Shown: piece by piece, positions 1-64,000 of the stretch | Position numbering within the stretch: the stretch's first letter is position 1 | Layout of the letters: each line of letters opens with the position of its first letter | Source: a bacterium | Lineage (GTDB): Bacteria > Actinomycetota > Acidimicrobiia > Acidimicrobiales > Bin134 | NCBI GenBank assembly: GCA_026705465.1 | Contig: JAPPAP010000013.1 | Location: 7,172-71,171 of the forward strand | Length of the DNA: 64,000 nt | Reading direction: 5' to 3' | Notes under the pieces: generated by a model | The model's database searches: none | Seen by the model: the letters and a program-made list of their open reading frames with translations, nothing else | What the model was told of the DNA's origin: nothing | Made by a program: the position numbers and the translations under genes

Positions 1-317
1 CCGGGTACGTCGACACGGTGACTGATCTGGGCGGGCTGTGGTCGTTCACCTCGGGGGCGGCCGAAACGCTCTCCAACCAGTACGCGGCCATGCCCAGCCT
101 GCATTTCGCCTGGGCCTTGTGGTGCTACCTGGCCCTGCGCAAGCACCTGGTCCATCCGGCGGCAAGGTGGGCCATTGCCGCCTATCCCTGGCTCACGCTG
201 TTCGCCATCGTGGTGACCGCCAATCATTTTTGGATCGACGCGGTGGGCGGACTGGGCGCACTGGGTGTGGGCTGGCTCGCAGCACGGGGCTACCACGCGT
301 GGCGGGACCGCGAGTAA
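1..317 (+). CDS. PAP2-superfamily membrane phosphatase/IPC-synthase-like protein (5'-truncated by window edge)
   Basis: AMPSLH and TANHFWID motifs in hydrophobic segments; frame open from the window start. Confidence 0.75.
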   Translation, partial: GYVDTVTDLGGLWSFTSGAAETLSNQYAAMPSLHFAWALWCYLALRKHLVHPAARWAIAAYPWLTLFAIVVTANHFWIDAVGGLGALGVGWLAARGYHAWRDRE

Positions 318-347
318 CCTGAATCCCCCCAACCCGCAGGGAGGGAA

Positions 348-2192
348 ATGGACACCAATCACCTACGCAAGATCACCTGTCCAGCCGACCTCCGCCGCCT
401 GGGCGACGAGGAATTGACCGAGCTGGCCGAGGAGATCCGCGAGTTCATCGTCGACACGGTGAACGCCACCGGAGGCCATCTGGGCTCAAACCTGGGCGTA
501 GTGGAGTTGACGCTGGCCCTTCACCTGGTGTTCGACTCCCCCCGCGACATCATCCTGTGGGACACCGGCCACCAGGCCTACGTACACAAGATGCTCACCG
601 GGCGGCTGGACCAGTTCAAGACGCTGCGCCAGCCCGGCGGCCTGTCGGGATACCCGAGCCGGGAAGAGTCCCCCCACGACTGGATCGAGAACAGCCACGC
701 CTCCACCGTGTTGAGCTATGCCCACGGCCTGGCCACCGCCCAACAAGCTGACGGCGGCGACCACCGGCGGGTGATCGCCGTGGTGGGCGACGGCTCTCTC
801 ACCGGAGGGGTGGCCTTCGAGGGGCTCAACAACATCGGGCACTCGGGCTGCGATGTGACCCTCGTGCTCAACGACAACGGGCGCTCCTATGCCCCAACGA
901 TCTCCCGCCTGTCGGAGAGCCTGTTGCGGGTGCGGATGGACCCCCGCTATGTCCGCACCGACAACCAGGTTCGCAAGGTTCTTCAGAACATCCCCTGGGT
1001 GGGCGACCTGGCCGGCCGGACTGTCGGGGCCGCAAAGGCCGCGGTGCGGGAGATGGTGGAGCCCCGCACGTTCTTCGACGAGCTGGGCATCAGCTACTTC
1101 GGCCCGTTCGACGGCCATGACTTGGCCAAGCTGGAGCGGGTGTTCAGCCGGGTCTCCCATCTCGAGGGGCCGTGCTTGGTGCATGTGCTCACCCAGAAGG
1201 GCCGGGGATACGCCCCGGCCGAGAACGACCCGGTCAAGAACATGCACGACACCTCGTACGCCAAGCCGGGGAGCTACACCGAGGCGTTCACCACTGCGCT
1301 GATCAAGGAGGCCGAGGCCCGACCCGAGCTGGTGGCCATCACCGCGGCCATGCCCGACTCCACCGGGCTGTTGCCGTTCGCCGAGCGATTCCCCGAGCGC
1401 TGCTTCGACGTGGGCATCGCCGAGCAGCACGCGGTGACTGCGGCGGCGGGCATGGCGATGGGCGGGCTTCGCCCGGTAGTGGCCATCTACTCCACGTTTT
1501 TGACCCGGGCCATCGACCAGGTGAACCTCGATGTGGGGCTGCACGGCCAACCGGTAGTGTTCTGCCTGGATCGGGCCGGAATCACCGGCGACGACGGTCC
1601 GTCGCACCACGGCGTGCTCGACATGGTGCTGCTCACCAAGATCCCCGGCATGACCGTGCTGGCCCCGTCGTCGTATCAGGAACTCCAGCAGATGCTGCAC
1701 GACGCCCTGGAGATCACCACCGGCCCGGTGGCCCTGCGGTGGGCCAAGACCGCGGCCCCATCGGTGCCGGAGCAGCAGGTGGGCTTCGGGCTCAAGGGTC
1801 GCAAGGTGCGAGAGGGCTCCGACGTGTGCCTGCTGTCGGTGGGCAAGATGCTGGAATCGGCAGAAGAAGCCGCCGATTTGCTGGAAGCCGACGGCGTGTC
1901 GGCCACCGTGTGGGACATCCGCTGTGTCAAGCCCCTCGACGAGGACATGCTGGCCGACGCCGCCCGCCATAAGGCGGTAGTGACCATCGAAGACGGCTGG
2001 CAAGAGGGGGGCGCAGGCAGCTCTGTGGCCCACCACTTGGCCCACTCCGGTCGCGAGGGGCCATTGCCGGCTATCCGGGTACTGGGGGTGCCCAACCAGT
2101 ACCTCCCCCAGGGCAAACCCGACCAGATCCTGGCCGATTGCGGTCTCGATGCCGCCGGTATCGCCGCCTCTGCCCGTCAAGCGCTCGCATGA
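348..2192 (+). CDS. dxs: 1-deoxy-D-xylulose-5-phosphate synthase
   Basis: GGHLGSNLG, WDTGHQAY, GDGSLTGG..N TPP motif, DVGIAEQH, DRAG..DGPSHH; GGAGGG RBS. Confidence 0.97.
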   Translation: MDTNHLRKITCPADLRRLGDEELTELAEEIREFIVDTVNATGGHLGSNLGVVELTLALHLVFDSPRDIILWDTGHQAYVHKMLTGRLDQFKTLRQPGGLSGYPSREESPHDWIENSHASTVLSYAHGLATAQQADGGDHRRVIAVVGDGSLTGGVAFEGLNNIGHSGCDVTLVLNDNGRSYAPTISRLSESLLRVRMDPRYVRTDNQVRKVLQNIPWVGDLAGRTVGAAKAAVREMVEPRTFFDELGISYFGPFDGHDLAKLERVFSRVSHLEGPCLVHVLTQKGRGYAPAENDPVKNMHDTSYAKPGSYTEAFTTALIKEAEARPELVAITAAMPDSTGLLPFAERFPERCFDVGIAEQHAVTAAAGMAMGGLRPVVAIYSTFLTRAIDQVNLDVGLHGQPVVFCLDRAGITGDDGPSHHGVLDMVLLTKIPGMTVLAPSSYQELQQMLHDALEITTGPVALRWAKTAAPSVPEQQVGFGLKGRKVREGSDVCLLSVGKMLESAEEAADLLEADGVSATVWDIRCVKPLDEDMLADAARHKAVVTIEDGWQEGGAGSSVAHHLAHSGREGPLPAIRVLGVPNQYLPQGKPDQILADCGLDAAGIAASARQALA

Positions 2193-2249
2193 CCGACGGA
2201 CGAGGGATTTCTCCGGCCGCGGCTCAGCCCGCGGCGCGAAAAAGGATGG

Positions 2250-3947
2250 CTAGCTGCGGATGAGGGTGCCGGGGCGGTTGCCGGTGGGTTGGCCGTCTCG
2301 GAAGGTGACCTCTCCGGCGCAGATGGTGGCGTCGTAGCCGTCGGCGGATTGCAGCAGGCGGCAGGCCCCGGTGGGCAGGTCGCCCACCACCTCGGGCAGA
2401 TGCAGGCGCATGTTGTCGAGGTCGATCACGTTGATGTCGGCCCGCTTGCCTTTGGCCAGCACGCCCCGGTCGTCGAAGGAGTACAGCTCGGCCGGCTCGG
2501 CGGTGAGCATCCTCACCGCCTCGGCGATGGACAGCTTCGGCCCCCGCTGGCGGTCGCGCACCCAGTGCTGGAGCATGTAGGTGGGCAGGCTGGCGTCGGA
2601 GATCACACTGCAATGGGCTCCGCCGTCGGCCAGACCGACCACGGTCATGGGGTGCACCATCATCTCCCGCAGGTCCTCCAGATCGCCGTGGCGATAGCCG
2701 GTGAAGAACACCTGGAGCATCCCCCGCTCGCACATCAGGTCGTAGACCAGCTCGATGACGTCGTCCCCGGTGCGATCAGCCATGGCGGCCACCGATTCGG
2801 AGGGGTCGGGCTCGAATACTGGACCCCCGTCGAAGGGGAACGTGGCGTGGAGGGAATGGCGCAGGATGCCCATGGCCGGATCGCCGGGGATGTTCTCGGA
2901 CAAGATGGCAGACCGCACCTCGGGGCGGCGCAGCTCAGCCAACCGCTCCTTCAGCGGCAAACCATCTAGCGGCTCATAGGTGGGCCGCTTCTTGAACGGG
3001 TTGAACTGGTCCCATCCAGCCAACAGCCCGCCGGGGCGGCCCTGCACCTGCGGCACCAGCTTGGCCCCCTCGGCGTTGGCCCGCTCCACAATGTCCATCT
3101 GCTCGCGCCACTGGCCGGCGTTGACGTGGACCTGGACCATGGTGAAAGTGATGGCCCGGCCGGTCTCCAGGCTGAGACGCCGATAGAGCTCCACCTCCCT
3201 GATGGGAGCGTCGGGGTCCTCGCCCATCGAGCCCGCCGGCACCACCTCCACCAGCGAGTGGCCGTCGAGCGCGCTCATGATGGCGGCCAGCTCTTCGTGG
3301 TCGGCAAACGTCCCCGGCACCGGCACCCCCGACAGCGAGGTGTGCATGGGCAGCCGGTTGGTGGAGAACGCCACTGCGCCAGCCTGGGTTCCCTCGCCCA
3401 CGATGCGGGCCATCTCGGCCAGCTCCGCTGCGGTGGCCGACTCGGTGGTGGCTCCCCGGTCGCCCATCACATAGGCCCGCACCGCTCCGTGGGGAACTTG
3501 GGCGGCCACGTCGATGGTGCGGCCCATTCGCTCCAGCTCGTCGAGGTACTCGGGGAAGGTCTCCCACCGCCAGGTGATCCCCTCTGACAGGGCCGCGCCC
3601 GGGATGTCCTCCACACCCTCCATCAGCTCGATCAGCCAGTCGTGGCGGCTGGGGTCGGCGGGCGCGAACCCCACCCCGCAGTTGCCCATCACAACCGTGG
3701 TCACCCCGTGCCACGCCGACGGGGCCATGATCGGATCCCAGGTGGCCTGGCCGTCGTAGTGGGTGTGGACGTCCACAAACCCCGGAGTCACATACCGGCC
3801 CGCGGCCTCGATCACCTGGGCGGCCTCAGCGTCGATGCGGTTCTCAACGGCGGCCACCCGGCCATCGGCCACCGCCACATCGGCCACCGTGGGCGCAGCC
3901 CCCGTGCCGTCGACAACGGTGCCTCCGCGAATCAACAAATCAAACAT
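2250..3947 (-). CDS. N-acyl-D-amino-acid deacylase family amidohydrolase
   Basis: [25 protein letters not shown] motifs. Confidence 0.9.
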
Positions 3948-4012
3948 GGGGCTATTTTGCCAGCCCGCGCCGACAGCACCTAGTGGGCGAGCGCGTCAAA
4001 TGAGAAAAGAAG

Positions 4013-4636
4013 TCAGGCCCGGGCGAAATAGGGGTTGTCGCCGGCCTCGTGGTCGGTGGCGTCCACCACATCGGTGATCTCGGGGATGGCCTCGGTGATC
4101 ATCACGGTGATGCCTTCCCGGAGGGTGGCCGCGCTCATGGCGCAACCCTGGCAGCCGCCGCCCATGGTGATATAAGCGGTGGATCCCTCCACCCCCAGCA
4201 AGTTGGCGAACCCACCGTGGGAGGCCAGCGAGGGATTGATGTGCTGGTCCAGCAGCTGTTGGAGCTGCTCAGGAATGGTGCCGGAAAGCTCCAAATCGGC
4301 CCCGGCCAGAAGATCGGGCTTGTTGGGGTTGCGAATGACCAGCCCGCCCTGCATGGGGTTGTTGGGAAGGTCCAGGGTGGCCCCGGTCAGATTCTCCACC
4401 GAGTCCTCGGGGATCATCACCGTGAGGCCCTCAGATGTGATGTGACGGTGGCCCTCGGCGCAGTCGGCCACCTCCTCGAACGCCAGGTCGTAGGTGTAAT
4501 CGGCACCGCTCACGCCGGTGATCTCGATGCGCAGGCCGAGGGCTTCGGGGTCATCCTCGTTCGATCGGATTTCAAGCACCTTGTCAATGGCTGCTTCGGT
4601 GACTTCGAACAGTTGGGCTTCCACGGTTTCGCTCAC
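4013..4636 (-). CDS. nfuA: Fe-S biogenesis protein NfuA-like (degenerate HesB/A-type domain + NifU C-terminal domain)
   Basis: INPSLASHGG and GGGCQGC motifs; leaderless GTG with TAGCCT 7 nt upstream. Confidence 0.85.
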   Translation of the reverse strand: MSETVEAQLFEVTEAAIDKVLEIRSNEDDPEALGLRIEITGVSGADYTYDLAFEEVADCAEGHRHITSEGLTVMIPEDSVENLTGATLDLPNNPMQGGLVIRNPNKPDLLAGADLELSGTIPEQLQQLLDQHINPSLASHGGFANLLGVEGSTAYITMGGGCQGCAMSAATLREGITVMITEAIPEITDVVDATDHEAGDNPYFARA

Positions 4637-4699
4637 AAACCCAAGGCTATCCGAGCCCGGCCCCCGACACCACGGCCCGAACGCCGGATTCCTCCAGCA

Positions 4700-5518
4700 T
4701 CAGCCTCGTCGAATGCGGCCTCGCAGCGCCCGGAAGGCCAGTGATTGGGCCAAGATCCCCACCACGGCGATGGCCAACAGCGCCCGCCCCAGCGCCCAGC
4801 CGTCCCACCCGGAGAACAGCGAGCGCATCCCCTCCAGGGCATAGGTCATGGGATTGAACCAGGTGATAGCGGCCAGCCAGTCGGTCATCACGTCGCGGCT
4901 CACCCAGGCGGTGGTCAAGAACATGAAGGGGAAGAACAGCAAGAAGCTGGAGTTGACCGCGCCCGGGTTCCCGGTGCGCAGCGCGATGGCGTAGGGGAAA
5001 CCGGTGAAGGCCAAACCCCACAGCGCCCCGAACAGCACGAACACCACCAGGCCCACCACCCCAGTGGCCCCAAAGCCCACGCCGATGGCGAAACCCAGCG
5101 CGATCACCGGTATGGCCATCACCACGAACAGGGTGAAATCGGCCACCATGAGTCCCAGCAACAGGGCATAGCGGTTGACCGGGGTCATCAGGAGACGGTC
5201 GAAATACCCCTCGGATATGTCAATCACCAGGGCATTGGCCCGGGACATGCCGGTGACCGCGGTCATGATGGCCACCGGCAGTTGAAAGGCCTTGTAGTCG
5301 ATATCGGAGATCACGTCGCCGGCCAGGTTCTGGATAGCCCCGATGGTGACCACCAAGAAGAACAGGGGAATCAGCATGGCGGGGATGATCGCCTCCAGGT
5401 CGCGAGGCAAGAGCCGAAGCGCCCGGCTGGACACTGAGGCCATGTCGCTGAAGAATCCCGATGGGCGGGCTCGGATCACCTCGCGAGCAGGCGGGCTGGA
5501 GAGGGCGGTCTCGCTCAT
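4700..5518 (-). CDS. ABC-2 type exporter permease
   Basis: Several TM segments, NPMTY motif; overlaps the ATPase stop by 4 nt. Confidence 0.9.
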   Translation of the reverse strand: MSETALSSPPAREVIRARPSGFFSDMASVSSRALRLLPRDLEAIIPAMLIPLFFLVVTIGAIQNLAGDVISDIDYKAFQLPVAIMTAVTGMSRANALVIDISEGYFDRLLMTPVNRYALLLGLMVADFTLFVVMAIPVIALGFAIGVGFGATGVVGLVVFVLFGALWGLAFTGFPYAIALRTGNPGAVNSSFLLFFPFMFLTTAWVSRDVMTDWLAAITWFNPMTYALEGMRSLFSGWDGWALGRALLAIAVVGILAQSLAFRALRGRIRRG

Positions 5519-6456
5519 TCCTCCACCTCGATTCGGGCTCCGGTGAGCTCCAAGAACACGTCATCGAGCGTGGTGGGATGGATCGACAGATCGCTCACCT
5601 CCACCCCGGCGGCCGACAACGCCACCGCCACCGGGCTGACCACCGATGCCCCATCGCCGGTGGCCGCGCTCACCTCGTTGCCGTAGACCTCGATGTGGCT
5701 GACCCCCGGCACTTTGCCGATGGCCGCTGCGGCCGCCTCAGGGTCACCCGCCACCCGGGCCACCACCACATCAGAGCCCACCGTGCGCTTGAGCTCATCG
5801 GGCGCCCCTTCGGCCACCAGACGGCCTTCGTTCAAGATGCCCACCCGATGGGTAAGCGCATCGGCCTCCTCCAGGTACTGGGTGGTGAGGAAGATGGTCA
5901 TGCCCAATTCGCGGTTCAGGCGCCGGATCTGCTCCCACACCACCGCCCGACTGATGGGATCGAGGCCGGTGGTGGGCTCATCGAGGAACAGCACGTCGGG
6001 GTTGTGCATCAGCGCCGCGGCCAGGTCCAAGCGTCGCTTCATGCCCCCCGAGTATGTGGATACCCGTCGGTCGATGGCGTCCATCTCCAGCAGGGGAGCC
6101 AGCTCCTCTATGCGGGTGGCGATGGCACCCCGCTCCAGGCCGTAGTAGCGGCCTTGCAGGGTGAGCGTCTCCCGGCCGGTGAGCTTGCCGTCGAGGGCGG
6201 CGTCCTGGAGGGCCACCCCGATGCTCAGACGCACTTGATCGCCCTCGGTGGCTACGTCGAAGCCGGCCACCGAGGCCGACCCCGCGGTCATAGACGCCAG
6301 GGTGCACAGCATCCGCACCACGGTGGACTTGCCTGCACCGTTGGGACCCAAGAATCCGTAGATCTCCCCCGCTGCCACCTCGAGGTCGAGCGAGTCCACC
6401 GCCACCACCTCGCCATAGGTTCGGCGCAGCCCCCGGGCAGAAATGGCTGACGGCAC
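5515..6456 (-). CDS. ABC exporter ATP-binding protein (DrrA-like)
   Basis: GPNGAGKS, YSGGM, LFLDEPTTGLD; start moved to GTG 6456 (TAGCAT upstream). Confidence 0.92.
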   Translation of the reverse strand: MPSAISARGLRRTYGEVVAVDSLDLEVAAGEIYGFLGPNGAGKSTVVRMLCTLASMTAGSASVAGFDVATEGDQVRLSIGVALQDAALDGKLTGRETLTLQGRYYGLERGAIATRIEELAPLLEMDAIDRRVSTYSGGMKRRLDLAAALMHNPDVLFLDEPTTGLDPISRAVVWEQIRRLNRELGMTIFLTTQYLEEADALTHRVGILNEGRLVAEGAPDELKRTVGSDVVVARVAGDPEAAAAAIGKVPGVSHIEVYGNEVSAATGDGASVVSPVAVALSAAGVEVSDLSIHPTTLDDVFLELTGARIEVEE

Positions 6457-6500
6457 AGCCAATGATGCTACAAGCGACCAGTGGGATATTCTCATCGCCC

Positions 6501-7217
6501 ATGTCGGAGACAAGCTGCCCTTCAGTCAGCTACGAGCTGAACGGCGACGTGGCCGTGGTCCGCGTGGACGACGGCAAAGTGAACGTGTTGACCCATGAAG
6601 TGATCGCCGCCCTGCACGAATCGCTGGACCGGGCCGAACAAGAGGCCAAAGCGGTGGTGATGGCGGGCAGGCCCGGCAAATTCACCGCTGGTTTCGATTT
6701 GAAGGTGATGCAGTCGGGCCCCGAGGCGGCCAGAGACCTGTTCCGGGCCGGCATGGACCTGTTTGTACGGCAATACGAGTTCCCCATTCCGGTAGTGGCC
6801 GCCTGCACCGGCCACGCCTTTGCCGCCGGGGCCATCTGGCTCATGAGCTGCGACGTGCGCATCGGCGCTGACACCGACACCAAGATCGGGCTTAACGAGA
6901 CCGCCATCGGCATGGTGCTGCCCACCTCAGTGGTCACCCTGGCCCGGGATCGGCTGTCGCCTCGCCATGTCCACTCCTCAGTGCTTCTGGCCCGGCTTTA
7001 TTCCCCGGCCGAAGCGGCCGAGGTCGGCTATTTGGACTGGGTGGTACCCGAAGATGAGCTCGAAGAAGCTGCGCTAGCCGAGGCCGCCGGGCTGGCCGAG
7101 GGCCTGGCATTGAAGGCGTTCGCCGGCACCCGGCGCGTGATCCGGGGGCCGGTGGCCACCTCGATCAGGGAGATGCTCGACGGCGACACCCGGTCGTTCA
7201 CCGTCGGATTGACCTGA
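6501..7217 (+). CDS. Crotonase/enoyl-CoA hydratase family protein
   Basis: FTAGFDL, CTGHAFAAGA, IGLNETAIG motifs. Confidence 0.9.
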   Translation: MSETSCPSVSYELNGDVAVVRVDDGKVNVLTHEVIAALHESLDRAEQEAKAVVMAGRPGKFTAGFDLKVMQSGPEAARDLFRAGMDLFVRQYEFPIPVVAACTGHAFAAGAIWLMSCDVRIGADTDTKIGLNETAIGMVLPTSVVTLARDRLSPRHVHSSVLLARLYSPAEAAEVGYLDWVVPEDELEEAALAEAAGLAEGLALKAFAGTRRVIRGPVATSIREMLDGDTRSFTVGLT

Positions 7218-7243
7218 CAAGCGACACCAGGAGGAATGCAACC

Positions 7244-8041
7244 ATGAGCGAACCAGTCGTCGAACTGCTCGAGTCGGTCTGGGATTCCATCGCCCGCCTG
7301 GGCGCCGACTTGAGCGATGAGCAGTGGGACACGCCCACCGAGTGCCCCGGCTGGTCGGTGCGCGACCAAGTGAGCCACATCGTCGGCCTCGAGCGGATGC
7401 TGGCCGGAGAGAGCCCCGAGCCCCCCGCCACCGAGGGAGGCCTCGAGGGCATCGCCGCCTTCAACGAGGGCCAGATCGCTCCCCGCCGGTCCCGTCCCGG
7501 CGCCGAGGTGCTGGCCGAGATGAACGACATTTGCACCCGACGACTGGAGATGCTGCGCAACCTGCCCCCGGAGAAGTGGGACGAGGTGGGCTTCACCCCT
7601 ATCGGCGACGCCCCCTACCGCACCTTCATGCACATCCGGGTGTTCGACTGCTGGGCCCACGAACAGGACATGCGCCGGGCGCTGGGCATCCCCGGCCACC
7701 TCAGCGGCCCGGTAGTCCAGCACTGCTTGGACTGGCATGCCCGCAACATGGGCTACGTGGTTGGCAAGAAGGCGGGCGCCCCCGAGGGCAGCACGGTGGT
7801 GTTCGCCATCGACGGCGATGCCGACGGTCCCCGATGCGTGGCGGTGACCGACGGCCGGGCCAAGCCATCGGCGGCGGTCGAGAACCCGACCGTTACCGTG
7901 CACACCGACGTGGACACCTACAACGCGCTGTGCTGCGGTCGCACCGATCCCGCCGGTGCGGTGGCCGCCGGGTTGGTGACCTTCACCGGCGACCGCGAGC
8001 TAGGCGAGCGGGTGGCGCTAGCCCTGGCCTACGTTTCGTGA
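7244..8041 (+). CDS. Mycothiol-dependent maleylpyruvate isomerase (MDMPI) family protein
   Basis: TECPGWSVRDQVSH and DCWAHEQD; AGGAGG RBS. Confidence 0.88.
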   Translation: MSEPVVELLESVWDSIARLGADLSDEQWDTPTECPGWSVRDQVSHIVGLERMLAGESPEPPATEGGLEGIAAFNEGQIAPRRSRPGAEVLAEMNDICTRRLEMLRNLPPEKWDEVGFTPIGDAPYRTFMHIRVFDCWAHEQDMRRALGIPGHLSGPVVQHCLDWHARNMGYVVGKKAGAPEGSTVVFAIDGDADGPRCVAVTDGRAKPSAAVENPTVTVHTDVDTYNALCCGRTDPAGAVAAGLVTFTGDRELGERVALALAYVS

Positions 8042-8049
8042 CCGCCTGA

Positions 8050-9906
8050 TCACTCGGCCGCGGCCATCCGGGCCTCAAGTTCGAGCGCCCTCGGGCTGAC
8101 TGACAAATCGAAGTTGGTGCTGCCCAACGTCCCGGGATTCCACACCTCCCGGTCCACCAGCCAGTTACCCCAGCCCGAGAACCAGCCGTCTTGGTACGAC
8201 TCGAACTGGGGCGCCCACCAGTCCCGCAGCGGCATGCGGATGGTTTCATGATCGGCCAGGTCGGGAGCGGAGTCGGCGATCTTGCTCTCGGCCAGGGCGA
8301 GGACGAAGTCGGCGGAGGCGTGCTGCGCCGAGGCGCTGTCGATCCACTGGAGCCCTTCGTAGTCCCGGAAATACCACAGGTTGGGCACTGATATAGCGGT
8401 GTCCACCGCCACCGTCACCGGGCCCTCGCCGATCGCCTTGCTGTAGGTGTTGAGAGCCTCGATGCGGTGCACGGTGTCGATGTAGTCGTCGGTGGTGTGG
8501 ACCTGGGTTAGAAGCTCCCGGGGGTCGCGCTGGTTCACATAGTTGGTTCTCCACGCGAAGAAGAGCGTGGTGGCCACCAGCCCGGCCACTACCACCCACA
8601 CCGGCAGCATCCACGCCTTCTTCCGGGCCCGCCACAGCACGGCTGCGCCGTAGCCGGCCAGGAAGGCCATGGGCACCAGGATGTGCAGCGCCAGCCAGGG
8701 AAACCGCTCGCTGGCCCAGGAGTATGAGAACCAACTGGCCACCGCGGTCCACACCATGAACTTGCCGACGAAGGTGGGATTGCGGAACACGTGGACCGTG
8801 CCGATCACCGCCAGGATGCATACCAGGTACTCGTACAGCGGAATGGTGTACAGGTAGTAGTGCCACGGCTCGCCGCCCCGGTTGGTGTCCTGCTCGCCCC
8901 GCCAGTAGGTGAGGCCCTCGGTGAACCCGTCGGCAAAGCCCCCGGGCTCTCTGAAGAACTCCGTGAACCACAGGGTGAAGAAAAACAGGAACACCGCGCC
9001 AGCCAGCGCCCAACCCCACCCGGGCACCCGCCGGACGGCCCGCACCACCGGGAGCTCCCATATCGACTGAGGGCTGGCCAACATGAGCACAACCATCACC
9101 ATGAGCACCCCGTAGATGCCCAGGGTGAGAAACACCTCCACGTCGTAGTAGCCGCTGAACCCGAAGGCGATGCCCATAGGCACCAGCCCCGCGGGCAGCA
9201 TCCACGACCACCCGGCAACCCCACTCCGGTTCTCCCCGGCGCTTTCCCTGCTCGACTGCTGGACCGCCTGTTCGGCCAGCAGGGCCAAGAAGAAGCCGCC
9301 GAAGATGAACACCACGATGAACGTGGTCTCTTTGACCGCGAAGCCCGCAGCCAGCAAGAACCCCAGCAGCGCCGGCAGCAGCAGCCGAGGGCGGTCCAAG
9401 AACCGCACGATCACCACCATCATGGCCAGGGTGATGAACGCGGTGAGCGAGTCCTCCCGGCCCAGCCGGGTCATGTAGAGGGCGATGGGGCTGAACGCCA
9501 GCACCGCACATGCGGTCAGCGTGGCCGCCCGACCGAGGGATTGGCGCAAGAACCACGGCAGCACGATCAGCCCCACCCCGGCCAGAACCGCCACCATGCG
9601 GGCGGTGGTGTGCGATTCTCCGAACCTCCAGAACAGTCCGGCGGTCAGATAGAACCGCAGCGGCCCGTGGTACACCGGGTCGTATCCCTCATAGGTGTTG
9701 TTGAGGAACTTCCACGAGTACCAGGCGTCGATGCTCTCGTCGTGGTGGAGGGGCCGCTCGGCCAGCTCCACCAACCGCAGCACCAGCCCGGCCACCGCCA
9801 TCATGCCAACGGCAAGGGCCAGCGCCGTCTCCGGACGGCGGCGCCAGATCTCCGTTGGGCGCCAGCTCTCCAACGCCACGTCTCGCTCGCCGATTATCGC
9901 TCGCAC
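8050..9906 (-). CDS. TIGR03663/Agl23-like polytopic membrane protein (GT-C/PMT-like)
   Basis: RPLHHDE, YDPVYHGP, RED, KE motifs; many TM helices. Confidence 0.75.
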   Translation of the reverse strand: MRAIIGERDVALESWRPTEIWRRRPETALALAVGMMAVAGLVLRLVELAERPLHHDESIDAWYSWKFLNNTYEGYDPVYHGPLRFYLTAGLFWRFGESHTTARMVAVLAGVGLIVLPWFLRQSLGRAATLTACAVLAFSPIALYMTRLGREDSLTAFITLAMMVVIVRFLDRPRLLLPALLGFLLAAGFAVKETTFIVVFIFGGFFLALLAEQAVQQSSRESAGENRSGVAGWSWMLPAGLVPMGIAFGFSGYYDVEVFLTLGIYGVLMVMVVLMLASPQSIWELPVVRAVRRVPGWGWALAGAVFLFFFTLWFTEFFREPGGFADGFTEGLTYWRGEQDTNRGGEPWHYYLYTIPLYEYLVCILAVIGTVHVFRNPTFVGKFMVWTAVASWFSYSWASERFPWLALHILVPMAFLAGYGAAVLWRARKKAWMLPVWVVVAGLVATTLFFAWRTNYVNQRDPRELLTQVHTTDDYIDTVHRIEALNTYSKAIGEGPVTVAVDTAISVPNLWYFRDYEGLQWIDSASAQHASADFVLALAESKIADSAPDLADHETIRMPLRDWWAPQFESYQDGWFSGWGNWLVDREVWNPGTLGSTNFDLSVSPRALELEARMAAAE

Positions 9907-9909
9907 CGC

Positions 9910-11832
9910 TCAGCGCACCTCGTAGATCGCGTACTCGCCCTGGGAGAACGCCAGTTCGCCCCGGCTGGCCCAGAACGCCTCGCTGACCCCCGCCCGGCGC
10001 TCAATCGGCCCCACCACCACGTAATCCACTCCGTAGTTGTTCAACAGTTCCTCAGCCCCCTCAAGACCGCTCAACATGGTACGGGCCTGCTCGCGGCGCG
10101 CATACCAGTCGGTGACCCCGAGGTCGTTTATCCAACCGGCGTATCCCACCACCGTCTGACGGCCGCTGAGCGCGGGCACCGGATGGGTGTGCTCGAAGCC
10201 GATCAAAAACACGCTGTCGGGCGGCGTGTGGTCCCGCGCCCACTCCCCGGCCGCCACCCCGTCGCCGGAGGCAATCGGGTGGGGCCACACATTCACTTCG
10301 GGATCGACCGCCTTCCAGACATCCAGCGCGCCCGCAAACGTGAGGACAAAGAACAGCGCCGCAGCCCCCACTGCTCCGTACCAGCCGATCGAGGCCAGCC
10401 TCACCAGCGCCGCAGCCCCCAGCAGCGACCCCAGCAGGATCACCGGGACGAACCAGTGGGTGTTGTTCCACGGATGCGACGGGGCCACCCGCACAAAGTT
10501 GGGCACGATGAGCCACAGCCACACCGGGATCGACCCCCACAGCACCACCCTGGGCAGCGTTCCCTTCCAAAGCTGCGCCGCCAGCATCACCAGCAGGAAG
10601 ACCCCGGCGTTTCGCCACCAGAACGTGAGCAGATTGTCCTGGTCGGGCGAGTAGCCGGGGGCCTGCATCCAGGGGCCGTCCACCCAGGTTTCCCAGACAA
10701 GCTCGGTGTTCAGCGGCTCGATCCACAGTGCGGCCGGCACCGAGAACGCCAATGCCGGTATGGCAAACAGCAGCCACTGCCACCGGCGATCGAGCACCGC
10801 CCAGATCAGGCCCAAGCCCAGTGCCATTCCGAAGGAGTACACGTGGAAAATGGGCATCAGGCCGACCATCACGCCCGCGAGGGCGAACAGCCGGCGCGAG
10901 CCCGTCTTGTGGGCCTCCCGCATGAGCACCACGGCAATCAGCAACAGCGAGAACCCGGCCAGAGTCGGCCGCTGGGGGAAGAGGTTCCCGGTGACCGCGT
11001 TCTCCATCAAAATGTTGCCCGCGTGGTGGCGGGTGTAGTCGGTGGGCAGATCCCAGACAACGCTCCAGCCCCCGTCGGACACATCGCCGAAGAACCGGAC
11101 CCACCCCAGCCCGCCGAACAGCGTGAACACCAACACGGCGACCACCCCCACCGCCCGACTGGCAAACAGCCTCACCCCCACCAGATACAAGACCGGCACG
11201 AAGGCAAAGGCCAGATAGCCCGACGACACCTCCAAGCCGCCAAAAGCGCTCAATCCGGCCCGGTCGAGCATGGCGGCGAAGAAGTCGATGCCGAAGTGGT
11301 AGGGCAGCCGATCGACCCCGAATGCGGTGGGCAGCTCAGGGGGAAAGTTCTCGGCGTGGGCGAACGATGAGGCGTAGGTGAGGTGTGCTTGCCAGTCGGT
11401 CCAAGACGAGAGGTGCCCGGCCAGAACACCCCCCGAGCCGTCGGGCACATAGGCCCGACTCAAGATCCACACGGTGAGCGCCCATGCCGGGGCGGTCAGG
11501 ATCAACAGCGGGGCCGGATTGTCGGGGCGGGAGATGGGCCGCATCAGGCGGCGGCGGAAGTCGCGGCACTCGATGCCGATCTGGTTGACGCCCGTCCACC
11601 AGCCAGCCCCCGAGATGGCGGTGGCCACCAGCGCCGACCCGGCCACCACTCGGCCGCTCAGTCCACCGGCCGCCCACCCGGCGGCGTAGCCCACCAGGGT
11701 GACCGCCATGAACCCGACCACCGCGCCGTAGGCCACCCGCTCCTCGATGCGGAGCTTCAGCCCCGACAAGTAGGTGAGGCCTATGCCGACGAGCACGCAG
11801 TCGGCAAGGAGCAGCACCACCCACAACTTCAC
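9910..11832 (-). CDS. Polytopic membrane protein, GT-C-like, with Chlor_Arch_YYY/DUF2298-like C-terminus
   Basis: DWQAH, LPYHFG, C-terminal SGRQTVVGY..YGVDYVVVGPIER. Confidence 0.6.
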   Translation of the reverse strand: MKLWVVLLLADCVLVGIGLTYLSGLKLRIEERVAYGAVVGFMAVTLVGYAAGWAAGGLSGRVVAGSALVATAISGAGWWTGVNQIGIECRDFRRRLMRPISRPDNPAPLLILTAPAWALTVWILSRAYVPDGSGGVLAGHLSSWTDWQAHLTYASSFAHAENFPPELPTAFGVDRLPYHFGIDFFAAMLDRAGLSAFGGLEVSSGYLAFAFVPVLYLVGVRLFASRAVGVVAVLVFTLFGGLGWVRFFGDVSDGGWSVVWDLPTDYTRHHAGNILMENAVTGNLFPQRPTLAGFSLLLIAVVLMREAHKTGSRRLFALAGVMVGLMPIFHVYSFGMALGLGLIWAVLDRRWQWLLFAIPALAFSVPAALWIEPLNTELVWETWVDGPWMQAPGYSPDQDNLLTFWWRNAGVFLLVMLAAQLWKGTLPRVVLWGSIPVWLWLIVPNFVRVAPSHPWNNTHWFVPVILLGSLLGAAALVRLASIGWYGAVGAAALFFVLTFAGALDVWKAVDPEVNVWPHPIASGDGVAAGEWARDHTPPDSVFLIGFEHTHPVPALSGRQTVVGYAGWINDLGVTDWYARREQARTMLSGLEGAEELLNNYGVDYVVVGPIERRAGVSEAFWASRGELAFSQGEYAIYEVR

Positions 11833-11890
11833 AGGCCCACGAACCTAGTGGTGAGTGCAGCTAGGCGGGCATTCACCCCTCGTCACGCGC

Positions 11891-12793
11891 CTAGTTGCGG
11901 GGAAGCCACCGACCGCAGAAGTCTCGGGGCCAGGGCTGGTCGCCTCTGCGGGCATAAAGCAGGCGGGCTCGGGCGTCTTGCTCCTCAGGGGGAGCGTGGG
12001 CCGGATTCCCGACGCCGCCCACCGTTCTCCACGTCCGGGGCTCGAATTGGTAGGCCCCGTAGAACAAACCGTTGGCGCTCTCGGCCCGGTAGTTGTTGGT
12101 GGACTCGCAAAAACGGAGGTTGTGCCAGTGCTGCTCGGTGGGCTCGATAAAACCGTTCTGCACCCGCTCGCGCTCGGCCATGTCGTTGATCCCCGCGATG
12201 TACACCACCCATTCGGCTTCTGCTATCGACTGCTCTGCTTCCCTTAGGCGGGTGTTCAACAAGGGAATGGACCTGTCCAGCCGCCGGGCGCGGGCCTCAG
12301 TTCGCTCCCGCTCACCCGGCACGTTCTCCCTGGCCTCTAGGGCTTCGTCAACCACCTCGGATACTTCCGACAACAGAGCGATTCGCCACAGTGCATCGGT
12401 GGCCTGGGAAACACCGAGAATGAACACCAAGTCCTCCACGTCGCCCCCCGACATGTACTCCTGCACGACCAGCTTCTCAGCCTCCTCCATGAGCAGCTGC
12501 TTGCCGGTGTCCACATCGTCGAGTTTGTCCAGTCGGCCCAGTTCAAGATGCAGTTCGTCGATCGTGCGCTCGAGCGCCCGCTGCAAGTTGTCGCGTGACG
12601 CGATGGCCGCCTCCAGGTCTTGCTGTGCTCGCTCCAGATCGCGCCATGGCGGCATGGCCGCCTGCACTGTCACCGCCGGAGGCCGCTCGTCGCCGCTGTC
12701 GGCCTGGCCGAAGGCGACGCCGCCAGTTGCCGCCATGGTGGCGGCCAGTGCAATAACAAGCACCGCTAGACGACTGCGCTCTTGAGCCCGCAA
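11891..12793 (-). CDS. Secreted coiled-coil protein with C-terminal resuscitation-promoting factor (Rpf) transglycosylase domain
   Basis: Signal peptide, coiled coil, CESTNN..FYGAYQF..TW..EQD..PWP..C; TTG 12793 with GGAG upstream (12805 is an alternative start). Confidence 0.85.
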   Translation of the reverse strand: MRAQERSRLAVLVIALAATMAATGGVAFGQADSGDERPPAVTVQAAMPPWRDLERAQQDLEAAIASRDNLQRALERTIDELHLELGRLDKLDDVDTGKQLLMEEAEKLVVQEYMSGGDVEDLVFILGVSQATDALWRIALLSEVSEVVDEALEARENVPGERERTEARARRLDRSIPLLNTRLREAEQSIAEAEWVVYIAGINDMAERERVQNGFIEPTEQHWHNLRFCESTNNYRAESANGLFYGAYQFEPRTWRTVGGVGNPAHAPPEEQDARARLLYARRGDQPWPRDFCGRWLPRN

Positions 12794-12887
12794 ACCCTCT
12801 CCCAAGTTCGGCTACCCTCGAAACGGGTTTACCGCACTGCCCTACGGGGCGGCAAAACCCCTTTCGGCTGCCTTCAATCTACCGACT

Positions 12888-13868
12888 ATGCCCACGATCC
12901 CTTCAAACGACGCTGGCCCGCACAGTGCGGCTCAACAGATCGACGCCGTCCTCGTCGTGTCGTTTGGCGGGCCGGAGGGGCCCGACGACGTAATGCCGTT
13001 TTTGCGCAACGTGACCCGCGGGCGACATGTCAGCGACAAGCGATTGGCCGCCGTGGCCGAGCACTATCACTTGTTCGGCGGCGCCAGCCCCATCAACCAG
13101 TGCAATCGCGATCTGATCGCCGCTTTGGCCGATGAGCTGGCCCGACGGGGGGCGGGGCTTCCGGTGTACTGGGGAAACCGGAACTGGACGCCCATGCTGG
13201 CCGACACCGTGGCCCAGATGCGCGACGACGGGATTGGCCGCGCAATGGGATTCGTGACCTCCGCCTTCGGCTCCTACTCCGGGTGCCGGCAATACAACGA
13301 GGACATCGAGGGGGCTCGGACTGCGGTGGGCCCCGGCGCTCCGGTGGTGTACAAGCTGCCCCCGTTCTGGGATCGGGAGGGATTCTTGTCGGCCATGGCC
13401 GAGAATCTGGCTGCGGCCCGCCAAGTCGAGCCCACCGCGCCGGTTGTGTTCACCGCCCACAGCATTCCCGAGTCCATGGCCGCGACCGCTCCCTATGTTG
13501 CGCAGCTCAACGAGGCATGCCGCCGGGTGGCGGAGAACACCGGAGCGAGCGAGTGGTCGCTGGCCTACCAGAGCCGCAGCGGCCCGCCCCAAGATCCGTG
13601 GCTGGAACCCGACATCGGCGACGAGCTGGACCGCTTGGCCACCTCGGGGGCCGACGCAGTGATCGTGGTGCCCATCGGCTTCGTGGCCGACCACATGGAG
13701 GTGATCTACGACCTCGACACCGAGGCCCGTCAGCGGGCCGACGCGCTCGGGCTGCGGTTCAATCGAGTTCCCACCGCGGGCACCCATCCCGCGTTCGTGG
13801 GGATGATCGCCGATTTGGTGCTGGGCCCCTTGCCGGCGCCCTGCCCGATCGACTGCTGCCTGCGATAG
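12888..13868 (+). CDS. hemH: Ferrochelatase (actinobacterial coproporphyrin type)
   Basis: SFGGPE, WGNRNW, FTAHSIP, YQSRSG..WLEP, GFVADHME; C-terminal CPIDCC. Confidence 0.93.
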   Translation: MPTIPSNDAGPHSAAQQIDAVLVVSFGGPEGPDDVMPFLRNVTRGRHVSDKRLAAVAEHYHLFGGASPINQCNRDLIAALADELARRGAGLPVYWGNRNWTPMLADTVAQMRDDGIGRAMGFVTSAFGSYSGCRQYNEDIEGARTAVGPGAPVVYKLPPFWDREGFLSAMAENLAAARQVEPTAPVVFTAHSIPESMAATAPYVAQLNEACRRVAENTGASEWSLAYQSRSGPPQDPWLEPDIGDELDRLATSGADAVIVVPIGFVADHMEVIYDLDTEARQRADALGLRFNRVPTAGTHPAFVGMIADLVLGPLPAPCPIDCCLR

Positions 13869-13874
13869 GCAGCC

Positions 13875-14558
13875 CTACTCGCGAGAGCCGATCTCGGTGT
13901 TGATCCAAGCGATCAACTGCGCCTGGTTGCGGGTCTGGGTCAGGATGTCGCCGGGGCCGCTGAAGTGGAACACGAATCCCTCGCCCGACTTCATCGACTG
14001 GATCGAGCGGCCCTCCACGGCTCGGCGCAGCTCGTAGCTGACGGTGTCGGGAAACGCCAGCATATGGCTGGTGTCCACCACCACTGTCTCGCCGGCGGCC
14101 AGCGAGATCACGTCGATGGCCCCGTAGGAGGCCACCACCACCTTGCCGATGCCCTCGGCGTGGGCCATGAACCCGCCCTCGCCGCCGACCAGCGACTTGA
14201 AGCCGCCCCACTTGGTGTCCATTTCCACTGAGGCATCGGAGGCCAGCCAGTTGCCCCGCTCGATGATCCACGACTGCGAGCCGTCCAGATCGATCACCCG
14301 AAGATCGCCGGGCAGCTTGGCCGCCACATCCACCCAGCCGCCCTCCGCCGGGGCGGTGTAGGTGGACACGAACAGCGACTCGCCGCCCAGCACGCTGCGC
14401 TTGAGCCCCTTGAGCACGCCGCCCTCCACCTTGGCCTCCAGCGACAATCCGGAGGAGTGGGCCGACATGGCTCCAGCCTCGACTTTGACCTGTTCACCCC
14501 CGCCGAGGATGCACCGGGCGACGGCGAAACTGGGGGCATGACGAATATCTACCTGCAT
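13875..14558 (-). CDS. TIGR00266/AIM24 family protein
   Basis: EAGAM, GGESLF, GGEGGF, VVDTSH, SGEG..F.GPG; ATG 14558 with TAGGCT 7 nt upstream. Confidence 0.88.
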   Translation of the reverse strand: MQVDIRHAPSFAVARCILGGGEQVKVEAGAMSAHSSGLSLEAKVEGGVLKGLKRSVLGGESLFVSTYTAPAEGGWVDVAAKLPGDLRVIDLDGSQSWIIERGNWLASDASVEMDTKWGGFKSLVGGEGGFMAHAEGIGKVVVASYGAIDVISLAAGETVVVDTSHMLAFPDTVSYELRRAVEGRSIQSMKSGEGFVFHFSGPGDILTQTRNQAQLIAWINTEIGSRE

Positions 14559-14622
14559 GACCGGCAGCCTACCCACCGTCTTTGGCGAACTGGTGGCGGG
14601 CTCGGGCGATCTCGCCGGGCTG

Positions 14623-16191
14623 TTACCCGATGTTCTTGTCCTGGTCTTCCCAGTAGGGCGCCCGCAACTCCCGTTTGAGCACCTTCATGGCCCCGGACAG
14701 GGGCAGCGGCTCGGCCCGGAACTCCACCGACTTGGGCACCTTGTATCCGGCGATGGTCTGGCGGGCGTGCTCGCACACCTCCTCTTCGGTCAGCTCGCTG
14801 TCGGGAGCGGGAACCACCACGGCGTGGACTGCTTCGCCCCAAACCGGGTCGGGGATGCCGATCACCGCCACCTGGGCCACGCCCGGATGGGTGGAGATGG
14901 CGCTCTCCACCTCGGAGGAGTACACGTTCTCGCCACCGGACACGATCATGTCCTTCACCCGGTCGACCAAGAACAGGTAGCCCTCCTCGTCGAGGTACCC
15001 GGCGTCGCCGGTGTGGTACCACCCGTCCCGGAACACCTCGGCTGTGGCCTCGGGCTTGTTCCAGTATTCCGACATGTAGTTGCCGCCCCGGGCGCACACC
15101 TCGCCGATCTCCCCGGTGGGCAGGATGTTGCCGTCCTCATCTTGGATGCAGAGGTTCACGCCGAATACCGGGCTGCCCACCGACCGCAGCTGCGGGCCGC
15201 CGGCCACATGGTCTTCGGCCGACAAAAGCGTGAGCACCGACGAGCACTCGGTCATGCCGTAGCCCTGGAGCAGGTTCACATCGGGCAGGTGCTCGAGCAG
15301 ATGGCTCAACACGGCCTCGGGCATCGGCGAGGCGCCGTAGACCAGCTCCCGCAGCGAGGCCAGCCGCTCGGGCCGGTATTCGGGGTGCTGGATGCACATG
15401 CCGATCATGGTGGGCACCATCACCGTCTGGGTGATGCCCTCGGCCTCGATGAGGTTCATCACTCCGGCGGGGTCGAAGGCGGGAATGGTCACCATCTTGG
15501 AACCAGACGCGGGAATCACCAGCAAGCTGGCCATGGACGCAGCGTGGAACAGCGGCGTCTGGCACAAGAACGCATCATCGTCTCTCGTGCCGCCCAGCCC
15601 GATGGCCACGTGGTACACGTTCAGCATCTCGGCCCGCTGCTGGAGCAGCACCCCCTTGGGCAATCCGGTGGTGCCGCCGGTGTACATGAGCACCACCGGG
15701 TCGTCTTCTTCGGGCTCGGGGGGAACGGTGTTGTCGCCGGCGGCCACCAAGTCCTCGTAGGCCACATCGTGGGGCACATCGCCGGGGCCGATGAGCACCA
15801 CGCTTCGGATGGGGCTGTCGCCGGCGGCCTCCATGGCCTTGACGAATGCCTCAGCGAAGAAGCCATCGACGAAGGCCACCTCGGTGCCCGAGTCCCTCAC
15901 GATGTAGTCCAATTCAGGCCCGGCCAGCCGCAAATTCAGCGGGTTCACCACCCCGGCGCCCAAATAGCAGGCGTGGTAAAGCTCCAGGTAGGAGGCGCTG
16001 TTGAGGGCCATGATGGCCACCCGGTCGCCCTTCTTCACACCCAACTCGCTGCCCATGGCATTGGCTAGCCGGGTTACCCGCTCGCCGTGGGAGGCGAAGC
16101 TGGCCCGGTACGCGCCGTCGACGATCGCCTCTTCGTTGGCGTACCGCTCCACTGCCGGGTAGAACTGCCGGTGATAGATCAGCTCTTTCAT
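14623..16191 (-). CDS. Long-chain fatty acid--CoA ligase
   Basis: YTGGTTGLPKG, GYGMTE, TGD, DRVKDMIVSGGEN. Confidence 0.92.
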   Translation of the reverse strand: MKELIYHRQFYPAVERYANEEAIVDGAYRASFASHGERVTRLANAMGSELGVKKGDRVAIMALNSASYLELYHACYLGAGVVNPLNLRLAGPELDYIVRDSGTEVAFVDGFFAEAFVKAMEAAGDSPIRSVVLIGPGDVPHDVAYEDLVAAGDNTVPPEPEEDDPVVLMYTGGTTGLPKGVLLQQRAEMLNVYHVAIGLGGTRDDDAFLCQTPLFHAASMASLLVIPASGSKMVTIPAFDPAGVMNLIEAEGITQTVMVPTMIGMCIQHPEYRPERLASLRELVYGASPMPEAVLSHLLEHLPDVNLLQGYGMTECSSVLTLLSAEDHVAGGPQLRSVGSPVFGVNLCIQDEDGNILPTGEIGEVCARGGNYMSEYWNKPEATAEVFRDGWYHTGDAGYLDEEGYLFLVDRVKDMIVSGGENVYSSEVESAISTHPGVAQVAVIGIPDPVWGEAVHAVVVPAPDSELTEEEVCEHARQTIAGYKVPKSVEFRAEPLPLSGAMKVLKRELRAPYWEDQDKNIG

Positions 16192-16245
16192 GACGGCAAC
16201 CGTAGCGCGAGACCGAGTGTGCCGGAGCGGGTCGAAGGAGGCGAG

Positions 16246-16734
16246 ATGGACGTCGAATCCACAGTGCGTTGGCTAAAGGATCGAGAGCTGATCAAGGAGG
16301 TTCCCCAGCGGTACGCCCGGGGTATCGACCTCATCGATTTCGAAATGGTGCGCTCCGCCTTCCACCCCGACTGCCAGATCAGCGGGACGGTGATCTCCGG
16401 GCCGCTCGACCCCTACCTGGACTGGACCGAGATGGAACTGCACAAGTTCGAGTCCACCTTGCACTTCATGGGCAACCAGTACATCGACCTCGAAGAGGGC
16501 GCCGATGAGGGTCACATTGAGACCTGGGCGGTGGCCTACCACATGCGCTCGGAGGACTCCGACGTGGGCGACCTCATCTTGGGCCTGCACTACTGCGACG
16601 ACGTGGCCCGCTTCGACGAGGGCTGGCTCATCACCGCCCGCACCGCCCGGCCCCAGTGGGCCCGCGGCGCATTCCCCAAACCCCCCGAAGAGCTGAAGAG
16701 CGACTGGCACGACGTAGACATCCGCCACGTCTGA
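16246..16734 (+). CDS. SnoaL-like/NTF2 family protein
   Basis: YARGID..AFHPD..TLHFMGN..YCDD..W; AAGGAGG RBS. Confidence 0.85.
   Translation: MDVESTVRWLKDRELIKEVPQRYARGIDLIDFEMVRSAFHPDCQISGTVISGPLDPYLDWTEMELHKFESTLHFMGNQYIDLEEGADEGHIETWAVAYHMRSEDSDVGDLILGLHYCDDVARFDEGWLITARTARPQWARGAFPKPPEELKSDWHDVDIRHV
16654..16734 (+). repeat. Copy 1 of 81-bp direct repeat (3' end of the SnoaL gene)
   Basis: 76/81 identical to 18415-18495 by manual alignment. Confidence 0.95.
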
Positions 16735-16758
16735 CCAAACGGCGGCGCCCACACAGAC

Positions 16759-16822
16759 ATCGCCCTCGCCGCCGCTCTCAACGCCCCCTAGTCACCCTCG
16801 ACACCCGCATAGCCCGCGCCGA
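16759..16822 (+). pseudogene. Frameshifted C-terminal remnant of a VapC/PIN toxin
   Basis: Reads IALAAALNAP/LVTLDTRIARA across a 1-nt loss; compare LALAESLSSPLVTADARIARA in 19344-19760. Confidence 0.7.
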
Positions 16823-16990
16823 CAAAAGCCCGATCGGTAGCGGAGACTGCCAACCGGCACGAGCCATGCCTGGGGCATCGACCTCATCGACGCCGACTTC
16901 CGCATCCACCGCTACGGCCCCCACAAATCCCAAGCCTTCACAGTCCACCCCTAACGGTCGGCCGGCACCAACGGGCTTTTGTCGGCGCGG
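16814..16990. repeat. 19-bp perfect inverted repeat pair (16814-16832 / 16972-16990) bounding a 177-bp segment
   Basis: CCGCGCCGACAAAAGCCCG and its exact reverse complement. Confidence 0.9.
16865..16954 (+). pseudogene. Chimeric remnant: SnoaL 5' fragment fused to PIN-toxin 3' end
   Basis: 16865-16890 matches 16312-16337 (22/26); 16887-16954 matches 19184-19251 (66/68); junction at shared TCGA. Confidence 0.85.
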
Positions 16991-16995
16991 TCGGG

Positions 16996-18279
16996 TCAGG
17001 GGCCGAGTGCGGTTATGGGCGCGACTTGTACTCCGTCGGGGCGGCGGTAGGCGGGTCCTGTGGGGGTTATAACCAGCAGGGACGCCATGTTGGCCGCGCG
17101 CTGGCGGGTTGTCTTTTGGTTGAGGCGAAGCAGTGTCTTGGCGGCTTTGTCGATGACGCTGGGGCTGGTATTGAGCTTCACTTCGACCGCGATCCATGTG
17201 CCGTCGGCCCGCTCGACGATGGCGTCGGCCTCGAGCCCGCCGCTGTCGCGGTAGTGGAAGACCATGGCGCGCTCGGCCTGGCTGTAGATGCGGAGATCTC
17301 GCACAGCCAGCGACTCGAACAGACAGCCGAAGGCGGTGTGGTCGGCCATCAGACGCTCAGGGGTGGCTCCGAGCATGGCGGCAGCCAGCGAAGGGTCGGC
17401 AAAGTGCCGCTTGGCCTCTTTCCTCAAGGTGGCCTTCGACCGGAGGCTCACAGCCCAGGCGGGCTGGTCCTCGACAACGAAGATGCGGCGCAAAGCGTCG
17501 AGGTAGGCAGCGACTGTATTGCGGGACGGGGGATGGCCGATGTCCATGTCGTCGGCCAGCTTGGTCATCTTGGCCTCTGTCGCCACGTTTAGGGCGATCG
17601 ACGCCATAAGCCGCCTCACCATGGTGGGGTCGTGCCTCACACCGTTGCCGGAGGGGATGTCTACGCGGGCGATCTCGTTGGCATAGTCGCCCACCGACGC
17701 CAAGGCGTCGTCCTCGCGGTGTCCGAGGCTCTGGGGCCAGCCGCCGGTGCAGATCGCCGAGGCGATGTCTCGCAAACGCACCGCCTCGTCCGGCAAACAG
17801 GAGACGGATTGACCGTCGAACAGCTCCTTCAGCGAGACGACGCCGGTCGACTGCCCCGTTTCCCACAGCGACATCGGCCTCAACAGCACCCGGCTGATGC
17901 GACCGGTGCCGGTGTGGCGGGTGACATCGTCTTGGGGGGCTGCCGAACCGGTGAGTATGAACTGGCCGGGCTCAGGCCGGTCATCGCACTCCCGGCGAAC
18001 CCTGTTCCACAAGTGCGGGGCGTTCTGCCACTCGTCTAACAGCCGGGGCGTGGAGCCTCGAAGCACCTCCACAGGGTCAGCAGAAGCCAGCAGGAGCGCC
18101 GCCTCGTCGTCAAGGCGGACCTCGCTGCGGGCGAAGTGGCGCGCCATCCAAGTCTTGCCGCACCCTCTCACCCCCTCGATGAGAACCGCCCCCCGCCTGC
18201 GAAGCGCGCTTTCGACTTCACGTCCCGCGACGCGGGGCAAATACCCGGGCATTGTGAGCGTGCCAGCCGCCTCAGCCAT
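16996..18279 (-). CDS. AAA_14 ATPase with DUF4143 (PD-(D/E)XK-like) C-terminus
   Basis: GVRGCGKT, LLDEWQ, ILTGSA, EADAIV..VEVK; start at 18279 or 18252. Confidence 0.88.
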   Translation of the reverse strand: MAEAAGTLTMPGYLPRVAGREVESALRRRGAVLIEGVRGCGKTWMARHFARSEVRLDDEAALLLASADPVEVLRGSTPRLLDEWQNAPHLWNRVRRECDDRPEPGQFILTGSAAPQDDVTRHTGTGRISRVLLRPMSLWETGQSTGVVSLKELFDGQSVSCLPDEAVRLRDIASAICTGGWPQSLGHREDDALASVGDYANEIARVDIPSGNGVRHDPTMVRRLMASIALNVATEAKMTKLADDMDIGHPPSRNTVAAYLDALRRIFVVEDQPAWAVSLRSKATLRKEAKRHFADPSLAAAMLGATPERLMADHTAFGCLFESLAVRDLRIYSQAERAMVFHYRDSGGLEADAIVERADGTWIAVEVKLNTSPSVIDKAAKTLLRLNQKTTRQRAANMASLLVITPTGPAYRRPDGVQVAPITALGP

Positions 18280-18310
18280 ATGTCGCCATTCCCCTTATCA
18301 AGAGCATCAC

Positions 18311-18402
18311 AAAGCACTTTGATGACAAACAATAGTGCGTTCTGATGCGTTATGATAACGCGTTCTAGGGATATTTCAAAGTGCGTTCTGGGAGACACGA
18401 AT
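18311..18402. promoter_or_regulatory. AT-rich 23-bp-period direct repeats upstream of the ATPase
   Basis: GCGTTCTR at 18337, 18360 and 18383; degenerate copy at 18314. Confidence 0.6.
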
Positions 18403-18414
18403 ACCGCGGGCCCT

Positions 18415-18495
18415 CAGTGGGCCCGCGGCGCATTCCCCAAACCCCCCGACGAGCTGAAGAGTGATTGGCACGACGTGGACATCCGCCACGTGTGA
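18415..18495 (+). repeat. Copy 2 of 81-bp direct repeat (orphan 3' end of the SnoaL gene)
   Basis: Encodes QWARGAFPKPPDELKSDWHDVDIRHV*; 5 differences from copy 1, all at third codon positions. Confidence 0.95.
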
Positions 18496-18528
18496 CCAAC
18501 TAACGGCGCTTATAGCCAGAGCGGCGAC

Positions 18529-18573
18529 CTGGCATAAGTGGCATAGGTTATGTCATGCCAGTAGTGCTATCTT
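18529..18573 (+). promoter_or_regulatory. TA operon operator/promoter
   Basis: CTGGCAT(18529)/ATGCCAG(18555) inverted pair, nested TGGCATA/TATGTCA; TG-n-TATCTT extended -10 six nt before GTG. Confidence 0.55.
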
Positions 18574-18579
18574 GGTTCT

Positions 18580-18828
18580 GTGCGGACGATGATCATCCTT
18601 CCTGACCACCACCACGCCGAGGCCAAGCGCAAGGCGGCCCATGAGGGCATCTCGCTGTCGGAGTACATCCGCCGCCTCGTGGCCGATGACTTGGACCAGG
18701 CTGGCGCCACAGCCGATCCCTCGACGGTGTTCGGGCTGTTCGACAGCGGAGGATCGAGGATCGCCGACGGAAAACAAGCCATGATCAGCGAGGCGATCGA
18801 CAAGCAGTTTGCCGCCAAAGGCCTCTAA
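18580..18828 (+). CDS. Antitoxin, ribbon-helix-helix type
   Basis: MRTMIIL..EGISLSEYIRR; 3 nt upstream of a PIN gene. Confidence 0.8.
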   Translation: MRTMIILPDHHHAEAKRKAAHEGISLSEYIRRLVADDLDQAGATADPSTVFGLFDSGGSRIADGKQAMISEAIDKQFAAKGL

Positions 18829-18831
18829 GCA

Positions 18832-19251
18832 GTGGCCCCGGTCTTCGTGGACACCAGCATTTGGTACGCCGCAGCCGACGCCGGCGACGCCCACCGCGAC
18901 GTCGCCCAGTCGCTTCTCGCCGAGCGAGCCGGAACTCTGGTCACCAGCGACCTCGTCTTGGCCGAGTTGTGGAACCTGGTGACCGCCCGCACCAACCACA
19001 CCAACGCCAACCGCGTCGTCGCCGCCATCGCGGCGGGCATCGCCCGCATCGAATGCACAACCCCGGCCGACTTCGAAGCTGCCCAAGCAATGCTGAGCGA
19101 CTACCCCGACCAGTCGTTCTCCCTCACCGACCGCACAAGTTGGGCCCTCATGGAACGACTGGCCATCACCCAAGCACTCGCGTTCGACGCCGACTTCCGC
19201 ATCCATCGCTACGGCCCCCACAAAGCCCAAGCCTTCACAGTCCACCCCTAA
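18832..19251 (+). CDS. vapC: PIN-domain (VapC) toxin
   Basis: FVDTS, LAE, SLTDRTS, AFDADF acidic residues. Confidence 0.88.
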   Translation: MAPVFVDTSIWYAAADAGDAHRDVAQSLLAERAGTLVTSDLVLAELWNLVTARTNHTNANRVVAAIAAGIARIECTTPADFEAAQAMLSDYPDQSFSLTDRTSWALMERLAITQALAFDADFRIHRYGPHKAQAFTVHP

Positions 19252-19343
19252 CCCCTGCCCGGCCCGCGCCATGAGGCCCGAGATTCCCGGTCAACAGATC
19301 AAGATTGACCTAGTAGCCGGCCACTAGCAGGGACCGCCTCCGT

Positions 19344-19760
19344 CTACTTGGGGTGGAGGATGGAGAGGATGAGGGGGTGGTCGGGTTGGGCGCGGGCGAT
19401 CCGGGCATCGGCGGTGACAAGGGGGCTGCTGAGGCTCTCAGCAAGGGCGAGGTAGAGGGCGTCGTAGAAGCTGAGGCTGTGGCGCAGCTGCCAGGCGCGC
19501 GCTGCCAGTGGCCCGTGGTGGGGGTGGCGATGGTGGATCGTACGCTCGGCGAGCAGCCGGGCCGACTCGGCGGCGCGCTCATCGAGGTCGCCACGCAAGG
19601 CCATCGAGCGCAGGGCGCTGCCCGCCTCGGCGTCGATAAGGAACGGCGCTGCCCGCCTGCGGTCTCGCAACTGGGCTCGGGCTTGATGTCCGATAGGGCC
19701 CTTGTCGGCCACCGCCGCTACCAGGGCGGAGGCGTCCACCACCACCGCATTCGAGCTCAA
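19344..19760 (-). CDS. vapC: PIN-domain (VapC) toxin
   Basis: VVDAS, DAE, SFYDALY, LVTAD. Confidence 0.88.
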   Translation of the reverse strand: MSSNAVVVDASALVAAVADKGPIGHQARAQLRDRRRAAPFLIDAEAGSALRSMALRGDLDERAAESARLLAERTIHHRHPHHGPLAARAWQLRHSLSFYDALYLALAESLSSPLVTADARIARAQPDHPLILSILHPK

Positions 19761-19990
19761 CGGCGGCCGTTGTCGAGGTCGGTAAGCAATACGTCGATGT
19801 CGAGCTCTGTCCCGTGTGACTGGGCGAAGCGCTCCAACTCACCGAAGTGGGCGTCTTCGTCCGGCTCGCGGGCGAGACGCTCGACCTGCTTTTTCATATA
19901 GGCCTGGATCGACTGGCCCGCCGCCCGCGACCGCCGCCGAATCGTCTCATAGGCCTCCTCGGAAACATCCCGGATCTGGATCGTCGCCAT
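19757..19990 (-). CDS. FitA/VapB-like RHH antitoxin
   Basis: MATIQIRDV..AAGQSIQAY; 4-nt overlap with the toxin; TATTAT 6 nt upstream. Confidence 0.83.
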   Translation of the reverse strand: MATIQIRDVSEEAYETIRRRSRAAGQSIQAYMKKQVERLAREPDEDAHFGELERFAQSHGTELDIDVLLTDLDNGRR

Positions 19991-20082
19991 GCCAGCATAA
20001 TAGCGCTACAGCGCTGAAATGCAAACACTTTGTTTTCTGGCCCGACGAGCGCACCGAAGCGCCAACAGGCAGACTACGGGCC

Positions 20083-21015
20083 ATGAGTGATCGACCAGTG
20101 GCGTTTGTGACCGGGGCGAGCCGGGGGATTGGGAAGGCGTGCTCGGTGCATCTGGCCCGGGCAGGCTTCGACGTGGCCGTGTCGGCCCGCACGGTGCAGG
20201 ACGGCGAGCAGCGGGAGCACTCCTCTACGGTGCAGCGGTCGGACACGTCGCCGTTGCCCGGAAGCCTGTCGGCGACCGCGGCGCTGGTGGCCGAGGCAGG
20301 GGGCGATGCGCTGATCGTTGCCGCCGACCTGCTCGACTTCGACTCATTGGAGGCGGCGGCTGCGGCCGTGTTGGAGCAGTGGGGGCGAGTGGATGTGCTG
20401 GTGAACAACGGGCGCTACATCGGCCCCGGCCACATGGACCGCCTGCTGGACACCCCCATCGAGCTCCTCGACTACCACCTGAAGGCCAACTGCTTGGCTC
20501 CCCTCGTGCTGTCCAAAGCCGTGCTGCCCCAGATGATCGAGCGGGGCGGCGGCACCATCGTGAACATCTCCTCGGCCTCGGGTTATGCCGATCCCACCGA
20601 GGCGGCGGGCGACGGGGGCTGGGGCATGGGCTACGGCATCAGCAAGGGCGCCTTTCACCGGGTGGCCGGGTTCTTGGCCGTGGAGCACGGCAAAGACGGC
20701 ATCAACACCTTCAACGTGCAGCCGGGCTACATCTCCACCGAGCGCATCGCCCAGGACATGGCCCAGTTCGGCTTCGAGGACACCGGCCAGCCCGCCGATG
20801 TGATCGGCGCGGTGGTGGCCTGGCTGGCCACCGATCCCGAGGCCTCGGAGTTGAACGGCACCAACGTGGAGGCCCAGTTCTTCTGCCACGAGCGGGGCCT
20901 GCTGCCCGGCTGGGCTGGTCCCGAGCCCAACACCGCCGCCATCCGCTACGACCTGAGCGGCGCCATTTTGGCCGAGAAGGAAGCTGAGCTTCTGGCCCAG
21001 GCCGCTCAAGAGTGA
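20083..21015 (+). CDS. Short-chain dehydrogenase/reductase
   Basis: TGASRGIG, VNNG, NISS, YGISK. Confidence 0.9.
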   Translation: MSDRPVAFVTGASRGIGKACSVHLARAGFDVAVSARTVQDGEQREHSSTVQRSDTSPLPGSLSATAALVAEAGGDALIVAADLLDFDSLEAAAAAVLEQWGRVDVLVNNGRYIGPGHMDRLLDTPIELLDYHLKANCLAPLVLSKAVLPQMIERGGGTIVNISSASGYADPTEAAGDGGWGMGYGISKGAFHRVAGFLAVEHGKDGINTFNVQPGYISTERIAQDMAQFGFEDTGQPADVIGAVVAWLATDPEASELNGTNVEAQFFCHERGLLPGWAGPEPNTAAIRYDLSGAILAEKEAELLAQAAQE

Positions 21016-21779
21016 CTGACGACGCAGGAGTCGGCGACGGAGCGGCCGGCCGGCTCGAGTTGTGCGCGGTCATGCCGGTGTACAACGAGGAGGAGATCGT
21101 CGGCCAGGTGGCCGAGAGCTGGCTCGAAGTGCTCGACGGCTTGGACGTCGACTACGAGCTGGTGGCCATCGTGGACGGGGCTACCGACGGCAGCGAGCAG
21201 GTGCTGCGGGCGGTGGCCGAGCGCCATCGGCGCCTGGTGGTGGACGTGAAGCCCAACAGCGGCCATGGGCCGACCATCTTGCGGGGCTACCGGCGGGGAG
21301 CGGTGACCGCTGACTGGGTGTTCCAAACCGACTCCGACGATGAGATGCCGGCGGCTTCCTTCGGCGAGCTGTGGGAGCTTCGCCACAACAAAGACGCGGT
21401 GATCGGCATCCGCGCCAGCCGCGACCAGTCGGCCGGCCGACGGGCCATCACCCGGCTGGCTCGACTCACCGCTCGGGCGGCGTTCGGCTGTCGCTTGGCC
21501 GACGTTAACTGCCCCTACCGGCTGATGCGCTCAACGGTGCTGGCTCCGCTGCTAGCTCCCATTCCCGACGACACCTTCGCCCCCAACGTGGCCATATCGG
21601 GATTGCTGTCCCGATCAGGCGCTCGTCTGGCCGAGGTGCCCGTACCCCACCACGATCGCACCACCGGCGTGGTGTCGATCCTCGGTTGGCGGGCTCTTCG
21701 GGCCGCCCTCCGCTCCTTCGGCCAAACCGTGCGCCTCAGCCGCGCCCGCATTCCGAAAATCTCGCTGCCCAACGGCTGA
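21012..21779 (+). CDS. Glycosyltransferase family 2 (DPM/polyprenol-P glycosyltransferase-like)
   Basis: VMPVYNEE, VDGATDGS, NSGHG, TDSD, DVNCPYRL. Confidence 0.85.
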   Translation: MTDDAGVGDGAAGRLELCAVMPVYNEEEIVGQVAESWLEVLDGLDVDYELVAIVDGATDGSEQVLRAVAERHRRLVVDVKPNSGHGPTILRGYRRGAVTADWVFQTDSDDEMPAASFGELWELRHNKDAVIGIRASRDQSAGRRAITRLARLTARAAFGCRLADVNCPYRLMRSTVLAPLLAPIPDDTFAPNVAISGLLSRSGARLAEVPVPHHDRTTGVVSILGWRALRAALRSFGQTVRLSRARIPKISLPNG

Positions 21780-21865
21780 TTTACCAGTAATCGTCACCGC
21801 TGGCGGGTACCGTCTAATCAGGGGTAAAACCCGCACTTCCCCCTACAAAATCCGCTAAGGGAATC

Positions 21866-24286
21866 ATGCCCCCACAATCACAGTTACCGCTCGACAGCGT
21901 GTCGGACGATCGCGACACCGATGTCGATTTTGCCCGCGAGATCGTGCCTGTGCCGGTGGCCGAGGAGATGTCGGAGTCGTTTCTGGCCTACTCCTTGTCG
22001 GTTATCACCTCCCGGGCCATTCCCGATGCCCGCGACGGCCTAAAACCGGTGCAGCGCCGCATCCTCTACTCCATGCTCAACATGGGCATCCGCCCCGACG
22101 GGCCCCACCGCAAGAGCGCCCGGGTCGTGGGCGACACCATGGGCAAGTACCACCCGCACGGCGATGCCGCCATCTACGACGCCCTCGTTCGGCTGGCCCA
22201 AGAGTTCTCCCGGCCCATCACTCTGATCGACCCCCATGGCAACTTCGGCACCCTGGACGATCCGCCCGCCGCCCCCCGCTACACCGAGTGCCGCCTGGCC
22301 GATGCGGCCATGGAGATGCTGGACGAAATCGACGAGGACACCGTGGACCACCGGTCCACCTACGACGGCGAGGGTTCCGAGCCCGAGTACCTTCCCGCAA
22401 GGCTGCCCAACCTGCTGGTGAACGGCACCACCGGCATCGCGGTGGGCATGGCCACCAACATGGCCCCTCACAACCTGCGGGAAGTGGCCAAGGCCATCAG
22501 GCTGGTGATGACCAAGCGCCGGCCCAAGCCCACCGTCGACCAATTGCTCAAGGAGCTGAAGGGACCTGACTTCCCCACCGGAGGCCTGGTGATCGACGCC
22601 GAGGAGGGCGGGCTGCGCCAGATTTACGAGATCGGGCGGGGCTCAGTCCGGATCCAGGCCAAGATGAAGCCGGTCAAGCTGACCCGTAGCCGCAAGGGCA
22701 TCGAGGTTACCGAACTGCCCTACATGGTCGGGCCCGAGAAGGTGGTCAAGCGCATCAACGACCTGATCGTCGACGGCAAGCTGCCCGGGATCCACGACGC
22801 CCGCAACCTGTCCGACCGACACCATGGCCTGCGCATCCTCATCGAGTGCGAACCCCACGTGGAGCCCGAGAAGCTGTACTACGACCTGTTCCGCCTTACT
22901 CCCCTGGAGGAGACCTTCGCGGTCAACAACGTGGTGTTGGTGAACGGCGTCCCCACCACGGTGGGCCTCTACGACCTGTGCCGCCACTACATCGATCATC
23001 GCCTCGACGTGGTGGTGCGGCGCACCCGGCATCGCTTGAGACGGGCTCGAGATCGCCACCACATCCTCGAGGGGCTGATCACCGCGCTGGACAATATCGA
23101 CGAGGTGGTGGCCATCATCCGGGGGTCGGACGATGCCGCCGAGGCCCGACAGCGCTTGCAGGACGCCCTGGCCCTGACCGAGGTCCAGGCCGCCCACATC
23201 CTGGACATGCAGCTGCGGCGGCTCACCGCGCTGGAAAAGCAGAAGATCATCGACGAGCGAGACGAGTTGATCGCCCTTATCGGCGATCTGGAGAAGCTGC
23301 TGGGCTCGGATCAGCGTCAGCGCACGGTGGTGCTGAAGGAACTGGACGAATTGGTGGAGCGGTTCGGGCAGGATCGCCGCACTGAGATCGTGTCCCACGG
23401 AGACGCCCCGGTGTACGAGCCGACTCCAGTGGAGGAACTGACCCCGAAAGCCGAAGGGCCATGTGTGGTCACGCTGTCCACCACCGGCATCGTGGGCCGG
23501 GCCGCGGTGGGGGGACGCCGGCGTTCTCAGTTTGGCCGCCACGACGTGCTGGCCGCATCGGTGGAGGCCGATCTGGACGACACGGTTCTGGCTGTCACTT
23601 CCGGGGGTCGGATCATTGCCTCACCGACTTCGGCCATTCCCGAAGTGTCGGGCCGCAGCCGCGGGGCGGGCGCGTCCGAGGTGTTCGGAACCATTCGCAG
23701 CGAGGGCGTCCTGACCCTGGTCATGGCAAGCAGCGATCCCTTGATCCTCGTGACTGCCTTGGGCACGGCAAAGAGAGTCGACTTGTCTGACGCCGACAAA
23801 GGCCGGGCTACCAAGCAGATCATCAAGCTGAAGCCCAACGACAGGGTGGTGGCCGCCTTTTGCGCTCCGGAGACTTCCGAGCTGGTGCTGGTCAGCACAC
23901 AGAGCCGGGCACTGCGAGTGCCAGTGGAATCTATCCCGGTCCAAGGGCGGGGCGCCTCCGGCGTCGTCGGCATCAAGCTGCGCAATGGCGATCGGGTCAT
24001 CGCCGCCGACGGCGTGAGCGGAGAAGAAGCCGTGATCTGGGCCGACACCGCCGGATTGGTAGATATCATCCCGGTCACCGACATCCCTCCCACTGCTCGG
24101 GGCGGGGTGGGCACGCAGCTGGCCAAAGAGAATCCGCTGGCCATGGCGGTGGTCGCCCCTCGGGGTGAGCTCCTGGCCGAAGTGGACGACAACGGCAAGC
24201 CAGCCAAGACCCCGGTCCCGTTCTCCTGGGAGAACGGCGACGACGACCACCCGAAGATCTTGAGCGTGGGGATGCCCCGATGGTGA
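21866..24286 (+). CDS. parC: Type IIA topoisomerase subunit A (topo IV ParC-like)
   Basis: [22 protein letters not shown] catalytic Tyr; no GyrA-box at the CTD start. Assignment to parC rather than gyrA is inferred. Confidence 0.8.
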
Positions 24287-26364
24287 CCAAGACCACCCGG
24301 GCCCAGGGGAAGAAGGCCGACCTGTTCACACCGCCCAACGGGGGGAATGGCAACGGCAGCTATGAGGCGGCCGACATCGTCACCCTGGAAGGGCTGGAAG
24401 CGGTCCGCAAGCGCCCCGGCATGTACATCGGGGGCACCGGGAGCGACGGGCTCATGCACTTGGTGTGGGAACTCATCGACAACGGCGTGGACGAAGCCGG
24501 CGCCGGATTCGCCACCCGAATCGACGTGACCCTCCATGCCGACGGCTCGGTAGAGGTGTGCGACAACGGCCGGGGCATCCCGATCGACCCCCACCCCACC
24601 AAGAAGGTGTCGGCGCTTGAGGTAGTGCTCACCGAACTGCACTCCGGCGGCAAGTTCGGCGGCGGGGTGTACGGCGCCTCCGGCGGGCTGCACGGGGTGG
24701 GTGCCTCGGTGGTCAACGCCCTGTCGACCCGACTGCGGGCTGAAGTGGACCGCGACGGCGCCACCCGGCAGCTCTGGTTCGTGAAGCAGAAGGCTGGGCA
24801 GCTCGACGGCGACAAGTTCGTCAAGGGCCACAAGCTCCGCCGGGTCCGCTCCACCCGCAAGACCGGCACCCGCATCCGCTTCTGGCCCGACCTCGACTTG
24901 TTCGATCCCGACGCGGCGGTGGACTTCGAGACCATTCGCAATCGTGCCCAGCAGGCCTGCTTCCTCGTCCCCGGGCTGCGAATCAGGCTGGAGGACAAGC
25001 GCCGGGGCAGCGACAACGAACCGGTCGACCTCATCTCCCACGGGGGGCTGGCCGATCTGGTGGGTCACCTGTCGGCCTCCGAAGCTGTCACCGAGGTCAT
25101 CTCCATTCCCGGCGAAGAGGAATTCGAGGAGAAAGTGCCGGTGGACGGAGCCATGACCGTGGTCACCCGACACTGTCAGGTGGACATCGCCATGCGCTGG
25201 GTGAAGGACTTCGAGTCCAAGGTGGCCACGTTTGTCAACACCATCCCCACCCCTCATGGGGGAACCCACCTGACCGGTTTTGAGCGGGCCTTGACCCGGG
25301 CGGTCAACGACAGCCTGTTGGCCGATTCCAAGAAGCTGGCCCGCCTGGCCAAACAGGGCAACGACCGGGCTCAGCGAGAGGACGTGCAGGAGGGCCTGGT
25401 GGCCGCGGTCAAGGTCACCCTGCCCGAGCCGCAGTTCCGGGGCCAGACCAAGCAGGAGCTGGGTACGCCGCCGGTGCAGTCCATTGTCTACAACGTGCTC
25501 AAGGACGGGTTGGAGAGCTGGTTCCAGACCGGGCCCAAGAGCCATGTCACCGCTCTGCAATCCAAGATCGCCGACGCGGTGGTGAGCCGGGTGTCGGCCC
25601 GCCAGACCCTGGAGAACAAGCGCCGGGCCGCGTCCCTGGGCTCCACCGGTATGCCCGACAAGCTGGCCGACTGCCGGGTGCACGGCCCTGAATCAGAGCT
25701 GATCCTGGTGGAGGGCGACTCAGCCGCCGGTCCGGCCAAGGCCGGGCGCAACGCCGAGACCATGGCCATCCTGCCGTTGCGGGGAAAGGTGGTGAACGCG
25801 GCCAAGTCGTCGGTGAAGCAGGTGCTGGACAATGCCGAAGCCCAGGCGCTGTTCACCGCCATGGGGGCGGGCTCCGGCGACGACTTCGACATAGACAAGG
25901 CCCGGTACGGGCGCATCGTCATCTTGTGCGACGCCGATGTGGATGGCAGCCACATCCGCTGCCTGTTGCTCACCCTCATCCATCGCTTCATGCGCCCGAT
26001 GCTGGAGGAAGGAAGGGTTTACGCCGCCCAGCCCCCGCTGTATACCGCCAAGGTGGGTGATCAGACCCACCGGGCGTGGTCCGATGCCGAGCGGGACGAG
26101 ATCACCGCCGAGCTGTCAAAGGGCAATCGCAAGGCCGAGAACATCCGGTGGTCCCGGTTCAAGGGGCTGGGCGAGATGGATACCGACGAGTTGGCCGAGT
26201 GCGCTCTCGACCCCGAAACCCGCACGCTGCGACAGCTCACCATCGACGATGTGAAGAAGGCCGAAGAGATGTTCGAGACCCTGATGGGCTCCGACGTCAG
26301 CCGCCGCAAAGACTTCCTCATCGCCCACAGCGAGCTCGTCGACCGCGACGCCCTCGACTACTGA
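24280..26364 (+). CDS. parE: Type IIA topoisomerase subunit B (topo IV ParE-like)
   Basis: EAVRKRPGMY, ELIDN, GGLHGVG, EGDSA, PLRGK, DADVDG, RFKGLGEM. Confidence 0.8.
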   Translation: MVTKTTRAQGKKADLFTPPNGGNGNGSYEAADIVTLEGLEAVRKRPGMYIGGTGSDGLMHLVWELIDNGVDEAGAGFATRIDVTLHADGSVEVCDNGRGIPIDPHPTKKVSALEVVLTELHSGGKFGGGVYGASGGLHGVGASVVNALSTRLRAEVDRDGATRQLWFVKQKAGQLDGDKFVKGHKLRRVRSTRKTGTRIRFWPDLDLFDPDAAVDFETIRNRAQQACFLVPGLRIRLEDKRRGSDNEPVDLISHGGLADLVGHLSASEAVTEVISIPGEEEFEEKVPVDGAMTVVTRHCQVDIAMRWVKDFESKVATFVNTIPTPHGGTHLTGFERALTRAVNDSLLADSKKLARLAKQGNDRAQREDVQEGLVAAVKVTLPEPQFRGQTKQELGTPPVQSIVYNVLKDGLESWFQTGPKSHVTALQSKIADAVVSRVSARQTLENKRRAASLGSTGMPDKLADCRVHGPESELILVEGDSAAGPAKAGRNAETMAILPLRGKVVNAAKSSVKQVLDNAEAQALFTAMGAGSGDDFDIDKARYGRIVILCDADVDGSHIRCLLLTLIHRFMRPMLEEGRVYAAQPPLYTAKVGDQTHRAWSDAERDEITAELSKGNRKAENIRWSRFKGLGEMDTDELAECALDPETRTLRQLTIDDVKKAEEMFETLMGSDVSRRKDFLIAHSELVDRDALDY

Positions 26365-26393
26365 CGACCATGAAAGAAATCGGGTAGACAGAC

Positions 26394-27305
26394 ATGACCA
26401 TGGCCGAACCCGTCGAACAGGCCGCCGAGCCCGCCAGCGACAAGCTCATGGAGATTCCTGAGCGCTACGTGCCCAAGCACCTGTCCCCTTCCAGTGCGTC
26501 GTCGTATCGGGAGTGCGCCCGGCGCTGGAAGTTCCGCTACGTCGACCGTCTGCCCGATCCCCCTGGTGAGGCTGCGGTTACCGGCACCTTCGCTCACATG
26601 GTGCTGGAAAAGCTGATGCAAGAGCCGGTGGAGCACCGCACGGTGGATCGGGCCAAGGAGCTGGCTCGCGAGGCCTGGCCCACCATGGAGAACAGCCGGG
26701 ACTACCGATCTCTGGATCTGGACGAAAATGCCAGCCGGAACTTTCGATGGAACGGCTGGAAGGCCATCGAAGGGCTGTGGGAGTTGGAAGACCCCGGCAA
26801 GGTACGGGTCGCCTCCACCGAACAGGACGTAAGGGTCGAAATCAACGGGGTCCCGTTCCGAGGCATCATCGACCGGGTCGATGAGACCGACGAGGGTTTG
26901 GTGGTTACCGACTACAAGTCGGGCAAGGCACCGTCAGAGCGGTTCTCCTCCAACTACTCCACCCAGATGCTGCTGTACGCCGCCGCGCTCACCGAACTGG
27001 AAGGCCGCAAGCCGGCCAAGGCGCAGCTGCTGTACCTGGGCCAAAAGGTGGTGGAGGTGGAGATCACCGACGAGAACCTCGCCGAGGCGGTCGACGAGTT
27101 GCGAACCACCTGGCTGGCCATCATGGAGAGCTGCATCTCCCAAGAGTTCGAAGCCTCGGTCAGCCCGCTGTGCGGCTGGTGCCCGTTCGTGGCGCAATGC
27201 CCCGAGGGAACCGAGGAAGTGCTCCGCCGCGACAAGATGGGCAAGATGCGGGCCGATGCCCCCGCCCTCGAACGCATCGCCCAAGCCGAAAAGGCTGTCG
27301 ACTAG
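26394..27305 (+). CDS. Stand-alone RecB/Cas4-like PD-(D/E)XK exonuclease with four-Cys Fe-S motif
   Basis: LSPS..C, GIIDRVD..TDYKSG, QMLLY, CGWC-x5-C. Confidence 0.85.
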   Translation: MTMAEPVEQAAEPASDKLMEIPERYVPKHLSPSSASSYRECARRWKFRYVDRLPDPPGEAAVTGTFAHMVLEKLMQEPVEHRTVDRAKELAREAWPTMENSRDYRSLDLDENASRNFRWNGWKAIEGLWELEDPGKVRVASTEQDVRVEINGVPFRGIIDRVDETDEGLVVTDYKSGKAPSERFSSNYSTQMLLYAAALTELEGRKPAKAQLLYLGQKVVEVEITDENLAEAVDELRTTWLAIMESCISQEFEASVSPLCGWCPFVAQCPEGTEEVLRRDKMGKMRADAPALERIAQAEKAVD

Positions 27306-28516
27306 ATCCGAGGCAATCGGGTCCCGGCCAGACGGCCCATGGCCGGTCGCATGAGCGCCTCTTTCCGCTGGGTGGCCCGGGCCCAATAGTGAGCGGCCTC
27401 GCCGTCGTCACCCATGTCGAAGCGGTCTCGGTCGACTCGGTCTTGGTCGGCGAGAACCGGGCCGATGCGGTCCACCATGTCCAGGTATCTCACCAGCCGG
27501 GCCACGGATTTGGCCCGGGCCGCGGCGTACCCCTCCAGCGCAGGGGTGATCACCGCGCGCAGATCGTCGAGCACCGCCTCGTAGACCGCGCTGGTCTCGG
27601 TTTCGGCCGGCTCGGGCACCTCAACCGGCTCCACCACTATCCCGAGGGCTTCGCACAGCAGCTCAGCGGTCACCCGGCGGTGGAGGGTGGAGAACAGCAT
27701 GCCCATGCCCAAGTCCCCTCCGGCCGCCCCCGCTACCCCCAGTCCGATCAGATTGCGAACCTGGCAGGCCAGCTGCCAGTAGCGCACCCGCTCGGCATTC
27801 ACCGGGCTGTCGTACCATCCGAACGCGGTTTCGATGTCCACAAACGGGGTGAGCATGGCCCGCACCGTGATCCAGGCCAGATCCTCCATGGGATCGCCCA
27901 CGTGGGCCAGTTCCCAATCACACAACCCAGTCACCCGGTGCCCGTCGTGAAGCACGTTGCCCGGCCCCAGATCGCCATGCACCAGCACCACCCGCTCCGG
28001 TAGTCCGGGCGCCATCTCGGCCAATTGGCGCAAGCCCAGGTCGATCAGCGGATCGGGCTCAAGGCAATGTTCTCGATAGAGCCGGGTCCACAATTTCATT
28101 TCGCCTTGGGCCAAGTCGTCGTGGGCCAGATCCTCTGGCGGATCCAGATCATGGAGGGTGTTGACCTGCTCCATGAAGTCCCGGGCCAAGGCATGGTCGT
28201 CCAGCGGACCTGGCGTGCCCTCGACAAAGTCCAACAACAGTGCCCGCCCATCGGAGCTGACGCCGCAGAATCCGGCGGCCCGCACCGGCTTGTCGGCCAG
28301 CCAGCGATACACCCGTGCCTCTCGAGCCAGGTCGTAGCCCACGGCGGAGAGCGCCGATGTTCCCGCGTCCATCCGCAAGAACTGCTGGCTCCCGTCCTCC
28401 AGCGTCACCACCCATGCCTGACGGGAAGCACCCCCGGGAATGCGGGTGGCGCTCGCAACCCTTAGGCCACAGCACTCCTCCACCCACTTCGACAGATCGC
28501 GATCCAACTCGCTCAC
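27302..28516 (-). CDS. APH/ACAD10-like phosphotransferase
   Basis: GGASR, LVHGDLGPGN, DWELAHVGDP. Confidence 0.85.
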   Translation of the reverse strand: MSELDRDLSKWVEECCGLRVASATRIPGGASRQAWVVTLEDGSQQFLRMDAGTSALSAVGYDLAREARVYRWLADKPVRAAGFCGVSSDGRALLLDFVEGTPGPLDDHALARDFMEQVNTLHDLDPPEDLAHDDLAQGEMKLWTRLYREHCLEPDPLIDLGLRQLAEMAPGLPERVVLVHGDLGPGNVLHDGHRVTGLCDWELAHVGDPMEDLAWITVRAMLTPFVDIETAFGWYDSPVNAERVRYWQLACQVRNLIGLGVAGAAGGDLGMGMLFSTLHRRVTAELLCEALGIVVEPVEVPEPAETETSAVYEAVLDDLRAVITPALEGYAAARAKSVARLVRYLDMVDRIGPVLADQDRVDRDRFDMGDDGEAAHYWARATQRKEALMRPAMGRLAGTRLPRI

Positions 28517-28575
28517 CCGACCAGGCTAAGTCCCTCGCCACTTACCGTGCATAGGGCGTCTACGCTCAGCACCTC

Positions 28576-29181
28576 GTGTTCCCCCCGGGCTTCTTCGATC
28601 GGGCCGATCCCAGCCCCGACCACTTCTTCTATGCGCCACCCCGCCTGGTCACCCACATTGACGACCAGGCCATCGGCGCGGTCGGCACCCTCTACCAGGA
28701 GCTGGGCCTGACCGGAGAAGTGCTGGATCTGATGTCGTCGTGGGTCTCGCATTTCACTGCCCCTCCAAAGCGGCTGGTAGCCCTGGGGATGAACCAGGTC
28801 GAGCTGGCCGCCAACCGCCAGGCCCATGAGTGGCTCATACACGATCTCAACCACACCCCTCGGCTGCCCTTCGACGACGACTCCTTCGACGCCGCCACTT
28901 GCTGCGTCTCGGTTGACTACCTGACCCGGCCAATCGAGGTGTTCACCGACGTGGCCCGGGTGCTGCGCCCCGGCGGCCTGTTCGTGATCACATTCTCCAA
29001 CCGGTGCTTCCCCACCAAAGCAATCCGGGGCTGGCTGTACGCCGATGACGCCGGGCACGTAGAGATCGTCCGTCGCTACTTCGAGGCCGCCGACGGATGG
29101 GCCGAGCCGGTGACCAAGCAATGCATCCCACCGGGCACCACCGGCGACCCCCTCTATGCCCTCTACGCCGCTGCCCTCTGA
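28576..29181 (+). CDS. Class I SAM methyltransferase-like protein
   Basis: PRLVTHID, LDLMSSWVSH, VSVDYL, FSNRCFPTKA. Confidence 0.85.
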   Translation: MFPPGFFDRADPSPDHFFYAPPRLVTHIDDQAIGAVGTLYQELGLTGEVLDLMSSWVSHFTAPPKRLVALGMNQVELAANRQAHEWLIHDLNHTPRLPFDDDSFDAATCCVSVDYLTRPIEVFTDVARVLRPGGLFVITFSNRCFPTKAIRGWLYADDAGHVEIVRRYFEAADGWAEPVTKQCIPPGTTGDPLYALYAAAL

Positions 29182-29251
29182 CCGTTCACCAATGCGGTCC
29201 ACCACCCAGAGTCACCAACAAGTGTCGCTGTCGATCCCTACCATCTGACCC

Positions 29252-32200
29252 GTGAGCATCGAGGTCGTCTGCACCCCCTACGGGCCCCCCGCCACTGAGC
29301 GGCTGGGCGAGCAGATCGCCTCGCTCAAGAACGGCGACCCCCTCGCCCCCGTCACCGTGGTGGTTCCCACCAACATCGCCGGCCTCGCCACCCGACGCGC
29401 CCTGGGCGCACGAGACCAGGGCATCGCCGCGGTGAACTTCCTCAAGCTCTTTGACCTAGCCGAACGCCTAGCAGGACGGCAGATGGCGATGGAGTTTGAG
29501 CGTAGGCCGCTTTCTGGCCCGGTGCTCAGCGCCACCGTGCGGAGCGTGTTGAACACCGACCCCGGCCTGTTCCAGGCCTCGGCTCGACACCCGGCGACCG
29601 AGCAGGCCTTGGTGCGGTCGTACCGAGACTTGCGGGAGCTGTCCGAGGAGCAACTCGACACCCTGGCGTCACAGAGCCGCCGAGCCGCCGATGTTGTCCG
29701 CATCTGCCGTCAAGTGGGAGAGCTGCTGAAGCCGAAGTGGTACGACGGCCACGATCTGAGCGAGCTGGCCATCGACGCACTTGAGTCGGGGAGGCTCAGT
29801 GAAATCCTCCACGGGTTCGGCCCGGTGATCATCCACCTGCCGCAGCGGGTCACCCGATCACAGGGCCGCATGGTCGCCGCCTTGTCGGAGGCAACGCCGG
29901 TGGCGGTGATCGCCGGGCTGACCGGCAGAGAGAGGGCCGATGGCGCGGTGATGGAGTCAATCAGCCGCATGGGTGCGGTTGTCGACCCGATGCCGGAGAT
30001 CAGCCCACCCCACGGCCAGCGCATCATCACCACCGCCAGCGCCAATGAGGAAGTCCGAGTGGCGGTCCGGGAAGTGGTCGACGCCGCCCGAGAAGGCATC
30101 CCCTTTAGCCGGATCGCCGTGCTGTGCGGGGGCGGCGAACCGGCGATCCGGTCGCTTCACGATCAGCTCGACGCCGCGGGGATCGCCTTCAACGGTCCCA
30201 GCGGGCGCACCCTGGCCGACTCACTGGTGGGCCGGGGACTGGTGGCAATGCTGAACCTGGAGGGCCGCGACTTCCGCCGAGACGAGGTGTTCGCCCTGCT
30301 GTCGGTGGCTTCGGCCACCGTGCCCCGGGGGGAAGCGCCCAGCAACCAGCCCACGCTGGCCGCCGATCTGGTGATGGCGTGGGAGCGGGTGTCGCGCCGG
30401 GCCGGGGTGGCCCGGGGTTCCGACCAGTGGGGGACGCGGCTCAACCGGTACGCCGACGAGCAGCGGAAGGCCGCCCATCAAGAACGGCGCGATCCCGACC
30501 GAGTGGAGGGACGGGTTGAGCGGCGCGGGCGAGAGGCAGACCATGCGGAGTCGCTGGCCCGGTTCATGGACCAGCTCATCGACGACCTGTCTCCTGAGCC
30601 AGAGCCGGCCACCTGGAACAACTGGTGTGGGTGGATCAGGGGGCTGATCCACACCTATCTCGGCGACGAGGATGCTCGGCAGCACTGGCCCAAGCCCGAG
30701 CAGGAAGCGGCCAACCAGATTGAAGGGATCCTCGACCGCTTGGCCAACCTGGACGAAATCGAGCACCGTCCCCGTTCAAACACCTTCCGACACACCCTGG
30801 TCTCGGAGTTGGGCGCACGCACCGGCCGGGTCGGCCGGGTCGGACACGGGGTGCTCACCGAGGAAATCGGCGCCTCGCTGGGAATAGAGCTGGATCGGAC
30901 AATTCTGACCGGCATGGCCGAGGGAGAGTTCCCCCACAGCCCCTCCGATGATCCGCTTCTGCCCGACCGGGAGCGCCTCGCGGTCCGCGATGATCTCGCC
31001 CTCCTCTCCGACCGTATGGACGATCAGCACCGCCACCTACTGGCCGCGCTGGCATCAGCCGAAGTCGGCACCATGGTGTATGCCCGAGGCGACGCCCGCC
31101 AGGCCTGCGAGCAGCACCCCTCCCGCTGGTTGCTGGACTCCGCCAGCGCACTGGTGGGAGACACCGTGGACAGCACCAACCTGGAGGACCTAGCCACCGA
31201 CGAAACCGCGGATTGGTTCGAACATGTCCCCTCGTTTGCCGGAAGGGTGCTCGACGCCGAGTTCCCGGCCACCGCCCAAGAGTTCGGGCTCAGGGCCCTG
31301 GCCCCGGCCAGCCGATCTGATGATCTGCCATTCGACGACGACCCGGTGCTGACCCGAGGGGCCGAGCTTGTAGCAGCCCGGGCCTCCAACCAGTTCACCC
31401 GATTCGACGGCAACCTGTCCGGCTTCAGGGTCGCCGACCTGGCCGAAGACGTGGTGTCGCCCACCAGCCTGGAGACGTGGGCCGACTGCCCCATGCGCTA
31501 CTTCTTTCAATACGTCTTGCGGGTGCAGACGTTCGAGCAGCCCGAGGATCTGCTCCAGATCTCGGCGTTGGAGAAGGGCTCGCTGGTCCACGAAGCCCTG
31601 GACAGGTTTGTGAGCGAGCAGCTCGAAAACAACCAGGTGCCGCATCCTGTCCTGCGATGGAGCGATGAGCAGCGCCGCCGCCTGCTCGAGATCGGAGTGG
31701 AGTTGTGCCAGCAAGCCGAGGCCCAAGGGCTGACCGGCACCCCGGTGTTCTGGCACCACGACCGACGTCGGATCTTGACCGACTTGGAGCGGTTTTTGTG
31801 GGAAGACGATGACCAGCGCCGCCGCCTCGACGTCACCGCCGCCGCCAGTGAGTTGGCCTTCGGGATGCTCGGCGACGAGTTGAAGGCAGTCGCCGTCTCG
31901 CTGCCCAGCGGCCGGTCAGTGAGATTCCGTGGCCGCGCCGATCGGGTGGACCAGGGCAGTAACACTCTGCTGGTCACCGACTACAAGACCGGCAATTCCG
32001 ACCCCTACAAAGACCTGGACGAAAGAAGCCGGAACTGGGACCCCGTCCTTCGGGGCACCCGCCTCCAGCTCCCGGTATACGGGCTGGCCGCCCGCGACCA
32101 CATCGACGACTCCGCTGACCCGATCAGAACCCAGTATTGGTTCGTCACCAGCGACCAGCAGTTCAAGGCCTACGGCTACCGGCTGAACGACCGGGTGATG

Positions 32201-32443
32201 GATCGCTTCCGCGCGGTGGTGGACATCATCGCCGACGGTATCGAGGACGGGGTGTTCTGCGACCGCCCCCAACCCGACCGCACCGAGGGACCGTTCAGCC
32301 AGTACTGCGACTACTGCAACGCCGACCGGCTGGGCACGCAAGAACGCCGCCGGGCGTGGGAGAGCATGCAAGATCAATCGGAGCTGGCCGACTATTGGCG
32401 CCTGGCCGAGTCGCCCCACGGATTCGACCCCGGGGCGGATTGA
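29252..32443 (+). CDS. AddB-like inactive-helicase/PD-(D/E)XK nuclease subunit
   Basis: VVVPT N-terminus without Walker A; SPTSLE..CP; GRADRVD..TDYKTG; QLPVY; CDYC. Confidence 0.85.
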   Translation: MSIEVVCTPYGPPATERLGEQIASLKNGDPLAPVTVVVPTNIAGLATRRALGARDQGIAAVNFLKLFDLAERLAGRQMAMEFERRPLSGPVLSATVRSVLNTDPGLFQASARHPATEQALVRSYRDLRELSEEQLDTLASQSRRAADVVRICRQVGELLKPKWYDGHDLSELAIDALESGRLSEILHGFGPVIIHLPQRVTRSQGRMVAALSEATPVAVIAGLTGRERADGAVMESISRMGAVVDPMPEISPPHGQRIITTASANEEVRVAVREVVDAAREGIPFSRIAVLCGGGEPAIRSLHDQLDAAGIAFNGPSGRTLADSLVGRGLVAMLNLEGRDFRRDEVFALLSVASATVPRGEAPSNQPTLAADLVMAWERVSRRAGVARGSDQWGTRLNRYADEQRKAAHQERRDPDRVEGRVERRGREADHAESLARFMDQLIDDLSPEPEPATWNNWCGWIRGLIHTYLGDEDARQHWPKPEQEAANQIEGILDRLANLDEIEHRPRSNTFRHTLVSELGARTGRVGRVGHGVLTEEIGASLGIELDRTILTGMAEGEFPHSPSDDPLLPDRERLAVRDDLALLSDRMDDQHRHLLAALASAEVGTMVYARGDARQACEQHPSRWLLDSASALVGDTVDSTNLEDLATDETADWFEHVPSFAGRVLDAEFPATAQEFGLRALAPASRSDDLPFDDDPVLTRGAELVAARASNQFTRFDGNLSGFRVADLAEDVVSPTSLETWADCPMRYFFQYVLRVQTFEQPEDLLQISALEKGSLVHEALDRFVSEQLENNQVPHPVLRWSDEQRRRLLEIGVELCQQAEAQGLTGTPVFWHHDRRRILTDLERFLWEDDDQRRRLDVTAAASELAFGMLGDELKAVAVSLPSGRSVRFRGRADRVDQGSNTLLVTDYKTGNSDPYKDLDERSRNWDPVLRGTRLQLPVYGLAARDHIDDSADPIRTQYWFVTSDQQFKAYGYRLNDRVMDRFRAVVDIIADGIEDGVFCDRPQPDRTEGPFSQYCDYCNADRLGTQERRRAWESMQDQSELADYWRLAESPHGFDPGAD

Positions 32444-32445
32444 CC

Positions 32446-35400
32446 ATGGCACCGATCAACAATGACCAAGCCGACCGGGACGCCATCGAAGCCGAACTCG
32501 ACTCGACCCTGTTCGTGGAGGCTGGGGCCGGATCGGGCAAGACCACCGCGTTGGTGGCCCGAGTTCTCTCCCTGCTCGACACCGGCATGGCCATGGAGAA
32601 CATCGCCGCCATCACCTTCACCGAGAAGGCCGCCGCAGAGCTGAAGAACCGCCTGCGCCAAGAGCTCTCTAAGTCTGGGCGACACGCTGAAGCCCTCGAT
32701 CAGCTTGACGGCGCAGCCATCACCACCCTTCATGGCTTCGCCCTGCGCATCCTCTCCCAGCACGCTATCGAGGCCGGGCTGCCCGCCCGCCTCGAGGTGA
32801 GCCCTACCGAGGCATTCGAAGACCGCTGGGTGGAGTTCCAGAGCCGGCTGCTAAGCAGCCCCGAACAGGAGCACGCCCTAGCTCTGGCCCGGATCTTGGG
32901 CCTGAACATGGGTCACCTTCGGGAGCTGGCTCAGCACCTTGACAGCAACTGGGACTTGGTCGCCCGGGAAATGGCCCAGCCACCCCCCACTGGCCCGATC
33001 GAGATTCCCGATGTCAGCGGATTCCCCGGCTGGTTCGACGAGGTGGCCGCGCTTTCGATGTACTGCACCGACCCAACCGACAAAATGCTGCCCAAGCTTG
33101 AGGCCATCGCCGAGCGGGCCAATCTGCTGCGGGGGGCGGCGGGTGACGAGGACCAGATCTTGCGGCTGCTGTTTATCCCCGGGCTGAGCTTCACTAGGGC
33201 GGGCCGCAAGGGAAGTTGGCCCGACGAAGACAGCGATGACCCGTCATTGGATGATGTGGTCGCTCAGTTGCGAGAGCTGGGTGACGCCATCAAAGACCTC
33301 CGAGCCCATGTGGCTGATGTCCTTATCGAGCGGCTGACTCTGGTATTTGCGGCCTTCACCCTTGAAGCCGCCGAGGACCGTCGTCGCCTGGGGGTGTTGG
33401 AGTATCACGACCTGTTGGTTTTGGCCCGAAACCTGCTGCGCCACCCTCAGCACGGCGAAGACATCAGAGAGGCGCTGGCCGGGCGCTTTCAGCGCCTGCT
33501 GCTCGACGAGTTCCAAGACACCGACCCCATCCAGGTCGAATTGGCCAAGCTGATCGCCGCGCCCCCTGACGACCACCGACACTGGGCGGAGTTGCAGGAC
33601 GAGGCGGGGCGGCTGTTCTTCGTGGGCGACCCCAAACAGTCGATCTACCGATTCCGACGAGCCGACATCGCCCTGTACACCCAAGCAGGACACGCCCAAA
33701 CCGTGAATCGAAAGACGCTCACCCGCAATTTCCGGTCGGTCGAGCTCATCCTGGATTGGACAAATGCCCTGTTCAAGGAGTTCATGGCCCCGCCCAACCC
33801 CTCGAAGCAGCACGTCCAGCCCGACTATCAAGCGCTCGATGCGGTACGGGGATCGCCGCCGGAGGGACCACCGGTGGCGGTGCTCGGCCGAGAGCACCCC
33901 AAGGGGTCCCGGGCCGGCGGGTTGCGAATGATCGAAGCCCAAGAGGTGTCCCAGGCCATCTTGACCGCGGTCGGCCAAGGCTGGTCGGTGGGCGCCGGCC
34001 GGGACGAGAACGGCCGCGAACTGTGGCGACCGGCTCGGCTGGAGGACATTTGCATCCTGCTGCCCACCCGCACATCGCTGCCTCAGCTTGAGCAGGCGTT
34101 GGAAGCACACGGCATCCCCTACCGGATTGAGGCGGGCTCGCTGATCTGGTCCAGCCAGATCATTCGGGAGGTGATGGCGGCGGTGAGGGCGCTGGCCGAC
34201 CCCACTGACGAGGTGGCCCTGGTCAACGCCCTGCGCTCCCCCGCCTTCGGGTGCGGCGACAACGATCTATTCACCTACAAGGTGGCCTATCGGGGCCAGT
34301 GGAACTACACCGCACCCCGGCCCCACCAACTCCCCGAGAATCACCCGGTGGGCGAGGCCATGGCGTGGCTGGCCGACTTGCACGCCAAGGCGCGCTGGCT
34401 GAATCCCAGCCAGATTATCGAAAGCATCGTGCGGGAGCGGCGGCTGATGGAGTCGAGTTGCTTCGGCCAGAACCGGGCTCGGGATGCGTGGCGCAGCCTC
34501 GACTTGGTTGTCGACCAGGCTCGCCAGTTCGAGGAATCGGGTGGACGGGGATTGCGGGAGTTCGTCGCTTGGGTAGAAAGGAAGATTGGAGAGCGGACCA
34601 GAGAGACCGACGTCATATTGTCGGAGACCGACGACGACGCGGTGCGCATCACCACCATCCACGCCGCCAAAGGCCGGGAGTTCCCCATCGTCATCCTGTC
34701 TGGGACCTACGCCCGGAGCCGTCCCATGTCGGCCCAGGTAGTTTGGCCGTCCGACGGCGGCTTCGGCGTGCGCTTCACCAACCTCCTGCGAACCAGAAGG
34801 TTCGCCGAGCACCAAGACGATGAGGAGGAGATGGAGCACGCCGAGCGGGTGCGCCTGCTCTACGTGGCCCTGACCCGGGCGATGGACCACTTGGTGGTGT
34901 CGGCTCATCGCATTGAGCGAAGTGAGAACAGCACCGCCAGGCCATCGATGGCCGAAATGGTGGTGGAAAACGCCGCTTGGCTGCCGGAGGCTGAGTGGGT
35001 GCCCGAACCGTTGTTATCTGAAGAACCTGACACCCCCCTCAACGCATCCTTTACGGCGTGGCAGAAAAAGCGGGATTCCTTCATGGCTGCAGCGAGCAAG
35101 CCGTCGACCATGAGCGCCTCGAGAATCGCCTGGACCGAGACTGACGATGAAGACGTTGAACAACTCCCCGGTTTGGACAAGGACGGACCCACAGACGGCG
35201 ATGACAATCGGTCGCCGCTGCGCAAGGGTCGTGGCGGAACCCAGATCGGTAGCGCGGTCCACGCCGTGCTGCAAACAGTAGACCTGGACGCCGATTTCGG
35301 TACCCTCGGTCCGGTGGCTGCGGCTCAAGCGGAAGCCGAAGGCGTCTCCCAAGCCCAGAGCACGGTTTGGGCCTTGGCTCGATCCGCGCTGGAGTCCGAA

Positions 35401-35766
35401 ACCGTGCGGGAAGCGGCTAGCTCAGAGCATTGGAAAGAGCTGTTCGTGGCCGCCCCGGTGGACGGCACCGTGGTGGAGGGCTATATCGATTTGCTGTACC
35501 GCTCCCCCGAGGGCTTGGTGGTGGTGGACTACAAGACCGACCACATCCCCAACGATGAGACCCTCCAAGCCAAGATCGACCGCTACCAGCTTCAATTGGC
35601 CTCTTACTCCTTGGCAGTTCAACAGGCAGTTGGCGAAGAAGTGACCCGCTGCGTGCTGGTTTTTGCCCGCCAAGGTCAAGACGCAAGAGAGGTTGTCATC
35701 GCCGGCGACGATCTGGTGTCAGCCCAACATGAAGTCCGTCGACGGCTGTCAGTGGCTGCGGCCTGA
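32446..35766 (+). CDS. AddA-like UvrD helicase-nuclease
   Basis: AGAGSGKT, LDEFQD, VGDPKQSIY, NFRS, TIHAAKG, YVALTRA, GYIDL..VDYKT; start moved to ATG 32446. Confidence 0.9.
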   Translation: MAPINNDQADRDAIEAELDSTLFVEAGAGSGKTTALVARVLSLLDTGMAMENIAAITFTEKAAAELKNRLRQELSKSGRHAEALDQLDGAAITTLHGFALRILSQHAIEAGLPARLEVSPTEAFEDRWVEFQSRLLSSPEQEHALALARILGLNMGHLRELAQHLDSNWDLVAREMAQPPPTGPIEIPDVSGFPGWFDEVAALSMYCTDPTDKMLPKLEAIAERANLLRGAAGDEDQILRLLFIPGLSFTRAGRKGSWPDEDSDDPSLDDVVAQLRELGDAIKDLRAHVADVLIERLTLVFAAFTLEAAEDRRRLGVLEYHDLLVLARNLLRHPQHGEDIREALAGRFQRLLLDEFQDTDPIQVELAKLIAAPPDDHRHWAELQDEAGRLFFVGDPKQSIYRFRRADIALYTQAGHAQTVNRKTLTRNFRSVELILDWTNALFKEFMAPPNPSKQHVQPDYQALDAVRGSPPEGPPVAVLGREHPKGSRAGGLRMIEAQEVSQAILTAVGQGWSVGAGRDENGRELWRPARLEDICILLPTRTSLPQLEQALEAHGIPYRIEAGSLIWSSQIIREVMAAVRALADPTDEVALVNALRSPAFGCGDNDLFTYKVAYRGQWNYTAPRPHQLPENHPVGEAMAWLADLHAKARWLNPSQIIESIVRERRLMESSCFGQNRARDAWRSLDLVVDQARQFEESGGRGLREFVAWVERKIGERTRETDVILSETDDDAVRITTIHAAKGREFPIVILSGTYARSRPMSAQVVWPSDGGFGVRFTNLLRTRRFAEHQDDEEEMEHAERVRLLYVALTRAMDHLVVSAHRIERSENSTARPSMAEMVVENAAWLPEAEWVPEPLLSEEPDTPLNASFTAWQKKRDSFMAAASKPSTMSASRIAWTETDDEDVEQLPGLDKDGPTDGDDNRSPLRKGRGGTQIGSAVHAVLQTVDLDADFGTLGPVAAAQAEAEGVSQAQSTVWALARSALESETVREAASSEHWKELFVAAPVDGTVVEGYIDLLYRSPEGLVVVDYKTDHIPNDETLQAKIDRYQLQLASYSLAVQQAVGEEVTRCVLVFARQGQDAREVVIAGDDLVSAQHEVRRRLSVAAA

Positions 35767-35779
35767 TAGGAAAAGAGCG

Positions 35780-36583
35780 ATGTTCACACTGGTGGTGATG
35801 GCTGCGGGGCTGGGGTCGCGCTTCGGCGGCACTAAACAGCTGGCCCAGGTAGGGCCGAACGGCGAGGCGTTCTTGGACTTCGCCATCGCCGATGCCCGAG
35901 CCGCCGGAGCCAACCGAGTTGTGCTCATTGTGCGTAGCGACATCGAGGCCGATGTCCAACGGCACTTCGAGACGCGCGGCGACCTGCCCACTGATCTCGA
36001 CGTGGCTTATGTGCGCCAAGACGAGCACGGGCCATCGCGGCCCAAACCATGGGGTACGGCCCACGCCGTGCTATCGGCCTCCGAGGCCGTGACCGGCCCA
36101 TTCGTGGTGTGCAACGCCGACGACTACTACGGCCCCACCGCCTACACCGCCCTCTCCCAAGCAATGCAGACCATGGCCGACAACGAGGCCTGCCTGTGCG
36201 GCTACCGGCTCGACCACACCCTGCCCGCCGAGGGCACCGTGACCCGCGGCGTGTGCCAGGTTGACGACTACCGGCTTGCCAGCATCGTCGAACAAGAGGG
36301 CATCTCTCGAACCGACAACCAGTTCCCTGAGGACACCATCGTGTCCATGAACCTGTGGGCGTTCTCCCCCAAGTTCTTAGATGCCCTCCAAGACGGCTTC
36401 ACCCGATTCCTCAAGGAAAGTGGCGACAGCGCCTCGGCCGAATACCTTCTGCCCGCCGCTGTCGCAGAGGAAATGGAGAAGGGTGCCCTCACTGTCCGGG
36501 TAGTCACCACTCAAGAGACGTGGATCGGCGTCACCAACCCCAACGACCTCGAGATCGCCCGCTCCGCCCTCTCCCGCCGCTGA
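35780..36583 (+). CDS. Nucleotidyltransferase (NTP_transferase family)
   Basis: MAAGLGSRFGGTKQ, PWGTAHA, NADDYYG. Confidence 0.88.
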   Translation: MFTLVVMAAGLGSRFGGTKQLAQVGPNGEAFLDFAIADARAAGANRVVLIVRSDIEADVQRHFETRGDLPTDLDVAYVRQDEHGPSRPKPWGTAHAVLSASEAVTGPFVVCNADDYYGPTAYTALSQAMQTMADNEACLCGYRLDHTLPAEGTVTRGVCQVDDYRLASIVEQEGISRTDNQFPEDTIVSMNLWAFSPKFLDALQDGFTRFLKESGDSASAEYLLPAAVAEEMEKGALTVRVVTTQETWIGVTNPNDLEIARSALSRR

Positions 36584-36586
36584 CCC

Positions 36587-37387
36587 GTGCCCGAACTGCC
36601 CGAAGTCGAGACGATCCGCCGCCAACTTGCTCCTCGACTCCAAGGCCGCCGCATCCAAGATGCCCACTCCCACGAATCGGGGAAATTCACCCCCGCCAAA
36701 GACGCCGTCGGCACCACGGTTTTGGGCATAGGCCGCAGGGGGAAATATCTCATCACCAGCCTTGATGACGGCCAGGAGCTCATCATCCATCTGGGCATGA
36801 CCGGCTCCCTCGCCATCACCCCTGGACTCCCCGAAGACCCCTACATCCGGGCTTGGTGGCAACTCGACGGCGACGAGTTCCTGGCCTATCGGGACGTTCG
36901 CCGATTCGGCCGGATCCGCTGCGTGCCCGCCGGCCAATACGACGACATACCCACGCTGGCCCTCCAGGGGCCCGATGCCCTCAGCCCCGACTTCACTCCC
37001 GAAGGCTTCTACCAGGCCCTCCGCAAGAGCCAGCGCCGAATCCCCACCCAGCTTCTCAGCCAAAGGCCCGTGGCCGGTGTCGGCAACATCTACGGGACCG
37101 AGGCGCTGTGGATAGCAGGCATCCACCCGGCCAAACGTCGAATCAGCCGACTGGCTGCCGAGAGACTCCACGGTGCTCTTGTGCAGGTGCTTGAGGCCGG
37201 CTTGGCCGACGGAGGCACCACCCTTCGGGACTACCGCAACGCTGATGGCGACGAAGGAAGCCACCAACATGTCCTGGCCTGCTACGGCCGCTCGGGCCAA
37301 CCCTGTTTGCGCTGTGCCACGCCGCTGCAACACCGGGTCTACGATGCCCGCACGCTCACTTTCTGCCCCCAATGCCAGTCGCGCTAG
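36587..37387 (+). CDS. mutM: Formamidopyrimidine-DNA glycosylase
   Basis: PELPEVE, RRGKY, HLGMTG, GVGNIY, CxxC..CxxCQ zinc finger. Confidence 0.95.
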   Translation: MPELPEVETIRRQLAPRLQGRRIQDAHSHESGKFTPAKDAVGTTVLGIGRRGKYLITSLDDGQELIIHLGMTGSLAITPGLPEDPYIRAWWQLDGDEFLAYRDVRRFGRIRCVPAGQYDDIPTLALQGPDALSPDFTPEGFYQALRKSQRRIPTQLLSQRPVAGVGNIYGTEALWIAGIHPAKRRISRLAAERLHGALVQVLEAGLADGGTTLRDYRNADGDEGSHQHVLACYGRSGQPCLRCATPLQHRVYDARTLTFCPQCQSR

Positions 37388-37412
37388 CGTCATCCCGGCT
37401 GGGAGGAACCCC

Positions 37413-38822
37413 ATGAGCGAAGAGATGACCGACGAGCAAAAGGAAGCGTTCGTCGCCAAGCTACGCAAAGAAGTCGGGAGTACCGGCACACCTACAACCG
37501 CTCGCGATCCGGTCAACCAACCCATGATCCGCCATTGGTGTGATGCCATGGAGGATGCCAACCCCCTCTACACCGACCCCGACACCGCCAGCCGGGGTCC
37601 CCACGGCGAACTCGTCGCCCCCCCATCCATGCTCAACGCCTGGACGATGATCGGCCTGGTGCCCAGGGTCAACGATCCTCAAGACCCTGCATCCGGGGTG
37701 TATGCGATGCTGGACGAAGCCGGCTATGTCGGCGTGGTTGCCACCAATTCGGAGCACGTCTACCACCGCTACCTCAACATCGGCGACCACCTAACCGGCA
37801 CCGTCAAGCTGGTGGACGTGTCGGATGAGAAGCAGACCGCGTTGGGCATCGGCCATTTCGTCACCACCGAGACCGAATACCACGACCAGCATGGCGAGCA
37901 CGTGGGGTCCATGTTCTTCCGCATCCTCAAGTTCCGGCCCGGCACTGGGCGCACCGCCAGCACCGGGGGTGATGGCGACACCGTAAGCGAGCGCCCGCCC
38001 CGCCCCCGCCCCAGCCGCAACCAGGACACTGACTTCTTCTGGCAAGGCAGCCGGGTCGGAGAACTGCGCATCCAGCGGTGCCTCAATTGCGGGTATCTCC
38101 AGCACCCGCCCGGCATCCGCTGCCCGGCCTGCGGCGCCATCGATATGGGCTACACCGTGGCCTCCGGAAAGGGCACGCTGTATTCGTACGTGGTAGCCCA
38201 CCACCCCCGGGTCCCCTCCTTCGACTATCCCCTCAACATCGGACTGGTGGAGTTGGAAGAGGGTGTCCGCCTCGTAACCAACATCACCGACTGCGACCCC
38301 GATCAGCTCAAAGTGGGCATGCCACTTGAGGCATGGCACATGCAGACCCACGAGGATGTGAACCTGCCGGTATTCCGGCCCGCCCGGGTTCCCCGCAACC
38401 CGACCACGCTCACCTTCGACGAGATAAGCGTGGGCGACGAGCTACCGCTCTGTCCGATCCCGCTCACCCCCACCCTGATCGTGTCCACCGCCATCGCCTC
38501 GCGCGACTACCAAGACGTCCACCACGACCGAGACATGGCCATCAAAAAGGGGTCTGAGGACATCTTCATGAACATCTTGACGTCTAGCGGCCTCTCCGCC
38601 CGCTACATCAGCGACTGGGCCGGTCCGGATGCCGTTTTCAAGAACCTGAAGATCCGGCTCGGCGCCCCCAACTACCCCTACGACTGCATGACTATGTCGG
38701 GATCGGTCAGCGCCAAACGGGAGGTCGACGGCGAGAACATCGCCGAAGTCTCATTCCGAGGGCAGAACAGCCGGGGGCCGCATGTGACCGGAACCGTCGA
38801 CCTGGCCTTGCCCAGAGCGTAG
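37413..38822 (+). CDS. Fused ChsH2-like (MaoC + DUF35 Zn-ribbon/OB) and ChsH1-like MaoC hydratase
   Basis: DPVNQPMIRHW..RILKFRP; QRCLNC..CPAC; RDYQDVHHD..IFMNILT; GGAGG RBS before ATG 37413. Confidence 0.85.
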   Translation: MSEEMTDEQKEAFVAKLRKEVGSTGTPTTARDPVNQPMIRHWCDAMEDANPLYTDPDTASRGPHGELVAPPSMLNAWTMIGLVPRVNDPQDPASGVYAMLDEAGYVGVVATNSEHVYHRYLNIGDHLTGTVKLVDVSDEKQTALGIGHFVTTETEYHDQHGEHVGSMFFRILKFRPGTGRTASTGGDGDTVSERPPRPRPSRNQDTDFFWQGSRVGELRIQRCLNCGYLQHPPGIRCPACGAIDMGYTVASGKGTLYSYVVAHHPRVPSFDYPLNIGLVELEEGVRLVTNITDCDPDQLKVGMPLEAWHMQTHEDVNLPVFRPARVPRNPTTLTFDEISVGDELPLCPIPLTPTLIVSTAIASRDYQDVHHDRDMAIKKGSEDIFMNILTSSGLSARYISDWAGPDAVFKNLKIRLGAPNYPYDCMTMSGSVSAKREVDGENIAEVSFRGQNSRGPHVTGTVDLALPRA

Positions 38823-38831
38823 GAGAGCACA

Positions 38832-40010
38832 ATGACCCTGAACTACGCCTACGAATGCGCCATAGCAGGCATCGGCGCCACCCCCTTCACCAAGGACTCG
38901 GGCCGCACTCCCATGGACCAAGCGGTGGAGGCCTGCCTGGCCGCTTGCGAGGATGCGGGTCTACCGCCCGAAAAGGTCAACGGAATGGTGACCTACTCGG
39001 CCGAGCAGAACCCCGAGATCGAGGTAGCCCGCAATCTGGGCATCGAAGAGCTGACCCACTTCTCCATGGTCCACCACGGCGGCGGAGCGGCCTGTGGGGT
39101 GATCGCAGTGGCCTGCCAGGCCGTCTACTCCGGCGCGGCCGACTATGTGCTGTGCTACCGGGCCTTCAATGAGCGCTCCTGGCACCGCTTCGGAGCCGGG
39201 GTGCAGGACCGGCCCGCCGGCGCAGAGGCGTCAGAGGTCAGCTTCTCGTGGAGCTCGCCCTTCGGACTGGTCACACCGGCCTCCTGGGTGGCCATGTTCG
39301 CCACCCGCTATATGCACGAGTACGGCGCCACCACTGAAGACTTTGGCCGAGTGTCAGTGGTGGACCGCGACTTCGCGGCCACCAACCCCTACGCCCACTT
39401 CTTCCAGCGGCCCATAACCCTGGAAGACCACCAGAACAGTCGCTGGATCGTGGAGCCGCTGCGCCTTTTGGACTGCTGCCAGGAAACCGACGGTGCCCAG
39501 GCCTTGCTGGTGACCACCGCCGAGCGGGCCAAGGACCTCAAGCAGAAGCCGGCGGTGATCGCCTCAGCCGCCCAGGGCGTCGCCGAAGACCAGCACATGA
39601 TGAAGAGCTACTACCGGGACAGCATCACCGGCATCCCCGAGATGGAGCTGTGCGCCCGCCAGCTTTACCAGTCGAGCGGCCTGTCGGCCGACGACATCCA
39701 AACCGCCATCATCTACGACCACTTCACCCCTCTGGTGCTTCCCCAGCTCGAAGAGTTCGGCTTCTGCGACCGGGGCGAGGCCAAGGATTTCATCCGCGAC
39801 GGCCACCTCCAACGAGACGGGCGATTGCCCATCAACACGAACGGAGGCCAGCTCGGCGAGGCTTACATTCACGGCCTCAACGGCATCGCCGAGGGGGTCC
39901 GCCAGATCCGAGGCAACTCGGTGAACCAGATCGACAACGTGGAGAACGTTCTGGCTACTGCCGGCACTGCCGTGCCCACCAGCGCGCTCATTCTCTCCCA
40001 GCCTCGCTGA
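38832..40010 (+). CDS. ltp2: Ltp2-like thiolase-fold steroid side-chain aldolase
   Basis: YRAFNERS, DCCQETDG, IYDHFT, GEAYIHG; follows chsH as in the mycobacterial igr operon. Confidence 0.85.
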   Translation: MTLNYAYECAIAGIGATPFTKDSGRTPMDQAVEACLAACEDAGLPPEKVNGMVTYSAEQNPEIEVARNLGIEELTHFSMVHHGGGAACGVIAVACQAVYSGAADYVLCYRAFNERSWHRFGAGVQDRPAGAEASEVSFSWSSPFGLVTPASWVAMFATRYMHEYGATTEDFGRVSVVDRDFAATNPYAHFFQRPITLEDHQNSRWIVEPLRLLDCCQETDGAQALLVTTAERAKDLKQKPAVIASAAQGVAEDQHMMKSYYRDSITGIPEMELCARQLYQSSGLSADDIQTAIIYDHFTPLVLPQLEEFGFCDRGEAKDFIRDGHLQRDGRLPINTNGGQLGEAYIHGLNGIAEGVRQIRGNSVNQIDNVENVLATAGTAVPTSALILSQPR

Positions 40011-40026
40011 CGCCCGAGATACGATG

Positions 40027-40054
40027 AATCCCCGGTACGAAGAGCCGGGGAATT
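40027..40054 (+). terminator. GC hairpin after ltp2 (possible terminator)
   Basis: AATCCCCGG..CCGGGGAATT; no long U tract. Confidence 0.35.
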
Positions 40055-40144
40055 GGCACGGCCCTACTCCTGAGTCCATTAGCTTGTGTATGCTCCCGGC
40101 TGACAGAATGATCCGAGATAGGACCTAACGAAAGAGGCCCAACT

Positions 40145-40474
40145 ATGGAATTCAGCCACGACCGCTCCGGTGACACTCTGGTAGTCAATGCTTCTGGCCG
40201 GGTCGACGGATCCAACGCATCGGATTTCCTGGAGTCCCTTCAAGGATTGTTCGATCCCGGCGACCAGCGAATCATCCTGGATCTCGGCGGTCTCGAGTAC
40301 ATCAGCAGCGCCGGGCTGCGGGTACTGCTGATGGCGGCCCAGAATCTCGACAAGCAGAACAAGTCCTTCAGCATCTGCTCCTTGACCGAGTCGGTGGGCG
40401 ATGTTTTCCGTATCAGCGGCTTTGACCAAATCATCAACGTCTTTCCATCGGTAGAAGCAGCCAAGCAGGGGTAA
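40145..40474 (+). CDS. STAS anti-sigma-factor antagonist
   Basis: GRVD, YISSAGLR phosphoacceptor Ser, FRISGF. Confidence 0.92.
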   Translation: MEFSHDRSGDTLVVNASGRVDGSNASDFLESLQGLFDPGDQRIILDLGGLEYISSAGLRVLLMAAQNLDKQNKSFSICSLTESVGDVFRISGFDQIINVFPSVEAAKQG

Positions 40475-40478
40475 ACCC

Positions 40479-41630
40479 TTGACCCAGCCCTACAAGATCC
40501 TGGTCGTTGATGACGAACCGGATCTTGAACCTCTGATTCTTCAGCGGATGCGGCGGCACATCCGCGCCAATGAATACGAGTTCGTCTTCGCTCAGAACGG
40601 CGTGGAGGCGTTGGAGAAGCTCAACGCCGATTCGACAATCGACATGGTGTTGTCTGACATCAATATGCCCAAGATGGACGGGCTCACCCTGCTCCAGCAG
40701 CTCCCCGGGGTCGACCCCAATCTCCGTGCGGTCATCATCTCCGCCTACGGAGACATGGAGAACATCCGCACCGCAATGAACCGAGGGGCGTTTGACTTCG
40801 TCACCAAGCCCATCGACTTCGACGACCTCAAGATCACCATCTCTCGCACTCTGGAGCATCTGGCGGAATGGCGAGAGGCGCTGTCATCTCGTGATCAGCT
40901 GGTGGCCCTCCAAAACGAGCTGAGTATCGCCAGCCAACTCCAGCAATCCATCCTGCCCAAGAAGCCCCCGGTGAGTGACGAGTTCGAGGTCTCGGCCAAC
41001 ATGGAGCCGGCCCGAAACGTTGGTGGCGACTTCTACGACTATTTCAACCTGGAGGACCACATCGGCCTCGTGGTCGCCGATGTGTCCGACAAGGGCATTC
41101 CCGCATCGATGTTCATGATGTCCAGCCGAACCGCGCTCAAAGGTGCAGCCATTGGCGTCCGCGAGCCTCATATGGTGCTGTCCGAAATCAACAATCAGCT
41201 CCAGCAGGACAACCCCACGTTCATGTTCGTCACGCTGATCTACGCATTGTTCAATCCGAGCACCGGCTCTCTCACCTACTCCATCGCGGGCCATGACCCT
41301 CCGCTGCTGATCAGCGCCGACGGCTCCGTCACCGAACTGCCACTCACCAAGGGCGTGGCGCTGGGAATTGCCCCCGACGTCGTCTATACCCAGGAATCGG
41401 TCACCTTGGCCCCAGGCGACACCGTGGTCCTGTTCACCGACGGAGTAACCGAGGCCATGAACACCGATAATCAGCAGTTCGGGCTTGAGCGATTGACCGA
41501 GGTGTTCGAAGGCAAATCCCCCACTAGCGCACTGGAAGCCAACGAGGCTGTGTTCAACCAAGTACGGATTTTCGCCGGAGATGCCCCTCAGTCCGACGAC
41601 ATAACCTGCCTCACGCTGCGACGGCCCTGA
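40479..41630 (+). CDS. Response regulator (REC) fused to SpoIIE/PP2C phosphatase
   Basis: VVDDE, SDINMP, TKP; GGDFYD, ADVSDKG, FTDG, DDIT. Confidence 0.93.
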   Translation: MTQPYKILVVDDEPDLEPLILQRMRRHIRANEYEFVFAQNGVEALEKLNADSTIDMVLSDINMPKMDGLTLLQQLPGVDPNLRAVIISAYGDMENIRTAMNRGAFDFVTKPIDFDDLKITISRTLEHLAEWREALSSRDQLVALQNELSIASQLQQSILPKKPPVSDEFEVSANMEPARNVGGDFYDYFNLEDHIGLVVADVSDKGIPASMFMMSSRTALKGAAIGVREPHMVLSEINNQLQQDNPTFMFVTLIYALFNPSTGSLTYSIAGHDPPLLISADGSVTELPLTKGVALGIAPDVVYTQESVTLAPGDTVVLFTDGVTEAMNTDNQQFGLERLTEVFEGKSPTSALEANEAVFNQVRIFAGDAPQSDDITCLTLRRP

Positions 41631-41685
41631 TGTCTGTGCCCGCCCGATCGCTGCCCCCGACCCCCCGTACTCGGAATCGCTGAGA

Positions 41686-42117
41686 ATGCACCGCTCGCTG
41701 CACCTATCCCACCCCCCGGAGCAGGGCCACCCATCGGATGTTTTGCCGCTGATCGAAGACATGCTCAATGAGATGGCCGAGGCAGAAGACTGGCCCGTGA
41801 CCTTGACGATGCGGGCCAACCTCATTCTGGAAGAGTTGGTGCTTAACACCCTCACCCACGGCGATACCAGCGGTCTCACCGAAATCGACCTTGAACTGGA
41901 GTCCGAGGATCACGCGCTCACGATCCGCCTGGCCGATGACGGATCTCCCTTCAACCCGCTTACGGACGCACCCGAACCCGATGTCAACCTTCCCTTGGCC
42001 GAGCGTCCGATCGGAGGGTTGGGGGTCTATTTGGTCAAGACAATGGGCGAGGATCTCGAATACCGCCGGGAAGACGACCGCAACCACCTCAAGCTTGTCG
42101 TACACCCCGAGTCGTGA
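41686..42117 (+). CDS. RsbW-like anti-sigma Ser kinase (HATPase_c_2)
   Basis: EELVLN..HG, DDGSPF, GGLGVYLV. Confidence 0.88.
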   Translation: MHRSLHLSHPPEQGHPSDVLPLIEDMLNEMAEAEDWPVTLTMRANLILEELVLNTLTHGDTSGLTEIDLELESEDHALTIRLADDGSPFNPLTDAPEPDVNLPLAERPIGGLGVYLVKTMGEDLEYRREDDRNHLKLVVHPES

Positions 42118-43403
42118 GGGATTCGACACAGAGAGTTCTTCGCAGGTCGCGGTTAGCCGGCCTTGCCATCGCTGCCTGGGCTCTGGTGCTGTCGGGGTGC
42201 GGATCCGATGCTTCCGAGCCCGCACAACCCGATCCGACCGCCACCGCGACCGCTGGACCAGCCCAAGGCCCCGCCCCTAGTACTGGAGTCCCGGGAGTGT
42301 TCGACGACCGAGTGGTGTTCGGACAGTCGGCAGCCTTCAGCGGTCCCGCCCAAGAACTGGGCATCAACATGAACCTGGGCATCAAGGCCGCGTTCGAAGA
42401 GGCCAATCGAAATGGCGGCGTGCACGGGCGCATGTTGGAGCTCATCACGCGAGACGACGCATATGAGCCCGAAGCAGCCATCACCAACACCCAGGCGCTG
42501 ATCAACGACGAGCGGGTGTTCTCGCTCATCGGCGCGGTGGGCACGCCGACTTCGCGCTCGGCCACGCCGGTGGCGGCTGAAGCAGGCATCCCCTATGTGG
42601 CACCGTTCACTGGAGCTGGCTTTCTTCGAGACGACAACTGGGAGAACATCATCAACCTCCGGGCCTCCTACGCCCAGGAAACCGAGGAGATGGTCGAGCG
42701 GCTAACCACTGATCTGGGAGTCACTCGAATCGCAGTCATGTTCCAAGACGACTCGTTTGGACGGGCCGGGTACAACGGAGCGCTGGCTGCACTCGAACGC
42801 CGGGGAATGGAACTCGTGGCCACCGGCGTGTATCCCCGCAATACCACCGCAGTGAAGTCGGGGCTGCTCGACTTGAGGCTGGGCGATCCCGAGGCGGTGA
42901 TCCTTATCGGGGCCTACCAGCCGGTCGCCGCCCTCATCTCCTGGGCCCGCCACATAGGCTTCGATCCCATCTTCATGACGGTCTCGTTTGTGGGCAGCAA
43001 CGCGTTGGCCGACGAACTGGGATCGGGTGGCGAGGGCGTGTACGTCACCCAGGTGATTCCTTTTCCCACCGACGTGTCGACTCCCGTAGTGGCTTCTTAT
43101 ACCGCCGCGCTGGCGGCGTATGACCCGGCGGCCGAACCAGGATTCGTGTCCTTGGAGGGCTACATAGCCGGCCGACTGGCTATCGCAGGGTTGGAAGGAT
43201 GCGGTGCTGACCTCACCCGCGACTGCTTCCTGGAGAACATCTTGGGCGCGGGTCAATTCGATATAGACGGATTCGCCCTGGACTTCGGCGCCGAGGCAGA
43301 CCGGACAGTGGACAACCAAGGCTCTGATGCCGTCTTCTTGACCGTGATCGACGCCAACGGTAGGTACCGGTCGGAGGCTTCAATGGGAGATGCCAGCCCG
43401 TGA
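42114..43403 (+). CDS. Solute-binding lipoprotein, periplasmic binding protein type 1 (branched-chain/amide-like)
   Basis: LSGC lipobox, GQSAAFSGP, NGGVHGR, DDAYEP, NLRASY. Confidence 0.88.
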   Translation: MRDSTQRVLRRSRLAGLAIAAWALVLSGCGSDASEPAQPDPTATATAGPAQGPAPSTGVPGVFDDRVVFGQSAAFSGPAQELGINMNLGIKAAFEEANRNGGVHGRMLELITRDDAYEPEAAITNTQALINDERVFSLIGAVGTPTSRSATPVAAEAGIPYVAPFTGAGFLRDDNWENIINLRASYAQETEEMVERLTTDLGVTRIAVMFQDDSFGRAGYNGALAALERRGMELVATGVYPRNTTAVKSGLLDLRLGDPEAVILIGAYQPVAALISWARHIGFDPIFMTVSFVGSNALADELGSGGEGVYVTQVIPFPTDVSTPVVASYTAALAAYDPAAEPGFVSLEGYIAGRLAIAGLEGCGADLTRDCFLENILGAGQFDIDGFALDFGAEADRTVDNQGSDAVFLTVIDANGRYRSEASMGDASP

Positions 43404-45631
43404 CCGAGTCAACCCCCCTACAGGACTCTCAGGCCACTGCCAGTACGGCTGGTGCACAGCGGCCCGCGATCCATCGCCGGATCTCCACCCAGCTGTACGC
43501 GGGGATCTTTGGGGCGGTCGTGCTGACAATTGTGGCCAGCGTTGTGAGCTGGATCTCCTTCAACAACGTGGATCGCAGTCAAAAGAGGGTCAGCGAGGAG
43601 AGTGTGCCCGAATTGGCCGGGGCGTTTTCGCTGGCGGAGTTCAGCAACGCGCTCGTGGCCGCCGCTCCCCGACTCACCACTGCTCCTCCCGCCCAGTTCC
43701 CAGAGATCTCCGCTGAGGTAACCATTGCCCAGCAAGAGTTCCAAGCCCGCTTCGATGCCTTACTGCGCCAGAACCCCGATGACGTTCACGTCCAAGGAAT
43801 TGCGGAGGCCGCCAACGCCTTGGAGAGAAACATCACCACGATCACGGCCGATATGCCCCACTTCTACAGCCTGAGCAGAAGGATCGAAGTACTCCAGGTT
43901 CAGATTCCCTTGCTGCATGATGAGGTTGAAGGCATCATCATCCCCGCCATCGACGATCAGCTTTTTTTCCAGGTCACGGGATATCGGGATCAGGTATCCG
44001 ACCCGATTGACCCCATGACCCGAACGTCGGGAGACGAGCTGCTCCTCTATCGGCATCTCAACGCCTTGCAGGCCGACATGGCTCAAGTCACCGAGCTGAT
44101 GGGCAGCGCCCTCATCGCCTCAGAAGCTGATTTTGTGGAGCCGCTGATAGAGAGCTTCGAGTCCGCAGAAGACCGGATCCAGATCAGCTTGTCGGCCATC
44201 GCCGCATCAGAGGTCGCCCCGGGGCTGGAAACGGCAGTCGACCGGCTCTTGGACTTGGGAAACGGCAACGACAGCGCATTCCGAGTTTCGGTTGACCGTT
44301 TGGACATCATCGTGCGTCAAGACAGTCTCCTGGCCCAGAACCAGGAAGTCGCAGTCAATCTCCTCGCCGAGGTCAACGCACTGGTCCAAACAGCTCAAGC
44401 CGGCGCCGACCAGGCCACCGAGAACTCAGCGCAGACCATCAATACCGCTCGCATCCTTTTGGTGATCATCAGCGTCATCGGCGTCATAGGAGCGGGATTG
44501 ATCAGCTGGCTCTTTGTGGGCCGCGTGCTGCTGCGCCGCATCGGACGACTGTCCGGTCGCATGAGAACGCTGGCCAAAGGCGACTTGGAGGAGGAGATTG
44601 AGGTCAGCGGTCGCGATGAGATTGCGGAGATGGCTTCAGCGCTGGAGGTGTTCCGCCGCCACGCTCTGGAGATCCAGCGATTGAACCTGGTGGAACAGCT
44701 TGCCCAGGAGTTGAGCGAGCGGAACGACGAGCTGCAAGCAGTGTTGGAAGAGCTAGGACAGGCCCAAGATCAAATCGTTGCCCGGGAAAAATTGGCCGCG
44801 CTGGGCGAGGTCACCGCCGGTGTGGCTCACGAAATCCGCAACCCGCTCAACTTCATCAACAACTTCTCCGCAGCTTCGGTTGAATTGCTGGAGGAGATGG
44901 CCGAGATCTACGAGGAAATCATCGACAATCTCTCCGATGCGGACAAAGAACTCATCGAGGAGATCAACCAAGACCTAAACGACAACCTCGAGCGCATCCA
45001 AACACATGGAAAGCGGGCCAACCGAATCGTTCAGGACATGCTGTTGATGGGCCGAGGCGGAGGTGAGACCCAGCTGACCGACATCAACGATCTCATCCAT
45101 GAGCACTCCCTGCTGGCCTACCACAGCGCCCGAGCTCAAGATCCCGAGTTCCAGGTCTTGTTGGAGGAGGAGTTCGACCCCGACATGGGCCAACTAGATG
45201 TTGTCCCTCAAGACTTGGGCAGAGTGTTCTTGAACTTCGTGGCCAACGCCGGCTACGCCACCAACAAGAAGCAAAAGGAAATGATAGAAGCGGGAACAGT
45301 GGGCGACTACACCCCCACCGTCGTATTGAAGAGCCGTCGCACCGAAGACAGCGCCATCCTCAGCGTCCGGGACAACGGCAGCGGCATTCCCCCCGATGTA
45401 GCCGCCAAGATCTTCGACCCGTTCTTCACCACCAAGCCCACCAACGAAGGCACCGGATTGGGTTTGGCTTTGTCCAACGACATCATCCGCGAGCACGGCG
45501 GCACCATCACCGTCAACACCGAGCCCGGCGAGTTCACCGAAATGGTGGTGGAACTCCCGCTGACACGGGCCAAGAGCACGCCGCTGGTTGAAGGCGACGG
45601 GGACGGAGACGCAGGCGGAGACGATTCCTAG
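43400..45631 (+). CDS. Membrane sensor histidine kinase, TorS-like sensor domain + HAMP + HisKA + HATPase
   Basis: Two TMs around a long helical domain; RDEIAEM HAMP; AHEIRNPL; DNGSG, FFTTK, GTGLGL. Confidence 0.88.
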   Translation: MTESTPLQDSQATASTAGAQRPAIHRRISTQLYAGIFGAVVLTIVASVVSWISFNNVDRSQKRVSEESVPELAGAFSLAEFSNALVAAAPRLTTAPPAQFPEISAEVTIAQQEFQARFDALLRQNPDDVHVQGIAEAANALERNITTITADMPHFYSLSRRIEVLQVQIPLLHDEVEGIIIPAIDDQLFFQVTGYRDQVSDPIDPMTRTSGDELLLYRHLNALQADMAQVTELMGSALIASEADFVEPLIESFESAEDRIQISLSAIAASEVAPGLETAVDRLLDLGNGNDSAFRVSVDRLDIIVRQDSLLAQNQEVAVNLLAEVNALVQTAQAGADQATENSAQTINTARILLVIISVIGVIGAGLISWLFVGRVLLRRIGRLSGRMRTLAKGDLEEEIEVSGRDEIAEMASALEVFRRHALEIQRLNLVEQLAQELSERNDELQAVLEELGQAQDQIVAREKLAALGEVTAGVAHEIRNPLNFINNFSAASVELLEEMAEIYEEIIDNLSDADKELIEEINQDLNDNLERIQTHGKRANRIVQDMLLMGRGGGETQLTDINDLIHEHSLLAYHSARAQDPEFQVLLEEEFDPDMGQLDVVPQDLGRVFLNFVANAGYATNKKQKEMIEAGTVGDYTPTVVLKSRRTEDSAILSVRDNGSGIPPDVAAKIFDPFFTTKPTNEGTGLGLALSNDIIREHGGTITVNTEPGEFTEMVVELPLTRAKSTPLVEGDGDGDAGGDDS

Positions 45632-45641
45632 GCGGTCTCCA

Positions 45642-46205
45642 TTATCGGGATGGTCTGAGCAGCACCCCGCTTATCGCTGCTGCCGCCCCTCCGGCATAGG
45701 CCACAAATAGGCCCAATCCGACCTCAGACCCGGCCGCATCCAGGTCATCGTCCATGGCCAGTCCTTCCGCGACGCAAAACGCCATGACGAAGAGTCCGGT
45801 AGCCGCAACCATCAGCCACATCGGCTGACCGTTGCCAGCCAGCACCGAAACCAGCAACGCCCACAGCACCACCGCAGTGGCCACAATCAGCAGCCAGGTG
45901 TCCGCCACATCTCCGGGACCCACCCACCACGGGATGTCGCCGTCTAGTACTCCCCGATGGCCAGAGGAGTCTTCAGCCCAGGGAAGTACCAGCCCGGCGA
46001 CCAGCAAGCCCACCGCAGATCCCAACAAGGCGAGCCCAGTTCTTTCCCGACTCGAGGAGGAGCGATTGCCGTCTCCAGCGTATGGGGCCCCAACTGTCCT
46101 GGGCATCGGCTCGGCCCACGATTCGCCATCCCAATATCGAAATCCACGCTGGCCCTCGTCGGAATACCAGCCCGGTGGTGCCCGACGAGTCGGCGGGTCA
46201 CTCAT
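45642..46205 (-). CDS. DUF2510-like membrane protein
   Basis: PPGWY..RYWDG..W followed by about four TMs. Confidence 0.75.
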   Translation of the reverse strand: MSDPPTRRAPPGWYSDEGQRGFRYWDGESWAEPMPRTVGAPYAGDGNRSSSSRERTGLALLGSAVGLLVAGLVLPWAEDSSGHRGVLDGDIPWWVGPGDVADTWLLIVATAVVLWALLVSVLAGNGQPMWLMVAATGLFVMAFCVAEGLAMDDDLDAAGSEVGLGLFVAYAGGAAAAISGVLLRPSR

Positions 46206-46699
46206 TCCGACTCCACGTGATCGGTATAGCGCACATCTCCCTTGGACAGGTCAAAGGTGAGGTGCTCTCGCATGTCCCCGATCTGGTCGACAATCACCAG
46301 CCGGCGGGCGAACCGCCATTGCCCCTCGTTCAGTGCGAAGTCGTCTTCGTAGCGGCCCGCGACGATGGGCTGCAATGGTAGGGAGTCCGTGCCCTGGTGA
46401 ACGGCGAAGTATGAGCGGGCACTGGCCGTCTGCCCGTCTTCAGCGACGTCTACGATCACATTGCTGGCCACATGTCGGGTGCGCAGCGTGCCGTCGCCGT
46501 GGACTTTGTTGGTGGCTGCGTAGAACGCGGCCACGTCATCACCGGACATGCCGTCGTCGGGATCGGCCGCGCTGGTGGAAGTGAGCACTCCGTGGGAGAA
46601 CAGCTCACCGAGTTCATCGAAGCGAGCCAAGTCCACGCATTCGGCATAGGTATACATGAGGGCCTTGATCGACCGCACTGCCTGCTCGCTGGGAGTCAC
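46202..46699 (-). CDS. SnoaL-like/NTF2 family protein
   Basis: YAECVD, TRHVASN, ARSYF, GRYED; GTG 46699 with TAGCTT 7 nt upstream. Confidence 0.82.
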   Translation of the reverse strand: MTPSEQAVRSIKALMYTYAECVDLARFDELGELFSHGVLTSTSAADPDDGMSGDDVAAFYAATNKVHGDGTLRTRHVASNVIVDVAEDGQTASARSYFAVHQGTDSLPLQPIVAGRYEDDFALNEGQWRFARRLVIVDQIGDMREHLTFDLSKGDVRYTDHVESE

Positions 46700-46751
46700 G
46701 GAAGCAAAGCTAACCCACCTCAACCCGCGGTGGCCCGGTAGCGTCAGAAGC

Positions 46752-47813
46752 GTGAACCCGAAAACAGGGAGGCTCACGGCCTACAGCCACGGCGCCGGTT
46801 GAGCCGGCAAGCTCGGACCAGCCGAGTTGGCGCAGGTCATGCGCTCCCTGCCAGCTCAAACCCACGAAGACCTGATCGTGGGCACGGAAACCGGAGATGA
46901 CGCCGCAGTGTGGCGTCTCGGGGAAGGCCGCGCCCTGATCTCGACCGCTGATTTCTTCGCACCAGTAGTCGACAACCCCCACACGTGGGGGCGCATCGCG
47001 GCCACTAACGCAGCCTCCGATGTTTATGCCATGGGCGGCACGCCCCGATTCGGGCTGAACCTGGTGGCCTGGCCCCACGGAACTCTTCCCCTGGACATTC
47101 TCACCGAGGTGTTGGCGGGCGGGGCCGCAGCCGCTGCGGACGGAGGTTGGGCGGTGGTGGGCGGCCACACAGTCGATGGGCCCGAGCCAATGTACGGCCA
47201 AGCCGTCACCGGTGATGCCGATGAGGAGAGCCTGCTGACCAACGCCGGGGCCCAGCCAGGGCAATCCCTGGTGCTGACCAAGCCGCTGGGCACTGGGCTG
47301 TTGGCCACTGCAGTCAAGCGCTCCGAACCGGATGCCGTCGCACCCGGCGGATGGCTGGCCGAGACCTACGACGCTGGCATCGCCGAAATGACCCGGCTGA
47401 ACGACAAGGCTGCCTTGGCAGCCCTCGAGGCCGAAGCCACTGCGGCCACCGATGTCACCGGCTTTGGCCTACTCGGCCACCTCCTGAAGATGGTGGCGGC
47501 CAGCGGTACCGGCGCAGTGATATGGGCCGAAGCGGTGCCGGTGCTTCCCAACGCCTGGGAGTTGCTGGATCAGGGGTTCGCTCCCGGCGGCACGGCTCGC
47601 AATCTGGAGCATGTACGGCCGCAAGTGAAAGGGAGCAACGACCACCGGATGTTGACGATGCTGGCCGACGCCCAGACCTCCGGCGGCCTGTTGTTCTGCT
47701 GCTCCCCGGCTGCGGCCATCGACGCAACTGCCAATCTCACTGCCGCTGGCCATACCGCAGCAGTGATCGGCGAGCTCACCGCTACCGATCCTGGAGCTGT
47801 GGTGGTGGCCTAG
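46752..47813 (+). CDS. selD: Selenide, water dikinase; selenoprotein form with in-frame UGA (46800-46802)
   Basis: MNPKTGRLTAYSHGAG-U-AGK aligns with E. coli RLTQYSHGAGCGCK; DDAAV, DFF, SDVYAMGG, GGHT, TDVTGFG, QTSGGL; TAGCGT 7 nt before GTG. Confidence 0.93.
46803..46831 (+). promoter_or_regulatory. Candidate bacterial SECIS hairpin
   Basis: AGCTCGG(46810-16)/CCGAGTT(46822-28) stem with ACCAG loop just after the UGA. Confidence 0.5.
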
Positions 47814-47823
47814 GGACCGCTGA

Positions 47824-48486
47824 CTAGTCGGCAGGTTCGGTACGGGGAGGCAGACCGTCCAGGTGGGCGGCGTCGTTGTACCGCACCAGCCGCCACACTC
47901 CGGGATCGTCGGTGGTCACGAACTCGGTAATGGATGTATTGAGGGTCCAGAGGACGAACTGGGTATTCATTCCCAGGCCCATAAACAGTCGCATTGCAAT
48001 ATCGATGACCCCGCCATGGCAAACCACCATCATGGTGGTACCGGGATTGCCCTCGACCAGCTCGTATAGCGCCTGACCAGTGCGGTAGGAGAAAGCAGCC
48101 AAGCTCTCCCCTCCCGGTGCCAGCGGCATGTGGGGGTGGAAGTCGCCGGTCCACTCGAACAGGTTGCCGAACTCCTGGTAACCCACGCCATCGGCCTCGC
48201 CGGGGCGGCGCTCTACCAGATCGGGATGGGTGTGGATCTTCAGCCCGCCCAGCGAAGGGGACAGCAGTTCGGCCGTCTCTATAGCCCGAGGCAGGGTGCT
48301 GGACCACAGCGCGTCCACTTTGGGCTCATAGCCCTGCATCCAGCGCTTTCCGAGCGCCTCCGATTGGTGGCGGCCCAGCGGCGACAGCCCTGTACAGAAG
48401 AGATCGCCGCCGATGATCTGTTTGACCGTCACCTCCGATTCGCCGTGGCGGATCAACAGCAAGCGGGTTCGTTCACCGGAGCTCAT
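47824..48486 (-). CDS. Histidine phosphatase family protein
   Basis: LIRHGES, RAIETA, VCHGG, LNTSIT, YNDAAHL. Confidence 0.9.
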   Translation of the reverse strand: MSSGERTRLLLIRHGESEVTVKQIIGGDLFCTGLSPLGRHQSEALGKRWMQGYEPKVDALWSSTLPRAIETAELLSPSLGGLKIHTHPDLVERRPGEADGVGYQEFGNLFEWTGDFHPHMPLAPGGESLAAFSYRTGQALYELVEGNPGTTMMVVCHGGVIDIAMRLFMGLGMNTQFVLWTLNTSITEFVTTDDPGVWRLVRYNDAAHLDGLPPRTEPAD

Positions 48487-48590
48487 CGCGGCCCCATCTT
48501 GCCACGCCGAGCGTCGGCGTCGGGCTTCGTCGCAAGCAACTTCGTCAACCTGTGGCAATGCAGCCCTGGCATGGGGCAGAATCTCTAACG

Positions 48591-49217
48591 ATGATGTGGG
48601 GGACGTTGGTACTCATCGTGGCTTTTGCAGCCGGTGCAGTCCCGTTCTCCTACATGATTGCCCAGTCGCTGGCCAGAACCGACTTGCGCCAAGTGGGAAC
48701 CGGAACGGTCTCGGGAACCAGCCTGTACCGGGTGACCGGATTCATACCGTTGGTGGTAGGAGGCCTGTGCGATGTGGGAAAGGGCGCTCTCGGACCGTTC
48801 TTGGCCGGCGATCGCTGGCTGCTGATGGCGTTCGCGGGCGCGGTGTCAGTGATCGGCCACAACTGGTCGATGTTCCTGAACGGCGCCGGAGGCCGGGGTC
48901 TGTCACCGGCACTGGGGGCATTTGCAGTGATCGCCTGGCCCGCGGCGCTGTTCCTGTTGGGCGGACTGGCTCTCGGACGTATCTTGCGGCACACCGGGTT
49001 GGTGGTGTTCATCACCATGCCGGCGCTGCCTCCGTTCCTTCTGCTGGTGGCTGATGGCAAAGCCGCCATTGCCAGCACCGTGATCGTCGTCCCCATTTTG
49101 ATCAAGCGCGTCTTGGGCAACCAACCGCTGCCTGCTCCCCATCGCTGGAGAGCCGCCGCCCACCGACTGGTATTCGACAACGACAGCTGGGTCTCAGCCA
49201 CCCCGTCTAACCCTTGA
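48591..49217 (+). CDS. PlsY-like glycerol-3-phosphate acyltransferase (divergent motifs)
   Basis: GAVPFS, DLRQVGTG, DVGKG, IGHNWS..GGRG. Confidence 0.75.
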   Translation: MMWGTLVLIVAFAAGAVPFSYMIAQSLARTDLRQVGTGTVSGTSLYRVTGFIPLVVGGLCDVGKGALGPFLAGDRWLLMAFAGAVSVIGHNWSMFLNGAGGRGLSPALGAFAVIAWPAALFLLGGLALGRILRHTGLVVFITMPALPPFLLLVADGKAAIASTVIVVPILIKRVLGNQPLPAPHRWRAAAHRLVFDNDSWVSATPSNP

Positions 49218-49320
49218 TACTTCGCATCCCAGTCGATCCAAGAAAACCTGCTCCATCCCCACTACGCCGGGAATCGCCCTTGATTCTCGTAGCTTCAGCC
49301 GACAATCCCAGTCGAGAACA

Positions 49321-50580
49321 TTGAGCCTTCGCACCAAGGTCGACTTCCGTCGACTCCTCGTCGGACAAGGGGCGTCTGCACTGGGCGACTGGATGGGCAC
49401 CTTTGCCCTCATGGCACTGGTGGACCACCTGAGCGACTCGGCTACCGCGGTGGGTGGCATCCTCGCCTTCCGGCTCATCCCCGCGGCATTGGGAGGAACC
49501 CTGGCCGCCAAACTGGTGAGCCGATGGGACCGCCGGCGAACCATGATCACCATGGATCTGCTGCGCGCCGGGATGATCGCGGTGGTCCCCTTCGTGCAAG
49601 AGCTGTGGTGGGTGTATCTGTGGGCGTTGGCAATGGAGGCCCCCAGCGTGGTGTTTCTGGCCTCTCGCGACTCGGCCATCCCTGATCTCGTGGACGAATC
49701 CGACCTGCCGCTAGCCAATGCCGCCATGATGGGCTCGTCATACGGCAATATCCCGATTGGCGCGGGCCTATTGATCGCGTTCGAGGCTCTGCCACTCGAC
49801 GATGGCTGGCTGGGTTCGCACCCCTACGCCTTGGTCTTTTGGGTTGACGCACTCACGTTCTTCGTTTCCGCCTACTTCATCGCCCGAGCCCTCGGTCTGA
49901 AGGGCCGGGGAGCGCCGGCTGGGGAGGTCTCCGACAGTCCCGCCTTGCCGGACGGCGATATTTCCGTATCCCCCAGCCGGTTACGCGATGCCTGGTCGGT
50001 CCCGCTGGTGCGCAGGGTCTTGCCCGCCACTGCGGCTGCAGCGGTGGGTCTGGGGGCGCTGTTCTCGCTGGGCATCAAGCTGGTGCAGGAGGAGCTGAAG
50101 GCTTCTGATCTCGAGTACTGGGTGCTTATCGTTTTGTTTGGCGCTGGTGCGGGCATCGGAATGGCGCTCACCCACAAGTCCCCGCATGTAGACCTGCTGG
50201 TTCTCACCCGACGGGGCGCGTTGGCTATGGGCGCGCTGGTAGCGCTAATGAGCCAGAGCCCAACGGTATGGCTGACCTTCCTCGGCGCCGTCGGGTTCGG
50301 GGCCGGGGCCACCGTTGCTCTCACGTCGGGGATGAGCGCGCTTCAAGCCCGGATTCCCCTGGAAGAGGAGCGGGTTTTGGCCTTTTCGGCCTTCCACATG
50401 GTGATCCGCATCGGATTGGGCGCTGCCGCATTGGGGGCGGGTGCAATCGGTGACGGGCTTAATGGGGCCGGGCTCCCCGGTACCCGGTCGGTGCTATTTG
50501 CGTCGGGTTTGATTGTGCTGGCCTCGGCCGCCACCGTCCGCCCGATTCTCGACGTCGACGTCAAGAGGGCCCGCGAGTGA
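49321..50580 (+). CDS. MFS transporter
   Basis: About 12 TMs; SRWDRRRTMITMDLLRA motif A variant. Confidence 0.85.
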   Translation: MSLRTKVDFRRLLVGQGASALGDWMGTFALMALVDHLSDSATAVGGILAFRLIPAALGGTLAAKLVSRWDRRRTMITMDLLRAGMIAVVPFVQELWWVYLWALAMEAPSVVFLASRDSAIPDLVDESDLPLANAAMMGSSYGNIPIGAGLLIAFEALPLDDGWLGSHPYALVFWVDALTFFVSAYFIARALGLKGRGAPAGEVSDSPALPDGDISVSPSRLRDAWSVPLVRRVLPATAAAAVGLGALFSLGIKLVQEELKASDLEYWVLIVLFGAGAGIGMALTHKSPHVDLLVLTRRGALAMGALVALMSQSPTVWLTFLGAVGFGAGATVALTSGMSALQARIPLEEERVLAFSAFHMVIRIGLGAAALGAGAIGDGLNGAGLPGTRSVLFASGLIVLASAATVRPILDVDVKRARE

Positions 50581-51398
50581 CGGTAGGCATCGTTACCGAC
50601 AGCACCGCGGCGCTGCCTGAGGAGGTGCGAACCGCCTGGGATATCGCGGTGGTCCCGCTCATGATCACTGTGGACGGCCGAACGGTGGCTGACGGGGAAC
50701 TTGACACTGCGGAGATCCTTGCCGCCAAGACCCATTCGTCTTCGGGCCCGTCGCCGGGGGCCTTTGTTCAAGCAATCGCTGATCAAGACCAGGGTGACGG
50801 TGTCGTGATCGTGACGGTGACATCAACTCTGAGCATCACCAACCAGTCGGCGGTTTTGGCCGCCAAGGGCGCGGCATGTCCGGTCGCGGTGGTGGACAGC
50901 CGCACCGCGGCTGGGGGCCAAGGACTGGTGACGGTGGCCGCGGCCCGTGCCGCCCAAGCCGGCGCGACGCTGGACGAGGTAGTAGCGAAGGCTGAGCAGG
51001 TAGCCGGACAGGTCAAGCTGGTGGGAGCTTTGGCCAACCTCGACCAGCTGATCCGCAGCGGTCGCGTACCGGGTCTGGCCGGCCGGGCCGGGAATCTGAT
51101 CGGGCTGCGCCCCATGTTCGATATCCACGATGCAGTGATACGCAGGCTTCGTCCCGCGCTCAGCGACGAGGCCGCTCACCAGCGCCTCTTGAGCCTCTGG
51201 CGGCGAACCCGACCAGCAGACGATGCCTCGCTTCACTTGGTTTGCCTCCATGCCGAGGTTCCCGATCGGGCTGCCGACCTTCTCGAAGCGGTCACCGCTG
51301 AAGTGCAGCCCGCCGACGCCTTCATCAGCCAATTCGGCCAGGCGATGATGATCAACTCCGGGACTGGGGTCCGCGGCTTGGCCTGGTACTGGGACTAG
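50577..51398 (+). CDS. DegV/FakB family fatty-acid-binding protein
   Basis: IVTDST, VVPL, SSSGPSPG, STLS, VDS, RSGR. Confidence 0.88.
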   Translation: MTVGIVTDSTAALPEEVRTAWDIAVVPLMITVDGRTVADGELDTAEILAAKTHSSSGPSPGAFVQAIADQDQGDGVVIVTVTSTLSITNQSAVLAAKGAACPVAVVDSRTAAGGQGLVTVAAARAAQAGATLDEVVAKAEQVAGQVKLVGALANLDQLIRSGRVPGLAGRAGNLIGLRPMFDIHDAVIRRLRPALSDEAAHQRLLSLWRRTRPADDASLHLVCLHAEVPDRAADLLEAVTAEVQPADAFISQFGQAMMINSGTGVRGLAWYWD

Positions 51399-51814
51399 AG
51401 AGTCTCAGGAGCGGGGGCCCAACCGCCCAAGTCGGGCATCATCTGGCGGGACACGTAGCGCCACCGCCCGTTTTCTTTGCGTAGCTGGTCGCGGTATACC
51501 CCGGTGATGGCCAGCTCTCGAGGCTGGCCGGGAGGAGCGGTGTAATACACCTCCAAGTACACCGCAGCCACCGCTTCGTCGCCGTCCCCATCGATGGACA
51601 GGTTGCTGATCACATGGCGGGTGGCCGGGTTGATCGACGCCGCGAACGCGGCCAGATCCTTGTGGCCCTTCACTCCCTCGGGCATGCCGAATTCCAGCGT
51701 GCCGTCGGGCACGAACAACTGGGCCCACGCCTCGGCCGAGCCGCTGTCGATCAAGTGGTTGTAGTCGGCGGCCAGCTTCTGGATGGCCAGGATGTCTTCA
51801 ACGGGAAGTGCCAT
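51395..51814 (-). CDS. SnoaL-like/NTF2 family protein
   Basis: DYNHLID, LFVPDG, TRHVISN, GVYRD..WR. Confidence 0.82.
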   Translation of the reverse strand: MALPVEDILAIQKLAADYNHLIDSGSAEAWAQLFVPDGTLEFGMPEGVKGHKDLAAFAASINPATRHVISNLSIDGDGDEAVAAVYLEVYYTAPPGQPRELAITGVYRDQLRKENGRWRYVSRQMMPDLGGWAPAPETL

Positions 51815-51861
51815 GGCCCCATCTTGGCAAGAACATTCGCGTCCTGCGAATGACGACGATT

Positions 51862-52803
51862 TCAGCTCTTGGCGTACACCTCAGCCGCACCCTCTCCTGA
51901 GGGAGTGCGGGTGAGGATCTCGGCGGCGGCGTCGAGGCACAGCAGAGTGTGCTCGAACTGGGCGCTACGGCGCTGGTCGGCGGTCACCGCCGTCCACTGG
52001 TCGTCCCACAAATACAGATTGGGGGAACCCAGGGTGAGCATGGGCTCGATGGTGAAGCTCATGCCGGTTTCCAGCGGCGTGGAGTGATTCCGGTCGTAGT
52101 AATGGGGGATCTGCAGGCCGGCGTGGAATTCGGTGCCCACCCCGTGGCCGATGAACTCCCGCACCACCCCTAGCCGGTGAAGCCGGGCATGGGACTCGAT
52201 CGCTTTCCCGATGGCGCTGACCGGCGCACCAGCTCGGACTGCGCCGATGCCCTGGTACATAGCGGTCCGGGTCTCTCGCACCAGCAGCCGGGAGTAGTCG
52301 TCCACTTCGCCTACCTCGAAGGTGACCGACGTGTCTCCGTGAACCCCGTCGAGAAACACGGTGACATCGATGTTGACGATGTCGCCGTCGGCCAGCGCCC
52401 GGCTGTCGGGGATGCCGTGGCAGATGACCTCATTGATCGAGGTACACACCGACTTGGGATAGCCCCGGTAGTTGAGCGGGCTGGGATAGGCCCCCCGGCG
52501 CACGATCTCCTCGTGGACTTGGGCGTCGATGCTGTCGGTGGTCACCCCGGGAACCACCAATTTTCCGGCGAACAGCAGCACTTCCGCGGCCATCTGCCCC
52601 GCTCGGCGCATGGCCTCGATCTCGGAGGAATTGCGTACCGCAGAAGATCTCGGGTGACCGGGCTCCCCCGACCGGGCATAAGGGGGACGCTCGATGTGAC
52701 TGGGCACCCGGCGGCGGGGACCGATGAGCCCCGGTCTCACTGGCGGGTCTGAAACCGGCACCCGCTCCAAAGTCGCCACTCGCGACCGCTTGCGCTTGGC
52801 CAT
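51862..52803 (-). CDS. map: Methionine aminopeptidase type I
   Basis: CTSINEVICHGIP, DVT..HGD, GHGVG..FH, TIEPM, AQFEHT. Confidence 0.96.
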   Translation of the reverse strand: MAKRKRSRVATLERVPVSDPPVRPGLIGPRRRVPSHIERPPYARSGEPGHPRSSAVRNSSEIEAMRRAGQMAAEVLLFAGKLVVPGVTTDSIDAQVHEEIVRRGAYPSPLNYRGYPKSVCTSINEVICHGIPDSRALADGDIVNIDVTVFLDGVHGDTSVTFEVGEVDDYSRLLVRETRTAMYQGIGAVRAGAPVSAIGKAIESHARLHRLGVVREFIGHGVGTEFHAGLQIPHYYDRNHSTPLETGMSFTIEPMLTLGSPNLYLWDDQWTAVTADQRRSAQFEHTLLCLDAAAEILTRTPSGEGAAEVYAKS

Positions 52804-52840
52804 CGCCGACTAACTCTACCGTTCAGGGCCGCAGTCGGTC

Positions 52841-53299
52841 TCAGCGCATGTAGCGGGTGAGGCTCTCCACCACGCAGGCCGGTTTGGGGCTGTCCTCCAC
52901 TTCCACGGTGATGGTGATCACGGCTTGGACACCGCCGGTGATCTCCTCCACCGAGCTGAGTTCAGCGCCCACCCTGATGCGCGACCCCACCGGGACAGGG
53001 GCGGGGAACCGAATCTTGTTGACCCCGTAGTTGATGCCCATGGAGATCTGCTCCACGGTGATCAGGCCGGGCAGGAACATGTTGGTCAGCGACAGGGTGA
53101 GATAGCCGTGGGCAATGGTGGCCCCATAGGGGCTCTCGGCGGCGGCCCGCTCGGGGTCGATATGGATCCATTGGTGGTCGCCGGTGGCGTCGGCGAACTG
53201 GTTCACCCGCTCCTGGGTGATCTCCATCCAGTCGCTCCACCCCAAGTGCTGGCCAACAGCGGCAGGCAGATCATCGACAGTGGCAAAAACGGTTCCCAT
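52841..53299 (-). CDS. MaoC family dehydratase
   Basis: FADATGDHQWIH, TIAHGYLTL, NYGVNK. Confidence 0.92.
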   Translation of the reverse strand: MGTVFATVDDLPAAVGQHLGWSDWMEITQERVNQFADATGDHQWIHIDPERAAAESPYGATIAHGYLTLSLTNMFLPGLITVEQISMGINYGVNKIRFPAPVPVGSRIRVGAELSSVEEITGGVQAVITITVEVEDSPKPACVVESLTRYMR

Positions 53300-53309
53300 A
53301 GACGGGAAG

Positions 53310-54083
53310 TTAGTGGCCCTGGCGGCCCGACCACGATGGGGAGCGCTTGGTCAAGAAGGCGTCGATGCCCTCTTGGGCATCGACGGTTCCCGCATTGGCC
53401 GCCATCACCTCCCGAGTCAGGTCGTAGGCCTCGGGCTCGCCGCAGTCGAGTTGGCGGTAGAACGCCTGTTTGCCGATGGCGATTGTGTCGTCGCTGTACC
53501 GGGTGATCTGGGCCGCCAGTTCATTTGTGGCCTCCCGCAGCTGGTCGGGGGGCACTACTCGGTTCACCAGGCCCCACTCGGCCGCGGTGGCTGCGTCGAT
53601 GGGCTCACCGGTGAGCAGCATCTCCATGGCCCGCTTGCGGCCCACGGCCCGGGAGATGGGCACCATGGGGGTTGAGCAGAACAGGCCAATACGCACGCCG
53701 GGCGTGGCGAAGGTGGCTTCGGTGGAGGCCACCGCCAGATCGCAGGCCGCCACCAGCTGGCAGCCTGCCGCAGTGGCCACTCCCGCCACCTCTGCGATCA
53801 CCGGCTGGGGCACGGCATGGATGGCGTCCATCAGCTCGGTGCACGCTTCAAACAGGTCGTCGTAGAATTGAGCGTCCCGGTCAACCATCTCAGACAGGTC
53901 GTGGCCGGCAGAAAATGCCGGCCCCTCCCCCGCCACCACGATCACCCCGATGTCGGTCTTGTCGCCCAACTCGTGCAGCGCTTCGGTAAGGCGTTGCATC
54001 AGCTCCAGGCTCAAGGCGTTGCGCCGCTGCGGGTTGGCCAAGGTGAGCCGGGCTAACGGCCCCTCAATCTCGATGCTGAACAC
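53310..54083 (-). CDS. Enoyl-CoA hydratase (ECHDC3-like)
   Basis: FSAGHDL, ATAAGCQLVAACD, TPGVRIGLFCSTP. Confidence 0.9.
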   Translation of the reverse strand: MFSIEIEGPLARLTLANPQRRNALSLELMQRLTEALHELGDKTDIGVIVVAGEGPAFSAGHDLSEMVDRDAQFYDDLFEACTELMDAIHAVPQPVIAEVAGVATAAGCQLVAACDLAVASTEATFATPGVRIGLFCSTPMVPISRAVGRKRAMEMLLTGEPIDAATAAEWGLVNRVVPPDQLREATNELAAQITRYSDDTIAIGKQAFYRQLDCGEPEAYDLTREVMAANAGTVDAQEGIDAFLTKRSPSWSGRQGH

Positions 54084-54124
54084 GTAACTGAGAATACCCG
54101 CCCGCGGTGTGCTACCCATTGGGC

Positions 54125-55027
54125 ATGGCCGCAGGAGGTGGGACCAAAGCCGTATTGGCTGCACTCTTCGCCAACTTGGCCATCGCCATCGCCAAATTCG
54201 TGGGCTTTGCTGTCACCCGATCGGCGTCCATGCTGGCCGAAGGGGTCCACTCCTGCGCCGACACCGGCAACCAGGCCCTGCTGTTGTTGGGCGGCCGCCT
54301 GGCCAAGCGGGATCCCACCCCCCGACACCCGTTCGGCTACGGCCGAGAGCGCTATTTCTGGTCGTTCGTGGTGTCGATCATCCTGTTCACCCTGGGCGCG
54401 CTGTTCGCCATCAACGAGGGCATCGAGAAGCTGCGCCACCCCCACAAGCTGGAGTCGCTGTGGGTGGCCATCGGCATCCTGATCTTCGGCATCGTGGTCG
54501 AGTCACTGTCGTTCCGCACCGCCATCGTGGAGTCCAACAAGGTGCGGGGCAAGCTCTCGTGGGGCACGTTCATCCGCCGCTCCCGCACCCCGGAGCTGCC
54601 GGTGGTGCTGTTGGAAGACCTCGGGGCCATGATCGGCTTGGTGTTCGCGTTGATCGCCGTGGTGCTCGCCGAAGTCACTGGCGAGCCCCGCTGGGACGGA
54701 GCGGGCACCCTGGTGATCGGCGTGCTGTTGGGGATCATCGCCATCGTGTTGGCCATCGAGATGAAGAGCCTGCTGATCGGCGAGAGCGCCACCGAAGAAG
54801 ATCGGGCTCGTCTGCGGGCGGTGTTGGATGATTCAGCCGAAATCGACCGGGTGGTCGACCTGCGCACCCAGCACCTCGGCCCTGAGGAGCTGCTGGTAGC
54901 TGCCGAAGTGGACTTCGCCGACCACTTATCGAGCGACCAGATGCCCGCAGCCATCGCCGCGGTGGAGGCTCGTTTGCGCGCCGCCGTCCCCGCCGCCACC
55001 AACGTCTACTTGGAGCCTTCCCGCTAG
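54125..55027 (+). CDS. Cation diffusion facilitator transporter
   Basis: HSCAD, HPFGYGRE, LLED, YLEP. Confidence 0.9.
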   Translation: MAAGGGTKAVLAALFANLAIAIAKFVGFAVTRSASMLAEGVHSCADTGNQALLLLGGRLAKRDPTPRHPFGYGRERYFWSFVVSIILFTLGALFAINEGIEKLRHPHKLESLWVAIGILIFGIVVESLSFRTAIVESNKVRGKLSWGTFIRRSRTPELPVVLLEDLGAMIGLVFALIAVVLAEVTGEPRWDGAGTLVIGVLLGIIAIVLAIEMKSLLIGESATEEDRARLRAVLDDSAEIDRVVDLRTQHLGPEELLVAAEVDFADHLSSDQMPAAIAAVEARLRAAVPAATNVYLEPSR

Positions 55028-55450
55028 CTAGGCGACTGGCTCGAAGTAGGGCAGGGTGATCTCTTCGCTCAGCTCCACAAAGGTGGTCTTGACCCGCATG
55101 CCCACGTGGACGGCGTCGACGGGGCAGTTGATAAGGTTGGCCAGCAGCCAAAACCCCTCGTCAAGCGTCACGATCACGGCCACATAGGGCACAGTGAACG
55201 CCGGGGTTTGGGGGCGCCACACCGTGGTCCAGGAGTACACCTCGCCCTGCCCGGTGCTGACTTCCCAGTCGAGGTTGGTCGAAAAGCAGGCCGAGCAGGC
55301 CGGCGCCGGGTCCATGGTGATGGCCCCGCAATCCCGGCACCGCTGATAGCGCAGCTCGCCGACCTTGCAGCCATCCCAATAGGGCTGGGAGTACAGGGTG
55401 GGCACCGGCAGGGGAATTCCCGGCGACTGGGGTTGCAGCAACTCGGTCAT
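55028..55450 (-). CDS. DUF35 Zn-ribbon/OB-fold protein (thiolase partner)
   Basis: QRCRDC..CSAC, GEVYSWT, TLDEG; start ATG 55450 overlaps the thiolase stop. Confidence 0.88.
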   Translation of the reverse strand: MTELLQPQSPGIPLPVPTLYSQPYWDGCKVGELRYQRCRDCGAITMDPAPACSACFSTNLDWEVSTGQGEVYSWTTVWRPQTPAFTVPYVAVIVTLDEGFWLLANLINCPVDAVHVGMRVKTTFVELSEEITLPYFEPVA

Positions 55451-56613
55451 GGGGTATCCGTTCCCAACAGCATCACGTCGGTGAACAGGGCACCGGCCCC
55501 GCCGTTGGAGCACATGGCCACCTGGGCGTCGGGCACTTGGGATGTCACGCAGGTGCCCCGGAGCTGTTCCACCCCCCGGATGACCCTCTGGAGCTGCTGC
55601 ACCGCGGCCCCACCGTGGCTGAACGACATGGTGCCCCCGTCGGTGGTCACCGGGTACTGGCCGCCGGGGCCGATACGGCCGTCCATGATGAATTCGCCGC
55701 CCTCGCCTTCCTCGCAGAAGCCGTAGGCCTCGAACTGGCGGATGATCTCGAACGAAAACGGGTCGTAGAACTCGCACACGTCCACGTCGGTGGGGCCGAG
55801 CTCGGCCATGGCGAACGACTTCTGGGCCGCCCACCGGCCGGTGTAGCCGTTGTTCTGGCCGTCAGGGCCGGCCAAATCCCACGCCGGAGGATGTTGGTAG
55901 GAAGGGCCGAAGCTGTCACAAGCCCCGCCCAGGATGTACACCGGTTTGGTGGGCAGGTCTTGGGCCCGCTCCCGGGTGGTGAGGATCAACGCGCACGCCC
56001 CCTCCGAGGTCATGGCGCAATCCAGCAGGTGGAACGGATCGGCCACCATGCGCGACGCCAGGATGTCGTCGGGAGTGAACGGCCCCCGCCCGTGGTACAC
56101 CGCCTCGGGGTGGGCGTGACCGTTGTTGCGGATGGTGGCGGCCACTGTGGCCAATTGCTCAGGGGTGGTGCCGTGCATGTGCATGTGGCGCTGGGCAATG
56201 AGTGCGAACTCGGCGGCGGTGAACATGCCATAGGCCACCACGAACTCGTGGGCTGGCCGGGTCCACGGTGCGGTGGAGGCCCGCTCGGTGTAGACGCCGG
56301 CCGATCCGTGGGCTACCAACACGGTGTGGCATTGGCCGGTGGCTATCGCGGAGGCCGCGTCCAAGATGGTGGGGATGGATGGGGCCATGTAGTGCCGCCA
56401 CGACGGGCCGTTGCGCATGTAGTAGGTGAGCGGGCCGCTGAAGGGGCCGGCGGCGACGCCGTCGATGTCTGATGGGCTCAGGCCAGTGTCGGCTAGTACC
56501 CGGTGGACGGCTTGGAAGGTGATCGTGGTGGAATCGTGGCCCTCGAGAATACGGGCCTGTTCGGAGTTGGCGATGCCGACGATGGCGACATCATGGAACG
56601 GGTGCTTAGCCAC
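55447..56613 (-). CDS. SCP2-type thiolase-fold protein
   Basis: LLDCAMTSEG, EFYDPF, TDGG..SH, QLRG. Confidence 0.88.
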   Translation of the reverse strand: MAKHPFHDVAIVGIANSEQARILEGHDSTTITFQAVHRVLADTGLSPSDIDGVAAGPFSGPLTYYMRNGPSWRHYMAPSIPTILDAASAIATGQCHTVLVAHGSAGVYTERASTAPWTRPAHEFVVAYGMFTAAEFALIAQRHMHMHGTTPEQLATVAATIRNNGHAHPEAVYHGRGPFTPDDILASRMVADPFHLLDCAMTSEGACALILTTRERAQDLPTKPVYILGGACDSFGPSYQHPPAWDLAGPDGQNNGYTGRWAAQKSFAMAELGPTDVDVCEFYDPFSFEIIRQFEAYGFCEEGEGGEFIMDGRIGPGGQYPVTTDGGTMSFSHGGAAVQQLQRVIRGVEQLRGTCVTSQVPDAQVAMCSNGGAGALFTDVMLLGTDTP

Positions 56614-56676
56614 GGCCTAAATGTCTAGTCGCGGCGGGGATGGGTTGCGACTTGGGGAAATGGTAAGCAAGAAGAC

Positions 56677-57894
56677 ATGAAGCCTCTAGAGGGAGTGCGG
56701 GTTGTTGATTTGACCAGGGTGGTTTCGGGGCCGGTTTGCACGTGGTTCTTGGCTTCGCTGGGGGCGGAGGTCATTCGGGTAGACCCGCCGGGCGGGGATG
56801 TGACGTGGCGCATTCCACCGTGGGTCGGACCGGAGGGTGAGCAGTCGGAAGTCATGGGTCCCGATGACATTGGTATCAGTTACCTGCGAAAAGGCCGGGG
56901 GAAGCGCAGCGTGGTACTCGACCTCAACCACGCCGAAGGAGTGGATGCCTTCCGGCGGCTGGCCGCCAACGTCGACGTGCTGGTGGACAACTTTCGGCCT
57001 GGTGTCATGGCCTCGTTGGGGCTTGACTATGAAACGCTGGCCGAGCTGAACCCCCGGCTGATCCACGCCTCCATCACTGGGTACGGCCCCGATGGGCCTG
57101 ATGCTGATCTTGCCTCCATGGATCTCATCATCCAGGGCCGCTCGGGACTCATGGCCAAGTCGGGCTTCCCCGACGGCCCGCCCACCAAGGCCGGCGCCAC
57201 TATCGGAGATCAGTTCCCCGCCGCACTCTGCGCCCTCGGGGTTGTGGCTGCACTGCGCCAGCGGGATATCGACGGCAAAGGGCAATACATCGATGTGGCC
57301 ATGCTCGACAGCCTGGTCACCATGCTCTGGGACGAGCCTCTGGACCTCTACCGCGAGCGAGGCCTGCCCGACCGCATCGGCAACGGCGATCCCAGGGGCA
57401 TCTTGGACACTTTTGAATCTCAGGACGGCTGGGTGACCCTGGTCATTACCTCCGACGCTCAATTCAAACGTCTCACTGAGGATATGGGCCGCCCCGACCT
57501 ATGGGAGCTGGGTCCCAACATCCCGGTTCGAGCAGCCAATCGGGCCGAGATCTGCGAGTCGGTCGCCGCGTGGATGGCGCAGCAGACCACCGAGGAACTG
57601 GTAGCCCGACTGCACGACATCCGGGTGCCCGCCGGAGCGGTGAGCTCCGCCTACGCCGCCGCCGAAGACGCTCAGATCCAGCACCGCCAGGCACTGGTGC
57701 CCCTCCACCACCCCCATGCCGCCGAGCCCTCCAGCTGGCTCGGCCCCGCCTTTCCCGTCAAGTTCTCCCGCTCCGAAACGGACCAAACCCCCGCCGAAAC
57801 CCTGGGCACCAGCACCCACGACGTACTCAAAGAAATCGCTGGATTCTCGGAGGCGGAAATAGACCGCCTTAGAGACGCCGGGGTCTTCGGCTAG
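56677..57894 (+). CDS. CoA-transferase family III (CaiB/BaiF)
   Basis: PLEGVRVVDL, GKRSVVLDL, DNFRPG, SITGYG, catalytic D in ASMDL. Confidence 0.92.
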   Translation: MKPLEGVRVVDLTRVVSGPVCTWFLASLGAEVIRVDPPGGDVTWRIPPWVGPEGEQSEVMGPDDIGISYLRKGRGKRSVVLDLNHAEGVDAFRRLAANVDVLVDNFRPGVMASLGLDYETLAELNPRLIHASITGYGPDGPDADLASMDLIIQGRSGLMAKSGFPDGPPTKAGATIGDQFPAALCALGVVAALRQRDIDGKGQYIDVAMLDSLVTMLWDEPLDLYRERGLPDRIGNGDPRGILDTFESQDGWVTLVITSDAQFKRLTEDMGRPDLWELGPNIPVRAANRAEICESVAAWMAQQTTEELVARLHDIRVPAGAVSSAYAAAEDAQIQHRQALVPLHHPHAAEPSSWLGPAFPVKFSRSETDQTPAETLGTSTHDVLKEIAGFSEAEIDRLRDAGVFG

Positions 57895-57986
57895 GCGTAG
57901 TGGGGGGTGGCCCGGCTCAGGGCGCCCGCCGCCCGGACTCCATGGAGGACGGCGGGCTGGGCCGGGACAGGACCCGCCGCTACGCC
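57894..57986 (+). other. About 93-nt irregular stem-loop in intergenic region
   Basis: Three stacked stems: 57894-908/57972-986, 57911-920/57957-966, 57925-931/57950-956. Confidence 0.65.
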
Positions 57987-58025
57987 GGGTGGAGTAACTG
58001 CTGGTAGCTCTGTAAGGCTGGCGGG

Positions 58026-59015
58026 ATGTTCAGGGCCCTACTCCTCAACCAAGACGAAGACGGCAATCGCTCCCACGAGATCACCGAGCTCGACGACACC
58101 GAACTCCCCGACCGGCCGGTGATTGTGGACGTGGACTACTCCACTCTCAACTACAAGGACGGCCTAGCCGTCGTGAACGGCGCCCCTATCGTGCGCAACT
58201 GGCCCATGGTTCCCGGAATCGACCTGGCTGGCACGGTGGCCAGCAGCGACGACCCGGCGTGGTCGCCGGGAGACGGGGTGATCGTCAACGGCTGGGACGT
58301 GGGCGAGTCGTACTGGGGGGGCATGGCTACCAAGGCAGCCATGGACGGTGGCTGGCTCACTCCCCTGCCCGACGCCTACACCACCCACCAGGCCATGGCA
58401 GTGGGTACTGCCGGCTACACCGCCATGCTCTGCGTGCTGGCCTTGGAAGAGCACGACATCACCCCCGACTCCGGCCCGGTGATCGTCACCGGCGCGGCCG
58501 GTGGGGTGGGCAGCGTGGCCGTCGCGGTGCTGGCCAAGCTGGGCTACGAGGTGGTGGCCTCCAGTGGCCGAATCGACACCGAGGGCGACTACCTGCGCGA
58601 GTTGGGCGCAAACGAGCTCATCCACCGCGACGAACTCTCCGGTCCGGCCCGCCCCTTGGGCAAGACCCGATTCGCCGGAGGCATCGACACAGTGGGCAGT
58701 CACACCCTGGCCAACATCGTGTCCCAGACCCAGCCCCACGGATGCGTGGCCGCCTGCGGCCTGGCCCAAGGCATGGACTTTCCCAGCTCGGTGGCCCCAT
58801 TCATCCTCCGGGCCGTCACCCTGGCCGGTGTGAACTGCGTCTATGAGCCCGCCGAGCGCCGAGCCCAAGCCTGGAATCGGCTGGCGCAGGACCTTGACAC
58901 CGCCAAGCTCGACACCATGACCGACACCATCGGCCTGTCCGATGTCCCCGCCGCTGCGGCCGCCATCCTCGCGGGCGAAATCCGCGGCCGGGTGGTCATC
59001 AATGTGAACAGCTAA
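58026..59015 (+). CDS. Acryloyl-CoA reductase AcuI/YhdH family
   Basis: STLNYKDG, VPGIDLAG, GTAGYTAML, GAAGGVG, PFILR. Confidence 0.88.
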   Translation: MFRALLLNQDEDGNRSHEITELDDTELPDRPVIVDVDYSTLNYKDGLAVVNGAPIVRNWPMVPGIDLAGTVASSDDPAWSPGDGVIVNGWDVGESYWGGMATKAAMDGGWLTPLPDAYTTHQAMAVGTAGYTAMLCVLALEEHDITPDSGPVIVTGAAGGVGSVAVAVLAKLGYEVVASSGRIDTEGDYLRELGANELIHRDELSGPARPLGKTRFAGGIDTVGSHTLANIVSQTQPHGCVAACGLAQGMDFPSSVAPFILRAVTLAGVNCVYEPAERRAQAWNRLAQDLDTAKLDTMTDTIGLSDVPAAAAAILAGEIRGRVVINVNS

Positions 59016-59040
59016 ATTTCTGAGTCAACGGAGGAGACTG

Positions 59041-60330
59041 ATGGAACATCACATCGTCATCAGCGCCGACACGCATTGCGGAGCCGATCTGAGGGACTAC
59101 CGGCCCTATCTGGAGTCGCGCTACCACGACGAATTCGACGAGTGGGCCGGCTTCATGGACGAAAACAACGAGCGGCGCAAAGCCATGTTCGCCGACATGG
59201 AGCGCTCGCCCATGGAGGTGGGGGTGGACGGTGATCCCGAGGTGTGGGGCCACCGCAATTGGTCATCATCTGATCGTTTGGCCGAACAGGAAGCCGACGG
59301 ATTCATCGCCGAAGTGCTGTTCCCCAATACCCAGCCCCCGTTCGCCCCGCCCGCCGCTACTGCCTTCGAAGCGCCCCCCTACTCGGACAACTTCGAGCAC
59401 CGCTGGGCCGGGTTGCGAGCCCACAACCGGTGGGTGGCCGACTTCGTGAGCCAGGCTCCCGAGCGCCGGGCCGGAATCGCCCAGGTGTTCTTGGGCGACG
59501 TGGAGGGATCAGTCAAGGAGATCGAGTGGGCCGCAGAGAATGGGTTGAAGGGCGGCGTGCTGATCCCCGGCGCTCCCCCCGACTCGCCGTTCGAGCCGCT
59601 GTATTCCAAGTCCTACGAGCCCATCTGGGCCGCCACCGCGGCTGCTGGACTGCCGCTGAACCATCACGCCGGTGGAGGGTCGCCCAACTACGGCAACCAC
59701 TTTCCCTCGTCGCTGGCCATGTTCGTGCTGGAGGCCACCTGGTGGACCCAGCGGGCGCTTTGGCATCTCATGTTCTCAGGCGTGTTCGAGCGCTATCCCA
59801 CCCTCAAGTATGTGACTACCGAGACCGGCACTGCTTGGGTGCCCGACACACTGGAGAAGTTGGAGAGCTTCTTCCACCGGATGCGGTACTCGAAGTACGG
59901 CTCCGAGACCGTGTTCGGGAGCCAGGCTGTGGCCGAGATGTCGCTCACCCCCAGCGAATACTTTGCCCGCCAGTGCTATATCGGCGCGTCCTTTCTGCGG
60001 CCGTCGGAGGTGCTGCTCACCCGCACGGTGGGCACCGACCGGGTCATGTGGGGCTCCGACTACCCCCATATCGAGGGGTCGCACCCCCACACCCGCCAAC
60101 ACCTGCGGCTCACCTTCGCCAACCTCACCGAGGACGAGACCACCAAAATCCTCACCACCAATGCTGCTGAGGTGTACGGGTTTGACTTGGAGGCGCTGGC
60201 CCCACTGGCCGAGCAGTTCTGCCCCACCAAGGCCGAGGTGGCCACCCCGATTGACTACGCCGACATCCCCGAGCGGGCCAAGGGCTGCCCGGGCATGAAC
60301 CCACTCAACCAAATTCAACCCGCAGCCTGA
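59041..60330 (+). CDS. Amidohydrolase_2 family protein
   Basis: ISADTH, GVFERYP, MWGSDYPH; GGAGGAG RBS. Confidence 0.9.
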   Translation: MEHHIVISADTHCGADLRDYRPYLESRYHDEFDEWAGFMDENNERRKAMFADMERSPMEVGVDGDPEVWGHRNWSSSDRLAEQEADGFIAEVLFPNTQPPFAPPAATAFEAPPYSDNFEHRWAGLRAHNRWVADFVSQAPERRAGIAQVFLGDVEGSVKEIEWAAENGLKGGVLIPGAPPDSPFEPLYSKSYEPIWAATAAAGLPLNHHAGGGSPNYGNHFPSSLAMFVLEATWWTQRALWHLMFSGVFERYPTLKYVTTETGTAWVPDTLEKLESFFHRMRYSKYGSETVFGSQAVAEMSLTPSEYFARQCYIGASFLRPSEVLLTRTVGTDRVMWGSDYPHIEGSHPHTRQHLRLTFANLTEDETTKILTTNAAEVYGFDLEALAPLAEQFCPTKAEVATPIDYADIPERAKGCPGMNPLNQIQPAA

Positions 60331-60355
60331 GCGGGAGCTCGATCCAGGGGCATCT

Positions 60356-61888
60356 GTGTCGTCGATCTTTCCGCCCCTGGACTATCCCCAGGGCGTGAGC
60401 ATGCAGAGCTTGCTGGAGTCGGCCGCCGACCGGTTAGGCGACCGGGTGGCCATCCGGTTCGAGAATCGAACGCTGACCTACCGGGAATTCGATCACCAGG
60501 CCAATGGGTTTGCCCGCTTGCTGGCCAACCAGGGCATCGCGGCCGGTCACCGGGTGGCAGTGATGGCCTCAAATCGGCCTGAGTTCTTTACCGCCGTCTT
60601 CGGGATCCTCAAGCTGGGGGCATCGGCGGTGATGATCAGCTCAGCGTGGAAACAAGCCGAAGCCGCCCACGCTGCGGACCTCACCGAGCCGGTGCTGGCT
60701 GTGACCGACGGCGACACCCACCTTCACCTCCCCAGCCATCTGAGCGAACGGGTGATCCACCTGGACGACGATCCGGCAGTTGCGGCCTTGGTTGACAACC
60801 CGGCTGATCCGGTTGCCGTCAACCTCGAATGGGATCAGACCGAAGCAGTGCTGGTGTTCAGCTCGGGCACCACCGGAATGCCCAAGGCGGTGCGCCACAC
60901 CCACGCCAGCATGGGCGCCGCCGTCATCTTGTGGGAATCGGTTCTGGGACTGTCTGCCGACGACCGTTTCCAGATCGCCACCCCGCCATTCCACATTCTC
61001 GGACTGCTCAACCTGTTCGCCTCGGTGCGGGCCGGCTCATCGGTGCGGCTTCACCCCCGGTTCGATCTCGAAGCGGTGCTGGCCGCCATCGAAACCGACC
61101 GCATCACCCTGGAGATGGCGGTGGCCCCCATCGCTTTGGCCATGGCCAATCACCCTCGCTTGGAGGAGTACGACCTGTCATCGCTGCGCTACATCATGTG
61201 GGGGGCCACGCCGGTTACGCCTAGCGTGGCCCAGCGGGTAACCGAGCGCACCGGCGTGGGCTTCTTGCCCGCCTACGGGGCCAGTGAAACCCCCGTCATC
61301 ACCAGCAATCCGGTACACCATCCCGAGTTGTGGCGTTTGGACTCTCCTGGTCTGCCCATCCACGACGTCTGCGTCCGCATTACCGACTTGGAGACCGGAG
61401 CGTTGCTGCCCCCCGGCGAAGTAGGCGAGATCCAGGCTCAGAGTCCGGCCATGATGGCCGGTTACCTGCCTGAGGAGGCCAACGCCGACGCATTCGTCGA
61501 CGGGTGGTACCGCACCGGCGACGTGGGCTGGATGGAGCCTGACGGATGGCTGCACATCACCGACCGAGTCAAGGAGATGATCAAAGTCAAGGGCTTTCAG
61601 GTGGCCCCCGCGGAGGTCGAGGCCGTGCTGTTGGGCCATCCTGATGTGGCGGACTGCGCGGTGTTCGGGGTACCCGATCCCGAGTCTGGCGAGGCGGTGG
61701 TGGCTGCGGTGCAGCCCCTGCCGGGCCGCGACGCCTCTGCTGACGAGATGAAGGCCCTGGTGGCCGATGCCCTCGCCAGCTACAAGTGCCTCCATACCGT
61801 GCACTTCGTGGATACCATCCCCCGCCTGCCCTCGGGCAAGACCCTGCGGCGGGAGTTGAAGCTCCAGTTTGAGCAGACACCCGACTAA
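60356..61888 (+). CDS. AMP-dependent acyl-CoA ligase
   Basis: FSSGTTGMPK, YGASE, RTGD, DRVKEMIK, SGK. Confidence 0.9.
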   Translation: MSSIFPPLDYPQGVSMQSLLESAADRLGDRVAIRFENRTLTYREFDHQANGFARLLANQGIAAGHRVAVMASNRPEFFTAVFGILKLGASAVMISSAWKQAEAAHAADLTEPVLAVTDGDTHLHLPSHLSERVIHLDDDPAVAALVDNPADPVAVNLEWDQTEAVLVFSSGTTGMPKAVRHTHASMGAAVILWESVLGLSADDRFQIATPPFHILGLLNLFASVRAGSSVRLHPRFDLEAVLAAIETDRITLEMAVAPIALAMANHPRLEEYDLSSLRYIMWGATPVTPSVAQRVTERTGVGFLPAYGASETPVITSNPVHHPELWRLDSPGLPIHDVCVRITDLETGALLPPGEVGEIQAQSPAMMAGYLPEEANADAFVDGWYRTGDVGWMEPDGWLHITDRVKEMIKVKGFQVAPAEVEAVLLGHPDVADCAVFGVPDPESGEAVVAAVQPLPGRDASADEMKALVADALASYKCLHTVHFVDTIPRLPSGKTLRRELKLQFEQTPD

Positions 61889-63450
61889 TGGACTCGGAGA
61901 TGCTGCACCCCCGGAGGCACGCAGCCCAAACCCCTGATCATCCTGCGGTGATCATGGGCCGGACCGGGGAGGTGATCTCCTACCGGGAGCTGGACGAGGA
62001 GGCCAACCGGCTGGCCCATCTGCTTCGGGCTCGAGGCCTCGAGGCCGGTGACCATCTGGCCATCGTGTCGGAGACCACCCCTGAGTCGTTGCCGGTGATC
62101 TGGGCGGCACAGTTGGCCGGACTGATCTACACCCCGATCAACTACCACCTCACGGCCGACGAGCTTCAGGCAGTGCTGGACGACTGCGGGGCCGCTGCGG
62201 TAGTGGCATCGGCCCGAACCGCCCCGGTGGTGGCCGATCTCGACCTGTCCCGGGTGCCCGTGAGGCTGACCACCGGCACCGACACCGCAGTCGGATTCGA
62301 ATCGTTGGCCGACGCCGCCGCCGGCCTGCCCACCACGCCGATCGCCGACGAGGGCGAGGGCCGGGAGATGGTGTACTCCGGGGGCACCACCGGTCGGCCC
62401 AAGGGCATTCGCAAGCCCACGGCCCACACCGCCATCGGTGATCCCGCCAATCCCGCGGTGCAAGTGGCGCTGGGCATGGCCAACTATGGCGTCGACCACA
62501 CCAGCGTGTACCTGTCGCCCGCGCCCCTCTACCACTCGGCCCCCCTGGTGTTCTGCATGTGCGTACACCGGGTGGGAGGCACCGTGGTGCTCGTGGAGCG
62601 GTTCGATCCGGCCGAATGCCTCCGCTTCATCGGCCAGTACCGAGTGACCCACGCCCAGTTCGTGCCCACCATGTTCTCCCGAATGCTGAAGCTGCCCGTC
62701 AATGTCCGAGAGGCCGCCGACCTGTCCAGCCTGCAACTGGCCATCCACGCCGCCGCCCCCTGCCCGGTGGAGGTCAAGCGCCAGATGATCGAATGGTGGG
62801 GCCCGATCCTGTTCGAGTACTACGCCGGCACCGAGGACATCGGCCACAGCGCGATCTCCTCGGAAGAGTGGTTGGCCCACCCCGGCTCGGTGGGACGACC
62901 GCTTCAGCCGGTGCACATCGTCGGCCCCGACGGCAACGAGGTGCCCCCGGGCGAGATCGGGGTGGTGTACTTCGACGGCGGGCGCCAGTTCCAGTACCAC
63001 AACGATCCCGAGCGCACCGCGGCCGCCGCCCACCCCAACGGCTGGCGGACCCTGGGCGACATCGGGCGGCTCGACGAGGACGGGTATCTGTACCTCACCG
63101 ACCGGGTGGCCCACACCATCATCAGCGGCGGGGTCAACATCTACCCCCAAGAGATCGAGGACGCGCTGATCATGCATCCCGATGTGGCCGACGTGGCTGT
63201 TGTCGGTGTGCCCAACGAAGACCTGGGCGAAGAGGTGCGGGCGGTGGTCCAGTTGGTCGACCCCACCCTGGAGAGTGATGGCACCGAAGCCGCGCTGCTG
63301 TCGTGGTGTGGAGAGCGGCTGGCCGCCTTCAAGTGTCCTCGGGCCGTGGACTTCGACCCGTCATTGCCCCGCGATCCCAACGGCAAGCTGATGAAGCGCT
63401 ACCTGCGGGATCGCTACTGGCCTACCGACTCCGACTCCCGCATCGTTTAG
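61888..63450 (+). CDS. Acyl-CoA synthetase (FadD4-like)
   Basis: YSGGTTGRPKG, HAAAPCP, YYAGTE, TLGD, NGKL. Confidence 0.9.
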   Translation: MDSEMLHPRRHAAQTPDHPAVIMGRTGEVISYRELDEEANRLAHLLRARGLEAGDHLAIVSETTPESLPVIWAAQLAGLIYTPINYHLTADELQAVLDDCGAAAVVASARTAPVVADLDLSRVPVRLTTGTDTAVGFESLADAAAGLPTTPIADEGEGREMVYSGGTTGRPKGIRKPTAHTAIGDPANPAVQVALGMANYGVDHTSVYLSPAPLYHSAPLVFCMCVHRVGGTVVLVERFDPAECLRFIGQYRVTHAQFVPTMFSRMLKLPVNVREAADLSSLQLAIHAAAPCPVEVKRQMIEWWGPILFEYYAGTEDIGHSAISSEEWLAHPGSVGRPLQPVHIVGPDGNEVPPGEIGVVYFDGGRQFQYHNDPERTAAAAHPNGWRTLGDIGRLDEDGYLYLTDRVAHTIISGGVNIYPQEIEDALIMHPDVADVAVVGVPNEDLGEEVRAVVQLVDPTLESDGTEAALLSWCGERLAAFKCPRAVDFDPSLPRDPNGKLMKRYLRDRYWPTDSDSRIV

Positions 63451-63484
63451 ATTCGCGGTCCGGCGGCTACTCACAGGAGGAACC

Positions 63485-64000
63485 ATGAGCAGCGACACCC
63501 CATCTGAGCGTCTCGACGTCAACGGCATGGTGGCAGTGGTCACCGGCGGAGCCGGCGGCATCGGCAAGGGCATCGTGACTGCGCTGTTGCAGCGGGGGGC
63601 CACGGTGGTGATCGCCGACATCGAGGGCGACACCACCGAGAACACCGTGGCCGAGCTGTCGGAGCTGGGTCCGGTGTCGGGTTGGCCCACCGATGTGGCC
63701 GACGAGGGCTCGGTGGCCGCCCTGGCCGACCATGTCTATGAGGCCCACGGCCGTTGCAATCTGCTCTTCAACAACGCCGGGGTCACCTCCGGCGGGGGCG
63801 GCAAGCCCTGGGAGCAAGAGCCCAACGACTGGCGGTGGTGTTTCAGCGTCAACGTGTTCGGTGTGGCCATCTGCACCACCGAGTTCGTGCCCCGCATGCT
63901 GGCCGGCGGCGAACCCGGGCAGATCATCAATACCTCTTCGGGTGATGGCGGATTCGCTCCCGTGCCCACCGCCTCGGTCTACGCCGCCTCCAAGGCTGCG
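63485..64000 (+). CDS. Short-chain dehydrogenase/reductase (3'-truncated by window edge)
   Basis: TGGAGGIG, FNNAG, INTSS, YAASK; AGGAGG RBS. Confidence 0.88.
   Translation, partial: MSSDTPSERLDVNGMVAVVTGGAGGIGKGIVTALLQRGATVVIADIEGDTTENTVAELSELGPVSGWPTDVADEGSVAALADHVYEAHGRCNLLFNNAGVTSGGGGKPWEQEPNDWRWCFSVNVFGVAICTTEFVPRMLAGGEPGQIINTSSGDGGFAPVPTASVYAASKAA

Follow-up and report, generated by a model that had tools for sequence, protein, structure and literature searches.

We found that the junction between a SnoaL gene and a short-chain dehydrogenase (SDR) gene is a true, hypervariable and long-lived insertion hotspot in a genus of Acidimicrobiales that sequencing runs place in sponge metagenomes, and that the 3.35-kb SnoaL-SDR interval of the genome under study (G000) is a layered mosaic. 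Positions refer to the window, the whole 64,000-nt stretch of DNA that was analyzed, and offsets such as -93 are given in nt relative to the SnoaL stop codon. The locus is an islet, a small and fast-changing toxin-antitoxin and defence spot between two metabolic genes. Its present form is best explained, although tentatively, by displacement of a gene 3' end, in which hotspot alleles recombined through the SnoaL anchor and the distal end was joined illegitimately.

The left flank of the hotspot is formed by a conserved AMP-dependent ligase gene (14623-16191, minus strand; Pfam AMP-binding, 4e-78) and the intact SnoaL_4 gene that acts as the anchor (16246-16734, plus strand; Pfam SnoaL_4, 2.4e-16), which together are 83-93% identical in congeners; the conserved right flank is the SDR gene (20086-21015, plus strand; adh_short, 2.9e-33). 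The initial annotation described toxin-antitoxin remnants after a first SnoaL tail, an intact pair after a second tail and an ATPase gene between the two. The remnants are real, and the gene calls hold in Pfam. The first remnant (16762-16820, plus strand) corresponds to the terminal ~59 nt of a PIN gene of the VapC3 type and has 85-88% identity to the 3' ends of the VapC3 genes in G008, G022 and G036. The second remnant, R2 (16887-16955, plus strand), consists of the last 66 nt of VapC1 and its stop codon; with R2' (19184-19252) it forms a second direct repeat, missed in the initial annotation, in which 67/69 positions are identical, and it matches intact VapC1 in G001 and G026 at 68/69 positions. 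R2 is abutted by a 23-nt fragment similar to the 5' part of SnoaL (16868-16890, plus strand), with TCGA(C) common to both; this fragment is 21/23 identical to window positions 16315-16337 and 22/23 identical to the G021 SnoaL gene, and is of moderate evidential weight because it is short. A perfect 19-bp inverted repeat (16814-16832 and 16972-16990, 100% identical on opposite strands), of which no further copy was found in the genome, brackets R2 and touches the end of the ATPase cassette.

The ATPase gene (16996-18279, minus strand) is intact and encodes 427 residues with AAA_14 and DUF4143 domains; on the basis of its profile match (PADLOC PDLC04790, 2e-71, residues 8-425), the protein is assigned to the phage-defence candidate family PDC-S01. 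Together with ~90 nt of upstream DNA (16987-18366), the gene is 86-88% identical to copies in G010, G022 and G009 that sit at unrelated loci with unrelated flanks. The AT-rich upstream region (18280-18402, minus strand) contains three GCGTTCT boxes that are kept upstream of the G022 and G009 orthologues, and its outer end is the junction with the second SnoaL tail, where no microhomology could be established. Beyond this tail lie intact VapB1 (18580-18828, plus strand; the G008 orthologue gave weak RHH matches) and VapC1 (18832-19251, plus strand; PIN, 3.7e-13), followed by a second intact module identified by domain searches, composed of the PIN protein VapC2 (19344-19760, minus strand) and the FitA-like RHH protein VapB2 (19757-19990, minus strand), whose genes overlap by 4 nt; VapB2 matched NCBIfam TA_anti_VapB_Myco below the family cut-off. 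Searches for recombinase and transposase domains gave no match in the SnoaL-SDR interval or in 26 GC3-selected open reading frames of window positions 1-36000, and there were no tRNA genes in 10000-26000 and no Rfam matches in 14000-22000.

The two SnoaL tails form a direct repeat, R1 (16642-16738, plus strand, within the intact gene) and R1' (18403-18499, plus strand, a displaced promoterless tail from -93 to 4 nt past the stop), with 90/98 identical positions and two 1-nt gaps, corresponding to the last 93-97 nt of the gene. The blastn E-value was 4e-36 within the locus and 1.5e-31 against the whole 3.1-Mb genome, in which a third copy of R1 was absent, and a repeat search of the sequence recovered the same pair. 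The recurrence of the last 81 bp of SnoaL at 18415-18495, claimed initially, was thus reproduced by both searches, and the five differences over this in-frame part (16654-16734 versus 18415-18495) indeed all fall at third codon positions (0/0/5). Four of them are synonymous and the fifth, GAA/GAC, exchanges Glu for Asp, so the differences are third-position but not all silent; both residues occur in intact SnoaL genes of relatives. The similarity of ~14 nt claimed beyond the stop codon holds only with a 3-nt indel, and without gaps it extends for 4 nt (CCAA). A 35-nt block is identical in R1 and R1', and its GCA codon is found in 0/25 relatives. The left edge of R1' carries perfectly inverted 10-bp arms separated by 5 nt (18404-18428) and looks like a recombinase core site.

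The suggestion that the second copy evolved as a functional allele is supported by these comparisons, as all variants except AGT are found in intact SnoaL genes of relatives. Had R1' decayed freely in place, ~5 first- or second-position changes would be estimated, and 0 were seen (Poisson P ~0.007, assuming that the 5/27 third-position divergence is split evenly between R1 and R1'). R1' therefore looks like a former functional SnoaL allele, an argument that involves only five sites.

Comparison of the SnoaL-to-SDR interval across relatives, proposed in the initial annotation, revealed hypervariable rather than invariant content. In the 25 congeners that carry SnoaL and SDR on one contig, the two genes overlap in 10, are separated by a spacer of 56-99 nt in 4, and enclose cargo of 0.7-19.5 kb in 11; at the empty sites, the SnoaL stop overlaps the SDR start by 8 nt. 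The cargo includes three VapBC types, MazEF, DUF4143/PDC-S01 ATPases, IS elements and tyrosine integrases, and a PDC-S01 ATPase is present at the hotspot in five genomes. The G010 hotspot reads SnoaL-VapBC1-VapBC2-SDR, with a single SnoaL tail and without the ATPase, and matches window positions 18441-20115 with 90.05% identity over 1679 nt; by this collinearity, it likely represents the state before insertion. Five truncated SnoaL tails were found in four genomes, all with different left edges: -93 in G000, -30 and -56 in G008, -157 in G020 and -61 in G036. In four of the five cases the neighbour is a gene-cassette end; the remaining tail adjoins the G036 integrase. The stacking of cargo that was initially proposed is supported, and truncated tails recur outside G000; the term accordion-like is only loosely apt, as the data show addition on the SnoaL side, followed by decay further out.

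The VapBC1 unit of ~730 bp (~18526-19255) has copies at other loci in G026, G014, G027 and G019, which begin at window positions 18526-18540 and lack the SnoaL piece, and the SnoaL tail is therefore chromosomal and not part of the cassette. The G014 insert also includes 45 nt from the SDR 5' end that are 44/45 identical to the SDR gene of G000 and 40/43 identical to that of G014 itself; hotspot DNA therefore travels between lineages as patchwork.

The interval has two layers. The one taken as older is R1'-VapBC1-VapBC2, collinear with the entire G010 interval, and the one taken as younger, on the SnoaL side, consists of the functional tail R1, the scraps of VapC3, SnoaL and VapC1, and the PDC-S01-type ATPase with its own promoter. 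DNA from a related strain with a different hotspot allele may have recombined homologously in the SnoaL anchor, and its far end, the end of the ATPase cassette, would have been joined to the resident gene illegitimately, 93 nt short of its stop codon, so that the new working SnoaL tail came from the incoming DNA. The tail and toxin-antitoxin modules already present would have been shifted downstream intact, and selection would favour retention of these addictive modules. The incoming VapC1 copy could then have decayed because an intact VapBC1 twin remained in cis. The repeats, the layering, the hotspot and the coding-type divergence of the two tails are observed directly, and the direction of events, the donor and the recombination route are inferred.

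Several observations favour such a displacement. The R1-to-R1' block is not a discrete element but combines scraps from other hotspot alleles with an ATPase cassette. The layout of G010, the divergence at third positions only, the varied left edges and the mobility of VapBC1 without SnoaL are all consistent with it. The patchwork in G014 and the lack of integrase remnants (none by tblastn in the hotspots of G000, G008, G010 and G020) point the same way, as does a similar scar at a second G000 locus (C22, 5556-5938 versus 9735-10117, 92% identical), where 12/19 coding differences are at third positions and which adjoins the other DUF4143 ATPase of this genome. In addition, several hotspot alleles coexist in X1, the probable source run of the metagenome-assembled genome, so potential donors are present alongside; a variant contig of this run has one extra C in the VapC3 remnant and joins 16820 to 20082, so that a VapC3-like end leads directly to SDR. 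Neither the 61 genomes searched nor two metagenome loci contained a donor with the order SnoaL-scraps-ATPase, which counts against displacement, as do the missing junction microhomology, the palindromic edge of R1', the 35-nt block with its private GCA codon, which fits a shared core or gene conversion, and the integrases of relatives.

These integrases bear on a second explanation, possible but doubtful, that a site-specific integrative element with a surrogate SnoaL tail entered the gene, R1 being borne by the element and R1' being the displaced chromosomal tail. The crossover would lie in the 35-nt block or at the palindrome, and the integrase would have been lost by deletion, or the 1.76-kb unit would be non-autonomous and moved in trans by a recombinase encoded elsewhere; G000 does encode five tyrosine recombinases and one resolvase outside the locus. 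Intact tyrosine integrases of one family sit at the hotspot in G031 and G036, and remnants are present in G022 (aa 293-341, 82%), G001 and G024, so the description integrase-free is correct for the G000 interval but not for the hotspot. The reading frame of the G036 integrase continues in frame into 23 nt that match SnoaL exactly (-61 to -39), close to edges in G008 (c3, -56) and in the X1 variant contig (~-53). G063 carries a 5.8-kb element whose integrase is 68% identical; the element is inserted within the 3' end of a gene for an ABC ATPase and flanked by a 303-nt gene-end repeat, whose homology stops exactly at the stop codon and whose 22/22 differences are synonymous and at third positions; the integrase route can therefore give the same synonymous gene-end signature. 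A contig from X3, a run of another sample and another study, joins 18333-18414 to 16654-16835 and reads like an attP junction. Nevertheless, the DNA between R1 and R1' contains neither an integrase gene nor an integrase remnant, the ATPase promoter precedes R1' where G036 has the integrase 3' end, and the -93 edge falls outside the -53 to -61 cluster, while the -30 and -157 copies fit no single core. The R1-to-R1' unit is assembled from hotspot-cassette scraps and was found nowhere else as a unit in the G000 genome or the 61 genomes searched. The closest homologue of the integrase is located away from SnoaL, which means that the family lacks specificity for this site, and the only member in G000 is 43% identical and on another contig. 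The initial annotation had named an integrase using the repeat as a standard att site as evidence against its view; the integrases found here touch on this point without refuting the view, because none demonstrably uses the -93 repeat of G000. Like e14 and phage 21 at E. coli icd, which are integrative elements with a surrogate 3' end of their target gene, and like the G063 element, the locus has a direct repeat of a protein-coding gene tail, a functional tail from incoming DNA and only silent or third-position differences. However, e14 and phage 21 encode the integrase beside the att site and use one fixed crossover core, whereas here the repeats enclose no integrase or remnant and the left edges differ from genome to genome.

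It is improbable that the tandem arrangement reflects wrong phasing of a metagenome assembly containing several strains. The true chromosome would then resemble G010, with the SnoaL body running through the R1' variants into VapBC1, and the ATPase block would come from a different strain or exist as a separate or tandem molecule. In X1, two or more additional SnoaL alleles have depths of 21-28, compared with 27.6-31.5 for the assembled allele and 43-44 for the ATPase-to-SDR part. The k=31 contigs break in the 35-nt shared block, so the ways in and out cannot be paired; both pairings balance the depths by our accounting, the phase of R1 relative to R1' is known from the assembly only, and the X3 join comes from an independent sample. 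That join, however, is one contig with a depth of 3.7 and can arise by dropout of competing k-mers. The R1' edge has 12 nt specific to R1', so its junction with the ATPase upstream region, bridged by an X1 contig (16926-18444), is not a join through a shared k-mer, and an exact stretch in X3 (16811-18181) runs through the scrap region and R2 into the ATPase gene. The depth of the ATPase block equals that of the chromosome in X1, X2 and X3, where a non-replicating circle would differ, and the same architecture exists in the single-contig genome G022, whose ATPase lies between diverged copies of resident sequence (687 nt, 91.6%).

Local duplication, either through replication slippage or in the form of a long target-site duplication at insertion of the ATPase cassette, with later divergence in place, would account for the direct repeats flanking this cassette, the same layout in G022 and the GCA codon common to both tails, but is very improbable given that the startless, promoterless R1' shows none of the first- and second-position changes estimated, that its variants are alleles in intact genes of other species, that R2 is marginally nearer to VapC1 of G001 and G026 than to the copy 2.3 kb away, and that the VapC3 and SnoaL 5' scraps stay unexplained.

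Among known systems, integron arrays likewise take up new cassettes at one end while older ones move back, are built of compact gene-plus-promoter units and commonly hold toxin-antitoxin cassettes; the present locus differs in having no IntI and no attI and in cassettes with their own promoters, and no attC-like repeated element was found at the cassette borders in the repeat search and border sequences. Gene-tail displacement itself is a known style of genome growth, and the anchor is what is unusual here. In the C-terminal or sequential displacement arrays of polymorphic toxin loci, namely the Rhs and CDI orphan modules and the Vibrio cholerae T6SS effector-immunity arrays, as outlined in PMC5361080 (citing Jackson 2009, Poole 2011 and Koskiniemi 2014), a conserved upstream gene is also the anchor, new modules enter on the anchor side, older ones are pushed downstream with a truncated 3' piece of the anchor, and the modules retained are those harmful to lose; anchor homology with an illegitimate join is proposed there, and no integrase is required. 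The anchor in that outline is a toxin gene and the displaced tip is part of the cargo function, whereas here it is a SnoaL-like metabolic gene unrelated to a cargo of type II toxin-antitoxin modules and a defence-candidate ATPase, and integrase elements also use the site in relatives.

The locus also resembles the toxin-antitoxin islets between core genes without mobile-element genes that are treated in PMC13617665 (with Hayes and Van Melderen 2011 cited there). The islet passages of that source describe small multi-module spots with high turnover and pseudogenised remnants, the loss of linked recombinase genes ("streamlining") and a spread proposed to occur through homologous recombination in the core genes on either side; a duplicated allelic end of the flanking gene as a footprint of acquisition is not among the features they describe. 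According to the same passages, toxin-antitoxin systems rarely cluster with defence systems, in contrast to the hotspot described here, where the two share the spot in the five genomes with a PDC-S01 ATPase.

The genome (G000) is a 3.1-Mb assembly of 40 contigs with about 65% G+C, in which the window corresponds to C19:7172-71171, and the end of its intact SnoaL gene (16246-16734) was found to recur downstream as a displaced copy. The tail at 16642-16738 (R1) and the copy at 18403-18499 (R1') were identical at 90 of 98 positions. The blastn E-value was 4e-36 for the local comparison and 1.5e-31 for a search of the whole genome, which gave no other match. Within the 81 in-frame nucleotides, the five differences were distributed 0/0/5 over the codon positions and four were synonymous; the remaining one, GAA/GAC, replaces Glu by Asp, and each of these residues is present in intact genes of relatives. 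An identical block of 35 nt that contains a private GCA codon is common to R1 and R1', and a perfect 10-bp palindrome with a 5-nt spacer (18404-18428) forms the start of R1'. We also found a second direct repeat, which had escaped the initial annotation: the last 66 nt and stop codon of the intact VapC1 gene (R2', 19184-19252) occur again at 16887-16955 (R2), with 67 of 69 positions identical by blastn. The order of the elements is R1, R2, an ATPase gene, R1', VapB1, VapC1 (which contains R2'), VapC2/VapB2 and the SDR gene (20086-21015), and a Pfam profile search agreed with the domains initially assigned to this interval.

Both toxin genes encode a PIN domain (PF01850; 3.7e-13 for VapC1 and 1.8e-11 for VapC2), and the conserved acidic residues, read by eye from the translations, are D7/E45/D100/D118 in VapC1 and D9/E45/D99/D118 in VapC2. 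The VapB1 gene ends at 18828, directly upstream of the VapC1 start at 18832, and the VapB2 and VapC2 genes overlap by 4 nt. VapB2 scored 27.1 bits with a FitA-like RHH profile (cut-off 27); VapB1 itself had no Pfam match, and its orthologue in G008 gave weak RHH matches. VapBC1 and VapBC2 are thus described here as putative type II toxin-antitoxin modules with a PIN toxin and an RHH antitoxin. Copies of VapBC1 at other chromosomal sites (G026, G014, G027 and G019) start at the equivalent of 18526-18540 and lack the SnoaL piece. The copy in G014 forms an insert of about 1.25 kb (2396-3645 of L025, G014:C1:1732500-1738500) between genes that are adjacent in the genome studied (C34:109975-109983). 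This insert includes, just before the VapBC1 cassette, a 45-nt piece of SDR 5' coding sequence, which matched the SDR gene of the genome studied at 44 of 45 positions and that of G014 at 40 of 43.

The ATPase matched the PADLOC family PDC-S01 over its full length (PDLC04790, 2e-71, residues 8-425 against profile positions 6-417 of 422) and contains AAA_14 (7e-14) and DUF4143 (9e-33) domains. PDC-S01 comprises AAA_14 + DUF4143 ATPases (COG1373) and is, judged from sequence, a candidate phage-defence family; PMC3424549 places DUF4143 in the PD-(D/E)XK superfamily. G010, G022 and G009 have copies of the gene with its promoter (16987-18366) that are 86-88% identical to it, and the flanks of these copies are mutually unrelated and missing from the genome studied, so that gene and promoter behave as a compact movable unit.

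The block between the two SnoaL tails (16739-18402), which we describe as the younger block, proved to be a patchwork. From left to right it contains the 3' end of a VapC3-type PIN gene (16762-16820, 59 nt, 85-88% identical to G008, G022 and G036), a 23-nt piece from the 5' part of SnoaL (16868-16890), R2, the VapC1 tail, which is bracketed by a perfect 19-bp inverted repeat, and the intact ATPase gene with its own upstream sequence (about 120 nt). The SnoaL piece and R2 share TCGA(C) at their join. Three GCGTTCT boxes, conserved in orthologues, lie upstream of the ATPase gene and are possibly an operator. These boxes (18300-18400) are spaced about 25-30 nt apart and are kept in G022 and G009, and two are present in G010 (L022, L023). 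The junction between the ATPase upstream region and R1' falls within 18398-18414; the corresponding region of G022 is homologous up to about 18397, and its alignment showed no clear microhomology at the junction.

A search of 36 congeners, all of other species and one genome each, was performed with 14623-21015, and open reading frames in the relatives were picked by our own GC3 filter. SnoaL and SDR were located on one contig in 25 genomes, the genome studied included. In 10 of the 25 (G028, G033, G006, G035, G003, G034, G019, G017, G029 and G015), the SnoaL stop and SDR start overlap and share 8 nt; the overlaps in G029 and G015 were taken from match coordinates and the other junctions were measured. 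Another four (G026, G024, G032 and G007) have a spacer of 56-99 nt, and 11 (the genome studied, G010, G014, G001, G023, G009, G008, G031, G027, G022 and G021) have cargo of 0.7-19.5 kb. Six further genomes have the two genes on separate contigs, and in G025 a ligase gene lies 139 nt from SDR without SnoaL. In the more distant species G032 (L036) and G007 (L037), the 56-nt spacer lies between perfect direct repeats of 13-18 nt, which derive from the stop/start overlap and differ in sequence between the two species.

The cargo is diverse: VapBC1 and VapBC2 in G010, VapBC1 in G001, VapBC2 in G014, MazEF and a VapC1 tail in G023, a truncated DUF4143 gene and MazF in G009, VapBC1, an ATPase and VapBC3 in G008, and MazF, IS3 and an Fn3 protein in G027. 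G031 contains genes for a tyrosine integrase and a repeat protein, and G021 has a long tandem array besides an ATPase of a third lineage. In G022, VapBC3, an ATPase and a second VapBC3 (91.6% identical over 687 nt) are accompanied by a broken ISL3 and the remnant of an integrase. The 19.5-kb insert of G021 (L039, G021:C1:2903500-2923000) has its DUF4143 ATPase gene at 906-2072 on the minus strand, 82 nt past SnoaL, and the remainder is largely a tandem repetition of a unit of about 1.75 kb, with three equal frames of 577 codons that belong to no clear Pfam family. The two VapBC3 copies of G022 (2658-3342 and 4775-5459 of L029) are both intact and flank the ATPase gene, with differences by codon position of 2/1/5 in VapB3 and 12/10/25 in VapC3. 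Metagenome contigs gave two further hotspot loci, one similar to G020 and one with VapBC3. The G010 interval was collinear with 18441-20115 (90.05% over 1679 nt), with one SnoaL tail and no ATPase gene, and therefore gives the simplest picture of the state preceding arrival of the younger block. A donor order of SnoaL, scraps and ATPase was not among the matches listed for 61 genomes. We also considered the stretch just upstream of SDR (G000, G010, G014, G008, G023, G009, G027 and G026) as the oldest decayed SnoaL tail and rejected this, as local alignment extended over only 10-11 nt (score 9). MAFFT aligned a conserved CCGACGAGC, about 45 nt before the SDR ATG, under SnoaL codons with a random middle part; this motif may be an SDR regulatory element.

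Truncated SnoaL tails were also found in other hotspots (positions counted back from the SnoaL stop). In G008, one copy (c2) runs from -30 to the stop (27 of 30 identical) after VapC1 and another (c3) from -56 to the stop (38 of 56) after the ATPase gene of that genome; G020 and the metagenome contig L046 share a copy (c2) from -157 to -26, with an 18-nt gap, after a MazEF promoter end; and in G036 a piece from -61 to -39 (23 nt, exact) is fused to an integrase gene. The left edges, with that of R1', lie at -93, -30, -56, -157 and -61; three of about seven copies or contigs cluster at -53 to -61, and dead copies may have been trimmed. Anchor homology is one-sided, with displaced modules that carry a truncated anchor piece, at R1', G008 c2 and c3, G020 c2 and L046. 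A tail with its next cassette corresponds to the SnoaL-proximal layout of another genome: G008 c2 and its downstream region match G020, and G008 c3 with VapBC3 matches G022. Decay is greater in the copies farther from SnoaL. The tail/cassette pairing, the decay gradient and the arm-less VapBC1 copies at other sites together indicate the layout of a displacement array, in which new DNA lies on the anchor side with the working tail. The locus displays 3'-end displacement: a younger layer with its own SnoaL tail precedes an older layer that keeps the displaced one.

As to the route, we tentatively prefer homologous recombination anchored in SnoaL with an illegitimate distal join, or homologous re-integration of a circle founded in this way, and give it somewhat less than an even chance. 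Incoming DNA would recombine homologously in SnoaL and its distal end would be joined illegitimately; alternatively, a circle founded by such an event would re-integrate by homologous recombination. This route is favoured because left edges differ among events, because a gene cassette that is otherwise independent ends right next to four of the five truncated tails, and because the inserted block consists of scraps of other hotspot alleles. It is further favoured by the cassettes at other loci without a SnoaL arm, by the foreign SDR fragment in the G014 VapBC1 insert at another locus and by the lack of any integrase trace. The SDR fragment and the coexisting alleles in the likely source run, X1, are an indirect sign of transfer between strains. 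Modules that are toxic on loss might bias the outcome to addition over replacement, and a second VapBC1 in cis might license decay of the first, which R2 resembles.

A serious competitor, at a distinctly lower probability, is a route through an integrase that has since been lost or that works in trans. One integrase family, present in up to six copies per genome, was intact in the hotspot interval of G031 and G036 and left remnants beside SDR in G022, G001 and G024; the integrase frame of G036 continues, at its conserved end, straight into the 23 exact nucleotides of SnoaL. The closest homologue (68%) belongs to a 5.8-kb element away from SnoaL in G063 (L048, G063:C1:1703000-1719000), which contains a tyrosine integrase and a repeat-protein gene and is inserted in an ABC-transporter ATPase gene, at the 3' end. 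All 22 differences in its 303-nt flanking direct repeat (7098-7400 and 12877-13179) are synonymous third-position changes, the homology stops at the stop codon of the target gene, and the integrase stop abuts the same stop. Surrogate-tail integration therefore operates in the genus and leaves the same signature as R1/R1'. The integrases at L030, L049, L050 and L048 are each preceded upstream by a gene of 60-nt and 279-nt tandem repeats, which identifies one integrase and repeat-protein element family at different sites.

The elements of G063, G031 and G036, the palindromic edge of R1' and the 35-nt shared block all favour this alternative, as does one contig of run X3 (depth 3.7) that joins 18333-18414 to 16654-16835, the junction of an excised circle or a tandem copy. 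We rejected this join as proof of an excised circle, since a single contig at that depth across a 35-nt exact repeat at k=31 could equally be a graph artefact. Against an integrase stands the lack of its gene within the repeats: no recombinase domain was found between 16735 and 18402 or in 26 GC3-selected open reading frames of positions 1-36000, tblastn (E<=1) revealed no integrase remnant in the hotspots of G000, G008, G010 and G020, and the five tyrosine recombinases and one resolvase of the genome studied are all on other contigs. The initial description of the hotspot as integrase-free thus holds for this genome, with neither domain nor remnant in the interval, but not for the hotspot as a whole, given the intact integrases in G031 and G036. 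No flanking repeat longer than 12 nt surrounds the G031 integrase island. As att site, we found no tRNA or known RNA near the locus, and border sequences inspected by eye contained no dif-like motif of the XerCD type.

Wrong phasing in a multi-strain assembly is unlikely and, as with local duplication, was rated below the recombination and integrase routes. The runs containing the stretch are labelled as sponge metagenomes; the comparison used k=31 contigs, and parts lacking cover in X2 and X3 were given no weight. An X1 contig (16926-18444) bridges the junction of the ATPase upstream region and R1', including 12 R1'-specific nucleotides, and an exact contig (16811-18181) from X3, another sample of another study, bridges the scraps, R2 and the ATPase gene. 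All k=31 contigs end inside the 35-nt shared block, so that pairing of the SnoaL body with R1 over R1' follows the assembly alone. Depths of 27.6-31.5 for the SnoaL allele of the MAG, 30.4 for R1 and the scraps, 43.2 for the ATPase and 38.5-44.3 from R1' through VapBC to SDR fit the assembled order plus a second strain sharing the right part only, and the alternative pairing balances equally. X1 also contains another allele in which a VapC3-like end is joined to SDR (16820 to 20082, depth 28.3). Another X1 contig joins 19265 back to 18443, and contigs of X6 place the ATPase gene beside VapB1-like sequence in another order; over 15800-20600, the X1 and X6 samples contain several related strains that carry other alleles of the hotspot.

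Self-mobilisation of DUF4143/PDC-S01 cassettes in a homing-like manner is improbable. In this scenario the ATPase would cut the DNA in or close to the SnoaL tail through its PD-(D/E)XK-type domain, and repair from a cassette-bearing allele would copy the cassette with flanking allele sequence and leave diverged duplications of the resident DNA on both sides. Three ATPase lineages occupy the hotspot in five genomes, a cassette end and a truncated SnoaL tail are no more than about 10 nt apart in the genome studied and in G008, the G022 ATPase cassette is located between VapBC3 copies 91.6% identical, and the second DUF4143 ATPase of the genome studied also adjoins a diverged gene-end repeat; these observations leave the idea a slim chance.

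Least probable by our estimate is a local duplication of the tail with divergence in place, since R1' has neither start codon nor promoter and would be expected to change at all codon positions: with the 5 differences at 27 third positions split evenly between the copies, about 5 first- or second-position changes were expected and none was seen (estimated P of about 0.007). For four of the five R1' states, the same variant is present in an intact gene of another species. R2 was equally close to VapC1 of G001 and G026 (68 of 69) and to the copy 2.3 kb away (67 of 69). The shared GCA block, in this small sample, suggests that the source lineages were close or that the repeat was partly homogenised. 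An allele tree of R1 and R1' (93 sites, nearest alleles 1-6 nt apart) gave no resolution.

The SnoaL-anchored recombination that we prefer resembles known displacement arrays. For those of Rhs, CDI and T6SS, anchor homology with illegitimate recombination is proposed in PMC5361080; the layout is the same, but in the present locus an unrelated metabolic gene serves as anchor, with toxin-antitoxin and defence genes as cargo. Toxin-antitoxin islets lacking mobile-element genes are described in PMC13617665, together with their streamlining, erosion and spread by flanking core-gene recombination; the portion of that article at hand makes no mention of a footprint in the form of a duplicated, allelic gene tail. 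Unlike an integron, which combines an IntI integrase and attI with attC sites at the cassette borders, the locus has no integrase among the GC3-selected reading frames of 1-36000 and no repeated cassette-border element. The e14 and phage 21 elements at icd are integrative elements with a surrogate target-gene end. A 3'-end direct repeat with third-position differences is likewise present here, but an integrase gene within the block is absent. We found nothing in the literature under the genus name 'Poriferisodalis', and the portions of the DUF4143 literature at hand treat no such hotspot.

Acquisition of islets without mobile-element genes is usually argued from presence and absence, whereas here a scar can be read, namely a displaced tail with allele-type variants. 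One genus shows both candidate routes, with mosaics free of integrase alongside integrase elements that carry surrogate gene ends. The route, the bias of a hotspot to stacking by addictive modules and displacement arrays as a general growth mode of defence islets are all testable, and annotators should take short gene tails without a promoter in such islets as historical markers rather than noise.

A second gene-end repeat was observed in the same genome at C22:5556-5938 and 9735-10117 (2057-2439 and 6236-6618 of L132), with 92% identity over 384 nt. It covers the 3' part of an MDMPI-family gene and 59 nt downstream, and 12 of its 19 coding differences are, by count, at third positions. The repeat brackets Hypoth_Ymh and GIY-YIG genes and adjoins a ParE toxin gene, a DUF2442 gene and the other DUF4143 ATPase gene of this genome.

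Follow-up and report, generated by a model that had tools for sequence, protein, structure and literature searches.

Five genes in the window, a stretch of 64,000 nucleotides from a genome of the Acidimicrobiia, probably make up a single signalling cassette of two coupled halves, in which a solute-binding lipoprotein (SBP) and a membrane histidine kinase form the input that steers a partner switch. The open reading frame calls at 40145-45631 of the plus strand place them in the order STAS, receiver-PP2C (REC-PP2C), RsbW-like, SBP and kinase (Table 1); the first-pass annotation had named these same five components correctly but in an order other than that of the genes. The proposal is built on the domain content of the products, the integrity of their motifs, the TorS-like fold of the sensor and the co-inheritance of the genes. 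Every part is familiar in kind, the combination was not found described in the literature, and the new part is the binding-protein/TorS-like input.

Table 1. Features of the five-gene block, in window coordinates
Feature	Position	Strand	Length and evidence
-10-like hexamer TATGCT	40089..40094	+	50 nt upstream of STAS start codon; sequence read
STAS protein, anti-sigma-factor-antagonist-like	40145..40474	+	109 aa; Pfam STAS E 2.3e-19
Response regulator, receiver fused to PP2C/SpoIIE phosphatase (REC-PP2C)	40479..41630	+	383 aa; Pfam Response_reg 5.4e-25, SpoIIE/PP2C 1.8e-51
RsbW-like GHKL serine kinase / anti-sigma-type protein	41686..42117	+	143 aa; Pfam HATPase_c_2 8.6e-19
Solute-binding lipoprotein (SBP), LivJ/HAAT type	42114..43403	+	429 aa; Pfam Peripla_BP_6 7.6e-56
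Membrane histidine kinase	43400..45631	+	743 aa; Pfam HAMP 4.4e-11, HisKA 1e-8, HATPase_c 1.1e-21

The five genes are co-oriented, with gaps of 4 nt between STAS and REC-PP2C and of 55 nt between REC-PP2C and the RsbW-like gene, followed by two 4-nt GTGA overlaps that join the stop codon of the RsbW-like gene to the start of SBP, and the stop codon of SBP to the start of the kinase gene; the earlier account of this arrangement was borne out on reading the sequence. The GTGA coupling was not kept in the Chloroflexota, where the matches to SBP and kinase lie approximately 30-60 nt apart. Upstream of STAS, the hexamer TATGCT of a previously claimed TG-n-TATGCT promoter is present, but the element reads as TGTG abutting TATGCT (40085-40094). 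A scan for consensus sigma-70 promoters reported none, the hexamer included. Its reading as a -10-like element is plausible because all 15 upstream sequences aligned from the genus have T-A-n-n-n-T at this position; the same alignment revealed a conserved AGAGAGG ribosome-binding stretch downstream of it.

With the STAS protein, the NCBIfam model ant_ant_sig scored 80 bits, above its cut-off of 53.45, and Ser55 of the motif Y-I-S-S-A-G-L is the predicted phospho-acceptor; residues S54, S55, A56, G57 and L58 were at least 98% conserved among 79 orthologues from three phyla. REC-PP2C shares 57-68% identity across these phyla, its receiver acceptor is Asp60 by motif, and D11, D12, D60 and K110 together with the Asp motifs of the PP2C domain were conserved in 78 orthologues. 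Likewise, 77 orthologues of the RsbW-like protein conserve the N box (E50, N54), G1 (D84, G86, F89) and G2 (G110-G113), while H477 and the N, G1, F and G2 boxes of the membrane kinase were at least 98% conserved. The catalytic and phosphoacceptor motifs that had been described as intact were all present, with conservation of at least 98% over 76-79 orthologues from the three phyla.

The N-terminus of SBP is a basic, hydrophobic leader ending in L26-S27-G28-C29, a lipobox with Cys29. Its structure model (pLDDT 81) has the type-I binding-protein fold, and the best solved relative was 4kv7 (E 1.7e-69). The ligand is probably amino-acid-like or another small nitrogen compound on family grounds; the designation "amino acid/amide-like" given to it earlier is a guess at the level of the family. 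Among solved structures the closest three are 4kv7, 3lop and 4m88, and their titles name no ligand. The score with PRK15404 was 56 bits, far from its cut-off of 477, and the cut-off of no named NCBIfam model was reached.

The kinase is laid out as a first transmembrane helix, a TorS-like helical sensor (approximately residues 55-350), a second transmembrane helix, HAMP, HisKA with His477, and HATPase_c. A model of residues 30-370 made with AF2 (pLDDT 84.8) returned as its top Foldseek matches 3o1j_A, 3o1i_B and 3o1h_A (E approximately 1e-5; target-normalised TM 0.71-0.79), which are TorS sensor domains crystallised with TorT, and in this model the extracytoplasmic part of the kinase thus has the fold of a TorS sensor. 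Many homologues of the kinase at 45-49% identity carry the Pfam TorS_sensor_domain (PF21689), although the window kinase itself fell below a match; the NCBIfam TorS model TIGR02956 aligned with its residues 41-726 at 155.5 bits, below the cut-off of 676.5. Pfam searches found no CHASE3 match and neither a receiver nor an HPt domain in the protein. The label "TorS-like kinase" used in the first-pass annotation is thus apt for the sensor and not for the remainder.

The neighbourhoods compared were hand-picked with a preference for long contigs, and do not form a random sample. Within it, the SBP gene was kept beside the kinase gene in 76 of 79 primary loci from three phyla, and REC-PP2C was next to a membrane histidine kinase in 76 of the 79, counts that overstate the independent support since loci within one phylum are related. 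All five genes were found in the same order at every primary locus of the Acidimicrobiia genus of the window (18/18). The Chloroflexota had the complete set at 37 of 40 loci, plus locus L042, and the Gemmatimonadota at 20 of 20, or 21 of 21 with L004; at locus L121 of the Chloroflexota, an ORF of just 213 aa takes the place expected for REC-PP2C. Each of the 36 genomes of the genus has an SBP orthologue, and none of 24 from other families of the order does. The block is constant while the genes flanking it vary between and within phyla.

REC-PP2C bridges the input and output halves. In the Gemmatimonadota it adjoins SBP and kinase, with STAS and the RsbW-like gene on the opposite strand, and in genome G458 it stands with STAS and the RsbW-like gene 100 kb from SBP and kinase. 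This separation in G458, the location of STAS and the RsbW-like gene 3-5 kb away in 3 of 20 Gemmatimonadota loci, and the supply of phosphate to HsbR by several hybrid kinases through HptB, as outlined in PMC6482189, would suit two independent neighbouring systems, with SBP and kinase signalling to an unlinked DNA-binding regulator and the REC-PP2C/STAS/RsbW-like set fed by other kinases. However, such independence is very unlikely: REC-PP2C is the sole receiver protein of the block and lies beside SBP and kinase in 21/21 Gemmatimonadota and 37/40 Chloroflexota loci, the flanks hold no recurrent DNA-binding regulator, G458 retains both halves, and the 855-aa protein P0445 fuses the sensor domain of the kinase to SpoIIE (PP2C) and an RsbW-like HATPase_c_2 domain. 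The REC-PP2C/STAS/RsbW-like set is co-inherited with SBP and kinase, even at a distance of 100 kb.

Judged by sequence comparison, the binding protein accompanies TorS-like sensor domains whatever the output. At loci L088 and L140, paralogous SBPs are followed by proteins composed of a sensor between two transmembrane helices and devoid of a kinase part, which are homologous to the sensor of the kinase (E 2e-16; hhalign probability 99.7). Among the Pseudomonadota, a chemoreceptor adjoins the SBP homologue in 5 of 13 loci, and two of these carry the Pfam TorS_sensor_domain. Both associations argue against SBP being an ordinary uptake protein for an ABC transporter encoded elsewhere that is co-regulated with a kinase sensing otherwise through its own helical domain, as does the conservation of SBP, which exceeds that of the other four proteins, with 59-71% identity across phyla compared to 35-53% for the kinase. 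Docking partners for uptake do exist, given that SBP belongs to the LivJ/HAAT binding-protein family and the genome has 43 BPD_transp_2 matches; helical domains of the TorS-like/HBM-like kind can also bind ligand directly, and McpS with malate was among the fold matches. Across 84 loci of three phyla, the flanking genes included no recurrent HAAT permease or ATPase, and we regard uptake as the sole function of SBP as highly improbable. Rather, SBP is the predicted co-sensor of the kinase, and it may have a second role in uptake because the genome holds approximately 20 HAAT-type transporter sets (the 43 permease matches). In favour of the co-sensor role, the contig of this SBP carries no HAAT permease, whereas several further Peripla_BP_6 matches of the genome are found no more than a few kb from a BPD_transp_2 match (e.g., on C27, C29, C3 and C30).

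Within approximately 10 kb of the block, ABC permease, sigma factor and DNA-binding regulator genes are all absent, and none of the 43 BPD_transp_2 or 7 Sigma70_r2 matches of the genome is on its 75.8-kb contig, where neither a sigma factor of the SigF/SigB type nor its anti-sigma factor was found. Sigma genes were not recurrent in the flanks of the 84 loci either, and the earlier statement that the block comes with no transporter or sigma gene was upheld. Genes for a 277-aa sigma factor (C9:8497-9330) and for a second STAS-RsbW pair (C3:35748-36538) occur in the genome unlinked to the block. The lack of a recurrent sigma gene nearby would also agree with the same architecture having a non-sigma output, in which STAS and the RsbW-like protein act on a transporter or enzyme, such as ammonium uptake or a CP-ATP-grasp/Alpha-E/transglutaminase system. 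The fetched regions contained an ammonium transporter gene, at varying positions, for 20 of the 43 Chloroflexota and 11 of the 21 Gemmatimonadota loci; genes for CP_ATPgrasp_2, Alpha-E and transglutaminase-like proteins lie directly 3' of the kinase gene in many Chloroflexota loci; and phospho-HsbA provides an example of a non-sigma partner in the diguanylate cyclase HsbD (described in PMC6482189). This output is nonetheless unlikely, as such neighbours were linked in none of 20 loci of the window's genus, the Amt and CP_ATPgrasp_2 genes of the genome are on other contigs, neighbourhood within a phylum is in part inherited synteny, and the characterised proteins RsfB and RsbV work through anti-sigma factors according to PMC10950880. 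A wider conjecture, which we consider quite unlikely, would have the cassette sense nitrogen status or organic nitrogen from outside the cell; it would be common in Chloroflexota and Gemmatimonadota and passed to a marine genus of the Acidimicrobiia, with the switch acting post-translationally on ammonium uptake and the CP-ATP-grasp/Alpha-E/transglutaminase system in place of a sigma factor, and with the kinase-less pairs of SBP and sensor associating with the kinase as receptors of a decoy or modulating kind.

For the cassette of two coupled halves, we infer the binding of SBP to the sensor, phosphotransfer from kinase to receiver and the role of STAS as substrate, as well as the ligand, the direction of regulation and the ultimate target. 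The lipoprotein SBP would bind a small extracytoplasmic ligand and, by analogy with TorT on TorS, may dock on the TorS-type double four-helix-bundle sensor of the kinase, thereby altering autophosphorylation at His477. The kinase would then hand the phosphate to Asp60 of REC-PP2C, on the precedent of RsfS and RsfR, and this would alter the activity of the phosphatase towards phospho-Ser55 of STAS, which the RsbW-like kinase would re-phosphorylate. The phosphorylation state of STAS would determine whether it holds the RsbW-like protein or instead the product of another locus, be it an anti-sigma factor or a different target, and hence the cellular output. Precedent does not fix the polarity proposed earlier, in which the signal activates the phosphatase: phosphorylation activates RsbY but inhibits RsfR (reported in PMC10950880).

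Among known systems, the kinase, REC-PP2C, STAS and RsbW-like proteins match RsfS, RsfR, RsfB and RsbW2 of Mycobacterium smegmatis, as these are presented in PMC10950880, and the earlier description of an uncharacterised combination consequently stands for the input half and not for the output half. In that relay RsfR is a REC-PP2C protein that receives phosphate from RsfS and has phosphorylated RsfB, a STAS protein, as its substrate; RsbW2 acts as the RsfB kinase, and the genes for SigF and its anti-sigma factor are at a different location (PMC10950880). Common to both are an actinobacterial origin, a membrane HAMP-type kinase whose helical sensor lies outside the cytoplasm, flanked by two transmembrane helices, and a STAS protein with its own RsbW-type kinase in one locus; as in M. 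smegmatis, any sigma and anti-sigma target of the present block would be encoded at another site. By contrast, RsfS is described there with a CHASE3 sensor and no binding protein, its signal with RsfR being the state of the respiratory chain, and the M. smegmatis locus holds a DNA-binding regulator (PMC10950880); the present block has none, and combines a TorS-like sensor with a translationally coupled Peripla_BP_6 lipoprotein gene. RsbK/RsbY-RsbV-RsbW-SigB of Bacillus cereus is alike in placing a two-component kinase above a REC-PP2C whose substrate is the phosphorylated STAS antagonist, but RsbK appears in that source as a hybrid CHASE3/GAF kinase without a binding protein, and sigB is part of the system (PMC10950880). 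The HptB-HsbR-HsbA system of Pseudomonas aeruginosa and CrsR-CrsA of Shewanella oneidensis share with the block a STAS gene followed by receiver, PP2C and GHKL functions, and whether STAS is phosphorylated or dephosphorylated depends on phosphorylation of the receiver; the sigma factor that is ultimately controlled, RpoS or (via FlgM) FliA, has its gene at an unlinked site (from the account in PMC6482189). In HsbR and CrsR these three domains are fused and input arrives from hybrid kinases via an Hpt protein (PMC6482189), whereas the block splits REC-PP2C from the RsbW-like kinase and has a dedicated, co-encoded SBP and kinase as input. No Hpt gene was found in the block.

For the input half, TorT is a Peripla_BP_1 protein and SBP is of the Peripla_BP_6 type, placing SBP outside the TorT family. 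TorS, a hybrid kinase/response regulator by its NCBIfam name, signals to the DNA-binding regulator TorR, whereas the kinase of the block is not a hybrid and the sole receiver near it sits on a PP2C phosphatase. The likeness to TorT/TorS (E. coli, Vibrio; TMAO), as summarised in PMC8050422, lies in the type-I binding protein as co-sensor, a role predicted for SBP, the double four-helix-bundle periplasmic domain, and adjoining binding-protein and kinase genes with no transporter involved. BasB/BasT of Halobacterium salinarum employs a Peripla_BP_6 protein for signalling and not transport (Table 1 of PMC8050422), as is proposed for SBP; BasT is a chemoreceptor, as are the partners of the proteobacterial SBP homologues, but this archaeal pair has a dCache-like sensor and its output is chemotaxis (PMC8050422).

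If the proposal is true, a Peripla_BP_6 protein with a TorS-type sensor would join the short list of binding-protein-dependent sensor kinases; the kinase pairs in Table 1 of PMC8050422, roughly six in number, include no Peripla_BP_6 protein. It would further mean that binding-protein input can drive a phosphatase-based partner switch in place of a transcription factor. As the clade of SBP also pairs with chemoreceptors of the Pseudomonadota, one ligand screen would inform several signalling systems, and the recurrent link with the genes for ammonium transporters and CP-ATP-grasp proteins gives an entry point to a cluster whose role is obscure. Nor is the cassette a rarity, and it could serve little-studied phyla as a principal sensor of their environment, because the SBP orthologue occurs in 48 of 401 sampled Chloroflexota genomes and 42 of 251 sampled Gemmatimonadota genomes, in addition to all 36 sampled from the genus.

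The window carries, on the forward strand at 40145-45631, a block of five genes encoding a STAS protein, a receiver-phosphatase fusion (REC-PP2C), an RsbW-like kinase, a Peripla_BP_6 binding lipoprotein (SBP) and a sensor kinase. Open reading frames, Pfam matches and spacing (4 nt, 55 nt, then two GTGA start/stop overlaps) agree with the first-pass annotation, which had described five co-oriented genes with no transporter, sigma factor or DNA-binding regulator; none was found nearby. Thiolase and ChsH2-like genes lie 5' of the block, and DUF2510 and SnoaL genes lie 3' on the opposite strand. The genome (3.1 Mb, 40 contigs) holds 43 BPD_transp_2 and seven Sigma70_r2 matches, with 0 of either on C19, the contig of the window. 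Database labels give Candidatus Poriferisocius for close homologues of kinase and SBP (73-84% identity) and Acidimicrobiia for further near relatives. Of the promoter proposed earlier, the TATGCT element exists, but TGTG abuts it directly rather than in the form TG-n-TATGCT. The pattern T-A-n-n-n-T is invariant at this place in 15/15 aligned sequences of the genus; a consensus promoter scan returned 0 promoter-like sites and left the TATGCT element unreported. A terminator-like site within the RsbW-like gene was weak, with a count below that of shuffles, and was given no weight.

Coordinates of the block and of other features in the window, in surveyed loci (L) and on contigs of the window's genome (C)
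Feature	Place	Positions	Strand	Remarks
STAS	window	40145-40474	+	109 aa; Pfam STAS
REC-PP2C	window	40479-41630	+	383 aa; Pfam Response_reg + SpoIIE/PP2C
RsbW-like	window	41686-42117	+	143 aa; Pfam HATPase_c_2, RsbW type
SBP	window	42114-43403	+	429 aa; Pfam Peripla_BP_6
Kinase	window	43400-45631	+	743 aa; Pfam HAMP + HisKA + HATPase_c
TGTG-TATGCT	window	40085-40094
Terminator-like site	window	42006-42023		weak; given no weight
Low-GC3 tract	window	40000-51400
Insertion	L089	8251-9849		genus member G407
213-aa ORF	L121	9886-10752		Chloroflexota
Kinase-less sensor protein	L088	8243-9361	+	after SBP
Kinase-less sensor protein	L140	9223-10314	+	after SBP
Tandem sensor protein	L143	5836-7995	-	719 aa
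Adjoining chemoreceptor	L164	6300-8417	-	Pseudomonadota; SBPs 48-56% identity
Adjoining chemoreceptor	L165	5218-7893	-	as L164
Adjoining chemoreceptor	L166	9223-11883	+	as L164
Adjoining chemoreceptor	L167	9241-11919	+	as L164
Adjoining chemoreceptor	L169	5492-7915	-	as L164
CP_ATPgrasp_2	L128	11728-13188		example among L104-L163 and L004
Amt	L132	2578-4008		example among L104-L163 and L004
Alpha-E	L161	15826-16803		example among L104-L163 and L004
Transglutaminase-like	L131	612-1571		example among L104-L163 and L004
~400-aa neighbour	L004	4242-5447	+	Gemmatimonadota
Permease, Amt and Peripla_BP_6 genes	C27	180619-189898
STAS-RsbW pair	C3	35748-36538		candidate target
277-aa sigma factor	C9	8497-9330		candidate target

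Outside its sensor domain, the kinase is an ordinary non-hybrid kinase. Hydrophobic stretches at approximately residues 33-54 and 352-374 enclose some 300 residues without a Pfam match; the NCBIfam TorS model spans residues 41-726 at 155 bits, far under its cut-off, the PgtB model spans residues 28-490, and Pfam TorS_sensor_domain is present in many kinase homologues of 45-49% identity. A sequence search of the domain against solved structures gave no match at E up to 1, and hence a fold search was needed. The AF2 model of residues 30-370, built from 22 sequences, is all-helical (pLDDT 84.8, pTM 0.70), and Foldseek against the PDB ranks first the TorS sensors solved with TorT (3o1j_A, 3o1i_B and 3o1h_A; E ~1e-5, target-normalised TM 0.71-0.79); the free TorS sensors 3i9y and 3i9w likewise match. 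By the fold of this predicted model, the kinase sensor is TorS-like.

The SBP, whose leader ends in the lipobox L-S-G-C, is of the LivJ/HAAT type. Its nearest solved relatives by sequence are 4kv7 (E 1.7e-69), 3lop and 4m88, which are also the first fold matches of its model (pLDDT 81); leucine-, urea-, amide- and aromatic-acid-binding proteins rank lower. No ligand is named in these three entries, and a literature text search on their codes returned unrelated papers only. Among 20 Peripla_BP_6 matches genome-wide, the SBP is the sole one on C19, a contig without a permease match, and several others have a BPD_transp_2 match no more than a few kb away. One region of C27 resembles an ordinary cluster for nitrogen uptake: HAAT-type permease genes stand on one side of an ammonium transporter gene and three Peripla_BP_6 genes on the other.

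The adjacency of SBP and kinase held in a neighbourhood survey across phyla, in 18/18 loci of the window's genus, 37/40 of Chloroflexota, and 20/20 of Gemmatimonadota plus L004, counts that are not independent trials because loci within a phylum are kin. The SBP orthologue occurs in 36/36 genomes of the genus and 0/24 in the other families of the order, and a search with the sensor domain gave only one weak match across 400 further genomes from the phylum. From the genus, 20 of 39 places were sampled across the identity range, both second copies included, and all five genes were in the same order and strand in the 18 primary loci. The upstream flank is variable, with the thiolase and ChsH2 genes absent from four loci. 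In G407, an insertion of approximately 1.6 kb separates the RsbW-like gene from the SBP gene; the two overlap in the rest of the genus.

Orthologues were found in 48/401 sampled Chloroflexota genomes (E <= 1e-80). The 40 of 50 places examined there leave out G459 (the same as L042), the most divergent G507, G470 and G505, and contig-end or partial places in G722, G762 (twice), G743, G810 and G495. All five genes stand in the window's order in 37 of these 40 loci; L140 and L143 are paralogue loci, and L121 has, in place of the expected 383 aa, a 213-aa ORF that may be a truncated form of REC-PP2C. Two or three tandem STAS genes precede the cassette in one subgroup (L104-L113, L119, L120, L126 and L127), standing upstream of REC-PP2C and replacing the single STAS gene. 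With Gemmatimonadota, orthologues occur in 42/251 sampled genomes, and 20 of 42 places were taken, long contigs preferred. All five genes were present in 20/20 of these and in L004, with STAS and RsbW-like on the opposite strand and, in three loci, 3-5 kb off. Genome G458 has a split form in which SBP and kinase stand alone and the other three genes lie together ~100 kb away. Open frames of 787-896 aa in Gemmatimonadota looked like REC-PP2C/SBP fusions. A fusion in L146 was rejected, its two matches lying in different frames. The database protein P0246 (802 aa) has REC, SpoIIE and Peripla_BP_6 matches in one gene call, which could reflect a genuine fusion containing a signal-anchor or an error of gene calling. 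Over 76-79 orthologues, conservation of the catalytic and acceptor residues is 98% or higher. ORFs of 84 loci were clustered, and the recurrent flank clusters of Chloroflexota and Gemmatimonadota were analysed with Pfam; none of them was a sigma factor, a DNA-binding regulator or a HAAT permease.

The SBP and sensor domain also occur together apart from the rest of the cassette. Paralogous SBPs (~59% identity) of the genus (L088, L095) and of Chloroflexota (L140, L143) form a cross-phylum group in the SBP tree. In both L088 and L140, this SBP is followed by a 363-372-aa TM-sensor-TM protein with nothing past the second TM, homologous over its whole length to the kinase sensor (E 2e-16; hhalign probability 99.7) and assigned to no family by Pfam or NCBIfam; L143 encodes two such modules in tandem. 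These kinase-less proteins could be decoy or modulating receptors. SBP homologues of 43-56% identity were found in 13/401 sampled Pseudomonadota genomes. A chemoreceptor stands directly beside the homologue in 5/13 loci, two of the five matching Pfam TorS_sensor_domain, and in L170 and L171 a CHASE-GGDEF-EAL protein is found instead; REC-PP2C, STAS and RsbW-like matches were seen in 0/13 of these loci.

The G+C content of the block is 0.59-0.62, compared to 0.63-0.69 for most of the window, and GC3 falls to 0.73-0.78, from mostly 0.80-0.89 elsewhere, over a tract comprising the cassette and approximately six following genes, up to ~51 kb. The patchy distribution, one Actinomycetota genus as opposed to 12-17% of the Chloroflexota and Gemmatimonadota genomes sampled, fits acquisition by an ancestor of the genus. 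In a quick SBP tree, genus and Chloroflexota rows fall on opposite sides of one branch of 88% support, and the genus, unresolved at the base, is placed inside neither phylum and is not nested in Chloroflexota. The midpoint root is drawn to a long Gemmatimonadota branch, and no donor can be named from this phylogeny.

An ammonium transporter gene lies by the block, in several positions, in 20/43 Chloroflexota and 11/21 Gemmatimonadota loci, and CP_ATPgrasp_2, Alpha-E and transglutaminase-like genes are often found there in both phyla; in the window's genus, any of the four is linked in 0/20 loci. Across marine metagenomes, the latter three families vary together with domains of urea metabolism, according to the available part of one study (PMC3597751). 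This suggests a possible nitrogen-related signal for the cassette. A conserved ~400-aa protein is encoded beside the STAS gene in 19/21 Gemmatimonadota loci; beginning with a signal-peptide-like segment and ending in ...AFAFF, it resembles an outer-membrane protein, and its 401-aa representative matched no Pfam or NCBIfam family.

Most likely, the SBP would sense an external small molecule and modulate the kinase through its TorS-like domain, by analogy with TorT/TorS as outlined in the accessible portion of a review of SBP signalling (PMC8050422). The kinase would then set the phosphorylation of REC-PP2C Asp60, the state of which would control dephosphorylation of phospho-STAS, with the RsbW-like kinase opposing. 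This output half matches the Mycobacterium smegmatis system in which, in the available text of PMC10950880, RsfS phosphorylates RsfR on Asp, the STAS protein RsfB is phosphorylated by RsbW2 and dephosphorylated by RsfR, and the genes for SigF and its anti-sigma factor RsbW1 lie at other loci; for this class it is thus normal that the sigma gene is missing. It is likewise absent with HsbR/HsbA and CrsR/CrsA, which control RpoS (PMC6482189, available part). Because phosphorylation activates RsbY and inhibits RsfR (PMC10950880, same portion), polarity cannot be inferred for the cassette. A search for longer homologues bearing on a split HsbR began at 672 aa, a range above the ~570 aa expected of an HsbR-like fusion, and gave Pkinase-REC-PP2C and kinase-REC-PP2C fusions; the split-HsbR idea is kept as a resemblance. 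Candidate targets, both unlinked, are a 277-aa sigma factor on C9 and a second STAS-RsbW pair on C3. The HATPase_c_2 match of the latter is stronger than that of the window gene, and the pair has small membrane-protein ORFs on one side and a 445-aa membrane protein on the other; no adjoining gene encodes a sigma factor.

Literature searches did not find the five-gene combination described. In the accessible portion of the SBP-signalling review (PMC8050422), Table 1 holds no Peripla_BP_6/sensor-kinase pair and the words 'PP2C' and 'partner' are absent. Each component and both half-mechanisms are already known; their join is new. A profile search with the sensor domain returned 2455 cluster representatives (E <= 0.001), of which 40, hand-picked for unusual length and thus not random, were analysed with Pfam and included kinases, nine chemoreceptors, two nucleotide cyclases and five proteins that lack a cytoplasmic domain. 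Among the 40, P0445 (855 aa) combines the sensor domain with SpoIIE/PP2C and an RsbW-like HATPase_c_2 in a single chain. This fusion ties the TorS-like sensor family directly to PP2C/RsbW-type output, and it would bypass the kinase-to-receiver step.
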